A DNA stretch of 64,000 bases from Raillietiella orientalis (Eukaryota): assembly GCA_036172245.1 (NCBI GenBank), contig JAYWIR010000011.1, positions 2,108,001 through 2,172,000 on the forward strand. The letters are read 5' to 3'. The position numbers and the translations under genes are program-made. This document shows positions 1 to 64,000 of this stretch, piece after piece. Position 1 is the first letter of the stretch; every line of letters begins with the position of its first letter. The notes beneath the pieces are model-generated. The model was not told the origin of the DNA and did no database searches. It worked only from the letters and a program-made list of their open reading frames with translations.

Positions 1-89
1 GCGGCCCCTCCTCCTCTTCCTCCCCGAGGTCCCGCGCGGAGTCCATCCCCGTGAGGGAAAAACTCCCCGCGAGATGCCCCTCTTCCTCC

Positions 90-836
90 TCATGACAGCA
101 CCAGCTGCCCTCTGCGCCCGTCGGCGTCCGGTGCTGTGAGCAGTGTACGCGCCAGTGTAGGTTCCTGGAAGGCTTCTGCTACCCTAGGAGGAAGAGAAGG
201 AGGAGAAGATCAGGAAGGAAGAAAGACAGAGGAGCAGGAAAAGGCAAGGAAGGACAGGCAGCGAAAGGACAAAAAGAGAAACAACGAGAGAGAGAGAGGA
301 GGAGGAAAACAAAACAAAAGTGACTCCCTCGGGAGTCTGCGAGTCCAGATGGCGCCCCTACCGCCGGAAGGAAAAGCAGGGCGCGGAGACACGGAAGGGG
401 GCGCGGCGCCACTTGGGTTCCTCGAAAGCGGCCGCGGTGCTTTGGGGAGCTGCTTTGGGGCGACGAGGAGCGCGCATCCGGCGGAGGCGTCGGGTTTCTC
501 GCGGGCGACCGGGAAGAGACGCGGTGGAAGAGGAAGCCGGGAGCAGATGCAGCCGTCTCTCCAGGAAGAGAGAGGGTGGGAAGGAGGAGGAGACCGGGGA
601 CTAAGGCGGCGACGATCCCCGCGTAGCGGAGACGTACGTCCAGGTGTCCGGCGGCGGGGAGGAGGACGCAGGGAACGGAGGCTGCCTGAAGCTGAAGAAC
701 TCCCTGCGCTTCGCTGGCAGGATCCCGCCCTCGGGCATCATCCTCACCGCCGTCCCCAGCTTCTTCTCCCTGTGCTCCGTCATAGTGAAACACCTCAGGT
801 ATATGTCGGCCGCCCCAGCTGGCGACCTACCGCTTC
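90..836 (-). CDS. Tentative two-exon fragment (836-638, 183-90) resembling the ankyrin UPA (spectrin-binding region) domain
   Basis: Strong third-position GC bias; YLRCFTMTEHREKKL and EFFSFRQ recall ankyrin LRCFCMTDDKVDKTL and FYSFKEN; donor gtacgt at 637-632; long polypyrimidine tract and AG at 185-184; in-frame TGA at 92-90. Confidence 0.3.
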
Positions 837-2979
837 CTGGGGATGTTCCTGCCCACCTTCGCCGCGGTCACCTGGATCAGGAAGAATGTCTTCCCGCTGT
901 GCCTCTGTCCGGCTCGGAAGGCTCTGCGGCCTCCGTCCGACCTCTTCCCGTGACTGTCGCTGTTTCCCGGATGACAAGGTCGCCGAGGACCCGTGCGCTC
1001 AAGCATGCCCGTCTCCCTCTCCCCCGTCCCCCCGGTCGGTGGCACTGCTATTTCGTGGACGTGCAGACACATACATGCAATCCTGGTGTGGCAAGCGATC
1101 AGGAGATAGCCAAGCGAGGCAGATGGAGAACGACAGCCGCGCTCCACTGACAATTTGCAAGGAGCAGAGGAGTGGCGGGGAAGGGAGGAACCTTCCCCCC
1201 CCCCCCCAGGAAGGCCTCGGTCAGCCACGTCCCATCCCAGGGTGTTCCTCGAATCGGCTCGCTCCATGGATTCCATGGCGCGAGCCGATTCGACATGGCA
1301 ACGAAGGGGGAGACGGAGAGGGATCCCCCAAGGTTGCGGGTGTGTGACTTATCAACCCCGGCTTCCCCTCCATCCCGCCCTTCCTGCCCTTTCCCCATTC
1401 CACGGCGAGGCAGCGTGCGGCGCCGCGGTAGGGCCGCGGTCCGAAAGAAGAGGCAGGCTTTTGTTCACCCGCGCCCAGAGCCGTCCAGTGTTCTCCCGGT
1501 CAGAACGAAAGATCACCGGACCAGGGACAAGGAAAGCCTCACCATATGCTCGCGAGCCAGCGGGCAGGCTGCCTGCACGCTCGCGGCATCGTTGGGTATG
1601 CATCGAGCCGGCCTCGATCTGTGGGCGAGTCAAGATAAGGGAGGGAAGGAGGAGCTGTCAGTCTGTAACCACCGCGCACCTTCGGTCAGTACCGGCGCCT
1701 TCCGCTGCCCTCCCCCCCTTCCCAAAGGACCGACGAGAGCTCCGGGAAGAAAGATGCGGCAAAGGAAGACGGGCAAGCCCCGCGGACTGGTTCTCTTCTT
1801 GTCCACTAGAGGGGAGCAGGAGCCGGTTCCAGTGTTGTATGGCGGTGGGCTAGTCGGTGGGTCCCGAGAAACGTCATGGAATCCTGCGGGAGCAGCGAGA
1901 CCCTTCGCACGCACGAGGTGCGTGCAGAAGACGGTGACGTCACAACACACGCTACGATCGGGGCGCGCGTCGGACACCTCTTTGGTCACCGGGTCATCGG
2001 TCAGGCGGTGCTTCTTCATCCATGGTTGTATTTACAGATGATGCCCTGCGTGTGGGGTTGGGGGGAGAGGAGGTCACGACCCATGACCAGGAAGTGCTCC
2101 ACTATCTTCTCTACCTTGCTGGAGGAGGGAGAGAAGGAGGTCACGACCTATAACCAGAGCATTCATGACCATCTTTTCCATCTGGCTGATTTCCTGCTGC
2201 GTCCGAGGCTGCAAGGGTTGTTCATCTCGACCGATGTGGGCCAGCAAGGAGAGGGATGGGATGGGAGGGATCGCTGGGGCGAAAGGGGTGAGACGCATCT
2301 CCCCCGGAGCGGGGGTGTATGCGGGAGCTCGCCCTTTCCTACCCGGCGCTCTCTACCGATCCCTCGGCGAGGGAGGAGGGTTCCTCGGGCACCCGAGCAT
2401 CCAGAAACGCCCTGGAGGGTGCTGTGGTGCTCTCTCGCTGGCAGCCGATCCCTCTCCACCTGCTTTGCTCCCTTCGTCCCGCCAGCGGCTTCAGCAGGAT
2501 AAGGGAGAGGGAAGAGGGACTTGCAGGGACGTCCAGTATTTCTGCTCTCCAGCCACCGACTACGGGGTCTTGGTCAGAGGGCGAAGGTGGGGAAAGGGGC
2601 AACCGATCCCGCGCGCGGAGATATCCCCCTGATCGTCGGTCATCGTAACACGGTGGCGAATGGATCGTCCAGCACACGAACTGACGACGCAATCGGCGCG
2701 TGGTCGTCAGGTCACGTGCCGGACGGGAGGCGTCCGCAGAAGACGCGCGGCAAGGAGTCTCGGGGTGGTACGGAGGGCGGCATCACCAGCGGCGCGTCCT
2801 CTCGACGCATCCGGAATAGTTTTCAACTAGCAATAATCGCGCCTCCCTTAAGTTCAGCGGAGGCGATACTGCCCGTGAGCAAGGTCTGCCTCATCCGGGG
2901 TGAGACGGGACGAGGACCGATTTCCCTCCCCCCCCTCCTCCTTTCCTCTCCTCCTCTTTTTCTTTCTTTCTCCTTTCAG

Positions 2980-3176
2980 CATTGATGCGCGGCACCTGCA
3001 GCCCGTCCACTGGGTTGACAGGAACGTCCTGGAGGAACGGGCGACAGCGTTCCTCTCACTGTCGCCAGTCATGAAGATTCGAGAGGTGCGCGAAGAGGAC
3101 GAAGGGTTCTACAGATGCCGCATCGACTGCAGGTCGTCGAAGACGAAGAACCGCGTGGTGCAGGTTGCGGTCGTAG
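2980..3176 (+). CDS. Side-family exon: C-terminal half of Ig1 (V-set)
   Basis: Polypyrimidine tract then tttcag|C; IDARHLQPVHWVDRNVLEERATAFLSLSPVMKIREVREEDEGFYRCRIDCRSSKTKNRVVQVAVV; donor G|gtaaga. Confidence 0.9.
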
Positions 3177-6100
3177 GTAAGAGCGACAGTCCCCTCTTCC
3201 CGACACCCCTCTCTTTCCCCTACCCCTTCCCTCCTTCACCTGCTGCTGCCTCGGAAAGCAGGCGGGAGAGGGGAAGATCCGTTCGTCTGGGAGAACGGGC
3301 CGGGCCACAGCTTCTTCCTCCCAGAGGCGTCGCCATGGAGACGGCGGAGGGGAGGCGCGTTCCCTGCCACAGGGACATTGTCCGTCATCACCACCGTTAG
3401 GCGGGTACCGCACCTTCTCGCTCGCGCGAAGACAAACCCTCGAACCCGGCGGACGGCCGCTCGCAGAGCACATGCTAACCAAATGCGGGCAAACCTTCAA
3501 AGCGCGCAGGCAACGCCCGTTTCCTAGGCGGCTCGAAAAAAGCACGTGATCCCGAGTTGTTGTTGTTTTGGCTTTCCTTTCTTTCCTTTTTTCTTGTTAC
3601 TTTCCACTGGGACTTTGGACAAACTGAATCCCGAAAGATCCGAGATGCTGAAGCAGCATGGAGATCCCCGTCTCGAAAAGAAGCGCGTCTGGGCTTTGGG
3701 AGATTGTTCCTTTCGTGCTTCCTGACTGGCAGGAAAAGGTCGTTCCGTTCCGAAAGCACGTGACCAGAAGTAGCATATCCACGGCGTCGACCGTAGCCAC
3801 ACTCCCGCTTTGTCAGTAGTATGGCTGCCGTCTCCGCGTGCGGCACCGGGCGTCACGTGGGTTCGAATCCCGCCCAGCTTTGATATCGAGAACATGGGGT
3901 GCATCGTGTGGGTTTCGAGTGCCCCCGCAGGATGGCGCTGGTTGGCCTATTCGGGTGTGGCACTGGTTGATACCTGGTCACGCCGGCGCGTGTATTTATA
4001 GAAAATAAACACACACGTCTGTGGCAGGGCGGTTGCTCCTGTCACGTGACTTATGAATACGAGGAGGAACCTGCCGGGAGATGGCATGCAGGTCAGCGGG
4101 GTTCGCATCTGCAGCACAGAGTAAGGGGAGACAATCAAAAAGGACAAGAAAAAAAATACAGTCAAAAAAATGGGTAAGAGAGGGGGTTCGGTAAGGGATC
4201 ACTGAGCGCTGGACGGCGTCCCCTGCATCCCCGTAAGGACGCCGGCAAGTTCCTGTTTCAAGACTCCCAGATGAGGCCATCTTGACGCTATCCTCACGAA
4301 GACGACAGCAAAATAGATGGCGTCCCTCTCGTCCTGACCTCCTCTGGCGTTGCTGCTCCATGCAGCCACGGTCCCGCCGCGTGGTCAGCAAAGTGCTACC
4401 GGGGATGCGGCCGGCGTGAGGGCGTCGCACAGGAAAAGGACCTTCAAAACGTCTCTGGCGTTGCCTCCAGGGGTTCCTAGGGTCGCGGCAAAGTGTTCTT
4501 AGAGGGGCCGGAGGGCAACGCAGTCCACTAGGAGGTGCGAGAGGGATTCCCGCTCTCTGCACCTTGCATAGTTCGTGTCCACCCCTGCCCCTTGTGTCCA
4601 GTGATGCCGGGAGGCGTTGCACTGGAGGCCCCAGTAAAGCAGCATCAGCGCCGACTCCTGCCACTTTAAAGGGATGGTGCGGGTGTTCCTGAGCACCAAA
4701 GGCCACTGTGGGTCTTCCTCCGGAATACCCGGTAGCACGTCCCAGAGAAAAAGTCCTCGTGGTGCGCCACTGGGGATCGCGGCGCCCGTAAGCTGGTCCG
4801 TCGTTTACTCGCCCAGTCGTTTCCTTTTTCTGGAGGTTTCCACAGTAACCTCCCATCTAGCCGTAAGGCGGCTGTCCGAGTGTTCCCTAAGGGAGGGCAG
4901 CACGGCGGCGACGGAGGTTCTGCTTGCCCACGCACTCTTTACGGGATCTTCCAGAATCTCCCGAAGCGTGCAGTTGTTGTTGCGTGCATACGGGTAACGT
5001 CGCACCCGTTCCACGCTTGGCTCCTGGATCCTCGACCTGCAGCACTGGTGGAGTCTGGAAACCCCCGGATGTCCCCGCGGGCTGGCTGGGATCGGAAGCT
5101 GAGCCTCCGAGGTCCCTTCCGGAAATCGAGGAACCTTCGGGTTCCCTCTGGTTCTAAAAATGGAAGTCCAGAGTCCATCTCGTTACCAAGGAGCTAGTGG
5201 ATAGGATAACTCCCCAGAGTGCAAGGACTTCAGGGAGGGAAAGCAAGGAGCGGCTCTCTTGAGGGTTGCCTATGGAGAAGAAAATGAGTGACACCACCGG
5301 GGTTCCCTTCGGGGTTCCCTCTCAAGTGTGAGAGGAATGGACTGCTTTCTCCGGAGCCCTTCCTGGATTCATAGGATGGTCCCCTCCAGGGGTGACCTCC
5401 TAACTTGAAGAGTCATACGCACCCCTGGGTGGCGTGGGCAGTGCTGAAGAGCTTCCTGAGTCCCCAGTCGAACGGTTGTTGAGTACTTGACGCCGGATGT
5501 TGATCCACAGCGAGTGCCACGCTCTTTGCGATCGTCGAACTGTCGCTCTCCCCCGTGCGAAGGGCACGCTGAAGCGGCTCGGAAGAAACACCGCTAATTC
5601 CCGTCCCTTCTGGTTCGGTAGCATTACGCAAACGGCTGTGATCCCCCTCCCTCCCCCCCTAAAAAAAAAAGGGGAGGGGAGGAGAGGGGGAGAAATGAAA
5701 GAAGGAACGGAAACGCGTGGGCTCCCCGCGACTGAGGAACAGCGGCGCGCTTCGCCTCTTCTCCCCGCCGCCAGAGGATCGGAGAGCGTTTCCAGGAGAC
5801 CGCCGAGCGGGAACGTCAGGCCGAACAGGCGTGGCGCCACTCTGCCACAGGCGCGGCGGCCGCCGGTCCAGAAAGGAACGCATTCTCCTGTTGGACGACC
5901 AGACGACTCCGCCCCGGTCCTGCGCGAAATGCAGGATGGTCGAAGAGCCAGGGTCCGCATCCCGCGCGTCGCTAGTCTCGCAGCGGATGGGTGAGCATCC
6001 GGGACTGGCCGGTATGCCGGAAGCGGTCGGCAGCGCATAGCACGACGAGGAGCTTCCTCGCGGAATCTCTCTGCCTGCAAGACCCTGCGTCATACGCTAA

Positions 6101-9100
6101 GGGTGCGTGGACTTTTGTCACTTCGGCACACGCGCCCGCTGGCAGGTCTGCGAGGATCACCACGTCGACCCGAACCCGTTTTGGAAGACTCGCGTCCACT
6201 CTGCGAGGGAATTTCGGAGAGCTAAAAGGAAGACTGAAGTGCTCCAAAGGAAACCACTGTCTTCTTTCTTTCTTTTTTTTTAAAAAAATCTGACGAAGAT
6301 CGGAGAGATCTTGGAAAACGGTCGTGCAAATGCGTTCTTGACGCGCCCACAAAGATGAAGTGTTCCACCGCGTCGAACTCCAAGCCTCCGCCGCCGCCTG
6401 GTAGTTCAACTGTGAATTCTTCGTAGAAACGGATGAGAACAGGCAACGGGAAATGACGCCCGATGAGGGCGAGAGCTGAAGCAGCGATCTCGGGGGAGCG
6501 CCCCAGGTAGTCATTTAGTTGGACCAGGTTTCGTGCGACCCATTCACATTCTTGAAATGCGTCCTCCTCTTTCCTGCCAGCCCCTGGCTGCTAAGAGGGC
6601 GAGGAATAGCAGGCTCGTTGTGGACAACGGCAGCAAAGAGGAAGGATAGAAGGTTTGGGTCTGCGAAGACGGGAATCCGCTTAAGGGAGGGAGAAAGGAG
6701 GAGGAGAGAGGGGGAGGGAACATCCATGGATCCGATCGCTTTGCTTATATCGAGGGGTGCAAACCACCGGTACAGCTGAAACTTTCCATTTCAGTACGAT
6801 GCCCGTGCTCTTGTACTTCGTCCTGCTTCCCACGCATGAGCACTGATGTGCGCTCCACGTGTCTTTGCGCAGTACGGATGAACGGATATCTCTAGGGCTG
6901 GGCCCAGCTGCTCAGCCTTCACGCGTGCTCTTGGAGAACCCCCGTCTGGTCTCCCCTTTCTGTGGAGAACGCGAATGGCAAAATCCACATGGCGGCAGAA
7001 GCATCGCGGGCGCAGGGGAGGGGGAGGCGGGGAAGTGCTGCGCCCGCAGGTCCAGGGATCGGAGGGACCGAACGAGGAACGGCGCTCGTGGAGTTGCTGC
7101 TCGTTTGACTGCCTTCCCTCAGCAGATCAGCGGGTGGACTGGTTCGTCCTCCTCGGTGCCACAGCCGCTCTTCAAGATGGCCCCAGGGAGGGTTCAGCAG
7201 ACGAGCGGTAGCTCTCCTACCGGAAAGATGGGCAATTCTCGGGAAACTTTCAAGAGGTTCTCGGCTGCAGGACGGAACAACACGACCGCTGCTCCAGGAG
7301 TGTTCTTGCAAATGCTGGGGAGAGTTTCGAGGGTGCCTCCGTCTCGTGGGAGAAGGGTTGAGAAGACTGCTTGCTTGCAGAGCTGCTTCTGGCGCTCGGT
7401 GTCCGCATCGGCTGGACCACCCGTCACTTGCCGATTGCCCACCGCGTACTTTGAACTTGGAGCGCTCTCGTCAGCTGGCTCTGCTTTTCAATACGTCAGG
7501 GTCATGCGAATTGTCCAGCTGTACTAGTAGCAATAATAACGCTTATTATGACTCCATAATTACAATCCCATTATCCTAATCATGACGATTCTTGACCATT
7601 GCTAATGTTTCCGCCGTGCTATGCCGGAGGCGCCACTCTGTTAAATAGCAAAGAGTGGCGTTTACCGTGCAGATCCGCACCACGAGGGGTGCAGCCACGT
7701 GGCCTCATGAACACGGGAGTGGTGTACGAGTTCGGATCATTGAAGGTCCTCTGGGAAGGGAAACACCAGCGAACGCGCTCGTGCTCGAACCTTCGAGCAC
7801 GTGAGCGTGCAGAGAGCCACCTAGCGAATGGCACACGTGTGTGTGTCTTCCAGTTCCTCCTCAGGAAGTGGAGATCAAGAGCTGCGACGGAAACGTGACG
7901 GGGACCACTGCCGGACCGTTTCTTCTCGGACAGGACCTCTGCCTGGTGTGCAGGAGCCGAAGAGGTACGCGGGACATCCTCCGCCAGTCCCTCCCCGCCG
8001 AAAGTCGCACGCTCCCCGAGACTTCCGGATAGTAAACGGTCCATCCCCGATCCAGGGAAACCCATCCCTCGCGTCACGTGGTGGAGATCCTCCAGCTTGC
8101 TGGATTCGACGTACGCCACTTCCCAGGAAGGATGGACGGAGAACAGGATCTCCATCAGGAACCTCACCAGGAACCACGATTCGAACGAGCTCACCTGCGA
8201 TGTCAGGAACAGCGATCTGGCTCCAGCACTGAGGCTGCACGCGAGAATCGCGATGCAACGTGAGTACCCAGGGACTTCGGCCTTGCCCGCCAGACGAGGC
8301 GAGAGGGCGGCGGCTGCGTTCGGCTCGGCGGAAGCCTCGCAGGGATCACCATCCCGCCCTGTTGAAACCACAGACGGTAGAAATATCCCTAGAGAGTGAT
8401 TTGTAGGGGATTCCAAGTGGGTTCCCAAAGGGAAAAAAGCATTCTTATCCTCCACCCAACATATTATCATGGGTATTATATTTTATTCCAATATATTTAA
8501 TTAAGTAGTGATTTGATTGAATATATACAGTGGCGCCTCCGTACTCGACAGTGTCGGAACTCGTCAAACTCGGTAGTACTCGTCGCATGTTGACGAGAAA
8601 ACAAATGTTTCGGCACTCGGCACTCATGTTCGGAACTCGACATTCCACTCGCGATGAAACCAAGTCAACGCTTCCGTCTCATGGTAGCCTACTAACAGTG
8701 CCAAACACTTCCACAGAGTGCCTTCCGAATCTTTCCTTTTTGTGTGTGCCTTCAGTGCGTTTTAAGCGGCAATCGTGGGTCCTAAAATGGTCAGGAATGG
8801 CACTACGAAGCCTAGAAAGGAACTCGTTCGGTACTCGTCTGTCTCGGGACTCGTCACGAGTTTCGGAACGCTTGCCGACGAGTACCGAGGTACGCCTGTA
8901 TTTATATTACATAATATCTACTAATGGCTTTTGCCGTAATAGAGTAAACCCCCGTATAATTCGGAGAATAGCCCCATGGCTACAGACGGATAACATGAAA
9001 GTATTACTAAAAGATATAAAATGTATCTTAAAAAGTTACAATAGTAGAATACTTCACCTTAAAACAAAAATAATAAATATGTTTATTTATTATTCAAATT

Positions 9101-12100
9101 GAAGTAAAAAAAAGAAAAAAGGTTTCTAGAGTCTTGCTGCTGTTTAATCAATGTGGACAGTTCTTCTCGCACCATACCGTTCGCAAAAATTCGAACAGGG
9201 CAGAATTCGACCTTCTCAGGTCACGTGTTCGCGTTCTTTCTGCAAACAGCTGAAGCGACCGGAAAACCGTACCACCGCAAAATTGAAATTTGCCCGCGTT
9301 GTACGAGTCCGGGTTATGAGAAGCAGGGGGGGCGTCCTGCTACACCCCTATGATCATCCTCCGCATACGAGTCGAGTGCCGCAAGGCAACAGAATCTGAT
9401 ACGTGGTATTCCGAATTCCATTTATTAAAAGTCTAAGATGAAACAGTTTGTGTTCAACATCTCTTGCCGTTCCCGCGACCTTTACGACGGAGATGACTGT
9501 CCGCGCACGCGCGGAACGTCGTGCATGCAGACGAGCACGTGAGGAAAGAGGTCAGGTCCGCAGATCCTCAGAGGCCATCAGCCGGCAGCTTTCCCTCCCG
9601 CGGCGCTCGATGACTGCCCGGAGATGTCTGGAAGCCAAAGAGGGCCTCTGGCGAAGGTGATGACCTTCCCGGTTGAAGAGCGTGCACGAAACTTCATCTG
9701 GAAAGAAACTCTCCGGGAAGGGAAACGCCAGCAGATAAACGCGCCCGAGCCCACGTGAGCGTGCAGAGAGCCACCAAGCGAATGGCACACGTGAGTGTGC
9801 GTCTTCCGCTTCCTCTTCAGGATGATCAAGAGGTTGCGACGGAAACGTGACGGAGGCCCCTGCCGGACCGTTTTCTTCTGGGACCCCTGAGTGGTGTGCA
9901 GGAGCCGAACTGAGGGACATCCTCCGCTGCCGGCTGCTCCTCCCCGCCGGAACTGACCACAACGCTCCGAGTGCAGAAAACCGCCATTCCAAGAGATGGA
10001 AAGGCTGCCGCTGGCGCTCCGTGTTCGCATCGACTGGACCGACTGCAGGTGGCCAATTGCCCACCTGCAGTCGCGGTTTTCTGCACTTGGATGGTCAGTA
10101 TATATATATATATATATATAAATAATCTACCTATATATATATATAGGTAGGTCGATTAATATACAAATGTATTTTAACATGCGAGCTTGTTAGCATTTAT
10201 TAGCATGCATGTTGTTAATATAATTAATAATATGTACTAATATATATAACATGTATATATATGAAAGGTCAGAGAGATAGATAAATATGTTTATGACATA
10301 TTACATCTGATTTTTTCACCATTTTTAATTTTCATCATTATTTTTTGTTTTTTATAGTTTGATATTTATTTATTCAATTAATACATGTTCATCATGTGTA
10401 TAAAGATATATAATGAATAAAAGCATTTATTTTTAATAATATTCGATGTACTAATATATTAATGCATATTATCGACTGCATTAACAGCATGTACGTTAAT
10501 AAATATCAATAAATATATGTCAAAATACTATTATTATTAATAATAAACATATTGAAATAAATTTGCATATCTTTATATACATATGTGTTATATGTATATA
10601 ATAAACAAATGCATTTATTTTTTGTGATCCCTCGGGATTTCGACGTTGGCGATTTTGAGCGGCACCGATCACACCACTTCCGGCCTTCGCGAGCGCCGTC
10701 TCACGCCGGCGGTCCGAAACAGAGGCGTGACGCCGGGAACGCGGCCGGTATCCAAGGAAACGTCGCTCGCCTGCTCCTTTGGCAGTCCACGGCAAAAGCA
10801 GGCACGCCTCTTCCATCGGTTGTTGGACTCCTGCATCCGAGTTCTGAAAAGCTCAACTCCCGTCTCGGAGTCCCGGAAGAGCATCTGCTCCTCGTCTCTT
10901 TCATTCCTCATCTGTCCGTTCCCGTTGGAATCGTCGCTTCGTGACGCCGCGGCCTTCCCCCTCGTTATGACAGAGGCGCCCGCGCTTCTGTTGCCGGATG
11001 GCCATTCGAACTGCCTCGCTGTCCTCTGCTGACCTACGAAGAAGGCTCTCTCCTCGCGTGTGCTCCCCAACAAAAGTTGCGGAAGCAGTTCCAAGGATAT
11101 CTGCCTTTCTTTGTAGCTGCTGCGTGGACCACTTCGTTCCGATTCTTCCGATTCGGACGTCCCTGCGGCAGAGCAAAAGGTGCCTTGAGGCAGGAGCGCG
11201 CGCGAGGGGTGGATTTCTGCCTCCCCTCCCCCTTCCTCATATAGCCCGGAGGCATCCTGTCTCTCGCCTCTTCAGCCCCCTCTCTCCTCTTCCTCGCGGC
11301 TGCAGAGAGCGAGGAAGAGCGGAGGAGGACGCGTTGCCGGCGGCGGGACGCAGCAACCCGTGTGCCCCGCAGAGGGGAGAGGGAAGCCCCCGCTGAAGAG
11401 GGAAGGGTCACAGATGTCAAGTAATTTCCTAGAGCTGCTGGGGCCTCGACGAGGCGCCCCCGTGGAGGACGAGACCTCTCTCCCCCCCCTCGCGCGGGCG
11501 GCGCTGACCCCATGGACGACGACGACTTTTCGTTCCCTCTCTTTCCCTCGTAGTGACCCCATTGTCCATCTCACTGGTCATCCCGGCGGGACCACTGGCA
11601 GCCGGCAAGGAGGTGAACGTGCGCTGCATCCTCTACGGCTCCCGACCCACGTCGAGGTTCAGCTGGTTCTTTGGAGGGAAGGCCATCCCCAGCTCCCAGG
11701 TCGGTGGTGTGCCCGTCCCCGGGGGGTGCAGGAGTCGACGACGACCCTCGGCGCGCGGGGGAAGGGACAGCCGCCTCAACGGTGTGCTTCCAGGTGAGAC
11801 CTCTGAAAGATGGCGCCTCCTCCTCCGTCCGGCTGGTGCTCTCGGAAGAGGACTCAGGGAAGGTGCTGACCTGCCGGGGCCACAACCCCCTCTTCCCCGA
11901 CGTGGGGCTGGAAGAGTCCTTCGCGACGGAGGTCTCCCGTGAGTGCAGGCGTGCGATTTCTCCTCCCTTCTCTCCCTTCCCTCCCTTCTCTCCCCCCCCA
12001 CCATTACCCCCATTTTCTCCCTAGGTCAGTCGCGCGCCCTCGTTTGCCCCCTTCCCTGAGGACCCTCGCGACGACCGGCTGATTGGTTGCCGCTGCGCGC

Positions 12101-15100
12101 GACACGGCAAGGATTGCTGCGTCCAGTGGGGACCGGGCCACAGCCTTCCCCTCCCCCTTCCTTCCGCCTTGGGACCGCCAGGCGCGACGCGGGGCGGGGA
12201 GGGAGGAGTGCTTGAAGGCGAGGCGACGCTGACCGCAGGTCGAGGGTCCCGCGTGGCGGACTCCTAGGCGGCAGGGCAGCATTGTGCGGGGTCAGCGAGC
12301 CCGACTATCTCCGATAGTACTGGAAGTTACCGTTGCGGCGCTCACTACCTTCCCCTCCAAACAACCGCCTCGACGCGATCCCCCCCCCCCCCCCTCCCTG
12401 AAGAGGGGAGGGGGAAGAAGGGCGGGAGGGAGGAACTTGCAGGGTGGACAGATGCGGAAGAGGGGGCGAGGGAGTGTCCGAGAACCGCCACGAGGGGTGC
12501 GCACCACATCAGTCGGACCACCGCCAGGAGTGCGCGAGCGCGAAGGTAGCAACCCAAGCTTGGCGTCGCACGCTAGATGTGCGCTGCCGCTGCTCGCTGG
12601 ACCGCCTCCGCAAGAAGTGGGGAGCTGGCGCGCGTCCGCCCTCCAGTCCTCCCGTGCGAAGCTTCCTTCCCCTCCGTGGGGGCGCGGCAAAGGGGACCTC
12701 AGCCGTCGTCCCGGATGCCTCCCGTTGCCAGGGTCGCAGGACCTTCCGGAACGGCGCGCGTCGCCTCCGCGCAGTCTCACGGCGGCGGCTCCTCCCCGTC
12801 CGCCTGCAGCGCGGCGGCCGCCTCCTCCCTCGCTGCTGCCACGGGCGAATTCCAGGTGCCCCCGTGGTCTCCCTGGCAGTGAACGGGAACAACCGGTCCG
12901 TGGAGGTGCGCGAAGGAAGTGCCGTGCGCATGGAGTGCTCCGTGAGGCCCACGGACAGCGTCTTCAGCATCCGATGGACCCAGGACGTAAGTCGCCTTCT
13001 CATCCCGGACAGAGGGCTCCTCGAGGAAGGAAGGGAGGGAGGGAGGAAGAAGAAGGGAAAGGGAAGGGGAGGAGGGAGAGAAGAGAGGAGGAGGAGGAGG
13101 AAGTGAGGGAAGACTAGGAAAAAGAAGGGACGATGACAAGGGAGGAGGAAGGGAGGGAGGGAGTCGTCGCCTTACCGTCGCAACTCTTTCCCTTGGCCAC
13201 ATGGCAGCGCCTGCGGTGGGCGGCGTCTCAGTAGCGGGCTGGACGGCGCGTTTTCCCTCGTTGCCCAGAACCCAGCACTCGGGGCGCGGCAAGGGAGGTA
13301 GCCACCTCGATGATGGGCCAGATGGGCTCGCCTTCGGGAGCCTCGGGCGTCGCTCGAGCATGCCCCCTTCCTCGCTATCCCCAGAATCCTCTGCGCCAAG
13401 GAACGCGAGCTCCTTTTGGTGCCGAAGGATCCAGAGGGAAGAGGGTAGGGGGGTGGGGTAGAGCGGAGGTTTTCGTCCGAAGAGCCTGGTGAGATGGGAC
13501 CTCAGGAGGGCTTCTTGGGTCAACCGCCCGTCTGCCAGTCCGGGAGATCCGGGACGGGCGGACCGAATGACGTCCTGGTGACAGTGGCCACCCCAGGCAG
13601 GACCGGAAGAGGGATGGATTGAAAAGGGAGTTCCCTCTTTCCTAGAAGGGGGATGGAAGTTTGGCGTATCCCTCTACGCCACCCCTCCCCCTTTCAGAGG
13701 GGAAGGCGAGGGAGGATTGAGGACTGTCTGCTCTTACTTCTCGGGTCAGAGAGGTCCGGTCCATGGAACTTCCCGATTCCCTGACGCATCGCAGTGTGGG
13801 TGGTTGGGTGGGTCTGGACTCGGAGGTGTTTCTGGGGAGCCTTGCAGTGGAGGTAGGAAAAGCGAGAGGAACGCGACTCCCTTCCCCCATCCCGTGCCAC
13901 CCCCACCCCCGTGGAACGACGTGTGCCCCGCAGAGGAGCAGGGAAAAGAGCGACTGGGGTGACCAAAGGACTCCGCGCGGGGATGGTACAGGGGAGGAGA
14001 TGCAGCAGGTGGCCCCTCCCCTGCCCCAAGGAGCCCCCTCGCCCCAAGAGTTCCGAATCCTTGGACGGGTCCTTCATCTCCTCTCCTTTCTTTCAGGGAC
14101 ATGTCCTGAGGGACGAAAACCAAAGGAACGCCAACGCTGAGAGTGCGCTGCTCCTCCTCGGAAGCGCTCAGAGGGGGAACGCCGGGCTGTACCAGTGCGA
14201 GGCGACCAGCCCCTCGGGCCGGGGGCTCAGCAACCAAGTCGCCCTCTTCGTGCATTGTCAGTAGTCACCTTAGCAACCGCCCCTTCCTCCTCCTCCCTTC
14301 CTCCTCCTGCGAGGTCTCCAGACCCACGGACCGCCCCCACGATTCCCCCCTCCTCGTCTCTCTGCTCTCCTGTTGCATCCACTCGTTAGTGGAGTGGACT
14401 GAGGCTCGGGAGACGGGAGAGGTGAGAACAATCTTCCTCCCCTTTCCCGCCTCCCTCCCCAGAGTTCCAGGAGAACGAAGGCACAGGGGAGGCACCGAGG
14501 GCTTCAAGCGGAAAGAATTGTCCCGATCGGTTCCCAGGGTCAGCTGCTCTGCGGGGAGGGCTTCACCTGGATGCAGAGGAGACCCTCACCCTCCTCCTCC
14601 AGGCGAAAGCTGTGAGGACGGAGAAAGGGAGGGGGGAGGTCAGAAGGGCCTTCTGCCGTCTTGACCTGCTGAAGTCCTGAGGGTGCATCGCTCCTGCACC
14701 GAATTTCCGACCGCATCACGTTGCTGAGGTTGATGGGGGTGTCTCCACCCCCCTCACAGGAATAGGTTCGAGGCCGCGAAAGTGCTGCCGAGAGAGCTGG
14801 AGCGTTCCCGACGAGGAGACAGCGCGTCCCGGAGTTCAAAGTATCCTCCCGCGGTCGACACGCTCGTGTCTTCCTCCGCACAAGCAGGAACCGGCCCCTT
14901 CGCGAGGGGGTGGGTATCCCGGAGGCGGGGTGGTCTTCTCGGGGAGTCAACGCTGATCCTGGGAGGTGGCGTAGGGGGTCGAATGAGCTTTCATAGGGGT
15001 CGACGGCGCCTGGAGCCATCCTCAACTCCAACGGCGTGCCACCGAGTCCTCCGTTGATGCAGGAGGCTCCCCCCATTCCCCGCGCGCGCACGCACGCTTC

Positions 15101-18100
15101 TCGGGACAAGATGCGCACCCGCCCTGCTGTGCGGAGGAGAGCGACTGGAGCGTATCGACTGCCCGCCGATCCTCCAGGGTTGCCAACTTTTTTGTGTTTT
15201 CCCTCGGATTTTTTCTCCTACTGCTCGCCTCGCCAGGAGAGGGAAGGCAGGCGCACCCCTCGATGAGCTTCCGCCCCGCCCTGCCTCGCGAGGCGAGGGC
15301 GCTGCCTCGAAACAGTGTTGCTGTAGAAACTTCGTCCGTCTCATCCCTTCGTTCCCGCGGTCTGAGTCCGCGCCACTTCGATCTTCCTTTGCGAGCGCCT
15401 CCTCAGGCATCGATCCTGATGGGAGAACGGGAGACTTTCGTTTGAGGTCCTCTGCTCCAACTCTAGGAACCTCCACCCGCCTAGAATTCTTCGGGATACT
15501 CACGTCTCTCTTCGAGAGAGGGGGGGGGGAGGTCATGTCTGAGAATAACCTTGGTGGATCCTGGTTCGCTTTCCAGCAAGAGTCGAAGAGGGATAAAGCG
15601 GTCGGCCGCAGGTGCGTTCGCGAAAGAGCTCGAGGGAGTGCAGGCGTTCAGGTTGCTCTCTACTGACTGCCTCCCGGCCTCCTTCCTTCGCGTGCCGACC
15701 TCCGGCAGGTGATCTCTGACCTTCCCATCATCCCGATCGATGTTACGACAGCGACTTCGAGAAAGAAGAATGGACTGGCTTGGTGAGTGAGAAGGAGGGA
15801 GGTTGAGGGTCTGGCCTCCGGCCACTTCGCAACGGGAAAGAGATCCTGTCCCCATAGCAGTGCGGCGTACGAGGCGCCCGTACACGCATCCTTTTGGCCC
15901 CATTATCGATCGACTGCTGACCAGGAGCAGCTGCTGGGCTGACAAAGGGCTGAATGTCTTGGACTTCGGCAGTCTTCGCGGAGGCCTTCTCCAGGGCCGT
16001 GGGCTTCCCATCTCTCGTTTTGCGCTCTTGGACGCTGACGGCCCCTGCCCCTTTTCTTGACTGCCCACCGTTCCGAAGTCCACGGAGGAGACAAAGAGGC
16101 AACCGTTCCACCCTCCTCCTCCCCAGAGCTTCTTCCCCCGCCCTCTCCGTCGCCTCCATCCCGGGCCCGCGAGCGACCTTCCCTCTCTGACTCCCTTTTT
16201 CCATCTCCTCCCTAGCGGCTGTTCGTTCCGGCTGCTGTCTAGCACGGAGGGAGAATTCAGGGAAACCTGGAGCTTTCCCGGTGGTCTCCGAGTCCCAGGC
16301 TTCCCCAAATGGCATTCGTGGAGGGCGAGCTTATTCGAGGATGTCAAGCCATCGAGAGGCGAACGCACAAGGCATGGTCACGGCTTGCCACTGACGATGG
16401 AGTCTGATGTCGTGAGAGGCGATTGACATGCAAAGAGCGCAGTCTGGGATGCTCACGCGGCGCAGGGACTGTGGGACCGGATGGTCGCGTGGGATTCGGC
16501 CGATGCTTTATATAGGTGGAAGACTTATAAATAGCAGCGTTTAAGCACCACTGATAGGGATGCTAGAATTACCCTCCACATGGCTCCTAGCTGTAAGAGA
16601 AAGACGAAACATATGGCTCCGGCGCGCGATCGGTACTGGATTTCAAGAAAGCGAGTGGTAAGCTCGTAGGACGGCATCTAAAGGAGACTCTGGGAGGAAG
16701 TGGGTACAGGACAGCTAAAACCTCAGCTCGGAAAGATGGAGGGAGTCCTCAGGAAACGAAGGGGTGAAGGTCTTCGTGGCCCTCTTGGAGAACCACCCGC
16801 ATTACATGGCGCCGGCCAGAGCAGGGGACATTTGAGAAAGTTTCCCTTCCGAGAAAGAAGACTTCGCCATCTCGATTTGTTGGAGGATCCGGAGGAACCG
16901 ATTTTCGAGGAAGGGATGACTTCCTGTTGCTCTGATGCCTACTCCGTCTTGATCAATGGTCGTCTGTGACGCAAGCCTCCCGCAGCGCTATTCTGCAAGG
17001 GTTGTGCAGGCGTGGTGGCGCCGGGGTAGAAAATTCCGTGCCTCGGTTCTTGCGGGAAGTCAGGTCGTCCCATGAGGTCTTCCTGTGTTCTGTGGTGCCG
17101 TCTGCGTCCTCTTTAGGATGCAGACCAAGCCGATCTGAGAGAGCCTCGGAGTGCCCTCTGGCGGCCGTCGAACGCGGAGAAGACGGCGACACGATCCTCA
17201 TTTCCGTTTCCTCGAACTGCTAAAATGGTTCCGGAGCAGCACACCATGATTTTCCAGCTCTCCCGTCGCTCGCAGGCTCATCCCTGCTGTGCATTGTCCC
17301 CCCTCCCCCTCCTTTCCCCTCGGACTGTCGAGGGCGACTGTTTCGCGGCAGTCTGCACCGGCAGTGATGGCGTTGGGGATTCCGGCATCCTCCGGAAACC
17401 CAGAGAAAAGGACTGCCTTCTTTCTCCCTGGCGCTTTCGCCAAGGGAGGCAGCGTGCTGGAACCCGTCTTCGCCACCCACTGCGCCTATGCTCGCATTCG
17501 GATTTGTCTTCTCCCATGCGAGCGCAGGCGTAGTAGGCGGCGAAGAGAGCGTTTCTTCCCCCATTCCCTCGTAGGTTTCGAAACCGCTCACGTTTGTTCG
17601 TCCCGCGAAGCCTGTACCAAGGGTTTAATAAGGAAGATGCGCTTCCTGGTCAAGAGATGGCGTGGGGAGATGGAATGAATCGAGGAAGGAGACTTGCCCG
17701 CGCCTCCAAAGAGAAGTCTGCTCAGAGGACAGCTGGAGTTGCCTAAGACGGAACCTTGGAACGCTTGCGTGCACGGACGGGTGCGCTCCCGGACGCGAGC
17801 GCCCCAGATTCTCGGTCCGCATCCCGTTCCTTTTGAACGACAGTGGACCTCTTTCGCAGACTGTGCTCCTTTCTTGCCCACACGGGCACGGCACCCTGTT
17901 GCGCTCCTCCGCTGCCCTGACCAGCCTCAAAAGGAGACCTTCGTGGGTTTCCCTCTCTCTTTCCTCGTGAGTCTCCTGGAAGAGAGCGGAAGAGAGATCG
18001 CTGGGACCGCGTACAGGATGAGAGGGCGCTCCTCCCTCAGAAAGCTGCTCGTCTCGCACTGGTAAGGGGAGTCCCTCCCAAACCCCCTCGCCCCCTGCCT

Positions 18101-21100
18101 TGGGATCGAAAGGAGTGGGACAAAAGCAGGAGTGAAGGTCCCGGAGGCAGCAGAAACTTTCCTATGGTGCCTCGTCACAGCAGTCTGGAGCCACCTAATG
18201 CTCTTCTTCCCCAGAGGATGCACAGTACCTCAGAAAACCCACTAAACCCTGACGAAAGAGCCTCTGAGTCATGCGCGGCGTTTGCGCGACTCAAGGAGGT
18301 GCTAAAGTTCCAGAGCCGCGGTTTCAAGGAGCAAAGGGCAGCAGGCAAGAAGGAGTCGGTTGATGATCACCTCTCTTCCTCCTCCCGCGATTAATGAGAG
18401 GAGAAGTCACGGGTTTATTCGAAGGTGGGAGCAGATTTGGGGACCCTGGATCGGCTCGAAAGTGAAGCTCCCGAAGGATGCCACGGCGAGTGCACATCGG
18501 AGACTGCTGCGTGGCTACAGGAACAATGCGAGGATTCGACGGGATGAACGACCTGCCCATTCCGGCGGCCCCGGGTTCGTCGGAAAGGACACTCCATTCC
18601 AGGGACGCAGGCGGGGCGCGTCCGAGCTTCCGTTCTGCTGAGCGACCTCGGATGAAGAGTCCCTGCAAGAAGCTACCGAACGTCTCCACGCTCCTGGCGC
18701 CCCGCAGGATTTGTCTCGCTTGGTTTTCCCTTTCCCTCCGAGACAGCAGCCTTTTGTTGGCTAGCCCGCACGCGGATGTTCGGATCTGAGAGAGAGGGGA
18801 GCTCCACCGCCGGGCTGAGATGGCCGCCGCGTGCCCTATTCAAGCTCGATACGACGAGGGTGACCTCGGAGCTACTGGTTTTTCCTCACTTCTCCCCGTC
18901 AGCGTAACCCCCACCATCGCTGCCCGTGAGCCTTGGAGGAGAAGGCGCTCGGCCCGGATCCAGCATCCCTTGGCCTGCCACTCCGACTATCTACGGAGGC
19001 TGAAGAAGTGGAACGACTGACCTCGTGCGGGACTCTTTTGACTGTCGCCAGGGAATTTGATCTCAGGAAAGGGAGGCTCGCTCTGACACCGGTCCTCTCC
19101 TCGCTCTTGAGCTGTGTGAGGAATCCGGCGTATGCGTACGAACGGTTGCCACGTGGGCGCGCAATCTTTTTCGCGGCTTCGAGGATGCGGCGGTGCACAT
19201 TCATCCGCGGTACAGAGCGCGCGAACAGGGTGGCGGCCCACCACCACCTTAACCCGCTCGCGTCATAAAGCTCTGAGCGCGCACTTTCTCCCTACTTGCA
19301 AGGCGTTGCTGATAAACCGCTGAACAGACGGAGCAAAGGTGGTGTAGGCGATCGACAGTGGTGGCCCGTCTCAACCTACCAAGAATCGCCTTCCTTCTTG
19401 TAGTTTAGGAATATGCAAGGATGGAAGACTGGGAGACGCCCCACAGGCAAATGTACGGGATCGAGATGGGTTGAAAGGCCGCGTAACCAGGGAAAAGGGA
19501 AGACATCTTTGCCCTCCAAAGTTTTCTAGGCGTTTTCGCGAAGCTGCTGAGTCTGTTGGATACAACGGCATCCTCCGAGAGTTCCGAGAAGTTTGCTGGC
19601 TCCACTCTCGCTCATTCATGGTGGTGGTGGAGTTTATCGAAGAGGCAGTCGGAACAAGACGTGAACTCAAAGAGATGGGAACATCCCAGAGTCACGTTGC
19701 TTGATGTGCAGCGTGACTAGTTGGATAGAAATAGAAAAGTTGATCTCCTTGCTCAAATTTAATTATCTCCGGCTACCGTGAGGATGCGATCCGGCAGCCA
19801 GCCGGAAGAATAAAGCTGCAAAGAGCAACCCCCCTCCCCCCCCCCCCCCAAAAAAAAAAAAAAACAGTGAGGAAGAAGATAACGATGCTGAGAGGAACAC
19901 GTCTCAGATTCAAATCGGATTCGTCTGACACGAGCAAATTCAGTCTTTAAATACATTAAGAATCGGAGCTGCAAGCCTTAAGGAAACCGGAAGACTTCGA
20001 GAGGACTCCTCTCTCCTGGAATGAAGTCAGGGAGAAACGCGGAGATTCCGCTCGTTGCATGCGGGGAAACCTGGAGGGACGCTTGCAGGGCGGGGGAAGG
20101 GTTGCTCTGAGCCAGCCAAAGAAACGAAAGCAGGAAATGAAAGCAGACCGTTTGGGAGCCCGAAATAATCTTAAACTGCGTTACATACATACATATATAT
20201 AAATATATATATGTGTGTGTGTGTGTATGACTGAAAACAAGAGGCGCCTCAAGCATGGGTCATTCGTGAAGCGCGGTTACTTGCCTGAAGAGAGAATCTC
20301 GCGGTTGAATTTTCCATATGCTCGTCAGCCATTGTTAGGTGTATTTGGTGCGAGAGGATTTTCTTTTTGATGTCCGCATGCCCGTGCTGGACTCATCCCG
20401 GATGAGGAAACTTTGGAGCTGCATCCTCCGGTCATTGCATGCTCTTCGGGTGAACACTTCGGTGCCGGAGGCTTGAATCCTGCTCTCGCTAACAGGATTT
20501 TGCCACCAGGCTCTTGAAAACCTGGAGAGAGAACGACAGGCAGACTCAGACCCGGTGCGTTCTCCTCCCTCCCTTCCTCTTCCTCCTTCTTCCTTCCCTT
20601 CCCTTCCTCTTCCTCCTCCTCTCTTCCCCCGTTCCTCTTCCTGCCACCGTAAATGGTTCACGCCTCAGGGGAAGGGCAGCACGAAGTTCTTCCCCTTTGC
20701 TCTTCGTTGACTCCCTCCGCCGGGAATCCTCGGGAGCGTTGTCATGCCTACCACTCGCTCTCTCAGGCGCTGCACTTCCCGTTTTTCCTCCCCCACCCAC
20801 CTTGCTTGCGCCGACAAGGCATCGCGACTGTTTGCGACGCGGTAGAGATGATGATGGTCCCTGGGTGGCAACCACGGAAGAGAGCAGGATGGTGGAATTG
20901 GCAGAGCACTGGAGGAGGGAGGGCGATCCGCAGCTCGTGAGGGGTGCCAACGAGGGAGGGACGGAAGACCCTCAGCATTTGGAGCGTCTGGAGAGGCGGG
21001 CCCCTTTCTCCTGAAGAAGAAGCCCGAAGAGGGGGACGGGGAAGTGGAGAGACGCTATCAGCCTTCTCTCCCCTGCCTGAAAAGCGCCTTCTTCCCGGTC

Positions 21101-22245
21101 CCTTTTCCCTCGGGAGTCTCCTCCCCCTATGGATGTTCGAGTTTGTGCTGGAGGGGATCAGAAGAAGAGAGAGGACAAGGACTTCTCCCGTTAGCTTCAG
21201 GTGCTCCTGGCCGCGTCTCTCCCGAGGCTCTGATAGGCCGTCGAAAACACACGAAAAGATGTGGGGAAAAAGTGGGATGCGAGGGACAGGAAGAAGGGAT
21301 CGTCTCCCTCGAGGTCTCGGGAAGGTTCCCGGAGTCCACGCAGAAGAGGACGCACCCCTCTTCCGGTGAGGGGGAAATGGACGACCGGCCTGATGGCGTT
21401 CCAGAGCGATTAGCTGCCTACAGGGCCCCTAGAACACCCTCCGGCGGAAGCCCTTCTCCCGACGGGGCAGAAGGGCAGCTTCCCCTCCCGGTGAAAGGAG
21501 AGGAAGGGCACCCCCTTCCTAGATGGAACGCGGGGTGAGGAAGATGGCGGAGGGAGCGGAAGGCGAGGGGCGCATCCGACGAAGCGGAGGAAGCCCATGT
21601 GAGGGGCGTGACCGTCTGAAGGGAAGAAGGAAGGAGGCAAAGGGAATCTCCCCTTTGTCTCCTTCCGCGAAAGAAAAGGAAGAAAGGAAGGTCCCATGGA
21701 AGTGCCACCTCCAGGACTTCCGCCCGACCTTCCGGGGGAGACTCCCCGGCAGGAAGGATGGCCTCGCATGCTGACCGAGGAGCTGTGACAGGAAATAGGC
21801 GGCGGTGGCGGTGGAGAGGCCATCCCATCCATCCCTCTCTCCTCCTTTGCCTATCGTCCTCGACCTTCCTCCCTCCACACACACCCCTCGATCCCTCCCC
21901 CGTCCGAACTCCACACGGCTTTCGTCTCGTGTGTTGCAGTCAAGCCGGTCTGCGCGCAGAAGGTGCCGCAGGGTCCCACGTTCCAGGCGAGCGGCCTCAT
22001 CCTGTGCGCCGTGGATTCCCACCCGCCTCCGACGGTCTTCCACTGGGTCGTGCACCGGCCGGGCTCCTCGTCTCCACCGCTCCCCATTCCGCTGCTCGCC
22101 GACGAGGCCAACGGCAGCAGGAGCAGCTTCTCTCCGCTGGACCACGTCGGCCTGTCTGTCTCCGAGTCGGCGACAGTGCTTTGCTGGGCCCGGAACGCCG
22201 TGGGCGAGCAGGCGGAGCCCTGCGTGTTCTCTGTCGTCCCGGAAG
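2980..22245 (+). CDS. Sidestep (Side)-family immunoglobulin-superfamily cell-surface protein, multi-exon, partial (second half of Ig1 through Ig5)
   Basis: Eight exons with canonical AG/GT ends and matching phases: 2980-3176, 7854-7964, 8056-8259, 11554-11699, 11794-11938, 12856-12986, 14097-14256, 21940-22245 (1400 nt, open frame). Side-type motifs: SIDAR..HW, EDEGFYRCRID, VPP..GPF..LVC..GKPIPRVTWW, GSRP, GLYQCEA, FKPVC, LCWARNAVGEQAEPCVF. An intact first half of Ig1 and the FN3/TM exons were not located. Confidence 0.9.
3807..3975 (+). mobile_element. tRNA-headed SINE-like element, 5' part (same family as 42371-43479)
   Basis: B-box ggttcgaatcc at 3860-3870; ccgcgtgcggcacc and gcaggatggcgctggttggcc match ccgcgtgtggcacc and gcaagatggcactggttggcc of the 42.4 kb copy. 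Confidence 0.7.
4499..4860 (-). mobile_element. Degenerate non-LTR retrotransposon 3' region (zf-RVT/CCHC-like, L1/Tx1-type)
   Basis: IPLKWQESALMLLYWGL...ARCRERESLSHLLVDC resembles the C-terminal Cx2C..E..HL..C knuckle. Confidence 0.5.
5040..5430 (+). mobile_element. SINE-like element, body/3' part (same family as 42371-43479)
   Basis: caagtgtgagaggaatggact at 5323 and gagcccttcctggattcatagg at 5354-5375 match 43117-43161; UUCG hairpins at 5130-5145 and 5305-5314. Confidence 0.8.
7854..7964 (+). CDS. Side-family exon: N-terminal half of Ig2
   Basis: ttccag|TT; (V)PPQEVEIKSCDGNVTGTTAGPFLLGQDLCLVCRSRR(G); donor gtacgc; phase 1-1. Confidence 0.85.
8056..8259 (+). CDS. Side-family exon: C-terminal half of Ig2
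   Basis: (G)KPIPRVTWWRSSSLLDSTYATSQEGWTENRISIRNLTRNHDSNELTCDVRNSDLAPALRLHARIAMQ; donor gtgagt. Confidence 0.9.
8528..8898. mobile_element. Tigger/pogo-like MITE (Tc1/mariner superfamily), 371 bp
   Basis: TA on both flanks; left end CAGTGGCGCCTCCGTACTCG versus reverse complement of right end CAGGCGTACCTCGGTACTCG; internal repeats of cggaactcg/cggtactcg. Confidence 0.75.
9700..9972 (+). pseudogene. Degenerate duplicate (pseudo-exon) of the Side Ig2a exon with flanking intron
   Basis: Aligns to ~7750-8015 (gggaagggaaac, cacgtgagcgtgcagagagccacc, gcgacggaaacgtgacgg, tggtgtgcaggagccgaa, gggacatcctccgc); original acceptor cttccag is now cttccgc, donor gtacgc is lost, and there are internal deletions. 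Confidence 0.85.
11554..11699 (+). CDS. Side-family exon: N-terminal half of Ig3
   Basis: cgtag|TG; (L)TPLSISLVIPAGPLAAGKEVNVRCILYGSRPTSRFSWFFGGKAIPSSQ; donor gtcggt. Confidence 0.9.
11794..11938 (+). CDS. Side-family exon: C-terminal half of Ig3
   Basis: ttccag|; VRPLKDGASSSVRLVLSEEDSGKVLTCRGHNPLFPDVGLEESFATEVS; donor gtgagt. Confidence 0.9.
12856..12986 (+). CDS. Side-family exon: N-terminal half of Ig4
   Basis: ttccag|GT; (R)APVVSLAVNGNNRSVEVREGSAVRMECSVRPTDSVFSIRWTQD; donor gtaagt. Confidence 0.9.
14097..14256 (+). CDS. Side-family exon: C-terminal half of Ig4
   Basis: tttcag|; GHVLRDENQRNANAESALLLLGSAQRGNAGLYQCEATSPSGRGLSNQVALFVH; donor gtcagt. Confidence 0.9.
18400..19270 (+). mobile_element. 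Possible highly decayed non-LTR retrotransposon ORF2 3' region
   Basis: Scattered LINE-like peptides: WEQIWGPW..KLP....AHRRL; EGDLGATGF; AYERLP....CTF. Confidence 0.25.
21940..22245 (+). CDS. Side-family exon: Ig5
   Basis: ttgcag|TC; (F)KPVCAQK...ILCAVDSHPPPTVFHW...ATVLCWARNAVGEQAEPCVFSVVPE(G); donor gtaagc. Confidence 0.9.
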
Positions 22246-23899
22246 GTAAGCTCGAAGGAAGGGAGCCGCCCTCCCAGGGATACCCGCTCACCCCAGTTTC
22301 CCGGCGCGGGTCGCCGTCCCGCAACTCAGAGGGGTCTCGCCGCTCAGGAGGACGAAGCGATTCGTTTATCCCCGGGAGGATTGGGGTAGAAGGAGAATGT
22401 GGCTACCCGTTGGACTGAGGGGAGGTGACCTTGGGGAGCTTCGATAGAATTGTATTGATCCCAGCGGCAAGCGGCGGTGAAAACGGACCGTGATGCAGCC
22501 AAGGGGACGTGTTTTGGAAGCGCGACGGGCTGCCCTCTCCTCTGTTCTGCTCGCTTGCCCTGTCATAGAGGGGCGGGAGGAAGGGAGTGGAAGAGGGCCG
22601 GACAGCTTCCACCCTGAGGCTTTCTGCACCGGGAAGGGCTGATCTCAGGACTCTCATGCCCTGCGGTGCTCCGCGTCCCCCCTCCATCGCCGGCAACAAG
22701 GGCCCCAGAGCGCTCTCTCTCCTGCAAGGAGCTGGAAAACCTCTTGACCGCGGTCCCACCAGCCAGCAAGAGTTGCCAGCACCTCTTCTGCCTCGACCGA
22801 GCTCCTTACCCTCAGCATCCTTGGCAGGCAGGATCGCTTGCTCATTTGAGGGCAATATTTTGAACTCCTTGACCTGATGCAGATCAGAAGTGCGTCCGTT
22901 TCTCCCTTTTTTCCTCCTCCTCCCCCTTTTTCTTCCCGTTGACCCCCTTGGTATGAGTTCCATGACCCACTCGTTCAGGGATCCTCCTCCCTACCGGTCT
23001 TAGAAGCAGCGGATGCAACGGTGCCATGCCAACGCAAAGTGAAGAGCACGGAACGGCATCGCCGTGTGCGCAAGACACACGAACAGCTTCTCTGACCTGC
23101 TCTCGTTCTGACACTGCCCAGAAGTCACGCGTCCTCCCTCCTGGGTTCTTCCCCCTTCCCTGTTCGGAACTCGAGAGATTCGCGCAAGATGGCACTGCTT
23201 GGAGGAGCCTCGAAGTGGCCATAACCTCAATGGAGTGGCCAGAGTGAGCGGTCGGGTTCCCTGACTCAGCAAGGTCGGGTCGACGCTGAAACCTCCAAGG
23301 GCTCTCATGGCTTTGAGGTGAAGGGTGTCTCGGGGAGGACAGGACAAGCTCGAGGGGAACAAAGGCGCGGCGAACGTCTCCGATGCTCTCCATCCATGGA
23401 CTGTGGGTTGAGTTCCGTCTGCTTGAGAGCGTCGGCTGGGGGTTCCAAAGAGCGGGCCGGTATTTGCACTTGTCACAAGTCCATCGGATCTTCACAGATG
23501 TGTCCGGAACCGGAAGTTCAGCAAATTTCACCAGCACCTCCCCCTAACGAGATAGAGAAAGCGAAAGCACTGAAAGTAACGAAAAAATCCGTTGGAAACC
23601 GCAGTGCCAGAATCTATGAGCTGTTGTTCGCTTGCCAAAAAAGCCGTTCCATGAGAAAAAGAAAAAGTGCCTAGGAGCCTGTATCCAAGGAAAGCAGTAA
23701 TTCGCTTCCGCCGGAAGTGATAGCTGAGGCAACGGTGCTTATTTGGAAAAAAGAGATGGTAAGCGAAATGACCCGAGGAAGCATTCAAAACTTGAAAATC
23801 CTTGCTAGGAAGGAAAAGCAAACCAATGTCTCAACAGCGTTTTGCGGTTGCGGCCGTGCGGCCCAGGAATGCCGACAGCTCTTCAAATAAACGTTGCCC

Positions 23900-24660
23900 T
23901 CGTTGGCGGCCGTACGGCCGCGGTCTCCGCGCATTGTGCCAAGTGTCGGGAGTTCCAATCCCGCCCGGGGAAGGATCGACTCCGGGAATGGGGAGGGGGA
24001 GGAAGTGCGTCTCGTGGGTTTCCGAATTCCTCCCTCAAAGTGACGCTGGTTGACCTCGGTTGGCTTCGGGTGCCGCATCGGTGGAAACCTCGTTGAGTGG
24101 CTGGGATTTGGAAGTTGTCCCTCCGGGGTTCTTCCAGGGACCAAGAGGGGTTCCCCTCCGGTTGTGCAAATGGAACTCCCCAATCCCTAGGGGGGGGGAG
24201 ACCCTCCATCTCGTACCATGGAGCTGGTGGATTGACACCTCTCCACAGCGTGAAGAAACGCTCTGCTCCCTTCGGGGAGCGACCCCTCAAAGAAAATTGG
24301 AAAGCGTTCGTTCGGGGTTCTCTTCAGAGTTCTCTTCGGGCTTCTAAGGAGCGGCCCCTCTGGGGGGATCCCTCCGGAAGGCAAAAGGAAGAGGCTCCCT
24401 CCCAAGCGTGAGAGGAACGGACTCCTCCCTCCGGTGCCTTCCCGGATGCATAGTGCGGTCCCGCCCCCTATGAATTGAAAAGTTGGCATGCACCTCGGGT
24501 GGCTCGAAACAACGTTGAAGAGCTTCGTGAGCCGTCACGGAAACGACGATTCGTGAGGCACTCGTCGATCCCCCCCCCCTTCCCCTAAAAAAAGGAAAAC
24601 CTGAGGAAAAATAAAAAAGCGAAAAGAGAACAGCCAAAGAGAGAAGCATATAAAAGGATT
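23900..24660 (+). mobile_element. Diverged near-full-length copy of the tRNA-headed SINE-like element
   Basis: Degenerate B-box (agttccaatcccgccc); ttcggggttctcttcagag; caagcgtgagaggaacggactcc at 24403, identical to 43117-43139; GCTCCC-TTCG-GGGAGC hairpin at 24265-24280; A-rich 3' end. Confidence 0.8.
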
Positions 24661-25639
24661 CGGAAATAGACGCTAGGTTATGGGAGTGGGGGTGGGTGGG
24701 TGGGAATTGTCTTCTGCTTTAGGCACCGCAAGCAATCAGCGTTGTCGGTCGAAAAACTCCGGAGTTCGGAGGCGAACCTTCCGTGTTGCGTTCGCGCTCT
24801 TTCGCTTGAGGAAAAGAGGCAAGCAGGAACAGGGGTTGCTGACAGACAGCTGCACCAGCTGCCTGCAGGCGTCACAGAGTTGGCCGCTTGTGCTTTCTGT
24901 GCGGCCGAGGACCGTCCATCATATTCCGAACTCAAGTGGGTGCTTCTTTTGAAATGACGTAGACGAAAGGTTTCACCGTCGCAAGGAAAGGGCAAGCGAT
25001 TTCTTCACGGTCCATGAAAATTCCCCGTTTTCACGGGTGCTTTCCATCCGATGGATCGAAACGCCTGAACACCGTGATTTCCTCTCTGGAGATGTGGGAA
25101 GTGAGCAGGAAAGAGTGCGAAGAGAAACAGACTCCTCTTTCTCCTCCTCTTCTTTGCACCCTTACTTGGGTCCTGCGTTTCCTCTTCGCCATTGCTGTTT
25201 CCGACGGCGCCTCTTTGCGACGGTCCGGCGCTACCTGGCAACGGATCGATCCCGCGTCCGGAGAGGAGGAATCGCTTATTTTGCTGACTCATTGCATCGC
25301 TTATAAATCAGACGTATCGACGGCCCACGCTGCGACCCGATCGATTCCTCAATCCGACAGGCGACGGGGCGCGAATCTGTTCAACAACAGATCGCGTGGG
25401 ACTGACACGCTAGCAACCGTTTCCCAACATCGTCGTCCGCAACACCAAGTATCACTTTTGTGGGTCAAGATCCGAGTTTAAGATCCTATCACTAGTTACT
25501 AAGCGCTCGTTCCTTCTACCTGGACAGTGCCTCAGTCGTTTTCAAGCTGCAGCGATGCGTCCAGTTCCTAACGACCATCTCTCTCTGAAGGAGTCCTCTC
25601 AAGATGTCCACCGCGGGCGTCAGCCTTCCTGCCCCCTCC

Positions 25640-26600
25640 TCACGTTTTTGCACTTCTCATCACACCGGTTGTGATGAAGATATGAACTGCTGTCATCACC
25701 GTAGGAGCACTGCCTCCAAGACTTCCAGTCTTGTGCTGGCATGCAGGCCCATCACCGCCTGAAGCACTGTCCATTCTCGGGCAGGCGAGCACGTGGACCT
25801 GCGTTCCCTTGCCCCCACACGCCGCACAGAACTCGTCTTGGATGTTTCCTACCCGGTGCCTGATCCTCGATACACCCAGGATTCCTCCGCGGTAAAACAT
25901 GAGGAGGTCGTCCCGAGTGTCCGGTAGTAGACTGCCAATCCAGCTGCTTGCAGGTTCGCGTTCCGTCTGGCAGCCGCAACGACGAAGTCGCTGTTTTCTT
26001 CTTTTGGAGCAATGAGTTTTCTGGAGATTTCTTTTTTTATTATTCTGGACCACGCGCTTTCCACATTCGTCGTATCCTGTGGACGAGTCTTCCTAGGACT
26101 CTCTCGGTGTAGAGGAACAGTCGCATTCTTTGGCAGTTGCCACTCGTAGCGAATGGTCCTGAATGGACTGGACCTTTTGATGTATCCGTTGCCACGTCTC
26201 CCGTGGAATGAGAAGAAAGCAAGGAATGATCAAGGCCGGTTTTTCGTCCCATCCTCTTCCAGGTGGGATCGATCTACTCTCCTGGATCGCCTTTTAGGGC
26301 TGGCTGACATCAGTCCACTCGAGCTGTTTAGCAGCTTCGAGTGGACTCTGTGAGCCGCAAATGGCCACATGTCGCCATCCTCGGCGAACTCAAGGAGTTG
26401 CCTCGCGTCCATGGTTTCCAAGGAGTGTTCCAGCGACTTCATCCCTGTCCCACCGTCCTCTCGCGGGAGCTTCGAAACGAGAGGCTCTTCAGGAAGGTTG
26501 TCTGGCAGGCCGTTTCGAAACTCCTGTGGATCATCATCAAGTGACTCCCTCATTACTTCGCCATTATCTAGTGACTTCGCTTTGTGTTCCATTCCCTTCA
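25640..26600 (-). mobile_element. Degenerate non-LTR retrotransposon ORF2 (post-RT region and CCHC)
   Basis: KLPREDGGTGMKSL (LPxxxGGLG motif) and downstream FCAACGGKGTQVHVLAC zinc knuckle; frameshifted. Confidence 0.65.
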
Positions 26601-29600
26601 TTCTTCCATTATCGGGTATTTCCGGGTCGCTGCAGTTCTCCAGTGCACCGAGCCGGACGGTGCAGTCGAGAACATTCGGTGCGCGTTGTGGTTTCAGAGA
26701 CCTCGTTTTCCCTTTCTACATTTGACAACAGGGAATTTTTTGTGTGTGTTTTGCAAATCGTGCCTGGTTCAAAGTTCGTAGTAGGGTCACTTGTGCTACT
26801 GCAGAGTGAAATGAGATTCTTGCAACAGAGGGAAAGCACCAGATCGTCTTAATCTCTCAACAAGGGATGCATTTTGAGAACTGTTGAAAAGGTAAAGACA
26901 TGCTCCACTCGAAATTCGACCTCATCGGACGGGCCAGACAATGGAGTGAAAGCACAAGAACACTCCAAGCTGTCTCCCTGCGTCCCTTCGCGGAGGCATC
27001 CAAGATGTGTTCGCCAGAAGAAAAATCGAAAAGGATTGTGTACGCAAACATGAACGCAAGTCGTCCCAAGACGCCCTGAGGAAATCAAATAGTGTCCCAA
27101 CCGTTCTGAAGTTCCTGTTTTGCGCCGCTTGTTTTTTCATAGATCATTCTGGCAACAGGCACTCCTGTTGTCCATTCCAGTGGAGTGAACTTTAGATGCT
27201 CACTCTTTTGCATTCAAGAAATCGAAGCGGAAATCAGGAAGTCCTCTAGAGAGGTCGACATTTGCCTGCAGAAAGATGGAATACTGCTAAAATAGGCTGG
27301 AAATGAGGCGTCGAGCAAGCAAGCGTGGTCACCCATCGAGTCATCATTGAGGCCTGACTCGTCCTGAAAAAACAAAAACCCTCACCACACTCTATGCGTG
27401 TTGTCCATTTTAAAACACTCCGGTAGTGTTTCAGAAGGCGCGCGAAATGAAGAGGAAAACATACGGAAACAAATTGCTTTGGCATTTTAAGAATGACGGT
27501 GACATGCAGCAACTGAAATCTCAAGAACTGCGCGAACAAGTTGATGCTGAAGTCTGACATCTAGCATAGCCGAGACACTTATTGGGTGCACCGGCTAGGA
27601 CGGCCCTCCAAGCAGCCGAGCGCGGACCTGCCTGGGCAGGTCACCCGAAGTCCACCAATCTTCAGGTCTCTTAAAGCCGAAAAGCAAAGAAAGAAGGCTT
27701 GGACCAACAACGACTTCAGTGCCGAGAGATGGGCTGCGGATTCGAACCGCTGAGGTGAACCTACCCGACAAGGCCCTCATCCTCATTGAGGAACACCTCT
27801 CCCCCACACTCTCTTGAGCAGCTGTTGCAGACCAGACCTTTCCCAGCAACGACGAAGCTGTTCACCTTGACTAACGCGTGCAAGCTGTGGAAAATCCCTT
27901 CCCATACATTTCTCTACGTGATTCATGTAATCCCGAATCTTTTACATAGTTCTTTCCAAGCCGAAAGAGAAAGTTCCCGTATGAACAAACTCTGAATGGT
28001 TGCAACGCGATCTCTGTGCTAGCAGGAGATCAAGTTTACTAGGACAGAGATCTTTTTTTATAGAAAATACACGTGAATCTCTTGTTGCTTGCCCAAGAAA
28101 CCGCTTCAAGAGGACGTAGGGTATAGGTTTAATTACTTGTTGAATGTAAGGCAGTTCATCTGGCTGAAGGCCACTTCAAGCGGTTGGCTACGCAGTCGGA
28201 TACGTCAATGAGGCTTTTTCTTCGGGGACAATCCAAAAATAACACGAAGCAGAGGAAACACGCCAATTTTCTTCAAACGTTTTTGAGGAGCTTAAGCGTT
28301 GATGGCTTCGTTGAATGCATTCTTTGCTCTTCTCTTTCTCCTTCCGGAGTTCCAAGTAGGATTCCTAAAAGTGGCCGAAAGGCTTTCATTCGTATGGTGT
28401 GATGTTCGCTTAAAATAAGGGTGGTCCTTGGCAAAGTCTGGTGGACGCGTCGGGACACACTTTTCGCATGACACCGGTCATCCTGGAAATTTCATCCAGA
28501 TCGATGTGCCCACACTTGACCAGCTACCGACGGGAAACCGCGAGCCGTCGACACTGGGTTACCAGAGCTACGTCCACAGACGCTGATTGAGGCTCATTTG
28601 AAGGTCATTTCTTAGGACAAGAGGGAACTTGCACGAAGTATTTCATCCTTTTCTCTTCGAAGAGTAATAGGGAACAAGATTCCACTTTTACTTGCCTTCT
28701 TGCTAGGCTCGCAGGCAGCAAAAATAAGGGAATAACACGAAAAAACAAATGGAGCTTCCCGGAGTGAATTGCTTGCTTGCCAGTTCCTACGTCGTTCGTC
28801 CGACGCGCGAGAAGCATTTTGTTCTCATGAGAAGCAACTCGGATCGGGAAGTCCCCCATTCTCTTCGTCAGGCCGTACGGTGAAGCGCGTTGAAGAATCG
28901 AATCCCTGCTCAACGCGTTCCTCTCCTCTGCACTGGTGAGCATCGTGGGATAAAGCCAGCTGGTCCACGGTTCTGCATGCTCGAGCGCCACCTGAGCTTC
29001 CGCAAGTCGGAGCTGCTGCTTGGCACAGGGAGATGTGGAAAGTGTTCCCTTCCTTCTCTGTGTTTTTGCATTCGAGAAGGTGGCCGAGGACGGGTTCCCT
29101 GCCCTGTCCAGGCATCGCCTGCTGGAAACCCCTCGCTCGCTCGAGTGGGCATTTCCGGATGCACGCAAACGCCGGAAGCCTTCATGGAGGCGATAGAGCT
29201 CTTGCGCCCTCCAATTTCTTCCCGGAAAGATAAAATTCTTGCTGCCTTTATCCGCTCACTTGGCGGTTGATTTTTCAAATTCACCGATTCGGCCTCGAAT
29301 CCGCTTGACGCCAAAGCTCCATGTGAACGAACGCGTACTGTCACGTGTGGGCACTGTGCAGTTTGATGCCTTCCTCGCCCATAAAACTGGGCATGCAGGG
29401 TGAACCCCGCTTGATTTAAAAGAAAAAAACAAAAGGATCTCATGTGGAACGTTCATGGCAACATTCCACATGAGATCAGGTGGCCAAAGAGGAGATTTCC
29501 AAGCTCTCAGCACGAAGACAACGAGGGGGAAAGGATGGGGGGGGGGGGGCTGAATTCTCCTGAATCTTCCTGAAACGTTGAATTCCTTTGGAGGCTCGGT

Positions 29601-32600
29601 TTCGGTATCTTCAGGAAATGCTGGTAACGAAATTGTCCAGAGCGTGATTGCTTCGCTTTGCAAAGAGGGGTGAAGTTGTAAAACCGAATCTCGAAAGCAA
29701 AAAAATAGAAGCACGAACGCATGTATAATCAAAGGTCGGAAGGTCTTGATCAGAGTTCACAAGTCCCAGAGAAAAAGAAACTGCTACCGTAATCGCTCAA
29801 GGGAGGAGATATAAGAGTTAGACGGAAACGAAGCTTTAGATCTGCATGGGGAGGACAAGGATGCAAGGCGGATGAACCGGATCTGAGAGATAAACAAATA
29901 TGCAGCCAACGAGGAGCACTTTGTCTTCGTGGGCAAGGACACGAAATGCAAGAAAATGATTCCGATGCGCAGAGGAACGCCCCACGTTGGGATCGGGTTT
30001 GGCTATGAAGCCTGGGGCCTGTTCTTTTTCTCGGGGCGCTCTGGATGCCTGGCTCCGTTCTGTTTCTGCTCTTCTTGAGATGGATGAGTTCGCCCTTGGG
30101 CTTCCAAGAACAGTTCGCGGCGAGCCAGCCGCCAACCGGGAGTCGCCCGTCTTCGCTGCTGGGACGACAAGCAGACGCGAGCAAAGGAGACGCTGTTTCG
30201 GGGTTTCCAAGGAAAACCTCGTAACTTCTTCAGCCATTGCATCCTCCCTTGTCGCAATAAAGTGGACACAAATCTTCATCAGGAATGAGGGGATTTTTTT
30301 GCGCTCGATCCGTGAGTTGATGCAGGAGAACGCAGCAAAATTGATTTTCGAACAAAGTCGGCTGATGCCCAGTGAAAAGTTTGCAAGTCCCTGTTGCAGG
30401 GAAATTTCCTCTACAAGAAATACCTTCCATGCTTATCCCACTAAATAAGAAGTTCCGGAAACCCTTGTGACCGCTCATCCGTATTCGAGTTCCGAGCCGC
30501 GTTCCTCTGATGAAGACTTCGTGGCGGTGTCCTCTGAATTGCACGGTACTTTTCCTGGAGTGAGGGAACCATTTATTGAGATAGCAACTCCGGGGAGACA
30601 TTTGGCTTTGTAGTGTATTCATTCAGAACATGGTTTATCAACGCTTTTACTATTAATGCCACCGACAAAGCGTTGAAGCTATTATCATATCCTACTCCTC
30701 CCACCTCACATCGTTCAGTGCTTCTGTGTAATGATCCAAAGTCGAAATTTCACGCCTGAAAAAGACAAAGACCGCCTTTGGAGCAACTCGAATAAACGGG
30801 ATCGCCTCAGTAGATTGCCTGTTTTTTTTTCTTTTTTCCTTTTTTTTCCTCTCCCACCAGGACGCACCGTTTCGATCAGAAGGCAAGCTCTGTTGGGTAT
30901 TTCCAGTTTCTTCTGCAGGAATGCATCTGGGAAACTGACCAGCCGAAACCTCATTTCAAGAAATCGTTCCTCGAGTTCCCCGCTTATCACAGCCTTCTTT
31001 CCCGACGTTGCTCTAAGTGAAACTTGCATTGCCAGAGGCATTTCCCCTCGTCCCCTCCCCCCTTCCCCCCACGATGCGTTCCGTCGCGCATTCTCTCGCA
31101 AGTTCAGAAAATTTGAATTTCGTGCGAACATGGGGGCAGTCCCACTGACGAATTCTTCGCAATGCCTTCCTTCTCACCCTCGATGCTCTATATAGGTATC
31201 TTTCCCGGGGTCTACATTTCGTGCTTTCGGTCTCTTGCAGCCTGTCTCAAGCTTCCCCACACACCCCCACCCTTCGGAAATTTGAGAAGTCTCCCACTCG
31301 CGCCAGATGAACTGACACACAGTGTTTTCTAGCGTGGAGGTCTCTTCGGTTTTGGTTTTTGTGTGCGGCTCTTTTTTCCAAAACAACAACAACAACAACA
31401 ATCCTTCTAACTCTTTTTAGATGGATAGCGAAATGACGATATTTCCTCTCCTTACCCACAGCTCGAAGTGCTGACTGGGGTGAAATAGTGAAAACGCACC
31501 CCGAACGTGTATTTTTTCCTTTCGAGACAAAAGCACGCGGTTCCCGAAGGTGAACACAAACCGCTGAGTTCCCAGAAACACCACCATGCTACCGGATATA
31601 GCAACCCGAGGAAAAAGATACGAAAGTGCTCGTAAAACAACATGGGTTCATGGCGTCAGGATTACATACTTAATAGCGACATCATCTGGTCACAATGATG
31701 TCCTGGTGGTCAGCCTAATGATATCCTCTCAAATCACCCACATTCATTCGTACGCCAGCTGAACTCTCCCTTTCGATTTGTTTCAGTCGTTCTTGAGCAG
31801 GATGAAGCCTTTGCAGTTTGACCCCTTTCTTTATTAGCCAGCCACGATACCTTGACTCTTTGGATTTCGTAGAAATTCTTGTTCGCTCTTGTTCCATCTT
31901 TTTTTTCTGAATAATTTTATAGTTGGATGACCGTAGCACATGAGAAAAAAACATTTTTCCGTATAACGTGGAAAAATAGGTAGGCTTTCCGGAGTCCCAG
32001 TCTGATGCTTAGGAACTCCCAAGGAACTCTCCTCTACCAGACGGTGTTGCGAACAGATTCACAGATGTGAGGTGGGGAGCTTCGGACGCGAGAAAGAGGT
32101 CCGAGTACGCACTGAACACCCGATCAGATCTCTGAAACACCGGCAGAATCTTACGATTTCTCTGAAACCACGTAAAGCGACGAGGGGCAACGTTATCTCC
32201 CTCGCTGCATTTTCGGAACAGGACCCGCTCCCGGCTTTACAGAACAAGGTGCTGTACCATTCCTCGACGGTAAATTTGGTTTGGAGTCAACATGCTCAAT
32301 AACGGAGCATGCGTTTCCCATATGTTCTAACACTTCCCCGTTGCCAAAGTTACCTTCTGAACAACCGAGAACTGGCTCCTCGGTATCACCGTTTACCCTG
32401 GGAATTTTAAACGCTCAGGGGGAAATTTCCCACGAGAAACGACAATTCAAAGACACCTTTTCTTTTCTTTTTCATTTTTAGGTTACTTCTTCGGCGAAGC
32501 TCCAAAATACAGAAAAACAAAGAAAATGTATACAAGCAGATACACCCTCGGACGCACATCGCGGTGTCACAAACTCAGCAGCAGGATGTCGAATCACCCA

Positions 32601-35600
32601 TTTTCCCTCCCCGTGGTTCTCAGACGAACGGCATGCCCTTAGTTCCCTGGCCGAAGGTCGATCGGAAAATCCTTTCCAACCTTTTTTGCTCAGTTGGGAG
32701 TCGCATTTCTCACCGAAAATTGGGTTGCGCGATATCCGTAATTCTCCTTGCCCTGCACTCCTCGTCTTCGCACCCTATCCCGAGTTCTTGCGATTCCCCG
32801 CGCGCGTGCACGGGTCCGTGGGAGCCGGGACTTTCGTACACCAAAGAGCAATTCCTGGGTCGTTTTCGCTCGCCTTTCCACTACGACGAGACCCCCTGTC
32901 TTGATGTGCCTTGGTGTTCGCCGCACTCCTGCCTCAGCTGCACACCTTGCAGTTCATACACACCGTGAAAAAACCACGGTTGGCGAATCTCGGTGCGCAT
33001 CGTGGGGAAACCCCATAGACCGGGCGAGTGAGGCACGAAGGAACAGACTGTAAGCTCGTTGTTCCTTATGCCTTCGTATACCGCAATGGATGCCGGCTGT
33101 CTTCAGATAGAAGCACACTTATCAGCGCCGATGCACACTGGAAAACGCCATCATCAAAGCATGTGTACCACCGACACTTTTTGGAAACACAAGTGATAGG
33201 GCTACTTATATTCTGGAAACATCCCCGCCTTTTCCTCCCTGCAAGCCTGTCATTACCTTTAGTTAGCAAAAGGTAATGACACTATTCATATGATACGAAT
33301 GAACACATTCAAGATGACGAATTCGAGAACATTCATGAATTCCCAAAGATTCACTTGAAAAACATGAATCAACAACTTTGAGAATTTGTGCGATTTTCAA
33401 GGTTCAATCTGCAGTCAATTGTTTTTAAATAAGTAGCACTTCGAGATCCTTTTTGTTTTTCTTTAAGAAAAAAAAAAAAAAAAAAAACGTAAAGCTACAT
33501 TTGGTACCTCGCATTCATCTTCGTATGCATGGTATATTCCATTGTGTCAAGCACTCTACCATCCACATCAGCTTGAATCGAGTGCCTTGTTGTAGAAGGC
33601 GTCGTTCGTGGAAACTTCCACGAACGATCATTGATTCAAGGATCACTGACTGACCGTTGAGGTCACCGACTTTATTGTGCCAAGTCAAGTGTTCCCCTGT
33701 CTTTCCGGTGAATGTTTCCAATGGCAATTCTTGCTCGAGTCTAACCAGGACTGCCTATGGTATGCCGAACGATGTGGCGTTTCCATTGTATGTGACATCC
33801 AGTGAAATTTTGACCTTAATTTTGCAGGTAGTTTCTCCACACTCTCTGTTCTTTCCACAATTCTTTGACACACCTCCCGGCTGAACACTCTTTTCGAAGT
33901 GACCTAGGGTCACATAGGCTCTAACAATGTTACATACGCAGCAGACCTTCGTTTTTCCTGATTTTTTGCCTTGCGATTCACCTGCCTAAACGGATTACTA
34001 GGTTTACCAACATATACTTCTGAATGGAGTTTGTAGGGCATCCGTCATAGCTAATTTTGCTCGGTGGCTTCTTCACAATAACCTGTTTGGGAGCTTCGAT
34101 TGCGAATGCTTCATGAACTAACTTTCCCCCCTTCCTCCAAGGATGCTGCGAGTCGGTGGGGATTGGAATTCCGTGAATGGTGGCGTTCCTTGCTGATGCT
34201 TGTTGACGAACTATTACATTTATTAATCACACCACAATGAAAAAAACATTAGTGTTGTTTAGTACTACTTTTGAGTTTATGACTAAGAATTTGAGTAAAT
34301 ACGTTGACAGGCGGAACCCAAATTCTTGTTCTAGTGTTCAGTTTGCCGTACAGCATTGAGAATTGGGAACAGTTGAGAGAAAAACCAAAATCAAAAAATA
34401 ATGATTTTTATTCTTCCACAAAGGTGAACGGTCTTGCATAGTCAGATGGGTGTCTTTCATGCATGTCTCAATGAGGTTAGTTCTTTAAATGTGGATAACC
34501 TACAAGGCATTCATCTGACTAAACAGATTAATCGATTTGGAAAAACAAAAATCTTTTTTTCAAAATTATTCTATTTTTGTAATTTTTGGGGCATTAAAAT
34601 GCTAAAGGTCTGATTTTGTAATTCTTTTTTTCAATAATCCCTTGTGACAAGGATTCTAATTCTATTGCTTAAAAGATGTAAAAAGGATTCCTTTGGATAA
34701 TATTTTCGAATTTCTGAAAAGCCATGTAAATGATTTTCAAAGCCAGACTTTTTCTTTTATGAATTAGGGCCCATTTCTCCCTCATCGATTATACAAAGTG
34801 GTGTGATCTGGGCAAAAGCAAATTCACTATCAAGATCATCTAATCAAGTCCTGATGCTATCTATTTGGGTCAAGATGGTAGCTTCATGAAACAACACAAT
34901 TAGGTAACATAAGATCTTGATCAGTTTCTTAAATAATAGTGACTATTTTATTGGTTATGTAATAGAAAAAAACAGATAACCAACCATTACAGCATCTGGG
35001 CAAAATGGGGATTGGTATGAAACAAATCAGTACTCAAATATCATGTGACATTAAAGATTTTGTACAATTCTTTGAAAGCGAATTCAGCATGCACAGAACT
35101 CTATGAATATGTGAATGCTCTTTTTGTTTTGTTCTTAGGATCAAGGATTGCTGAGATCTCAACCCAGATGCTATACATTATTTATATTCAGAACAACAAT
35201 TCAAGTCAAATTCATCCCCAAATATACTCCAAACTTGGTGTAATTAGAATCTTTCCTTTTATCTGTTGTACTCAATAAAATCTCGTCTGTCTCATGAACA
35301 GATTCATTGTCTAATGAATGGCACCAGACTGAAATGATGAAAGTACTTTAACAAACAAAAATAAATTCAAGTGCTCATGTACGTTTTAGGTATCCGCACC
35401 AGACTACGTAAATTTGTATTTCTGCATTTGGAATAGTTCTTCAGGCTTGAGACAAACAAATTCATAATAAAACTGAGAAGAAAAAATTAAGAAGGCTTAC
35501 AACTGACAAATGTTTGTTACACTAATTTTCCATTTCCTTCCTCCAAAGGAATAATCGTTCAATGAATGATTTCTCTAATTTATCATAAAGCTATATTGGC

Positions 35601-38600
35601 AAAAGTTTTTATTTTATATCTGGATTCTAATTTTCTCATAACAGCTAAAACTCCTTGAGTTCTTATATGATGACTTATATGATGCCATGAATAGTGCATT
35701 CAACAACACCGAACTTAATAGGAACAATCATAAATGAAAAATACAAATACTCCTTCTCCCATATCTAATTACAGTAATAGTAAATAAGTAATAGTCTTTT
35801 TCCTATGCATGCTATTTCGCCTGCCAAATTCCAAAGATCTCTACACCGTTTGCTGCCTTCGTACCTTTTAAGTCAAAGTAGTAAAAAATTGTTTTGCATT
35901 TTGAAAAGTTAACAAATGATCCTAAGGAGAAATAAGAAGGGTGCTGTCAAAACTTCAGATGAATAATTTCCTGGAATGTCTGCTGTGCTTTTGCTGTTAC
36001 ACTCATGAAAACTATAACCAAATCTTAATAAACTAGCTCAGTAATTACTAGACTGAATTATCCATACCATAAATACTTCAAATCAATAGATCTACTTCTA
36101 TCAGTAAGAATCAGCTCTCAAATACTCAAGATACTTTCATGTTCCGATCACACATGATTCATGCCAAAAGCATAGTCTACAACATGAAACAGTTAAACAT
36201 AAAACCAACTTTAGATAAAAAGAATCTAAAACATAATTATCAACTGCAACTCCATCTCTCAATGTAACTTGCAATGCATATCATTCCATTCTATGGAAGT
36301 TTCAAGATAATACAAGAATCATGCAACATCAATGCCCTCAAGAATACGGCTGCTTATCTGACAACTTAAGGAATTTGAATTTAAACCTTTTCACCTTTCA
36401 GTCCCCAAACAGTGTGCTGCAAAAAGAAAATTCATTCATAAACCATACACACTCATTGCTAAATGCAACAGTATGAGTATTCCTACTAATGAAGGATGTA
36501 AAAACCCTACATGTACATCCAAAACAAAAAACCCTAGAAAAATTATGAATAAACAAGACTACAAAAGGTTTTCCAGTTTCAACACCTGAAAAATCAATTG
36601 CTTTCCTTAATAGCTCAAAAAAAGGTCACATCTACTGGAAAAATACGATATAAATATGTAAGCTTACTGATCGAATTTTCTTGCTAACTACACATAACAA
36701 TTGTCAAATGGAAATCACCTTTCCCTGTATAAAAAAAATTGTTAGATGCAAAAATCATTCAACTTACTAATCATGCAATCATATTCCTTCTACACGAGCA
36801 GCAATGAAGCTCAGCTGTGCCATCATAGCATTTGCAGAAAACTACAATTAATCCCCTAACTTTCACACTCTTTAAATTGCCCAAAGCATTTCATTGAACA
36901 AATACTCAAACACAATGAACTCTAATTTATATATCCTAACAGCAAATGAGATAATGTCTACACATACATTTAAAGAAAGCATGCAGTAATCCTTAAAGAA
37001 TGGCAGTTGTAATCATATCTTGCTATGAAAATGGTCCATTCAAATGCATTCATTCAAACACTGAAACTTCAAGAAATTTACTTTTTAATTTCACAAATTA
37101 GTATCCTTTCTAACTTTATCCTTTTTTTTACATTTAGAGTTGAAATGAAATGATCATTCTGTAAATCGAAAATATCATCATCCCACTGCATTCCACTACA
37201 CCTCATCACCATTGCATCCATGCACTGATCTTAATTTTTGTATTGCATCTTAAAACTATAGTGTGTCAATTCCACCTATTTTCTCTCAAAATTATCAAAG
37301 AATTTATCATTTTCTCTTACACAAACTGCAAATCCCAAGAACCTACCCCACAATGAAACTCATTTTTCTAAAGCTCACATTGTCAAGTCATTTCCAATTT
37401 ACAAAACCTGAAACATTCTTCAGAAGTCCTCCACTACATAACATCTTAAGCATTGACTCACTTTTTCCTCACTTAGTTTCCATCAACAAATAAGTCTATG
37501 TTTCAAATCACTCTTACTGTTTCAGTTTAGTGACAAATTAGAAGTACACTATTGTCATTTCTCAATACCCTTGCATCTTTTAAATAGAGTAATGCAATGG
37601 AAACACATAAAACAAAAAGCTTACATTATGATCAGCTGAATCATTTTTTGTAAACAAAAATAATGCATTAAAAATATAAAACCTCATACATCCATGTATC
37701 CAATAGCACTTCTCATCCCTCGGTCTCCTTTTATGCCAGATTACAATAATGTTTGCAAGCTGTTCCTCTGACATATTGCTCCTGTGACCTACTTTGCCTT
37801 TATTTGGGTGTTCTGGACAAACTGCTGTGTTTTACAGAATACATATCCTTCACATTTTCCACAATATCAGTTAAGTTGGGTCAGAGATGACCATGTAAGT
37901 CTTTGACTATTAAAACCACTTGGCAAGGAATGCTTCATTCAGAATTTCAAACAGTTCTTGCATCATACTGTAGATTGTGTTACGTTGTTCATTTAAAACA
38001 TTTAAAAACTCGAGCTCAGCATATTCCACAAATTTCAACTCAGTTTATTCCTGGATTGTCTTTAGAACAACTGCAAAAACAAAAATCTTTCCTGCTACTC
38101 TTATGACCTATTGACAACAGATCTTTAACATGTAAAAGCAAAAACAAAAAACGGAGGGAAAGGAATGGCATCTCTTTAAACTAATTTTATTTAAAAATGC
38201 ATGAAAAATTGACGAGCATGACAGGAATGCAAAACACCATGATCGCACTCGCCTGGCTGCTTTCTTCAGTTGTGTTCTAAAAAAAATCTGTCTTGACAGC
38301 AACATGAGCTTTGAGGTTTTTTACTGGGTAGCACACACATAATGTTAAGCTAACAACAATCCTAATGACCTGCTAACAGCAATTTTGGCACATCCTTGAA
38401 ATGTAAATTTACGATCGAACATTCGGAAATTACAACAGAAAAATAGAAGCTTCCTTAAATTATGATGTCGTCTCACAAACAACCTATTTAAAAGCTGACT
38501 TTGCTTGGAAGGTTAATTGCAAGTTATAAATCTTTTCCTTATGGGAATGCATAGCACATTTTAGCAGTGACTTTAATGAATCACAAGAAAATATTTCATT

Positions 38601-39919
38601 CACAATTATGAAAACAGCATTAGATTTTTGCATATAGCATATTGTATTCATTGTTCACAAACATAACTATAATTAGATCTCAAAAGTAAAAAGACAAAAC
38701 TTCATTTTTCAAATAATCGTGAAATTGCATAACGGTAACTTTCATATCTATATTATTAATTTTTCGCATTCATTATATTTCACTTAACGCCTTGCAAGCC
38801 CACTTTACTCTCGCATACACCACAGCATATTATGACAAGTAATGCATAAAGCAAGAAGATAAACATTAGAAGTTGAAACCTATTCTTTATTTTTATGAAA
38901 GAAATGCGGATAATTCCCGGGATGAATAGAATCTCTTAAATCAATGAAATGCCGATAATTATGAAGACTGCTCACCAACTGAGTGTAATTTATCAACGGT
39001 AATTTACTGATAATGGCTACCATCATCACACATCACACATTTCAGACATCTACTAGCTTGATGTTAGTAATGTTTCTCTTATGCCATACTTAATATCCAT
39101 AATTCCATTTCTGGAGTAGAATTTTAAAAAAATTTTCTCATGAAAAAAATGTCAACATCAGTCACACAGAGAATTACGTACTCGAGTAATGAATCGATTG
39201 TGTGGTACATTATTTGGAAGTTTTTTTTTTTATTATTATCAATGCGGGATTAACATTGTCTAATCTTATAAGATTCAAATTCAAATCATGTTTTATTTTA
39301 TTTTATCATATATTAAAGTGTCTCAGTTTTTCTTTTAGAAACTCTAAATAAAATCAGACAAAAAGTCAGCCTACTAAGAAACTTCTATCAGAAAAGAATA
39401 ACCGCAAAATATTTATCAAATATCTTATAAACTGAAATCACAAAATCACATGAAATGCCATGGAACCAACAAAATAAGAAACAGAAGAATAAAAGAAAAC
39501 TGACAAAAGTAGACCTTCCTCCTCCTTCAATAACACCGCCGTATAGTGGCGCGACCGAAGAAGAGGAATAACAGGCAATGGAACTAGAAATGAAAGCAGC
39601 TACATCCGCTGCAGCGATCCATCTGGACAACACTCTTCTTCCTTGCCACCAGCAACTCGTCGAGACGATTCTGTGGAACCACCATCCGCCGCATCGACGA
39701 CAAGAGCAGGCTGGAGCATATGATCCACGTGCTCTGCAATCTGCATTTCGAAAGCAGGAAGATGAGGCAGGAAGCGTACTGGGAGCTGAACATCGAAGAT
39801 GAGGATGAACATCGTTCCCTCTGAGGGTACTGGGAACCAGTACGAGTGGTAGTACGCATCCCGCAACGTAAAAGGGCAGATCGGTATGCAAGAAAAGAAA
39901 AACATCGCCACCGCTGTCT

Positions 39920-41020
39920 TTGCAACAGAATTCGGACAGGAATTTCGGCACACGCCGGAAGGGATTACGGAGACGCTCCAAGACCGTTACATCACGTCAA
40001 GATCTGTGCCCGATAGAACAGCAGGTCACCCTGCAACGCCCGACGAAAAAACTTTCATACACATACAAAGAGGAATTGGGCATGGACATTTACTACGAGA
40101 GAGTCAAGAAGACGTTCATAGAACTGCTCAGAGACGTGATGGCAGGTGCCCATAGTGTTCCCATCTCGCACTATCAAAGATACCAGCACGCCTACCTGCG
40201 TCTGTTCCACGAATTGACTATCAGTATTCAAGAAGAAAAGCTTCCGGAGTCGTTTGACCAGAGTAGGATGCGGCTGCTGCCAAAAAGTGGCGATCTCAAA
40301 AAAGTCACTCAGTGGAGGCCCATCTCCATCTCGAATACGGATGCCAGACATCTGGCATCCGTATTCGGATGGCCTGAAGGTCCGGCCGTCATTGCTTTCT
40401 GTTACGCAGACATGCGCCGCGCCTGGACGACGCATGTCTGACAGCGTGAAGTGCACCCAGGCCACGATCGGCAACATCCGGTGCGTTGGTGGCATCCTGG
40501 TAATGGCATCCACAGACATAAGAGCACCATTCGACATTGTGGACTACAGGATATTGCTACGAATCCTGGAGAAGATGAACTTTCCACAGTACTTCCTGGA
40601 GTACATGCGAATGACCCTCAAAATTCCAATAAACAGACATGAGACGGCACAACCAGGACAGAAAAATGAATCCTTCAAGGAGTATGTGGGAGCTGTAGCT
40701 GTGTCGGTGATCGTTGACCTAAAAGTCAGCCTCCAAGGACTGACAATGGGAAACAACAATCTGACCCATCTAGCATATGCAGACGACCTTCTCTTCTTTC
40801 CTGACAGACAAAAAGGATCAGCACGCTTCCTTTCTGAAAGACGCATTTCCGGAAGTGCTCAATCAGGGGAAAAAAAGAACTGGGCCTGAAAATCAACGAC
40901 CAGAAGCTGCTTATCAGAATCCTGGATCACCCCACTAAAGTAAGAAAGCTTCCGAGTGGTAGATGAAGTCAAATACCTGGAAATCCCCATCGGAGGAACC
41001 TCGGCCTCGCAAACGTTGTG
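39920..41020 (+). mobile_element. Degenerate L1/Tx1-like reverse transcriptase pseudogene
   Basis: LPESFDQSRMRLLPKSGDLKKVTQWRPISISNTD; DIRAPFDIVDY..L..ILEKMNF; LAYADDLL; GLKIN; EVKYLEIPIG, spread over several frames. Confidence 0.85.
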
Positions 41021-41081
41021 AATGGATAATAAATCAGGGATAAGCTTGTTTTTTTTGTAAATGTAAAATGATAACGACAGA

Positions 41082-41405
41082 TTATGGACACGTTTTAGCT
41101 ACACCAAAATTCGTACCAAATAGTTAGACAGTGATATCGATGCTCCAAATGGTTAAGATGAGCCACACTGATGCATATATTCCCTGTGGCAGGTTATATG
41201 GGCATATCGATGAAGCATTTAGTAGTCCAATCAATAATACGATTCTATTCCCCTGAGTTAGGTTATACCATTCAAAAGGAAATAAAACTCCTATAGAAAA
41301 AATTAGTAGGTAAAACGACAAATCACGGAAGTATGTAACAAAAGCGAACATAAGCAGCATTACTATTGAAGGCAGTATTCTAATGACAAGATGACTATCT
41401 GCCAT
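41082..41405 (-). pseudogene. cdsA: Phosphatidate cytidylyltransferase, 5' part (Wolbachia-like)
   Basis: MADSHLVIRILPSIV...FEWYNLTQGN...LTIWSIDITV*LFGTNFGVAKTCP*; start overlaps the uppS stop; 3' half missing. Confidence 0.85.
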
Positions 41406-42020
41406 ATCCTTTGTCTCTTTTTGCATAATCTTCTAGTGCTTTACCCAAATCTTGACAAGAAGAATCAGACCACAAAGTATCGCAAAAATACAATTCAGCG
41501 CAGGCATAGAACTCAGCGCAGGCTGATTGCCATAACGGTGGAAAAAGGTCACTTTACCTTTTTCCACCCGTTATTGCGAAAATCCTAGTTTAGCAAATCT
41601 TTAGTTTACAGAAATTTTTCAAATTCCTCTTCTGATACACGAGCAATATTTCCTTTCATAATAGTGCTTACAGCATGTGTAATTCCTTGTTTCGCTCCGT
41701 AGCTGACCGTCACAGTAAGTATGAAATCGTTCTCAACTTGATGCTGTAATTGCACATGAAATTGATTCTACCGTCGTTAGTTCGTACATAGTAAAATAAA
41801 TCAAATAGATAGTTGGTTTCTTCTTTAGTCTAAGCCCATTCTCCATGGCAAATTCGTATAAAGTCGAGTACGGTGTGGCTAGAGCTGTGCAATGCTTAGC
41901 AATATCGAGTATGCAACCTCACTGCCCTTTCCATAACCATCAAGTTTTATCCTCCCTTGGTTGTTTGTCCACCGACCACTGTTATGCATAATGATTGCCA
42001 AGTGCTTTTGGTAATTTGCT
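41395..42020 (-). pseudogene. uppS: Undecaprenyl diphosphate synthase (Wolbachia-like)
   Basis: HLAIIMHNSGRW; VSYGAKQGI; SEEEFEKFL*TKDL; AELYFCDTLWSD...EDYAKRDKGYGR*; stops, frameshifts and an internal deletion near 41735. Confidence 0.9.
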
Positions 42021-42026
42021 TACCCT

Positions 42027-43671
42027 TCAGTGATTCAGTATATCCTTTTCCTTAGTGGATAATCCACTGTGAATCTTTTTGATATTGCCACCAGTAATAT
42101 TCTGTATTTTCTTCTTAGTACTATGAAAGTTATCTTCTGAGATTTCTTACCTCCCTGCATTTTTTCTATTTCTTCCATAACATCTCTACGTCTGTTTCTA
42201 ATGGCAACGCGCGCATTTTCAGCAAACCGGTGCCATCATTTCATTAATCTTTCACTTTCACGGGCTTCTTGCGTTAGATCTTGAAGAGTTTCACGTGTAG
42301 TGCTACCCTCGATAACAGGATTTAAATTTGAGTTAGCATTCAGCATAGCACTTTTTGCTTCATCTATGACGCATCCTCCGCCCGCGTCGGAAGCTTTGTG
42401 GTTAAGGCATCCGCGTGTGGCACCATGAGTCGCGGGTTCGAATACTCCGGCAGAAACTGACGCCACTGCGTCGTTGGGTTCCGAGTCCCTCCTGCAAGAT
42501 GGCACTGGTTGGCCGAGACATTCGGGATTGGCACGGTGGTCGTTTAAGTCGGAGGCCCCCGATGAAGACCGGAACAATGGGAGTCGACCTTCGACCTTCG
42601 GGTCCTTCCAGGAATCAAGGAGTGGGGAATTCCCCCTCCGGTCGTACAACGGAGAGAGGACCCCCCACACCGGGGGTACCCTTCCGGTTGGTTTCAACAT
42701 GGAGCAGAGACCTCACGGGCACCTCTCCTAGTTGTTCAGATGGAGCGGACCTCCCTTGTTGCTGGGGTGCCTCCGAGTCGTCGCCTCTTCACAGAGTGCA
42801 CAAGGAAGCAAGCGAGAGCGATTCCCTGCGGAAAGCTGCAGCGCCCCTTCTGAATTTCGGAAGCGTCCCTTCGGGGTTCTCTTCAGAGGAGTGAACAGGA
42901 GCGGTTCCCTTGCGGGTTCCCTTTGGAGAAGAAATTCCTACAAGCGGATCCTTTCCGGATTCCCTTCGGAGAAGTTGAAATGACAGCCCCCCTCCCCATT
43001 GGAAGGGGAAGGTGTCCCTCCGGAGAGAATGAGGAAGGAGATTCCCTTCGGGGTTCCCCTTCGGAGACAACCAGGGTAGGAGGTGCGATCTCCCCCATCC
43101 GGGGAGGATTCCTCCCCAAGCGTGAGAGGAACGGACTCCGAGCCCTTCCTGGATTCATAGGGCGGATCCACCCCTATCCCGGGGTGCCCCCTATCCTGAA
43201 GAATTACATGCTCCCCTGTGGATTGTCGCAGGAGAGAGGCGTGGAAACAGAACTGTGTTTGAAGAGCCAGTGCGCCGCGAGGCACGCGACCGGCTCTTGA
43301 GGCACACTTAGCGAACCAAAAAAAAGTAAACCCGAAGAAAACAAACAAACAAAAAAAAAAAAAACAGCGAAGACATGGCAGAAAAAGAATTTTCCAAGGA
43401 TTTTCCATCATCCAATAGTAAAGATCTCATCGCGGGGTCGCTACTGGCCTTTTAAATAAATATAAAAGATAAAAAAAAATGATACGTCCCAAACTTTAAT
43501 TAACGAGGTACTGAAACAATTTTTGATGCCCGCCATAGATACTCACAATTCTGCCATCAAGTAATGATGGCATGAACTCTGCCGGTGCGTGTACTTTAAT
43601 ATCATCATGGAAAGATACTGAATAGTTTTTAGCATCCTTTCCTTTGTTTTTGTTTTCACTCCATTCAACAT
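42027..43671 (-). pseudogene. frr: Ribosome recycling factor (Wolbachia-like), split by a 1.1 kb host element
   Basis: 5' half 43671-43480: MLNGVKTKTKERMLKTIQ...IKVWDVS; 3' half 42370-42027: VIDEAKSAMLNANSNLNPVIEGST...FAENARVAIRNRRRD...KEKDILNH*. Confidence 0.92.
42371..43479 (+). mobile_element. Long tRNA-headed non-coding SINE-like element with cUUCGg hairpins and A-rich tail
   Basis: A-box-like aagctttgtgg; tRNA-His-like ccgcgtgtggc; B-box ggttcgaatac at 42435-42445; CTTCGG at 42596, 42869, 42964, 43046 and 43059; ends aaataaatataaaagataaaaaaaaa; both ends are defined by the two frr halves. Confidence 0.85.
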
Positions 43672-43681
43672 AAATTACCTA

Positions 43682-44403
43682 TCATTCATAATCGGAAACT
43701 GCAGTGTAAGTACCACAGCCCTTAACGACGTTGATCATTTCGCCTTCTTTCAGAGGAAGAACTTGAATTGGAACGGAATTCTCACGCGCAAGTGGGATCG
43801 CTGATGCATCCATAACTTTTCAATCACGAGTCAGCAAATCCATGGAAGAAAGCTTATCGTACATTACAGCATCCACAATTTTATTTTTCGGATCGGCGGA
43901 GTATACACCGTGTACTTGGGTACCTTTTAAAATCACGGTTCCTTTCAGCAGCAAGTACAGCTGCAGCCTTATCTGTAGTAATTACCTGCACCTGCCGCAA
44001 AGATCACTACTCTTCCTCTTTATAAATGACGAACGGCTTTTCTCCTTATACAAGGCTCGCGTGTAGTGGCCATGGGTATTGCAGACAGCACTCTAGAGTC
44101 TACTAAATTTTTCTCTGCAAGTTTTTGTAAAATCAAAGCGCTGGTTACAGTGGCAAGCATTCCAATATAATCACTTCTTGCTCTTCCACAACCACTTGAC
44201 GATGCAGATGCACCACGAAAGATATTGCCGCCACCACCAGCAACGCGTATCTGAAGTTCGAGCTTGTGGACATCAGCTACATCTTTGCACAGTTGATCTG
44301 TGACCTACACATCATGACCGTAAGGCCGTGATCCAATCGAAACCTCGCCAGAGATTCCAAATAACACTCTGGAGTATTTTACTTTAGCTGCTGAGGCAGT
44401 CAT
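43682..44403 (-). pseudogene. pyrH: Uridylate kinase (Wolbachia-like)
   Basis: MTASAAKVKYSRVLFGISGE...GGGGNIFRGASA...SDYIGMLAT...[22 protein letters not shown]...[15 protein letters not shown]...GTYTAVSDYE*; internal stops and frameshifts. Confidence 0.95.
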
Positions 44404-44413
44404 TTTCAACTAC

Positions 44414-44628
44414 TTAATCTCTGATACCTAAAACAAGCGACATATAATCAGGCAATTGAACACCAGAGCTTAAATTTTATTAGCTTCAACCCTTATAAAA
44501 TTCTGTTCTAATAAAGCAACTCCTTCATAATATTTAGGCCATTCGACTATCTACTGTTTTTTTTTTTTTGTGTGTCGCTTCAGGTTTATGTAATCTTTTC
44601 ATTTGTTCTTCAACTATAGAGCGTTCAG
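44414..44628 (-). pseudogene. tsf: Elongation factor Ts, 3' fragment (Wolbachia-like)
   Basis: ERSIVEEQMKRLHKPE...KYYEGVALLEQNFI...LVLGIRD*, directly upstream of pyrH as in the conserved operon. Confidence 0.85.
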
Positions 44629-44699
44629 CCGATATTGGTTGAGTTACTTCATTATATTCCCCCCCCCCCCTTCCCTTGTTGTCCGTAGGCCTCCTGAGT

Positions 44700-45045
44700 A
44701 ATGGGAACTAATATAGAATTATGCAATAAACACAAAGAAAATATGATTAACAACAATTCACTGATTAAAGGTAGTGCAAGGCACAGATCTCCGCAAAAGC
44801 AGTCTTTAGGAGGAAGATGGAGAAATGCAGTTCCCGAGTTGTTGCTTGGTGCTGTGGGGACCACACTGCCTCCAATGGGAAATTGCATCTGAAACTGCTG
44901 CCATTGGAATAGTGGCAACGGCTACGTTACCAGGAATTGCTGGTATCGTGATCGGTTGCCTAGCGGGGTATCTTGTTGCCGAAAAAGATAAATCAATGCC
45001 GCGGTAACCAGCAACATGCAGCATCTCAGCCTCTAGCGTGTAGCG
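44700..45045 (+). pseudogene. Possible fragment of a Wolbachia-type membrane-anchored hypothetical protein (C-terminal hydrophobic helices)
   Basis: IASETAAIGIVATATLPGIAGIVIGCLAGYLVAEK; lies inside the nuwt; family not recognised with certainty. Confidence 0.4.
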
Positions 45046-45109
45046 GAATGTCGATAAGCCTTTAGTTATGGCATAAAGACCACAAAGGTCACGCAAGACA
45101 ATAAACGGT

Positions 45110-45970
45110 GAACCAACCTTGTTTCAAACAGAGTGCCCATGTGCTCCGTTTGCCTTAGGAATTCACGAAAAATCCTATTCCTTTGGCCGTCGCTCGCATT
45201 TTTCATCGAAGACTGCGTTCTTTCTTTTAGACCAAAAACTCATAAAAATTCTCCTCTCCGATTCAAAATCTCGCGATCTACGCTTTTTAATGAATCTCGC
45301 AACTCCGGAAGATTCACAAGAGCAGCAATACCACCATCACCAACATCTTCAAGAAGATTTGCATATTTATGATGCTTTACCGATCGCAGAGTGCTCTTAT
45401 ACGCAGGATATACGTAGACATAATCTATAATAAAAGCGGCTCCTCTATTATTGTAGATCTTCTCAAGTCTTTTCAATATTTCAGTTCCAGCTGGTCGTAC
45501 TTCCACTACTGCACCATCAAAAAGTATTCCATTTGCCATCTGAGTAGCTGATGCTGGAAAACACCATTCCTTTTTTTCCTGGATTCCAGTGTCAAGCACG
45601 GAAGTGACACTGAGAGGCTGCCATTATCCTCTTTTTGTTATTCAATTTTCATGCCACTTTTAATACGATGTGCAAACGGATCCATAGGAAGAGCGTCAAA
45701 AAACTCATTTGCTACTATTTGTATTTTCGTGCCAGTTAATATCTGGACCCTTTAATCTTTCCCTTTGTATCTCCTGTAAAGCAAGTGGATCGACGCTGAA
45801 TCAAAACAGTATTCTATTTTCTAGTCACTCTAATTAAAACGCGAATCAGTGTTCATTCACCAGGCCAAAGTTCAACCACAAAAAATTTTGATGGCTTTCC
45901 GAATTTTTCACATCCATGCATTACCAAAACTCCAATTATTTCACCAACTAAGTGACTGATTACGCGTGCA
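45110..45970 (-). pseudogene. SAM-dependent methyltransferase, MidA/NDUFAF7 family (Wolbachia-like), 5'-truncated
   Basis: SHLVGEIIGV...GKPSKFFVVELWPGE*TL; ANEFFDALP; GAAFIIDYVYVYPAYKSTLRSVKHHKY; IAALVN; HMGTLF. Confidence 0.9.
45536..45610. repeat. Wolbachia palindromic element remnant inside the methyltransferase gene
   Basis: catctgagtagctgatgctggaa ... ctggattccagtgtcaagcacggaagtgacac resembles the recurrent Wolbachia repeat arms (ctggattccagtgtcaagcactggaatgaca, recalled). Confidence 0.75.
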
Positions 45971-45984
45971 ATTTTTGTTTTATT

Positions 45985-46400
45985 AGGTTAATTAAGCAGA
46001 TTGCATGGAATGCCAACGGATAATGCAATCAGCCCTTGGGTTGCATAACCCCTATTTCCAGATATTCCATTTTATCTTGATACTCGGGGGTATGCTAATG
46101 CATTATTTGGAACCATATCTGGCTTTACCACAAGAAGTGTATTCAAATTATAAACTGTATTTAGTTATCTTGAAAAGCAATCTCCAGGAATAATGCATGG
46201 TATACGTGGCTTTGGTATGATTACTAAAGGTATAGCTGTTCTTCCCATGCTAAGGGAAATGAATCCAAATGATATTCTGTAATCTGAACTTTCAGAATCT
46301 GAAAAACGAAGCTTACAAAACACGTAAAGTGTAGCAATTTCTGCTACGGAAGTATATTATGGCCTAATTTTTGTTATGCATATTCTCCTATTACCTAATT
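45985..46400 (+). pseudogene. trkH: Trk potassium uptake membrane protein, internal fragment (Wolbachia-like)
   Basis: LFPDIPFYLDTRGYANALFGTISGFTT...LEKQSPGI..MHGIRGFGMITKGIAVLPML...VYYGLIF; in-frame stops. Confidence 0.8.
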
Positions 46401-47112
46401 CAACGCTATGGGGAATAGTGAGAACTTGGAATGAAAAAGGATTCTGGTGCAACGATCCAAATTTGCCCTGCAGAATTGATCTTGCTCCACACCGTTCACG
46501 AAAATGATCAACAGGCTGTTTCCTCTGCAGCTCCTTCCCCAAAGCGGTCTTTCCGCCTCCCTCCTCGGAGACCATACTCGCTGAGGCAATCCGTTCCCCT
46601 TTACACCCCATCCGTCTGGTGCACGGTAGAGCTCTTGCGCACCCCCGTTCCGGTTCACCGTCGGTTGCAGCGCACTTCAACAGCCCCTATTCCCGACGGC
46701 ACACTCCTCGCGGCCAGGCAGCCCACGATCCCACTTGCAGCCTTCGTTCGCCTGCCCACGGCGGGCAGCGCAATCTTCCTCCACTTCTTCCCAATGTCCC
46801 TTTTCCCATGCCCGGCTCCCTCGAGAAGTTCACAACCGTCCCAAAGAATGCCACGTTTTCTTCAAATGTCTCCTCCTCGGACCACGCTACCCAGCACCGG
46901 GCATCCACCAACTTGACCGTCTCCTCAAGACAAGACGGAACTTCGACGTCGCTCGCTCAGCAACCTTCGATCACGGAAGTCCCTCCAGCCTGCATGCGAC
47001 CTCCAGTCTCCAATCTCTTTTCCATGGTTTCTCTTTGGAATGAAGTTTTGCTTTCCAATTGCGAGGCAGCTAGCACTTTCATAGTGAGAAGCGAGAAGTT
47101 AGAAGTGAGAAG

Positions 47113-47889
47113 ATGAGTTCGAAGGACCGCGGCTCAGTTGGAACGAGCGAGGACTGCAAGACGGAAAGGCCGTCCTATGAGGAGATTGCTTGTCGCGCAT
47201 CGACCCCGGGGGCGGAGGGGTCGTGCGCGCATTGGGGACTGGATCTCGAGGAGCTGCCTTGGATCGACGAGGACGAGGGCCACGTGCAGATCGATCTGTG
47301 CTCCGGCGTGCCTGGAGAGGCCTGCGGCACGTTCTGCTCGGCCGGCCCGTCTTCCTGCACGTTGGCCAAGAGAATGCCTTCGGCTACGCAGGAGGTCCAC
47401 CCGATTGAAACGGGTCCGTGTGAGTCTGCACCCGAGTCGCCCATCCCGCATTCATCTTCTGGGCAAGGTGAGAAGGTACTTTTCCTGAATCCGATCTGCC
47501 CGCACTGTGGAGAAGCGTGGCTGGACCAGGAAGCAAACAGGACTCCGGACGCCTTCGTTGTCCATGCCGGGCCCATCTGTCTCCTGGTGGGAGTCCGTGT
47601 CGGCCCATCTGAGCCCGAGCACGTGCCGGCGGGAGTCCCGCTCGCCGAGGGCTCGCCGTCCTTGGAGGAGGGCGTGCGCGCCGCACACGGCGGTGCTTGC
47701 CAGGAACCAAGCTGCTCCGGAACGGGGGCCGTGAGCCGCTTGGAGTCGAGTGCCAGCGGGAATGCCAGCGCGGAAGGCTCGCACCCTGCTGACAGCGCCC
47801 CGCTCTACCCAAAGGCCAAGTCCAGGATCGGAAATTTTTTCCGTAGATTGCTCGTTTGCGTTGCTCCACGGCGTCGCCGTAGGAGATGA
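47113..47889 (+). CDS. Uninterrupted orphan ORF, 258 aa; acidic, Ser/Pro/Cys-rich, with a basic amphipathic C-terminus
   Basis: True ATG with A at -3; candidate splice acceptor tttcatag ending at 47084; TGA at 47887-47889 followed by AATAAA at 47893-47898; CPHC motif; ends KSRIGNFFRRLLVCVAPRRRRRR. Confidence 0.55.
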   Translation: MSSKDRGSVGTSEDCKTERPSYEEIACRASTPGAEGSCAHWGLDLEELPWIDEDEGHVQIDLCSGVPGEACGTFCSAGPSSCTLAKRMPSATQEVHPIETGPCESAPESPIPHSSSGQGEKVLFLNPICPHCGEAWLDQEANRTPDAFVVHAGPICLLVGVRVGPSEPEHVPAGVPLAEGSPSLEEGVRAAHGGACQEPSCSGTGAVSRLESSASGNASAEGSHPADSAPLYPKAKSRIGNFFRRLLVCVAPRRRRRR

Positions 47890-49597
47890 ATCAATAAATT
47901 CCTATGAGAAATGGATCAGTTCCAATCTCCTGTTGGTGGGGTATGCACGAGTGCACGTTGCCTTGGTTTGGTGGGCGTGAGCCGGAGGAGAAGCTCCATC
48001 GAGTGCACGTTCGCACGGAGATCTTTCTCTCGAGCCCATCAGTGGATGCGGCTGCTCGATGCTGTCCTGTAGGGACGCGCTTCTGACAACGAAGGCAGAA
48101 GGAGCCGTTGACCATGGAGGAGAAGTAGGTCGTTCCCACAGCTGAAGACCCATCTTCTGTGGACCACTGACGTGGAGTCGAGCCGCACTCTACGGACTGC
48201 GAATTGCTTGGTGTCCTGGTGCAGAGTTCGTCACCGCGCACGTTCTGTGGAGAAAATCGAACCCTCTGCAGGATACATCCAATGCGGGCTCGCCGCGATG
48301 CAAGGGGTGGTGGTGAATGGCGCACAATCCCGGTCCAGATCCAGATGGATGAAACAACGGCTCGACTGCGGTTTTCGGAGCACCCGCGTGCATTTCGCCA
48401 ACGCCAAGAGAAGACACCACATGATGACGGAAATCCTTGCGTTTGGGAAGGCGTCGATTTCCCCGCCTTTCCACGTGCTGTGGAGGACTCCTGGTAGTAT
48501 GCGGAGCTGGCGCGGCTACGGGGCTCTTGGCTGTTCCGCGGCCATCCAGTGTCTGCCTCATCATCTTCGGAATAGCCCGCATGGCAGGGCTGCGTACGAT
48601 TCTTCCAGGAATGCGTCGGAAGGACTCGCCTTTCCAGACGTTTCCTCAACGGGGACCGCTCTCCTCCCTCCCGGGAGCTTTGGGGCCAAGACCACGGACG
48701 GGCATGCGCGATTTCTTCGCGCCGTCTCACCCCATTTCGGACTCGGACGTCGCTGCTTGAGGCTGCCAAAGCCGAGATGGCTCTTTGGGAGTTCCACTTC
48801 CCTTTGGAAAATCCAGCTCCGTGGCAGTCGCGCGTCTCGAAGGAACAGTGGAATTACTGTATTTAAATGTTGAGCACATAAAATTTCAATAGGATTTGTT
48901 TTTAAAAAATAATAATATGATAAAACCTTTTCAGAGAACACGATTTAAATAGAATGCCCAAGTGTGGCCTTCACAAAGATTTTAGAGAATTCTGCTAAAC
49001 ATTGATAAATATGGGCTGCATGTTCATTTAGAAGATTTTCATGTAAGGCTTTGTTGAAGAATGCTTCTTTTCGGATACTTTTGTAACTGAAGCTGTAGTT
49101 CCGAGCAATCGAAAAATTGCACTTTCCGATTTTGAAACCTTTGCTTGAGTAGACTGAATGGATGATAAATATGATGATAAAGTGATGCTTGTAATAGCGA
49201 TACGAGCAAAGAATGTAAGTACTATACATTACATCAAATCAAGATATCCATATGAATAAGTCTTTGAGGATAAACTTTTATGTGAAAATTCACATGAAAT
49301 CCTATTCCTAGGAATGGGGATGATATAATGGATTCCAAAACAGTGTTCTAATTACCATAAAATTACCATATTTTATACCATAAGTTATTTTATCAATCTG
49401 TTGATCACTTTTGACATGCATATTTTGTGGATTATTGATTGGATTTTCAATCAGGTAAATAGAAAATTCTTCTAGGATGATCCTTTATTTTCGTGTGTGG
49501 AAGTGAGTGGTAACGCGTTTAAAAAAAAATAAAAAATTGTAAGCAGCTGTAATGAAGGTTTTGTCCTTGTAAGGTCTCGGATTCTCGCTTTCACAGT

Positions 49598-51760
49598 ATG
49601 GAAAACATGGAAGAGTTCATTGTTCTGGATAAGAATGATTCAGGAATTTCAATTTCTGAGAATTTCGATGGCAGCATGATAAAGGATCTTTTGCAGCAAT
49701 TTAAAATGCTATATGAAGAAAGATTGCAAGAACTTGAGGACTCTGCTGATGAGAATGGAAACAAGGTAATTATGCTTTATTATTGTATTACTAGTATACT
49801 TTTCATTTGAATTACAAAGATTTATAAAATGTGGTATTTTAAAGCTGAAAATGGAAGTATTGAAATCATGGATTAGAGATTTGGAAGACCAGAATCGTTT
49901 GTTGTGCCGAACCTTAAATTCTTTCGAAAATGAAGCAATCGAAAAAGTTTATCTTTTAGAAAAAAAGTTAAAATCGGCCGCTTTAACTATAGAACAATTT
50001 ACGGAAAAATCCAGTAACTATGAAAAACAGATACAGCGTTTGACAATGGAGAAGCTTAAATATGAACACGCTTGTCAGGTATTTCATTTAAGCATCAATA
50101 ATGACTGCACCAAAACTGGTAATATTTTATAATGTAAACTCTTGTGCAGATATGATATTTCTATATTAGTGCTATGCCGTCTTGTGATATTAATACTATT
50201 CTCAAATGAGTAAAGTGTAATAAGTAATGCTAGCCTAATCATTATGTTACATATTTTTTTCTTTTGCATATGAGCTTCTGATTTTGATGCAACTTGTAGG
50301 TTATTGAAGAAAAAAATAAAAAGCTTGCTGAGTACATAGTGACAATTCTTCAAGAGAATCCTTGTAATTTGGAAAACATTGTGTGGCCAAAGAAAAATGC
50401 CAACACCACATCAGAAACAACAAGAAGTCTTCCAAATATTTTGGGCCATAAGTAAGTGTGTTGCATGATCTTTGGAGATTTAATTCCATTCTTTAGATTA
50501 GGTTTATTCACTGCGCAGCAAATAAATGCATTGAAGATAACCAGATTTGGTTCTGATCCTCTGATTCATTTTTCTGAAGGGAATAATCAGGTACTTTTTC
50601 ACCTTGAACATGGCAGTTGTTTTTATTGATTATTCTGTTGGATATTTCTTTTAGATAGCCAAAGACCTAAAACCTGGTAATTGCTGTGCAGACTGTAAAA
50701 TTAAGTTAAGGTTAGTATTGCATGGTCATTAAAGTGTTGATGAAGTAGAAATGGTTGGTGATTGTTACAATAGACTAATATGCATGCATTTAAGCACATG
50801 ATTTACTTTTCAGAAAGAAAGAGTTTATGGTCACAAAATACTCCGAGTGCTGCCTTAAGGTAGGAAAAATGAATTCAATCTAGTTGTAAATTGAAAATTA
50901 TGAATCCTAAAATCATTTGAGCATTTGATCATATTTTGTTTCTTTCTTTTCTGTGTTCGATTTTGTGGTTGGTATTTTGAGATGTTTGTAAATTGACTTA
51001 TTGTGTACAAATATAGTGTGTGTAGTACATTGTGTAGTACTTTGTTTAACAATAATTTTTTTAAACACCATTTGACATGATATTAGAATAGTTTTTTTTT
51101 AGCATATGGTAGAGGACCGTGATTCTCTTATTGCAAGCATAGCAAGACAGTATGAAGTTATCAAACATTTAAAAGCAAAGTTCCAGAAACAGAAAGCTCT
51201 CAGAAAAAAACTTAAATTTGGATTCCATAAAAACTCTTGGGATTCTCAGAGTGATGTCAAGAAGCTTTCTTGTCACTTGGTTGATAGGGTAATCTAAGTA
51301 AAACTGTATTGTTCGGAACTGTTGTTTGTTAAGCAGACACATAAAGAAGTGCAGACAGATGCAGTGCATATGTGCACAGAATATCAAAATGAAGTATGTA
51401 TAGGAGTAGGTTGTTTCAGTTTGGTTCATTGTAGTGCAGATGTTTGCAACAGAAGAAAACAAGCTCCAGTTTAGGAAAACTGGTGGCAGTGTAGAAAATC
51501 CTTCTCATGAAACTCTGAATTTATTTCCACATAATGTATCAAACAGACATCAGGTGCTTCAAAATGAACAGTTGTCATCAGATTTGCTCTCAAGAGACAA
51601 ACATATATTGAACGAGGTGAAAGAAAACCGTAGTTTAAAGCGTTGTTCATTATTTTTATGTTTCCAGAACCTTAAATTTGCAGAATCTTTGCCCAGGAAA
51701 TTATCATTGGAAACTCAGCAACATACAAAAGCAAAGGGCCTCTCTCTTTCCCAGGATTAT
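49598..51760 (+). CDS. Coiled-coil protein, 5' exons (multi-exon, short AT-rich introns)
   Basis: Phase-consistent GT-AG exons 49598-49765, 49845-50078, 50300-50451, 50497-50590, 50655-50710, 50814-50859, 51103-51288, 51440-51616, 51668-51760; heptad-rich LLQQFKMLYEERLQEL..LKSWIRDLEDQNRLL..ENEAIEKVYLLEKKL. Confidence 0.8.
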
Positions 51761-52799
51761 GTAAGTGCACTATTTAATAATCAGCATCAAAATGCAAGCT
51801 TTTCAGAATTCCCTTGCATTTGCAGTTTGTAGATTTAGATGTGATATTGGGAAGGGAGGGCATTCTGCTGCATCTGCCTGCTCTACTAACCTAGTGTTCC
51901 TAGATTGTTATAACAGCATGTTATTGTTCAATAAACCTAAATATATAATATGTACATTTACTAAATGTAGTACTGTGTCAGTTTAATTAAACTTTCAACA
52001 GTAGTTCAAAAATTTCCCAAACTTGATGTCCAAATCGATTTTTACCAACATCTTGCAAGGACAAATTGTTTGCGACTTATTACTATTTTTAAGGCATTTC
52101 AGAATTTCAGTGTATTTGGCTCTTAAGATAAGGACTTACTCGAAATCGTTGTTGTATTTTTCTGTTGTCTGCCCTGGTATTTCTCTCCTTAAAATTCGTG
52201 TTTATCCCCACATGGGTTGTGCATGCATCGCATTGCACAAGGTCACGCAAAGTGACTTTGAAACCTCACCAAGCAGTAAGGATACTGCAACTGGGAACGA
52301 TTTCAAATGTGAAGGTTTCGTTTCGTTGAACGCAGTTGCACGTGCAACGGAAAGTGTTCCCATACCGAAGCTGGAAGATTTTCAAGTTCCAAGCCAAGTT
52401 CGGTTTTGAAAACGCGTGTTCACGAGGGATGCCTGTCTGGATCCTCGGGAAGAAGCACACCGTAACGAATGAGCAGCCTCGATTGAAATGAAAAAATTCC
52501 CTCTTCGGGCACCTTGCTTAGCAGGTCTTCCCCTTCGCTCCCGTCCTTTCGATCTGAAACCTTCACGTGGGGACAGCTCTGGCAATAACGAAATGTGCCA
52601 TCCTGGAGCAAGCAATCTTTGCATATCGTCGTCCCCTGCCGATGAATGAAAACGGATGAAAACTTCCTGATGATGCGTTATTAGAAAACGCTAGGACCAG
52701 GATGTGGTCAAGGACCTATCATGGTTCAAAACGGAACGAATCCTTCCAAGTACGAACGCTCATTTAATTTTTGCTGAATCTCACGAAGGTTCAGAGCTC

Positions 52800-53450
52800 G
52801 AGTGGACGGGCGCTGGCTATTTCCGGGCAGTGGGCTTTGCCCGCCCTCATTTGTTCTGTTTTTGTTTTCGCCTTCAGGTTTCGAGAGAGAAACAAACCAA
52901 ATGTACGTTTCCATGCGGTGGATCTCCTTATTAGGCGGAGGTTGCGTTGTACGAGCCCTGCGGGTTATGTACATGGATGATGTGACAGTATTTGAAAAAG
53001 ATATAAAATGTATCCGTAACGTTATGACAGTGCGAACATATTTGTTGTTTCGCTTTAAAACAAAAACGTCAGGTGTGTTTATTATTTAACTTGAAGTGTG
53101 CCAAAAAAAAAAAAAATTGGAATTTTGTTGGTATTCAGTAAATTCAAAGAACTCTGCAGTTGCGCCGTTTCATCCACAAAAGTTGGACAGAAACAGAATT
53201 CAGCCTTCTTCGTCACGTGGTCGTGTTCTTTCAAAACAAAAAAGAGCTGCCAGCTCGCAATGTACCGCAAAAATAAGCTCACAGTTTATTTACAGAGTCG
53301 TACGGAACGGGTTTACCGCTTTTCACCAGGGCTGTGGTCACTTTTTTTCGTCACCGTGCACGCTGTACAGAAACCTACTACTGTACGTGTGTTTCGGAGC
53401 GCGGAGCGGTGTTGAGTACACACATCGAGACTGGCTCTGGACAGCGTATT
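52800..53450 (+). mobile_element. Degenerate L1/Tx1-like RT fragment (probably intronic)
   Basis: GSGLCPPSFVLF (decayed QGCPLSP), GGG..V..MYMDDVTVF catalytic motif, later HRDWLW. Confidence 0.6.
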
Positions 53451-54105
53451 CGCATATTACCGTGATTGCCTCCGGCGTATATGAAAACATACGTGTAAAA
53501 GCTTCGCCGTCAAGAAACGAGAAAGGAAACCACTCATCCTCGCGGACTAGGCATGAATCTGTTCATTTCTGTATTTGTACACCGTAATGAAGAAAGTGTC
53601 CTAAAGTCTTGCTGGGTGTCTTCGAGGTCTTTTCTTTTTTTCGGTTTTATTCCTTATTCTCACGATGAACCAACCTTATGCTAGTTAAATGTTCCTGATG
53701 ATAACGACATGCTCGTTCAGCGAAGCCTTTGCTATTCTTTACCAAACTTTGAATTCGTGATGAGGAGCATCGGGATGCCAAGTCTCTCCGTTCACTCCAC
53801 ACTCTTCAAACTCTCTCCCTGTTCACTCCTCCTGTTCGACACAAACAGGCGACATCAGAATCAGCCTGCGTCTCAATCAGTAAGACAACTACTGTATTAG
53901 GATAAATTTTCTTTCTTCTGGGGACCGGTGACTGTCGGTTGGATTTGTGTTCGTTTTTATGGAAGCCACTTTAGTGACCACTGCTCATCACCATCTTACA
54001 TTTCAACGGTCGTCTAATCCGAACATCATCTAAGAAAGGTGGAGCAATTGCAAAAATGAGAAAAAGAAAATGGTTTTCCGTATCTTCACGCCAACCGTGA
54101 TCATA

Positions 54106-54141
54106 CACAAACTAGGTTATCAACCGATAACCTAGTTTGTG
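54106..54141. repeat. Perfect 16-bp inverted repeat with a 4-nt loop
   Basis: cacaaactaggttatc-aacc-gataacctagtttgtg. Confidence 0.9.
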
Positions 54142-55980
54142 CCACGCCATCTTGTTGCTGGATGAAATCATCCTCGGTGGAGTTCTCCGAGCTTGATGAT
54201 TTTTTAACTTCTAAGTCCAGAGGAAAGTCTTCGCCTGTGCAGCCACCATTCAGTTAGTGCCTTGACAGGAATGAACGAGAGCTTGCATTGAAAGCAATAA
54301 GAGTGCTTGCCGGTGAAGCAAAGGTCCGCACCTTTGCTTCACCGGCAAGGTCTTCACCTTTGCTCTCCTGCTCCTCCAGGGTCCGGAACCCTGCTGTTGC
54401 CGCAAGCTCGATCAGCAGCAACCAAAGCAAACGCGGCCGAATGCATTTGCTGCTTGTCTGGTTCGAAGGGATGGCCCAGGGAGAGCTGCATTGGTTCCGG
54501 CCGAGGTTGCTGGCTCTGCTGCCAGGCTGGGGTCAGCTAAGATCGGCGAAGATGGCGAATGCCGCTCTCAGCTCTATCAACGCCCTTCTACCCTTACGCG
54601 GGATAGTCTGGAATCGGTCACCGGCCAAAAAGGGATGCAAAGGAGTGGTCGGTTCTTTCTCTCGCATCTTCCCTCCTCCGGCTTGCTGGTTGCCAAGCAG
54701 CAGCAGCTCTGAGGTCGCGGTCCAAGGAGCCGGCTAGCTGTGCGGGTATATGAGGCAGCAGTCTTTCCCACTTGCGCGGTCGGATCCCATCGCCTTCCTG
54801 TAATGTGGTCTCTCCTTCGTTGTTCCCGGCAGCTTCGTTTCGAAGGAGACTGCTCCTGCCTCATCTTTTCCCGTTCCTCAACTGCAGGACGCCGCCTCTG
54901 GTGCGTTCCATACGTGAGAAGGGAGTGCTGTTCTCCGATGGGACAGCCGCTGCATCTGATGGGGGGAGTTGCAAGATGGCGGCGCCGTCCTCATCGGAGC
55001 AGTAGCTCCCGTTCCTCTCTCCCCTTCCGGAAACGGCGTCCTGAGCTGTGAAGGGGAAGCGACCCCTCGATCTCCCCGTTGCACCCCCTGGGACAACGTG
55101 TGCTGTCTCTCTTCCGGGAGAGGGGGGGGGGGACCGTCGATCAACTGCCCTTTCGCCCCCTTGGTAACGCAGCCTCTTGGGAACTTTGGCAGTCGACTCG
55201 ATTTAGTGGCGGCGGCGGCATCGTTTCGAGGTTCCTGCCGCGTTCGGTGATTGGGAGGGTGGGGCGGGAGGGAGAGCGAGCGCGTTCCAGGAAGGAGGGG
55301 GAAAGAGGCAGGGTTTTCCGGGTTTTCGCGGATTCCGTGCCGTGACCATCGGTGCTGCAGGTTTCTTCTATCTCCTCCAGGGACTCGCGTGCGGCGGAGG
55401 GGGGGAGGAGAGGAGGAGAGAGCGCATCCGTGAGCGTGGGAAGAGGAGGGAGGGAGGGTGGCAGCTGACTTGCCGTCCCCTCCCTCCCTCCCCGCTTTGC
55501 TTGGCTCGGTGCTTCCTTCGGATGCCCCCTCGCGTGCCGATAACACTTGGGGAGGACGGCCTCCTTCAAGCTCCTTGCTCACCCATCCCCTCCTGCCGCC
55601 GTTCCTTCCTTTTTCCCCGGTTCCTTTCAGCGCCTCCTTCCCGTAAACAGCAGGCGGGCGCCGCGCCTCTGAGCCGGTGGGACGGGGCGAGGGGAAGACG
55701 AGGACAAGGGGAGAGTTTCCTCCTCCCTCTCTCCCTGGGCCGCCCCCCTTCCACCTACCCATCGGTATTGGTGTCGGCCTGCGGGTGCAGCCGGGAGCGG
55801 CAAGTCCGCGCGTGCCTCATCCCATCAATCCCCTTCCGCTTTCGCTCTCATCCCTGCGCGTCTTCCCGGAAACGCCCCACGCCTCAGGCGCGTGCGTCCG
55901 ACGGACGTCCTACCATCTTCTTCCCTCGTGGACCCCTCTGCTCCGCGCCACCCGCTCACCTCCGCTCATCCCTCTTCCAG

Positions 55981-57509
55981 AGCGTCGCCCTCCGCGACAC
56001 GCTTGCCGGCTACGCGAGCGCCATGAGGGAGATGCGGAGGAACCTGAGAGTCGCGTGCGCCGAGAGCAGAGCGCTGCTTCAGGAGAGGTCCAGGATGTAC
56101 GCCGAGTACCAGGTAAGGGGTGGTGAACGGGAATTGTCCAGGTGCAGCTGGTCTCCTCCCCTCCGGCCCCGAGCTCCTGGTGTCGCCATCCCACCCTTCG
56201 TGGGCGCCGCCCTGTCCATGCCGACGCAAGGAGGAGGCGGAGGAGACGGGCGGGAGCAACCGGGGAGGGAGCTCCTGTGTAAGATTTCTCCGATGAGAGT
56301 TCCGGAAGAAATAGTGAGGCCCGCAGCCGAGGTCCGCCCCGTAGGACCCCGAGGGTTTGCCCGCCAATAGGGAGACGAGAGCGGCGTCGGGCACCTGCTG
56401 AGTGTCCGCCGACCCTTTGTCACGCTACCACCACCCCTCTCTCTCTCTCCGGGGGACTCGATGCTCGTTCTTGATGCAGAATCGTGCGGAGACCCCGGGC
56501 TGCGGCGATGCTCATTCGGGGAATGATTCGACCCCCCCACCCACACCCCTGGGAACCACACAGTCCAGCTCGGGCGGTGGCGGCTGCAGAAAGCTCACAG
56601 AGTCCCTTTGCCCCCTCCCCCTCGGAGTGGGATGACCTGGAGCCGGGAAGATGCGCGCTCTTCCGAGGAACTAGGAGGGGGCAAGCACGGAGCAGGATCT
56701 CCACCCACCCCCCTGCTCCTCCAAAGACCTCTCCAGCAAGGGAGGATCCTCCTTCACCTAGATTTCCGCCCTCATCTCCAGTGGGGACACTCCCCTTCCC
56801 CCTCTCCCTCTCTCCCAAGAGATGCAAGCGGGAAAGCGGGGCTCCGGAGCCCACCTGCCGGTGATCGTCTCCCGAGGCGGAGGCGCGGGGCCGGTCTCTG
56901 GTATTCTGCCGTTTCCTCCTCCTCCTCCACGGGATCCCTCGCTGACCCGTTCGGACGCAGATGGATGCTCTGTCGACCCCTCCTCTTCCCCACAATTCCC
57001 TCCACCCCCCTCTCCGGGGAGGAGGAGGAGGAGGGAGGGAAGACCTCGGCCTTCCGGATTTTCAGCCGACTCTCTCCCTCCTCCCCCCTTTCCCCGAGGA
57101 GTGGAGGCGGCGCCCCCGCCCGCGCCGCACTCCCTTCGACTGAGCCGTCCGCCCCCACCCGCCTGCCCTTCTCCAGCGCTTGCATTTCAGTTGCAGATGA
57201 GCAGCTTCAGCGGGGAGGCGTCGGCGCGAGAAGAGATGTACAAGAAGGAGGTCGCCACGCTGGAGAGGAGGGTGCTGCAACTGCTGGATCAGGTCGCTGT
57301 CGGGTTCATCTTCCCTTCTGGTCATCACGGGAGGGAGAATTTGGGGGGGGGGGAGAGGAGATCCGGAAAGTCCGCGGGGTGCTGACGGTCAGCGTATTTC
57401 CCAGCTGTCGGAGCAGCAGGAACTCTACAAGAACGTTGGCGCCACGTGCCGCGCGCTCCGGAGGCAGAAGATGGTCCTGGAGGAGGCAGTGCACGATCTG
57501 CGGATGCAG
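55981..57509 (+). CDS. Coiled-coil exons (55981-56112, 57191-57292, 57405-57509), probably the 3' part of the gene starting at 49598
   Basis: All phase 0 with cag|...|gt: SVALRDTLAGYASAMREMRRNL...AEYQ; LQMSSFSGEASAREEMYKKEVATLERRVLQLLDQ; LSEQQELYKNV...LEEAVHDLRMQ. Confidence 0.75.
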
Positions 57510-60500
57510 GTACCGTTGCGGCGGTGTTCCCGAAGAGCCTTGGGGGGAGGGGGGATCCTCCTTGCCGCGCACGCATCTCTGCATCCTCCCGTGGTCCCTG
57601 ACCTTTTCCCTCCCCAGCACGCGCTCTCGCGCAGAGCTTCGCGGGAAAAATCGTCCCACGGCACCACCTCTCCCCCCCCCCCTCTCTCCCATCTTCCTTC
57701 CCCCCACACTTAAGGACGTTCCGTTCTTCTTCCCCCAATGCCAGGTCCTGGCTCCAGCGGACGGGAAGAACGTCGGCTGCTCTCCTCCGCAGGGGACACG
57801 CGCCCGCAGCCCCCCCGCGGCTCCGAAGCCGTCGATCCCCAAGGATTCGCCCGCCGAAAAGAACGATCCGCCCGCTTCCCTGCCGGGACTGTGGGCGCGG
57901 TCCAGAGCGAGAGCCTCCGCTGCCATCCTGCACGAGGCCGCCGCTGCCGGCGAGCGCGAGGGTAGGCCCCCGAGGGCGTCTCCCCAGAACGCGGCGGGCG
58001 GAGCGAGGAAGCTGCTCCGCGTCGCAGTCACCTTCAGGGGCCGGCCCGCCGCGCAGCCTCCACGGAAACCGGGAAGACGCAGGCGGCTTTCCCCCCTCGA
58101 GGTCTCGCGGGTCCCGCCCACCGGGCCTCCCGGAAAAGTCCCGTCTCCATCCTCGCCGCTGCTGCTGCCTCTCGGGAAAGCGGAGGCGCATTCCGCTCCA
58201 GGTACTTCCGGCTCCTCCCTTTCGGTCTCCCGGCGACGCACGCGCGCGCGAACCTCTCCCCACGTCCCTTCCCCTCTGCCTATTCCAGGAGGCGACAGGT
58301 CCCGGGCGTCCCTCGAGTGAGACGCGCCCGCGCAAGGGGGAGAACCTGGCGCTCCAGGGGTCGGAGGCAGCAGACGAGCTAGGAGCATCCGACGTTCCCT
58401 GGCGCCCCTCAGGGCACGTCCCTCCCTGCCATGTGGGTCAGCCCTCCCACTACGGCACACCTCGCCCCACCCCACCTCTACCCTCACGGAGCGGCGCGAG
58501 CACTCCGGAGCATCAGCGAGCAAGCGGTGGCGCCGCTTCCAAAAACCCTGCGAATAAAGCCGTGCTCAGTGGGAAATCGTGGCGGGGTACCGCCACACCC
58601 GTTCCGGGAGCGCCCGCTGCGGTCGGGAAAAGCGCGCGTTCGGCCGCTCTCGCTCGTCCCCGCGACTGTTTCGCTCTCCTGAGGAAGACCGAGGGGATGC
58701 CGTCGCCGGACGACCAGGGTGACCAGCGACGAGATTCCTCCGCTGCCTTGGAACCACGCCGGCGAAGAAAGGTCGCTGGCCGTGCAGAGCGGAGAGCGGT
58801 GTGAGTCCCTCCCCTCCTCCTCCTCCTTCCCCCTCCCGGAGAAAAGCGGGGAGAGCCATGCCACCGTGCAGGGAGGGGCAGGCGACCGGACGATCCCCTT
58901 CCCCTGGAAATCCTCGCCGCGCGGGAGAGAGTCGGGCGCGGCGACGCTCGAAGGGAGGAAGGCAACCCCTAAGTGCCCCTCGACGCGGAGCTTCGATGCG
59001 ACGAGCAGGAAGGCTTTGATAGGGGTCGCGCGCGCGGGGCGTCCGCCCAGCGAGCGCGTGTGCCGAAAGCACGGAAGACGTCCTTCCGTGCTTTCGGTTG
59101 GTGGCTCCCGGAATATCTGGCAAGGCGGTAAGGCACTGAGACTCGCAGAACATCGTCCGAGGAGACCGGGCGAAGCAGGAGAGGGAAGGGGCGGACTACA
59201 CCTGCAAAGGGTGGGTGCGCGCGCCCTAGGCGCACGGGTGTGGTCAGCGAGGCGGCCGAACGGAGCCACAGCGCGAGCGGCTTCGCGAGCGACTCCGAGA
59301 ACTCCTCCCCCTCCCCCTCGTGCAGCGCCGCAACGACGAGAGCGCGCTCACGGCCACCCTCGTCACCGGCCAGAGCGCGTGCCTGCCGCGCCCCCCGTCC
59401 GGGGAGGCTGGCGTTCACAAGTCGGAAAGGTGCGAGGGCGGGCGAGCAGGAAGCACGCAAGCTCGAAGCGAACGTCGTGCGCCGACCGTCGCTTTGCCTC
59501 GCCAAACGGCACGCGAGGGCGGATGCTTGAAAAACGGAAGGAAGGGCAGCATCGAAGACGCGAAAAAGCCACCATTCGCCGTCGCAGGTCACGAGGGTGC
59601 GCGGAAGGGGCGCGAGGTTCCCCCACGTGCGAGTCCGTCCCTTCCGCAACGGGAGGAGCGTCTGGTTCCTGCAGAGGGATAACCTCCACCCTCTGGGGCA
59701 CGATTCGCACCTCTTGTCTTCGGAAGGAGCAGGCGGTCTCCTGAAACTTGCAGGCACCTCTCCTTAGAGATGCGTTCGCAGAGCAACGAAACGGGCGAAC
59801 CAAACAGAGGCTGTGAAATTCGCCGGCAGCGAGTGCGCGGCCCCTGCTGCACCGGGTAAAAAGTTGAGGCACCGAACCACTTCGCCGGCGTGGTTCTGCC
59901 ATGTTGCCACTCAAGATTGAACAAAAAGAAAAAACAAGGATCTGTCTGCCTGGCAACTGGCATGCACGAAGAAACGTGCTGCTGCTCCTTGGTTTTCGAA
60001 ACTCCTGGAAAAATCTATTTCTTCCATACTGTCCACTAGGAAAATGTCCACGGATACAGTTCAAACTCAATGCCGAGTAGAGGAAGCTTGAAAAGAACGA
60101 AATGCATAAGTTGCTAATTTAGCGCGGTGCATTTCGGACTGAACGGACAGGAAGATGCAAACGCGCTTCTTCCATCGGACCGAAAAACAACCTCTTCCAA
60201 TATGAGGTTCGCAAGAGCAGAACCCTTCAAGGGTCGGAGCTGGTCGCCTTGAAAGCGGGATGAAAGACGTGTCTTCGGTCAGAATCCGGGAGCACAGGGA
60301 GGTCAAAAAAACCAGCTTCCTACGCATCATTGGAGCGGAAGGTGGGCAGCGGAGCAGGATGCTCACCTGTGTGTCCGTTCGTGAGAGGGAAACTAAAAGC
60401 CGTTGGTTTCGTGGCATCAGTTGAAAATCTCGCTGGCGCCCTTCAAGCTCTTCGCGTGTACCTGCACGCCTCTCCAGCAACCCTCAAGTCGTCTCCAAGT

Positions 60501-60785
60501 ACTGTGAATCTGCCTTCACTTGTCTCACTCTTGCCCCCACCACAATCACACGATAAGGAGTTCTCGGCGTTTTACGACTGAGAACGTCATGCTCGCCGAG
60601 GCACTGGCTACTTGGGAACGTTCCAAAGTTCATCAACGTGCTTTTGGACATTTGAAGCATGTGAAAAGTCCCTTGAAAAACTTTTCATGAATCGCAGCAC
60701 GTACTTTCTGACAGCTTCACAGAGCTGAGCAGTTCGGAACCAATGAGTCACTGGACCATTCTGTACACATGCAAGTAATCGCAGA

Positions 60786-61130
60786 GTGCCAGGAACCATC
60801 TCCGCCCTAAAACCAGACCTGGTTTTAGAGAAAAGCGACCGAATAGGTGTGCTGGACATCTCTTGCCCATTTGAAAACGGAAAGGAGGCGTTCGCCACAT
60901 CTAGGAAAATAAAGGAGGCCAGACACCAGGATGTCGCCATGCAACTCGGAAACACTGGGAAAATAACCAAAGTGCAGGCGATCCTTATCGGCCCACTTGG
61001 AGCATGGGATCCTGAAAACGACAACGTTCTACAATACCTAAAAATTCCGAAGAAGCTCGTAAGGCTATGACAGAGGATGTAGCCACCCCCCGCATCCGCT
61101 TCTCTAGTAGCATCTATGCAACACATGTAA
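60786..61130 (+). mobile_element. Restriction-like (REL) endonuclease domain of an R2-group non-LTR retrotransposon (Utopia/NeSL-like), relic
   Basis: LKPDLV...VLDISCPFENG..AF...RKIK...AILIGPLGAWDPEN...LKI, then out-of-frame IRFSSSIYATHV, which resembles the IxWSRxIYxxH C-terminus. Confidence 0.8.
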
Positions 61131-62685
61131 GAAGAAAAAATGCAGCCCAACCAGATGACCTGGACAATGCTCTCACCCTGGAAGAGAGCACCGAAGAACC
61201 GTGAAGAACACGGAGCAAACTCGCGAAAGATTCTCCAGAGCCATTCCAGCAATAGTTTTTGTAATAACCCAAATGCTCAATAAGTATACATCGAACAAAT
61301 AAGGAATCACCTGGTTCCTTATTCACGCTTAAACCCATGTTGCAAGAACCGTTCCCGCCATTTCACCCATCCATTCGATTCGTTCCACAAGAAAGTTTGC
61401 CGCAGATGTGAACCAAAACTCAGCAACCGCTGACAACCTCGCTTTTACATCAATCAATTCGGTGGCAGAGGAATAGGAGGCTGATCAAGCTTTGCATCCC
61501 CTGATAGCAAGCTGGTGATTTTCATAACTGTCAACGGAGATGGTACGAATGTCCTTCAGATCACTCGTGGTGTTCTTCCATGAGCAACTGCTCGTGCTCT
61601 TGCGTCTCATCGTTTTAAAGAGTAGATCAAGTCCTACACAGCTGCGCAAGTTTTCTCACTTCCACCACCAAGGTCTGTTTCATTTCCTCGGCATTACGGG
61701 TTCGATAGGATCTTCGACCGTATGTTCACAGATAACGGAAAACGACGAATGTGCTTGTCATAGGGTACACATATGCATTTTATGTTTGTTAGTGCTCATT
61801 CAGCATGCAACGTGAAGTCGGCAACCCATAAATGAATGGAAAAACGTTGAAAAGATTGCTAGTGTTTCCTGTGGTCTTCAACTAAACTTCAGCATTAAGA
61901 CCGGAAAAGACACCATTTCAGCCATGCAAGCACGTGGTCGACTTGAAATCCTACTTTCCAACCAAGTTGTGCAGTTGATTTCATTCGTGAGCACTTGCAA
62001 ACCGGTAAATGCAAAAGTACGGATCACAAAAGCTACCCCCAAGTTCTCTTTCGTTTATCGCCTCGAAAGGAAGGTCTTCTTCATGCCAGTGGAATAGGTA
62101 CGGCTGAAGCTCACAATTTCCCCCATCCATTCAAGGACGACGTCGTCCGGAGGAACCGGTCCCACGCATAAGAAGAAACGAAAAGAAAAAGTCGTCGAAT
62201 GAAATTTTTCAAAAGGAAGACGAATGAGATCGTGAATAAATGGGGGGGAAAAATTGGATAAAAACCAGTTTACTTTATGGAAGCATGGTCTGTACGTCGT
62301 CGTCTCATTCACGTGCACCAGGTGTGGCAAACTCATTTCAACGGCGGGCCATTGCATGCGACTGGTAAGATTCACAAGGCTACAAATTTTCTTAAAAATA
62401 CAAAAAATAGGGGTTTAATATAAATTTTAAAAATTCAAATAACCGCAGCTACTTACATTTTTTTTAAAATCGAGACAAAGAAATTAGCGCAAATGCCTTT
62501 CATTAAAATTCGTTAAATCAACAAAACCTCGGGTCACATTTAACGCTGCATTTGGACTTTGTCTCCCACGGTTGACCAGTGCATCACACAGCACGTGACA
62601 TAGCAACGACGTTATTTGCTTTTTCTTCGTAGCATATTCTTCGTGTTTTTCCATTTTATTTCATAGCATAAAATCATTTCATGCA

Positions 62686-62733
62686 TGCGGGCCACATAAA
62701 ATCACATCGAGGGCCGCCAATTTGACACCCCTG
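62686..62733. mobile_element. Terminus of a hAT (Charlie-like) DNA transposon
   Basis: gcgggccacataaaat...gggccg..tttgacacccctg; reverse complement starts CAGGGGTGTCAAA; partner end not found. Confidence 0.55.
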
Positions 62734-64000
62734 GCGCGCACGCATGCGCGCTTGTCCAACAGGATGGTCAATGTCGATGGGGGTTCACTTTAGAAAACAA
62801 AAAAAAAAAAAAAACGAAATTTCATTTGACGAAACATTTGCAACTCTTTCTTTCATAATATCAGATGAGAAATCAAGCATTTTGAAATTCAGTGTTGCTT
62901 TCAAAACGAAAGTGCAATAGATTTGCTCATCGGAAAACCGCCTGCCATGCGGTGGTGCCTCTACTGTAAACAAAAGTGGTATGCAAGAACATTTGCTCCC
63001 TCCGACGAAAGTATTTTAACACGAAAGTACGCATGCATGTGCCGAAGGCAGGGGGGGAGTCGCTGAACTTGCCAGGGCAAATAAATATGATATGATATAT
63101 ATAATATGCATCCAAACGCGGATCCTACCTTACACAATCTGTGGGCAAAAGATCTTCCTACCTGGATGTGTGAGCAGGCAATCGCGTGGAGGACGGAAAA
63201 AGAGGATCGACGAAAGGACCCCCGCGATTGCTTTCTCGGGAAACACCAAAAGAACGAAGAGTAGCAACTGAAATCTGAGATTAGCTCCTTTACGAACATT
63301 TTCCTATCAACTCAAATTAACTAAAAATGCTGCGTGAGACGTGAAATTATTTTTATTTTTACTTTTTTGAAAAAAAAAAAAATACCCTCCAAAATAAGAG
63401 CAAAGACCTTACTCCTTGACTTGAAAACTTCAGGACGTTTTCCCAGCCGAGAGCAATTATCACTGCGGAAAATCAATCACAAAGACTTAGCGACATAAAT
63501 GAAAAATAACACAGCAATCACTTTTCATCACAAAAACGTAATTTTTATATAGCAGAATATGGAAAAGATTTTACAAACAATGATGAGAAAAATGAGGGTT
63601 TTTTGCTCGGAATTTCTCGGGGAAACTAAACCTCCACGAGCTCTGCACACATATGATGGCCACAAATAAACTGACATTGGCAACATGCAGAAAACCCAGC
63701 AGCCAATTTGCTTAACCGAACGTCGGGATTCACCACATGGCTCTTTCATCTTCAATAAACATGGGTGAATACGTCTCAATAACCACTCACTGTAACAATG
63801 ACCGCTATGGTCAGAGGGGCATCTCCAGCATCTCCACAGATAGCATGCCATGCCACCCATTAGTATGCATGAAGCGCTTTGATGCCGATCTTTGCGAGAG
63901 CATGTCGGTATCGATCATTACAGGAAAAAAAAAAACGAACGGATGCCTTCATTTTGTCCAAAGTGAGAAGCAACCAACAACTTAACTAGCAACCTTCACT

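Follow-up and report, generated by a model that had tools for sequence, protein, structure and literature searches.

A dead and rearranged Wolbachia insert in a eukaryotic chromosome, with support for a supergroup F donor

Positions 41085–46397 (5.3 kb) of the window, which is the whole 64-kb stretch of DNA analysed, are Wolbachia-derived DNA, dead and rearranged, within a eukaryotic chromosome. The stretch is very probably a nuclear Wolbachia transfer (NUWT) that came from a supergroup F donor, entered the germline and has decayed without function since then. Blastn against the Wolbachia genomes G286 and G353 gave collinear matches across 41085–46397, and chance was excluded since E-values reached 0. 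All 60 Wolbachia genomes searched matched the insert DNA, the best of them with 81–82% nucleotide identity. The extent of 41080..46400 proposed in an earlier note on this DNA was therefore nearly exact. The seven broken bacterial genes which that note had named were all recovered by tblastn with G286 proteins, while an ankyrin-repeat ORF piece had been overlooked. Eight genes have left remnants in the insert (cdsA, uppS, frr, pyrH, tsf, the ankyrin-repeat ORF, trkH and a MidA-type methyltransferase), all of them truncated, frameshifted or both, and the longest stop-free frame of the region has 127 aa (Table 1). Outside the insert, searches with five supergroup F genomes revealed no further Wolbachia-like DNA in the 64-kb window. 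The low-GC islands at 34–39 kb and 49–52 kb were considered as further Wolbachia DNA and rejected, with matches there in none of the five genomes.

Table 1. Coordinates of the insert components and of the retroelement remnant on the left flank (positions of the window).
Feature	Position	Strand	Evidence
Decayed LINE reverse-transcriptase remnant, left flank	39872..41060	+	Pfam RVT_1, E 3.5e-4, below cut-off
cdsA remnant, aa 1-112 of 208	41085..41405	-	tblastn 72% identity, E 1e-44; NCBIfam names reference ORF
uppS remnant, aa 12-234 of 234, frameshifted	41398..42007	-	tblastn, two frames; blastn blocks A and B
frr remnant, C-terminal part, aa 74-185 of 185	42030..42372	-	tblastn 70-77% identity, two frames
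Retroposon-like host repeat, 1.1 kb, GC-rich (54.5%)	42373..43484	+	G286 alignment breaks exactly here
frr remnant, N-terminal part, aa 1-75	43485..43671	-	tblastn; local G286 alignment restarts at 43485
pyrH remnant, aa 1-245 of 245, two frames, nonsense changes	43685..44409	-	tblastn 74-77%, E 1e-89
tsf remnant, aa 209-289 of 289	44417..44635	-	tblastn E 2.6e-9; end of blastn block C
Filler with poly-C run, between operon block and ankyrin piece	44636..44712		no blastn match to reference loci
Wolbachia ankyrin-repeat ORF, C-terminal remnant, aa 150-239 of 240, three frames	44713..45023	+	tblastn
MidA-type (Methyltransf_28) methyltransferase remnant, aa 49-350 of 356, three frames	45024..45969	-	tblastn E 1e-78
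trkH remnant, aa 61-198 of 490	45968..46397	+	tblastn 58% identity, E 6e-39; NCBIfam TrkH on reference ORF

The left part of the insert is an operon remnant. The gene order in the reference genome G286 is rpsB-tsf-pyrH-frr-uppS-cdsA, and blocks C, B and A of the window follow it collinearly on the minus strand, with genes, order and orientation conserved, which bears out the bacterial order tsf-pyrH-frr-uppS-cdsA recognized earlier. Blastn identity to G286 was 80.4% for block A (41085–41731), 81% for block B (uppS/frr) and 81.6% for block C (pyrH to the end of tsf). The cdsA remnant stops at the left junction of the insert, and the tsf remnant carries a 31-bp deletion. The C-terminal part of frr gave a Pfam RRF match with an E-value of 8.4e-5, under the curated cut-off. 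For the pyrH fragment, the best protein matches were Wolbachia UMP kinases at 77–78% identity.

The frr gene is split between codons about 74/75 by a repeat that matched none of the 60 Wolbachia genomes. It has A-rich 3' tails, internal short repeats and a B-box-like GGTTCGAATAC near the 5' end, and its target-site duplication is weak (ATGACGC / ATGATAC, 5/7 letters). A tRNA origin, as in tRNA-derived SINEs, was considered and found no support, given that ARAGORN found 0 tRNA genes in the window and Rfam (E up to 1) no tRNA match at 42300–43600. A second copy was not found within the 64-kb window. In the independent sequencing run X1, the repeat showed raised depth (17.3 and 8.0) and 14 joints among those listed, which indicate many variable copies in that run. 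The host retroposon-like repeat would have landed in frr after integration of the Wolbachia DNA.

The right part of the insert has a different origin in the donor genome. Blastn identity to G286 was 72–85% for the ankyrin piece (at 942.5 kb in G286; Pfam Ank/Ank_2 on the reference ORF), and that of the trkH remnant, which terminates at the right junction 46397, was 74.7% to both G286 and G353. The 127-aa frame mentioned above is an internal fragment of the 356-aa methyltransferase, and it matched Methyltransf_28 (Pfam) with an E-value of 1.3e-10, compared with 5e-62 for the reference ORF. Within the methyltransferase remnant, the stretch at about 45530–45617 (query 353–440) is a short dispersed Wolbachia repeat with many scattered matches per genome. 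In G286, the ankyrin ORF, the methyltransferase and trkH lie 0.46–0.75 Mb away from the operon; the first two are 4 kb apart in that genome and are mutually inverted in the insert. Since these three extra gene pieces have no operon adjacency in the reference genomes, the insert is a mosaic rather than a single collinear piece. At least four donor regions probably contributed to it, namely the operon, the end of the ankyrin ORF, the MidA-type methyltransferase and the trkH piece. They could have been joined at integration by end-joining, as with mitochondrial inserts, or alternatively been brought together by later deletions and inversions.

Decay was studied at 2085 sites that are invariant across five live supergroup F genomes. 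The window has 278 changes at these sites, spread over codon positions 1/2/3 as 89/102/87 (p=0.70); variation among the live genomes follows 58/44/141. The operon part alone contains nine nonsense changes and 19 indels, and the changes run from AT to GC over the reverse at 190:66. The long neutral decay proposed earlier thus agrees with the even codon positions, the nonsense changes and the indels. As to the expected dN/dS near 1, the non-synonymous/synonymous rate ratios were 0.76 for transitions and 1.54 for transversions, in line with it, but the plain pairwise pN/pS against G286 was only 0.45 (0.10–0.20 in live genomes), a value into which divergence from before the transfer also enters and which takes no account of transition bias. 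End branches of the insert were 0.20 for the operon block and 0.25 for the methyltransferase block, with medians of 0.026 and 0.022, respectively; in the operon-block tree, the insert end branch is about 8–30 times that of live relatives. All insert genes are dead and lack the selective constraint of live bacteria. After integration, neutral drift with a strong AT-to-GC bias would have brought the sequence closer in composition to the adjoining DNA.

Regarding the donor, every named protein in the best 57 matches to the pyrH fragment was from Wolbachia, with those of Mansonella ozzardi and M. perstans at the top (77%). In the tree of the operon block, rooted on two rows (loci of G347 and G395, only 66–67% identical), the insert falls within a clade of 10 rows (support 100/100), and in its own tree the methyltransferase block joins nine genomes of that same clade (support 99/97). 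Members of the clade have a PyrH that is 100% identical to the named Wolbachia proteins of Mansonella ozzardi, Menacanthus eurysternus and Meromenopon meropis, and wMoz and wCle are supergroup F Wolbachia (PMC10195089). The placement of two separate blocks inside or beside the F clade supports a supergroup F Wolbachia as the donor. The Wolbachia origin claimed in the earlier note was upheld at the protein and DNA levels, with agreement between the trees of the two blocks, and the supergroup that it had left to phylogeny could be assigned from them.

The flanks have a eukaryotic character: besides the LINE remnant, they contain a U4 snRNA-like fragment, a small number of plausible GT-AG exons and the remnant of an R2-type endonuclease-like ORF. 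The best relatives of that ORF are from a turtle, a dragonfly and a barnacle, share about 40% identity with it and thus give no indication of the host. The ten best family-bearing Atlas matches of the LINE remnant all share family or clan with RVT_1, and Atlas look-ups of flank frames returned generic coiled-coil or RT clusters only. Homology searches found no homologues of the LINE RT frame or of the coiled-coil exon frame, and no telomere-type repeats were found in the window. In 379 stop-free frames of at least 75 aa outside the insert, Pfam gave no credible host protein domain, only the weak RVT_1 and two noise-level matches; the location of the insert between spliced animal genes, as once proposed, was therefore not confirmed. 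Blocks of 60–69% GC adjoin blocks of 32% GC in the window. The CpG o/e is 0.8–1.1 over most of it (0.8–0.9 in the insert region) and 0.17–0.46 in two AT-rich blocks, a pattern that argues against a vertebrate host and for mosaic methylation. From their composition, the two AT-rich CpG-depleted blocks are probably gene bodies, and the insert would have been placed between them in an unmethylated-looking intergenic region. We infer that the chromosome is that of an animal from the retroelements, the U4-like fragment, the plausible exons and the CpG patterns.

Independent sequence was available from X1, the sole listed sequencing run that shares words with the window (13% of sampled words); no RNA run was among those listed. 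Its contigs are 90–99% alike over the left flank (36.5–40.2 kb) and over the insert parts 41082–41465 and 41760–42083, and divergence from X1 is alike in flank and insert, at about 2.5–4.5%. Word depth, which is no measure of copy number, was of a similar order in both, with 3.8–5.5 over 40.8–42.4 kb and 6.0–8.7 over 36.5–40.3 kb. One X1 contig that ends at 41082 has 23 extra letters unlike the left flank of the window, and X1 cover is almost nil over 43.5–48.8 kb, which was not counted as evidence.

Sequencing of arthropods and nematodes often yields Wolbachia reads, and a live Wolbachia contig wrongly joined to host contigs, by contamination or mis-assembly, was considered as an explanation. 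No contig bridging 41085 or 46397 was seen among the X1 contigs listed, which would fit such an artefact but was not counted as evidence. Against it, five essential genes are truncated and frameshifted with nonsense changes and evenly hit codon positions, the end branch is far longer than those of live relatives, and pieces of 3–4 distant genome places adjoin within 5 kb, so that this explanation is extremely improbable. In particular, since the repeat interrupting frr is not from Wolbachia, the flanks bear retroelements and the 64 kb contain no N, a live-symbiont contaminant is all but excluded, in agreement with the earlier reading of the DNA as integrated. Insert and flanks are continuous in the assembly, and X1, with its pieces of flank and of insert, lends this partial independent support.

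The carrier could also be a second eukaryote whose DNA was sampled along with the target (prey, a parasite or a parasitoid, for instance), which would still make the insert a real NUWT, in a different host. The unusual composition, with very GC-rich blocks beside AT-rich ones, would fit this possibility, which is nonetheless very unlikely given the gap-free length of the window, the related copy of flank and insert in the independent run and no sign of a second organism. Some hosts are reported to have functional genes derived from Wolbachia, and the unmethylated-looking CpG o/e of the region would be compatible with at least one piece being expressed and useful to the host. Such domestication is highly improbable when the longest stop-free frame is internal to a much longer protein, no gene is intact and the substitution pattern is neutral.

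Read as a decayed germline NUWT, the insert shows that supergroup F Wolbachia was once in the germline of the carrier lineage. It could help to date the association between host and Wolbachia and reveal a lost infection, and it offers neutral sequence for the host mutation spectrum, with its strong AT-to-GC, transition-rich bias. For the cleaning of assemblies it serves as a caution, because filters for 'bacterial' sequence would remove a real part of the chromosome. A rather unlikely version is that the carrier lineage is not known to host Wolbachia, or is now Wolbachia-free, and that the insert is a fossil of an old 'hit-and-run' F infection. In that version, the insert would be older than the split from the X1 relative, because flank and insert differ similarly from X1 (a few percent) and the insert branch is 0.20–0.25; if true, the insert could be used for dating supergroup F and host jumps.

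As a decayed NUWT, the insert adds another case to a well-documented class and is not a new kind of thing. NUWTs ('genomic fossils' of Wolbachia) of filarial nematodes and of the strongyle Dictyocaulus viviparus are reported as short, non-functional nuclear fragments that evolve neutrally (PMC12693587, PMC4046930), averaging 0.4–2 kb in size and reaching 29 kb at most (PMC12693587). As in these nematode cases, a tree served here to identify the donor supergroup, and F is among the donors reported for them. The composition of the window does not fit that of nematode genomes in general, as its 60–69% GC blocks are combined with strongly CpG-depleted AT-rich blocks that suggest mosaic DNA methylation. 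In the grasshopper Chorthippus parallelus, Wolbachia insertions are reported to come from supergroups B and F (PMC4675112). The likeness to that case lies in supergroup F donor fragments in an arthropod-type host genome; no connection was seen between the window and that grasshopper or its inserted genes, and uridylate kinase, ribosome recycling, undecaprenyl and potassium have 0 occurrences in the available text of PMC4675112. The woodwasp Sirex noctilio, which is Wolbachia-free, is reported to carry Wolbachia gene remnants (PMC8962096). There, degraded remnants are likewise read as the record of an earlier association; the insert of the window, for its part, would be compatible with a past as well as a present infection. 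The arrangement also resembles NUMT-like mosaic organelle inserts, in which distant donor fragments lie head to tail with short filler and a later interruption by a host repeat. It differs from them in its donor, a bacterial symbiont instead of an organelle, and end-joining at integration would be one putative route here.

The window alternates blocks of 60–69% GC with islands of 32–45% GC, and the stretch at 41080–46400, where the earlier note had read seven broken bacterial genes, sits inside one such island. The longest stop-free frame within it is 127 aa, and of 11 minus-strand frames searched three match Pfam. The pyrH frame (94 aa) gave 4619 protein matches at E ≤ 0.001 among 5079 candidates; the named proteins among the best 57 of these are all Wolbachia UMP kinases, with the symbionts of Mansonella ozzardi and M. 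perstans on top at 77% identity. The presence of bacterial genes was confirmed by blastn and tblastn against Wolbachia, and the DNA matched 60 of 60 genomes in a genus-wide search, with top identities of 81–82%.

Six blocks were defined in the insert by blastn against the corresponding stretches of two Wolbachia genomes, G286 (the main reference) and G353, whose ORFs were named by NCBIfam and Pfam. The gene pieces were confirmed by tblastn, and most are broken across two or three frames. All seven genes of the earlier note are present, but an eighth piece, the end of an ankyrin-repeat ORF, had been missed. Since the gene order in G286 is rpsB-tsf-pyrH-frr-uppS-cdsA, blocks C, B and A form a single collinear piece. 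In the same genome, blocks D and E are about 0.75 Mb from this operon, 4.3 kb apart and in a relative orientation opposite to that in the window, and block F is a further 0.46 Mb away. Because D, E and F map away from the operon, the insert is a mosaic drawn from no fewer than four places in the donor. There is a two-base overlap where block E meets block F, and 85 bp of filler with a poly-C run separates C from D. The methyltransferase remnant includes a small Wolbachia repeat (45530–45617) that came with the transferred DNA; most Wolbachia genomes have many dispersed matches to it, the best reaching 94% identity.

Features of the insert and its flanks (window positions)
Feature	Position	Strand	Content	Evidence
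Block A	41085–41731		cdsA 5' part, uppS 3' part	80.4% identity
Block B	41732–42372		uppS 5' part, frr 3' part	81.0% identity
Block C	43517–44627		frr 5' part, whole pyrH, tsf 3' part	81.6% identity
Block D	44714–45022	+	end of ankyrin-repeat ORF	72–85% identity
Block E	45023–45969		MidA-type methyltransferase	75–79% identity
Block F	45968–46397	+	trkH aa 61–198	74.7% identity
RRF		−		Pfam E 8.4e-5, under curated cut-off
AA_kinase		−		Pfam E 0.0071, under cut-off
Methyltransf_28		−		Pfam E 1.3e-10, over cut-off
U4 snRNA-like fragment	2805–2886	−	82 bases vs 138-position model	51.7 bits, gathering score 46
Candidate coiled-coil exons	49598–50070, 50300–50360, 51103–51210, 51410–51620	+	start MENMEEF	open frames
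Putative exons	57198–57293, 57404–57510	+	ATG opens first	GC-rich open stretches, AG/GT bounds
R2-type endonuclease-like ORF remnant	60747–61067	+		PD...D/E...K-type pattern

Five supergroup F genomes were also compared with the rest of the window. None matched 1–20000, 19900–26100 or 26000–41100, and within 46300–64000 three of the five matched no more than the terminal 95 bases of block F. Beyond the insert, no further Wolbachia-like DNA was found with these five genomes, aside from 29 bases at 63347–63375, far from the insert, that match one of them (G279) at 97% identity (E 3e-5), probably by chance or low complexity.

The phylogenetic trees cover blocks C and E. In the block C tree (46 rows, 1152 columns), the window lies within a 10-row clade with support of 100/100; inside that clade it belongs to starred sets comprising 7 and 6 rows. 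The PyrH of clade members is 100% identical to named Wolbachia proteins of Mansonella ozzardi, Menacanthus eurysternus and Meromenopon meropis, and wMoz and wCle are treated as supergroup F in PMC10195089. In the block E tree (31 rows), the window is sister to nine genomes of the same clade (99/97). Both blocks point to a supergroup F Wolbachia as the donor.

The end branches of the window are long, 0.20 in block C and 0.25 in block E, against median end branches of 0.026 and 0.022. Decay was evaluated at 2085 coding sites at which five live F genomes agree, and the window differs at 278 of them. The changes are spread over codon positions 1, 2 and 3 as 89, 102 and 87 (rates 0.124, 0.139 and 0.137; chi-square p = 0.70), the live genomes' own variation being 58, 44 and 141. 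They comprise 82 synonymous, 187 non-synonymous and 9 nonsense changes, with 190 AT-to-GC vs 66 GC-to-AT, and blocks A–C carry 19 indels, mostly not multiples of three. The GC content of blocks A–E is 1–6.5 points above that of their G286 counterparts, and that of block F 1.8 points below. The non-synonymous/synonymous rate ratios are 0.76 for transitions and 1.54 for transversions (the latter with only 7 synonymous changes). The plain pairwise pN/pS against G286 is 0.45, a crude value below 1 that includes pre-transfer divergence and ignores a 2.7:1 transition bias; live genomes among themselves give 0.10–0.20. Together, the Wolbachia matches, codon-even changes, nonsense changes, indels and the repeat splitting frr support the proposed old Wolbachia-to-host transfer.

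The frr alignment to G286 stops at 42372 and picks up again at 43485. The intervening retroposon-like element (1112 bp, 54.5% GC) has A-rich 3' tails and contains short repeats, and a B-box-like motif lies close to its 5' end. It matches none of 60 Wolbachia genomes. Its target-site duplication is weak. A tRNA-derived origin was not supported, since ARAGORN and Rfam found no tRNA. In X1, an independent public sequencing run, the element shows the greatest depth of the compared stretch (17.3 and 8.0) and at least 14 listed joints, as expected for an element that is present in many copies and whose internal repeats vary. The left flank of the insert is a decayed LINE reverse transcriptase extending to about 41060, the right flank is GC-rich DNA, and the window contains no N letters.

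X1 contains 13% of the sampled words. Its contigs, aligned at ≥ 90% likeness to the window, have 2.6–4.5% other letters over the left flank at 36.5–40.2 kb (listed records) and 2.5–4.2% over the insert parts 41082–41465 and 41760–42083. Word depths of the left flank and insert parts are of the same order, contig depths not being copy numbers. These values weakly suggest that X1 stems from a related genome with an orthologous copy, in which case the transfer would predate the divergence of the two genomes. None of the X1 contigs listed bridges an insert junction. One contig follows the insert to 41082 and continues with 23 letters unlike the LINE flank of the window, and the left junction may differ between the two genomes.

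The spliced animal genes that the earlier note had placed on either side were not verified: Pfam (379 frames), two homology searches and two Atlas look-ups gave no telling host domain or homologue in the flanks. The flanks nevertheless show eukaryotic traits, namely a U4 snRNA-like fragment, retroelement remnants, plausible GT-AG exons and a possible coiled-coil gene. The pair at 57 kb has the look of two exons from a second host gene, with a 110-nt intron between them. The coiled-coil-like frames at 49.6–51.8 kb are candidate exons of a host gene; they had no Pfam match or homologue, and Atlas returned generic coiled-coil clusters only. The U4 spliceosomal RNA match probably stems from a copy that is truncated or carries a deletion. 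The pattern in the ORF remnant at 61 kb resembles that of the restriction-like endonuclease found in R2-type LINEs. In a library-wide search, 474 proteins match this ORF at E ≤ 0.001, the best named ones being from turtle, dragonfly and barnacle at about 40% identity. The sole internal repeat pair of the window is 7749–8003 and 9711–9952 (76% identity over 267 bases).

CpG observed/expected is 0.8–1.1 across most of the window, insert included, and goes down to 0.17–0.46 at 34–38 kb and 0.22 at 50–52 kb, with TpG/CpA excess. This mosaic speaks against a vertebrate carrier and fits an invertebrate with gene-body methylation. The CpG-depleted blocks (34000–38500 and 49000–52000; 32–34% GC) look like methylated gene bodies and, from their opposite GC skews (−0.33 and +0.22), could be genes with divergent transcription whose shared spacer contains the insert.

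Nuclear Wolbachia transfers appear in PMC12693587 as neutral genomic fossils whose donor supergroup is assigned by trees; in filariae they average 0.4–2 kb and reach 29 kb, and supergroup F fossils are noted in filariae and in Dictyocaulus viviparus. Other papers describe Wolbachia fossils in a lungworm (PMC4046930), in a grasshopper, from supergroups B and F (PMC4675112), and in a Wolbachia-free woodwasp (PMC8962096). Such transfers are already well described, and the insert adds one more example. It bears every tested hallmark of them and differs only in its carrier, which has an unusual composition.

Follow-up and report, generated by a model that had tools for sequence, protein, structure and literature searches.

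Here, we show that a Wolbachia frr gene, now part of host nuclear DNA, is split between codons 73 and 74 by an insert of 1109 bp. The insert has relatives elsewhere in the window, by which we mean the whole 64-kb stretch of DNA that was analyzed. We put at roughly 70% the probability that this insert is a member of a host repeat family, retroposed into the gene after the Wolbachia DNA had been transferred. On this reading, the nuclear genome of an animal host rich in GC would have acquired a Wolbachia segment spanning tsf, pyrH, frr, uppS and cdsA, which then decayed as neutral sequence. At a later time, a non-coding repeat family of the host would have supplied an RNA for reverse transcription, presumably with a LINE enzyme of the host working in trans, and the product would have integrated into frr, antisense to the gene and without any target base being duplicated or lost. 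The template may have been a polyadenylated RNA polymerase II-type transcript, either from a long family member or from read-through of a source copy.

The two halves of the gene and the insert between them are placed as follows.

43480..43671, minus strand: 5′ half of the frr pseudogene, codons 1–73 of a 185-codon Wolbachia-type RRF (tblastn and MAFFT)
42371–43479, plus strand, opposite to frr: the insert, 1109 bp, with bounds from the ungapped frr alignment
42027..42370, minus strand: 3′ half of the frr pseudogene, codons 74–185 and the stop codon (phmmer, tblastn and MAFFT)

The start ATG lies at 43671 and the stop TGA at 42027–42029, both on the minus strand; the last base of codon 73 is 43480, and the first of codon 74 is 42370. 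We used 26 RRF proteins as tblastn queries against the window and examined the rows for five of them. The alignment started at residue 74, which is base 42370, in four of these five, and residues 1–73 were aligned with their end at base 43480 in three. Query P0007 instead aligned from residue 65 (42406), 36 nt inside the insert. Matches of the 5′ half to Wolbachia RRF had E values from 1e-4 to 3e-11. The frame shifts along the gene: residues 1–18 fall at 43671–43618, residues 19–53 at 43615–43511 in a different frame, and the final 39 residues in a third frame, at 42146–42030.

For comparison at the DNA level we used two metagenome contigs, found by a degenerate pattern for a peptide common to RRF proteins. 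One of them, L088, holds a partial frr plus pyrH; the other, L089, holds tsf-pyrH-frr-uppS-cdsA. When the two halves were aligned by MAFFT with frr of both contigs, uninterrupted in L089 and partial in L088, no gap column appeared at or near the joint; against L089, the joined halves matched in 417 columns, mismatched in 110 and were gapped in 40. Excision of 42371–43479 thus rejoins frr in frame, as a sequence-only reading of this DNA had claimed, and the joined halves are colinear with a single frr by both tblastn and MAFFT. The same reading gave the peptide across the joint as W-D-V-S/V-I-D-E-A-K (the slash marks the joint), and this is indeed what the DNA encodes; Wolbachia proteins have W-D-I-S/V-I-G-E-V-K. 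The protein position at the right joint varies among Wolbachia, with DIS, DIG, DAT, DVS and NIA seen in the tblastn rows. Five of the six bases adjoining the right joint (43480–43485) are unlike L088. Given these mismatches, the bases there could also be aligned with two 2-nt indels, and the right end of the insert is fixed to ~2 nt. With the ungapped alignment, the ends of the element are therefore defined to within a few bases, again as proposed. No direct repeat flanking the insert was found in a repeat search, and the ungapped joint implies zero target-site duplication and zero loss of target bases, in agreement with the earlier remark that no clear duplication is visible.

The interrupted gene is of Wolbachia origin. 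A protein-collection search with the 3′ half, its TGA entered as X, yielded 28 candidates, of which 26 had E ≤ 1e-3. All 26 are RRF (17 named Wolbachia, four named 'Rickettsiales bacterium' and five without an organism name), and they are 54–71% identical to the 3′ half over 63–97% of the query. In the PDB, phmmer matched the 3′ half to 18 distinct RRF sequences (E ≤ 0.01), with alignments beginning near residue 79. Pfam RRF (PF01765) fragments of the 3′ half scored 22.9 and 16.5 bits, under the cut-off of 29.7. The 5′ half alone had no PDB match at E ≤ 1, and a 44-residue piece of frr gave 12 candidates among proteins, none of them significant. DNA identity of the window is 81% and 79.5% to L088 and 75–79% to L089; positions 43517–44627 are 81% identical to L088 by blastn. 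Remnants of four further genes flank the split frr.

44626–44426, minus strand: tsf, C-terminal fragment, upstream of frr (tblastn with proteins translated from L089)
44466–43691, minus strand: pyrH pseudogene, upstream of frr, the Wolbachia arrangement (tblastn, protein queries translated from L089)
42007–41398, minus strand: uppS pseudogene, downstream of frr as in Wolbachia (tblastn)
41432–41085, minus strand: cdsA, first 121 codons, downstream of frr as in Wolbachia (tblastn)

The gene order tsf-pyrH-frr-uppS-cdsA around the split frr is that of L089. This order, together with the Wolbachia names among the RRF matches, upholds the identification of the gene as Wolbachia frr. The interruption is absent from both of the Wolbachia-like frr contigs, and likewise from the 23 full-length (182–185 aa) RRF proteins among the 26 matched. 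Occurrence of the insert in Wolbachia genomes would have told against the sequence-only reading; its absence holds for the two Wolbachia-like contigs and the protein records, which are what the searches covered. In a class-level sample of 401 genomes, the best matches to the window reached 73% identity for DNA and 48% for RRF, and order-level searches over 3, 6, 3, 27, 18 and 22 genomes returned nothing at E ≤ 1e-20. A locus search with a pyrH fragment was set aside: it matched a universal motif, with at least 80 unrelated loci at 47–57% identity.

The frr copy is a dead nuclear pseudogene that has decayed neutrally. Six indels and one in-frame TGA distinguish it from L089 in the MAFFT alignment.

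5′ half: +2 nt at 43617, −1 at 43595, +1 at 43570 and −29 at 43511
3′ half: +6 nt at 42261, −1 at 42147, and the in-frame TGA

Divergence was sampled over pyrH and that part of frr covered by both L088 and L089, at the 947 sites where these references agree. The nuclear copy differs at 135 of them (~14%). These lineage-specific changes are spread evenly over the codon positions (41/45/49; chi-square p = 0.70); the differences between L088 and L089 are distributed 27/20/72 (p = 2e-9). By direction, 100 of the lineage-specific changes are AT to GC, 23 are GC to AT and 12 are of other kinds, and the GC content of the nuclear copy is 41%, compared with 34.5–36% in the references. Both the evenness over codon positions and the AT-to-GC bias are predicted by long neutral residence in a GC-rich nucleus.

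The base composition of the window is a mosaic. Positions 1–33 kb have 48–69% GC, and AT-rich blocks of 31–43% GC lie at ~34–39, 41–46, 49–52 and 62–64 kb, with GC-richer stretches between them. Two eukaryotic-type features were recognized.

2805–2886, minus strand: U4 snRNA, within the GC-rich part (51.7 bits, gathering score 46)
~39.5–41.0 kb, in a GC-richer block: reverse-transcriptase fragment (RVT_1 E 3.5e-4, under the Pfam cut-off; LAYADD in the translation)

Both are on one contig with the nuclear frr copy, as are the relatives of the insert. Among longer proteins of the protein collection, none of the 863 candidates for the reverse-transcriptase ORF was significant, and a protein-cluster look-up led to reverse-transcriptase clusters with uninformative taxa. 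This fragment has no detectable sequence in common with the insert. The region 48.9–54.3 kb had no match in a phage collection.

The insert comprises a GC-rich body (42371–43317, 59.5% GC) and an AT-rich tail (43318–43479, 162 nt, 30% GC), with the following parts.

42379..42540, plus strand: 5′ head, common to the copies at 3802 and 23895 (nhmmer and four-way alignment)
42435–42443, plus strand: GGTTCGAAT, within the 5′ head
42860..43068, plus strand: four degenerate 32-nt units (..TTCCCTTCGGGGTTCCC..), inside the body (repeat search)
43318..43364, plus strand: internal A-rich tract, A8...A14, shared with the 24.6-kb copy and, judged by eye, with that at 5.66 kb
43390, 43401 and 43450, plus strand: T4 runs, upstream of the 3′ end of the insert
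43455–43460, plus strand: AATAAA, 10 nt before the terminal A run
43471–43479, plus strand: terminal A9, the 3′ end of the insert

The insert is without coding capacity; none of its ten ORFs (70–162 aa) matched Pfam at E ≤ 0.01. It had no match in phage and plasmid collections either.

Used as an nhmmer query against the window, the insert gave four matches, all on the plus strand, colinear with the insert and in GC-rich DNA.

3794..3985, plus strand: head fragment with GGGTTCGAATCCC (nhmmer 3802–3965, insert 9–166, 21.1 bits, E 6.3e-7)
5072..5451, plus strand: body fragment (nhmmer 5092–5429, insert 487–850, 59.2 bits, E 1.8e-18)
23888..24657, plus strand, first part (nhmmer 23895–24379, insert 9–558, 52.1 bits, E 2.5e-16)
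23888..24657, plus strand, second part (nhmmer 24392–24636, insert 735–1000, 40.4 bits, E 9.2e-13)

In 21 control searches, the reversed insert scored 2.5 bits at best and the 20 block-shuffled inserts 9.0 bits at best. The family that had been reported at ~3.8, ~5.0 and ~23.9 kb is thus real (21–59 bits, against at most 9 in the controls), and its copies within the window align only patchily. In both nhmmer and the four-way alignment, two of the other copies (3802 and 23895) begin at insert position 9. This common start favors a unit with a defined 5′ end over randomly truncated LINE tails. A possible 9-nt duplication, 8 of 9 alike, was seen by eye around the 23.9-kb copy (23885–23893 and 24664–24672). 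We give it no weight, since by a rough estimate ~0.4 such matches are expected by chance.

Part of the stretch is contained in a single public sequencing run (X1, share 0.13); no RNA run was listed. On most of the listed sites in the insert body, this run has 3–9 different contigs that are 85–95% alike; on every listed flank site it has one. Among the flank contigs, one is identical over 151 nt, and others differ by 2.5% substitutions, or by ~7% with gaps included. Several contigs skip 50–223 nt within the repeat-unit region of the body. The multiple contigs fit a repeated family whose members differ in how many internal units they have; the count of contigs is not a copy number. Depth in this run is low, and flank-like, over 43278–43545, a hint that the last ~200 nt may be unrepeated; the region was partly skipped as repeat, and we set this hint aside. 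Among the records listed for the run, no contig bridges either junction or skips 42371–43479. The junctions are thus those of this assembly alone, and the run is silent on empty-site alleles.

Several lines of evidence point to retroposition of a host repeat. The insert splits a nuclear copy of frr, and its relatives lie in non-bacterial, GC-rich parts of the window. From this follow both the chromosomal integration of the Wolbachia DNA and the order of events that had been proposed, transfer first and element second. As is typical of a LINE-dependent retroposon, the insert is non-coding, belongs to a dispersed multi-copy family and ends in poly(A), but it has no target-site duplication. LINE-type integration usually leaves such a duplication. 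Its absence here is unusual for that kind of integration, yet compatible with it and no ground for excluding it. Other points against retroposition are the terminal A run, which is only 9 long, and the search for a partner LINE in the window, where the sole reverse-transcriptase fragment showed no likeness to the insert. The placement of AATAAA 10 nt before A9, together with the three T4 runs in the last 90 nt, favors a polymerase II-type over a polymerase III template. The term 'retroelement' in the sequence-only reading is an interpretation, based on AATAAA plus A9, the common 5′ start and the lack of coding capacity; the insert belongs to no family that the tools recognize. We infer from these features that insertion was RNA-mediated, from a transcript of this kind and by use of a LINE enzyme. 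More tentatively, and with a good deal less confidence, we suggest that the copies may represent an undescribed, ~1.1-kb, non-coding retroposon family, one that is AATAAA-polyadenylated, contains a variable number of ~32–40-nt units and can integrate without target duplication or loss.

Could the insert instead be a classical tRNA-derived SINE, transcribed by polymerase III from A and B boxes in its 5′ head and mobilized by a partner LINE? Like such SINEs, it is non-coding and dispersed, with a common, defined 5′ start and an A-rich 3′ region, and its head contains the nonamer GGTTCGAAT, which we take to be B-box-like. This nonamer is at homologous positions in two of the three heads. It occurs three times in the window where 0.73 are expected, and 2 of 100 shuffles reach three. 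The occurrence at 27740, on the minus strand, does not align with the repeat family. As for the A box, none in the heads is convincing by eye. ARAGORN at default settings found no tRNA in the window, and an Rfam search of the three heads produced no tRNA hit at E ≤ 10. Relaxed ARAGORN (-ps70) does call two of the three heads, but the same setting is positive in 52 of 214 background host pieces and in 212 of 600 shuffles; calls that are as frequent in background pieces and shuffles carry no weight. Moreover, no cloverleaf emerges from the consensus fold of the three heads, and the insert differs from tRNA-derived SINEs in its lack of a recognized tRNA-like fold, in its length of 1.1 kb (the unit is 1109 bp), in its three T4 runs ahead of the end, in its AATAAA-directed end and in the missing target duplication. 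We therefore consider this identity unlikely.

The main rival to retroposition is capture during repair. In that case, a family copy, on a piece of host DNA or as free cDNA, would have been end-joined into a double-strand break in frr, with no target-primed reverse transcription. A target with zero duplication and zero loss is what this process would leave, and five of six bases at the right junction are unlike L088. The ends of the insert, however, are not those of a random fragment: the 3′ end lies at the expected poly(A) site, 10 nt past AATAAA and with an A run, and the 5′ end is within ~9 nt of the start of two other copies. Because both ends coincide with features of the unit, which is unexpected for a random fragment, we disfavor repair capture and hold it slightly less probable again than a tRNA-derived SINE. 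LINE-type insertions that are independent of endonuclease occur at DNA breaks, often without a poly(A) end and with target deletions. The insert resembles these in having no target-site duplication, but differs from them in that it has a tail and left the target complete.

Retroposition of a polymerase II-type transcript finds a descriptive parallel in elements of the SVA/L1 type. Composite, non-autonomous retroposons transcribed by polymerase II are known from this group, and LINE-dependent elements can carry 3′ transductions. Here, similarly, an internal A-rich tract is followed by more sequence and then by AATAAA and poly(A), a likeness by description only, and copies differ in how many internal repeat units they carry. 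Unlike SVA/L1-type elements, the insert has no target duplication.

Two further explanations have little in their favor. An assembly chimera, or an element already present in the donor bacterium, would be in keeping with the lack of an independent bridging contig among the X1 records listed, but we regard both as very improbable. After a misjoin, frr would not pick up again exactly where it left off. An element of bacterial origin is hard to reconcile with an insert body of 59.5% GC against 34–36% in the Wolbachia-like contigs, with relatives in GC-rich non-bacterial DNA, with phage and plasmid collections in which nothing matched, and with the uninterrupted frr of two out of two Wolbachia-like contigs. 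A cut-and-paste transposon with terminal inverted repeats, a Helitron or a solo LTR is barely conceivable: Helitrons leave no target-site duplication, as seen here, but they have TC...CTRR ends and an A/T target, and LTRs have TG...CA ends with a duplication, whereas the insert reads GC...AA at its ends, lies at a C/T target, ends in poly(A) and has no terminal inverted repeat, the nearest inverted pair in the repeat search being internal and 71% complementary.

Interruption of nuclear Wolbachia DNA by host elements is a known phenomenon. Passages of Klasson et al. (PMC4299567) describe host retrotransposons inserted in nuclear Wolbachia DNA of Drosophila ananassae, and a passage of Choi et al. 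(PMC4558871) mentions insertions of the same kind in this species, crediting them to Dunning Hotopp et al. 2007. As far as those passages go, the case of D. ananassae is like the present one in that a host retroelement lies within transferred Wolbachia DNA, which proves chromosomal residence and orders the events. It differs in the kind of element, the D. ananassae insertions being LTR retrotransposons of the Pao family according to the same passages, and the element here a non-coding one with poly(A). The D. ananassae insertions reportedly sit in a young, near-intact transfer. The copy described here, in contrast, is old, ~14% diverged and ameliorated in GC, with an empty site that is exact to the base. 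A retrotransposon reportedly also interrupts a nuclear Wolbachia fragment in Callosobruchus chinensis, in work ascribed to Kondo et al. in 2002 and Nikoh et al. in 2008; by that account, transferred Wolbachia genes are interrupted by a retrotransposon there much as frr is here.

The split frr is thus a further example of a known phenomenon. Since host retroelements inside nuclear Wolbachia DNA have already been published, it is of modest interest and leaves current understanding unchanged. What distinguishes this case is that the empty site is exact to the base, that there is no duplication, and that the bacterial DNA is old and its decay GC-biased. The assembled sequence is by itself enough to establish that the Wolbachia-like DNA belongs to a chromosome and does not stem from a contaminating live symbiont, and to order two events, transfer and then element. 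The exact pre-insertion site is recoverable because the interrupted gene is known, which is seldom feasible for old repeat copies. In addition, the flanking pseudogenes provide a neutral measure of host substitution (~14%, with 100 AT-to-GC and 23 GC-to-AT changes), which could be used to calibrate the ages of repeats. Should the insert prove to represent an undescribed retroposon family, it would be an unusually clean case of blunt retroposition in a GC-rich Wolbachia host, and the nuclear copy around it would provide a neutral yardstick for that host's strong AT-to-GC bias.

The Wolbachia-derived block, a run of decayed tsf-pyrH-frr-uppS-cdsA pseudogenes on the minus strand, has the following features at or near its ends:

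45243-45623, minus strand: ORF matching Methyltransf_28 (PF02636; E 1.3e-10)
41085-41432, minus strand: cdsA, residues 1-121, adjoining a reverse transcriptase fragment
~39500-41030, plus strand: that fragment, a second host retroelement fragment (RVT_1, E 3.5e-4, below the Pfam cut-off; YADD motif)

On the tsf side, the alignment is colinear with the Wolbachia-like metagenome contigs only up to 44627, within tsf. This endpoint, together with the Methyltransf_28 ORF, indicates that bacterial DNA upstream of pyrH has been rearranged or deleted. On the cdsA side, the block meets the reverse transcriptase fragment, which has no poly(A) end, where cdsA ends, at residue 121. No match to cdsA beyond this residue turned up in other parts of the window (E<=1e-3), so the bacterial DNA has been deleted or broken at the junction.

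Part of the window is also present in one public sequencing run, with contigs over 41082-42083 and 44006-44156. One contig, 151 nt long and with a depth of 2.3, shows no difference from the window, and contigs covering the uppS/cdsA flank have depths of 5-8. One of these flank contigs differs from the window at 8 letters in ~320, and another at 16 letters plus 12 gap positions in ~380; the differences are mostly A>G and T>C. These contigs may reflect extra, slightly divergent copies of the block in the organism sequenced, or a related strain.

Elsewhere in the window, a head-like piece (3794-3985) and a body-like piece (5072-5451) of the host repeat family to which the insert in frr belongs lie on the same strand, ~1.1 kb apart. 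A further insertion may have divided a single copy, or each piece may be a partial copy in its own right. GC-rich DNA also contains an snRNA-like sequence:

2805-2886, minus strand: U4 spliceosomal snRNA match (51.7 bits versus a gathering score of 46)

Since this match covers just 82 nt of the 138-position model, the U4 copy may be truncated or retroposed. GC-rich blocks (55-70% GC) at 46.3-49 kb and 54-60 kb keep the AT-rich blocks apart. They may be further insertions of host sequence within a single bacterial fragment, or stretches of host DNA that lie between distinct fragments. A search of 48.9-54.3 kb against phage records gave no match.

Finally, substitutions in the pyrH and frr pseudogenes (within 41085-44626) are strongly biased, with 100 AT->GC changes versus 23 in the opposite direction, or 0.16 per AT site versus 0.07 per GC site. 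The GC content of the Wolbachia-derived pseudogenes is 41%, versus 34.5-36% for the Wolbachia-like references. Such pseudogenes might be used to probe mutation or gene-conversion bias in the host with neutrally evolving sequence.

Follow-up and report, generated by a model that had tools for sequence, protein, structure and literature searches.

What is the non-coding stretch at positions 42380-43479 of the window (the whole 64,000-nucleotide stretch of DNA analysed here), with its tRNA-like head and its recurring CTTCGG motif, and does selection keep its predicted fold? An earlier note on this DNA had described a ~1 kb tRNA-headed SINE-like mobile element, and the dispersed copies, sharp 5' end, TSDs and A tails that we found bear this out. 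The element is a decayed copy of a ~1.1 kb gene-less SINE, a selfish repeat with odd anatomy, and we hold its identity as a SINE, taken alone, to be highly probable. The fuller explanation that we prefer, a decayed SINE copy plus some selection on the fold, has in our judgement an even chance of being right.

The copy in the window and its insertion site

The copy is a dispersed-retroposon insertion on the plus strand. Of the span first proposed for it (42371..43479) the 3' end holds, and the 5' end moves by 9 nt to the sharp start of the family at 42380. Its parts, and the 11-bp repeat with three mismatches that brackets it, are:

42366..42376, plus strand: probable, decayed left copy of the TSD, 11 bp, 8/11 identical to the right copy; frr homology reaches it
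42380..42456, plus strand: tRNA-Arg-like head, with a degenerate A box at 42391-42401 and a B box at 42435-42445
42457..42575, plus strand: post-head domain, common to older relatives; it holds a short hairpin, a stretch that resembles another B box, and a strand predicted to be able to pair back to the head
42576..43300, plus strand: body of about a dozen related hairpin modules joined by purine linkers
43313..43393, plus strand: internal A-rich linker, the end point of most 3'-truncated copies
43412..43453, plus strand: terminal hairpin, then TTTT at 43450-43453, a putative Pol III terminator; the family consensus has no other T4 run
43454..43479, plus strand: A-rich tail, seen in the sequence
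43479..43489, plus strand: probable right copy of the TSD

The A-rich tail had been reported before, as had the lack of a credible ORF: three ORFs (158-162 aa) lie over the element, and none has a Pfam match. The copy is 92% identical to the 1,080-nt consensus of the young family, and mutation has given it two extra internal T4 runs, at 43390 and 43401; it is probably dead.

The element lies within DNA of bacterial origin, represented on its two sides by:

42033..42373, minus strand: 3' part of a decayed bacterial frr (~residues 75-184; tblastn E 7e-14 against bacterial RRF proteins, Pfam RRF below cut-off)
43490..44400, minus strand: 5' part of frr, with weak matches (residues 35-54), and a decayed pyrH of Wolbachia origin

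In a protein search the pyrH piece matches Wolbachia UMP kinases at 77-78% identity, on the left frr homology restarts right beside the element, at about residue 75, and the flanking gene order on the minus strand is pyrH, frr, uppS-like and cdsA, uppS being assigned by eye. The automatic TSD search gave the TSD of this copy no score, and frr homology abuts it from both sides. Because frr is split by the element and the 11-bp repeat brackets it, we conclude that this copy inserted into Wolbachia DNA that the chromosome had already taken up; the bacterial DNA is thus chromosomal and older than this SINE copy. The wider region, at about 41100-45650 on the minus strand, is a decayed Wolbachia-derived segment in an animal chromosome that comprises pyrH, frr, uppS-like, cdsA and a methyltransferase, and its best pyrH matches are Wolbachia of Mansonella and kin.

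A long tRNA-derived family and its candidate LINE partner

The genome searched was a 210-Mb animal assembly, in which 40/40 scored candidates matched the element at 82-100%. Thirty copies were extracted for the young family; these are the best hits, a sample that therefore leans towards copies that are long and similar. Their 5' ends coincide sharply, and their identity to a 1,080-nt majority consensus is 89-98%, the young element being ~1,060 nt long without its tail. Clear TSDs (score 9-17) flank 13 of the 30 close copies, the controls never scoring above 8. The tail is reached by 10/30 copies, and the other 20/30 break off between consensus 852 and 1030, within the A-rich linker or close to it; in several of the 3'-truncated copies the last 1-6 bases of the element are also the first bases of the TSD. 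When the two older copies of the window served as queries, the relatives recovered were ~680-900 nt long; they share 78-88% identity with a 746-nt consensus, which is itself 77% identical to the young consensus, and the family as a whole ranges from 680 to 1,080 nt. These two copies are:

3804..5492, plus strand: older relative in which a ~1.06-kb insertion separates the head (3804-3974) from the body (5039-5492)
23897..24604, plus strand: older, shorter relative of ~700 nt

By eye, the start of the insertion at 3975-5038 resembles insertions in other old copies, such as that at locus L071. Also by eye, the 5' junctions of two other loci (L017 and L021) carry short inverted copies of the element or its flank, which suggest template jumps during insertion.

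Forty evenly spaced 10-kb stretches of large contigs held ~21 copies (merged matches, counted by us) in 15 of the stretches, at 2.6% coverage, which extrapolates to ~11,000 copies in total (6,800-16,900), ~1,000 of them young (130-3,800). Strong mosaicism marks the shared variants, among which 377 of 819 pairs are incompatible; this points to many recombining sources or recurrent mutation. A tRNA head, A and B boxes, dispersal, non-coding content, TSDs and a simple-repeat tail, the marks of a tRNA-derived SINE, are all present, and at ~1,060 nt the element exceeds the SINEBase size range of 75-662 nt, a range that is descriptive rather than strict.

The Pol III-like A and B boxes seen earlier are indeed there and at tRNA spacing; the A box agrees at 9/11 positions with the A-box consensus. 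The arm had been called tRNA-His-like, and here the assignment changes: among 53 distinct host tRNA sequences the best match of the head is tRNA-Arg(CCT) (48/79, with 0/200 shuffles as good), and His ranks 9th to 23rd, so that a tRNA-His origin is rejected. Neither ARAGORN nor Rfam calls a tRNA on the element. In both the young and the older family the first 42 nt of the head are predicted to form a single rod, not a cloverleaf, and a G-C to T-A swap in this rod distinguishes the two. A second tRNA-like half in the post-head domain was not significant (12/200 shuffles as good).

At the other end, full-length copies show 3-5 T followed by A runs (8 copies matched this pattern), and the terminal hairpin with its T run is kept in three older copies among other loci. 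The putative Pol III terminator directly before an A tail is a likeness to the T+ SINEs B2, Dip and Ves, as outlined in PMC8466645 and PMC10572872; unlike these, the consensus holds neither AATAAA nor ATTAAA, and the AATAAA that marks a polyadenylated T+ SINE is thus absent from it.

The A and B boxes and the confinement of T4 to the 3' end of the consensus are hints of Pol III. Pol III would start at the tRNA-Arg-derived head and stop at the TTTT past the terminal hairpin, giving an RNA of ~1,060 nt, which a LINE protein of the L1/Tx1 clade would copy into the target at a nick. Full-length copies would result when an added A tail serves for priming, and the 3'-truncated ones when a target end pairs with the A-rich linker or with nearby single-stranded bases. 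The family would be fed by many mosaic source copies, not by one master gene. In therian mammals, L1-made tailless retropseudogenes have been described as arising by internal priming at single-stranded, A-rich points with target complementarity (so the outline in PMC5322556); the 3' truncation here is alike, whereas the element is an invertebrate SINE with a coexisting full-length, tailed form. The relaxed, L1-type mode of LINE-SINE partnership, in the terms of PMC3747384, fits the TSDs, the A tails and the internal priming.

Candidate partners are abundant. The search for RT gave 3,358 candidates, of which 150 were scored; the top ones are LINEs that have long open frames, an endonuclease and RT, and that frequently lie in tandem close to the ends of contigs. 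From their layout, not from a tree, we take them to belong to the L1/Tx1 clade. The SINE tail was compared with the ends of LINEs at 40 loci, all belonging to one main clade, and no homology was convincing (2/11 LINE ends at 3/200 shuffles or fewer), with only two blocks of 10-12 nt in the SINE 3' end resembling Tx1-like ends, and for this reason we only infer the partner LINE. A genome search with the tail alone returned 40 matches at 91-100% and singled out no partner. Relevant LINE sequences are:

39675-41018, plus strand, and 25670-26466, minus strand, of the window: decayed L1/Tx1-like LINE fragments
L131:1-120; L301, 125-600, minus strand; L217:5050-5640, minus strand (other genomic loci): LINE family with ~400 nt of young SINE body in its 3' UTR, the L217 unit being internally deleted

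The second of these raises the question of whether the SINE body came from the 3' UTR of a Tx1-type LINE, the element being a LINE-tailed SINE or an internally deleted LINE. Comparison with LINE 3' UTRs had been proposed as a check, and one Tx1-like family, seen twice (L131/L301 and L217), does carry SINE consensus 348-762 at 77-78% identity just after its ORF2 stop; LINE parts can supply SINE bodies, by the account in PMC5786205. However, in a tree of 39 rows (midpoint root, bootstrap not fully settled) the LINE-borne pieces nest within the young SINE family with support of 99/97 and the older SINEs outside, sister LINEs have short UTRs without the piece, and the 3' end of the SINE differs from that of the LINE. 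The match stands, and its reading as the source of the SINE does not: nesting inside the young family means that the LINE acquired the piece from the SINE, most simply as a truncated SINE insertion. A LINE origin of the body is thereby rejected as largely refuted and very improbable, and the piece by itself does not prove a partnership between the two elements.

Hairpin modules and selection on the fold

All five CTTCGG that had been counted in the element (42596, 42869, 42964, 43046 and 43059) lie inside the body. Each module is predicted to fold into a purine-rich basal stem, a 5' bulge (mostly C), 2-3 G-C pairs, an internal loop, a C/G apical stem and a loop of 3-6 nt; the internal loops are small and symmetric (A/A or UU/UU) and a purine linker follows each module. 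Five CTTCGG compare with a mean of 0.47 in dinucleotide shuffles of 42380-43310, none of 2,000 shuffles reaching five, and across 124 element pieces the density is 3.9/kb in the sense and 0.16 in the antisense direction, against 0.39/kb in the masked background.

The hairpins quoted at 42593-42604 and 42867-42876 are where they were placed. The statement that CTTCGG mostly closes short stems applies to three of the five, with stems of 3-4 pairs; the other two are module-linker junctions with one pair. Likewise, the UUCG hairpins at 5130-5145 and 24265-24280 exist, not as different stems but as paralogous modules of older relatives at other positions. CpG decay of the hairpins, put forward to explain variant loops, is rejected: transitions affect 4.2% of CpG and 3.5% of other G/C sites, and the TTCA-loop hairpin regarded as a decay product is present in both family consensuses. 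Since CpG sites do not decay faster, the retention of TTCG needs no special defence against methylation. "Highly structured" describes the family consensuses better than the copy in the window, which folds little better than shuffles (z from -2.9 to +1.1 in ten 200-nt windows, compared with -3.5 reached by the family consensus in the head).

Young and older families differ by gain or loss of entire modules. Further, we suggest that the body grew through duplication and loss of one ~45-nt hairpin module, and the abundance of UUCG is largely due to this expansion. The earlier note had named internal tandem repetition alone as the outcome that would undo its reading of CTTCGG; such repetition largely explains the count, and several modules nonetheless keep true inverted matches with different letters.

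The fold tests, about 20 in number, relied on stems predicted from the consensus, and their P values are uncorrected. Variants were called shared when found in at least 3 of 29 young copies, L002 being left out as a near twin, and the shared set includes recurrent mutations. A first test of shared against private variants looked strong but was confounded by transition bias; after stratification only the young-family transversions remained, with 4/24 of the inherited or shared ones in stems versus 103/208 of the private ones (P=0.002, uncorrected). The same test on the older set showed no effect (4/14 versus 161/407, P=0.58), and a permutation test on all shared variants was not significant (P=0.09-0.43). 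The LINE-borne piece keeps 0/4 CTTCGG; among its fixed stem changes seven break and one keeps a pair, compared with 15 that break and 26 that keep among shared SINE variants (P=0.016, or 0.07 at a stricter threshold), and its stem changes resemble private mutations (149:56, break to keep). G-U pairs favour the sense strand, by 15 to 3 in the old and 9 to 4 in the young family, and no asymmetry of C>T versus G>A was found in stems (P=0.68-1.0). RNAalifold, which had been proposed as a check for structure, predicted 0 pairs over 49 head regions, and pairs changed on both sides numbered 20 versus 19.3 in shuffles (230/500 shuffles as high). The covariation score of the named head structure was 0.184 versus 0.170 (4/500 shuffles), a difference that relatedness alone can give. 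Support for selection on the fold is thus mixed and modest. In its favour count the young-family transversions, the decay of the LINE-borne piece, the G-U bias, the swap in the head rod and the true inverted matches; the older set, the permutation and strand-asymmetry tests, RNAalifold and the double changes weigh against it, and the balance is about level.

These results bear on a reading in which the element is the same SINE and its hairpins are a neutral by-product: a near-palindromic unit of a G run and a C run was tandemly duplicated, any C run pairs with a G run that lies next to it, CTTCGG is simply where units join, and palindromes are tidied by template switching. Consistent with it, in the older copies TRF detects direct repeats of a 12-nt unit, at 5298-5320 and 24311-24345, direct repeats of such a unit give symmetric UU/UU and A/A loops, module number varies with element length (680-1,080 nt), sense and antisense folding energies are near equal in the young family (-310 versus -303), and the RNAalifold, double-change, strand-asymmetry and permutation tests are null. 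The true inverted matches in several modules go beyond what direct repetition gives, however, and the hairpins outside the array (head rod and terminal hairpin) are kept in both families, those in the LINE-borne piece decay, and two orthologous loops vary only at the free position of the UNCG class. We regard neutrality as a substantial possibility, though short of an even one; were it correct, the element would be an ordinary repeat, worth adding to a repeat library. On our preferred reading of some selection, source copies that keep their hairpins would probably have had an advantage, their compact RNA with its short, interrupted stems being longer-lived or better picked up.

A self-cleaving, retrozyme-like RNA was also considered. 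Near 798-851 of the young consensus stand CTGAAGA and, past one hairpin, GAAAC, a pair that recalls the hammerhead core. Yet no Rfam family, ribozymes included, matched the window, the element or six loci at gathering score (the best was NrsZ, 32.6 bits against 76.9 gathering, on the opposite strand), the spacer is 4 nt and a stem III is lacking, the old consensus retains neither motif, and the copies are single, with a tRNA head and TSDs. The hammerhead reading is rejected, and self-cleavage is exceedingly improbable.

Likeness to known elements and neighbouring observations

SVA and LAVA, which are VNTR composites, form length variants by gain and loss of a degenerate internal unit. So does the quasi-oligomeric SINE CHRS, a precedent for a repeated unit inside a SINE (outlined in PMC3531059). 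The present element differs in that its unit is a bulged hairpin of ~45 nt and that it has a tRNA head in place of Alu-like or retroviral parts. SINEBase, by its published overview, comprises 175 families of 75-662 nt, with a tRNA head plus a body of unknown origin as the commonest layout (41%; PMC3531059). The same overview shows the element to be like such SINEs in its A/B-box head, non-coding body, A-rich tail and TSDs, and to differ in its length of ~1,060 nt without the tail (the longest listed there is 662 nt) and in a body that is an array of hairpin modules. SINE superfamilies with conserved central domains are CORE, V, Deu/Nin, Inv, Meta, Ceph, Pln and Mesc (PMC5804259). Within the literature searched (most subscription journals and supplementary SINE libraries lay outside this scope) we found no published description of such an element, and an unusually long tRNA-derived SINE with a hairpin-array body and a BC1-like layout is new as far as this literature shows, SINEBase being compared by published lengths. 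The known size range of tRNA-headed SINEs is stretched past 1 kb, and the element illustrates how repetition of a hairpin can give rise to a SINE body.

In rodent BC1 RNA the order of parts is a tRNA-derived rod, an A-rich middle, a punctuated A region and a terminal stem-loop, according to the description in PMC1828541. BC1 RNA and ID elements resemble our element in the 5' rod, the A-rich middle, the terminal stem-loop and in copies that often stop at the A-rich part; this is a likeness of layout that implies no homology, the element being seven times longer than BC1 and known from sequence alone. Another possibility is that the host itself uses a Pol III RNA from a giant, BC1-like master gene, with the hairpin array serving as a multivalent scaffold that binds proteins, and that the copies arose from this RNA as by-products. 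The BC1 order of parts with its own terminator, the terminal hairpin and T run of the three older copies, and the frequency of tailless copies, which PMC5322556 in its outline treats as typical of abundant cellular RNAs, would agree with this. Mosaic variants indicate many sources, however, the age-class consensuses are only 77% identical with entire modules gained or lost, among the other stretches of DNA compared we saw no look-alike, and no master locus was seen; we consider such a master gene quite improbable. A broader form would be a kilobase Pol III RNA, laid out like a giant BC1 and possibly host-used, in which selection keeps a dozen or so bulged, UNCG-capped hairpins as a multivalent array that binds a host protein or, alternatively, the LINE particle; we regard this as doubtful as well, and a role in the host as unlikely. 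What SINE bodies do is an open question, for which this family offers natural controls in its length variants, its thousands of decaying copies and the LINE-UTR piece with decaying hairpins.

Several further features were noted. At loci L211-L220, LINEs stand head-to-tail at a spacing of ~5.5-6 kb, many of them on small contigs or close to the end of a contig, and share the same short terminal hairpin; these arrays are possibly subtelomeric. L220 has a differently built ORF with the same end hairpin. The window holds a 3'-truncated U4 snRNA copy at 2805-2886 on the minus strand (Rfam 51.7 bits); a 7-bp repeat flanks it, and it probably arose as a tailless retrocopy through the machinery that also copies the SINE. 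Just past the LINE 3' end in L213 and L216, a stretch that by eye is like this U4 fragment opens the next array unit, possibly a U4 target or a captured piece. Finally, positions 2980-3177 on the plus strand are exon-like, and their translation presumably resembles an immunoglobulin domain of an arthropod sidestep/nephrin-type gene.
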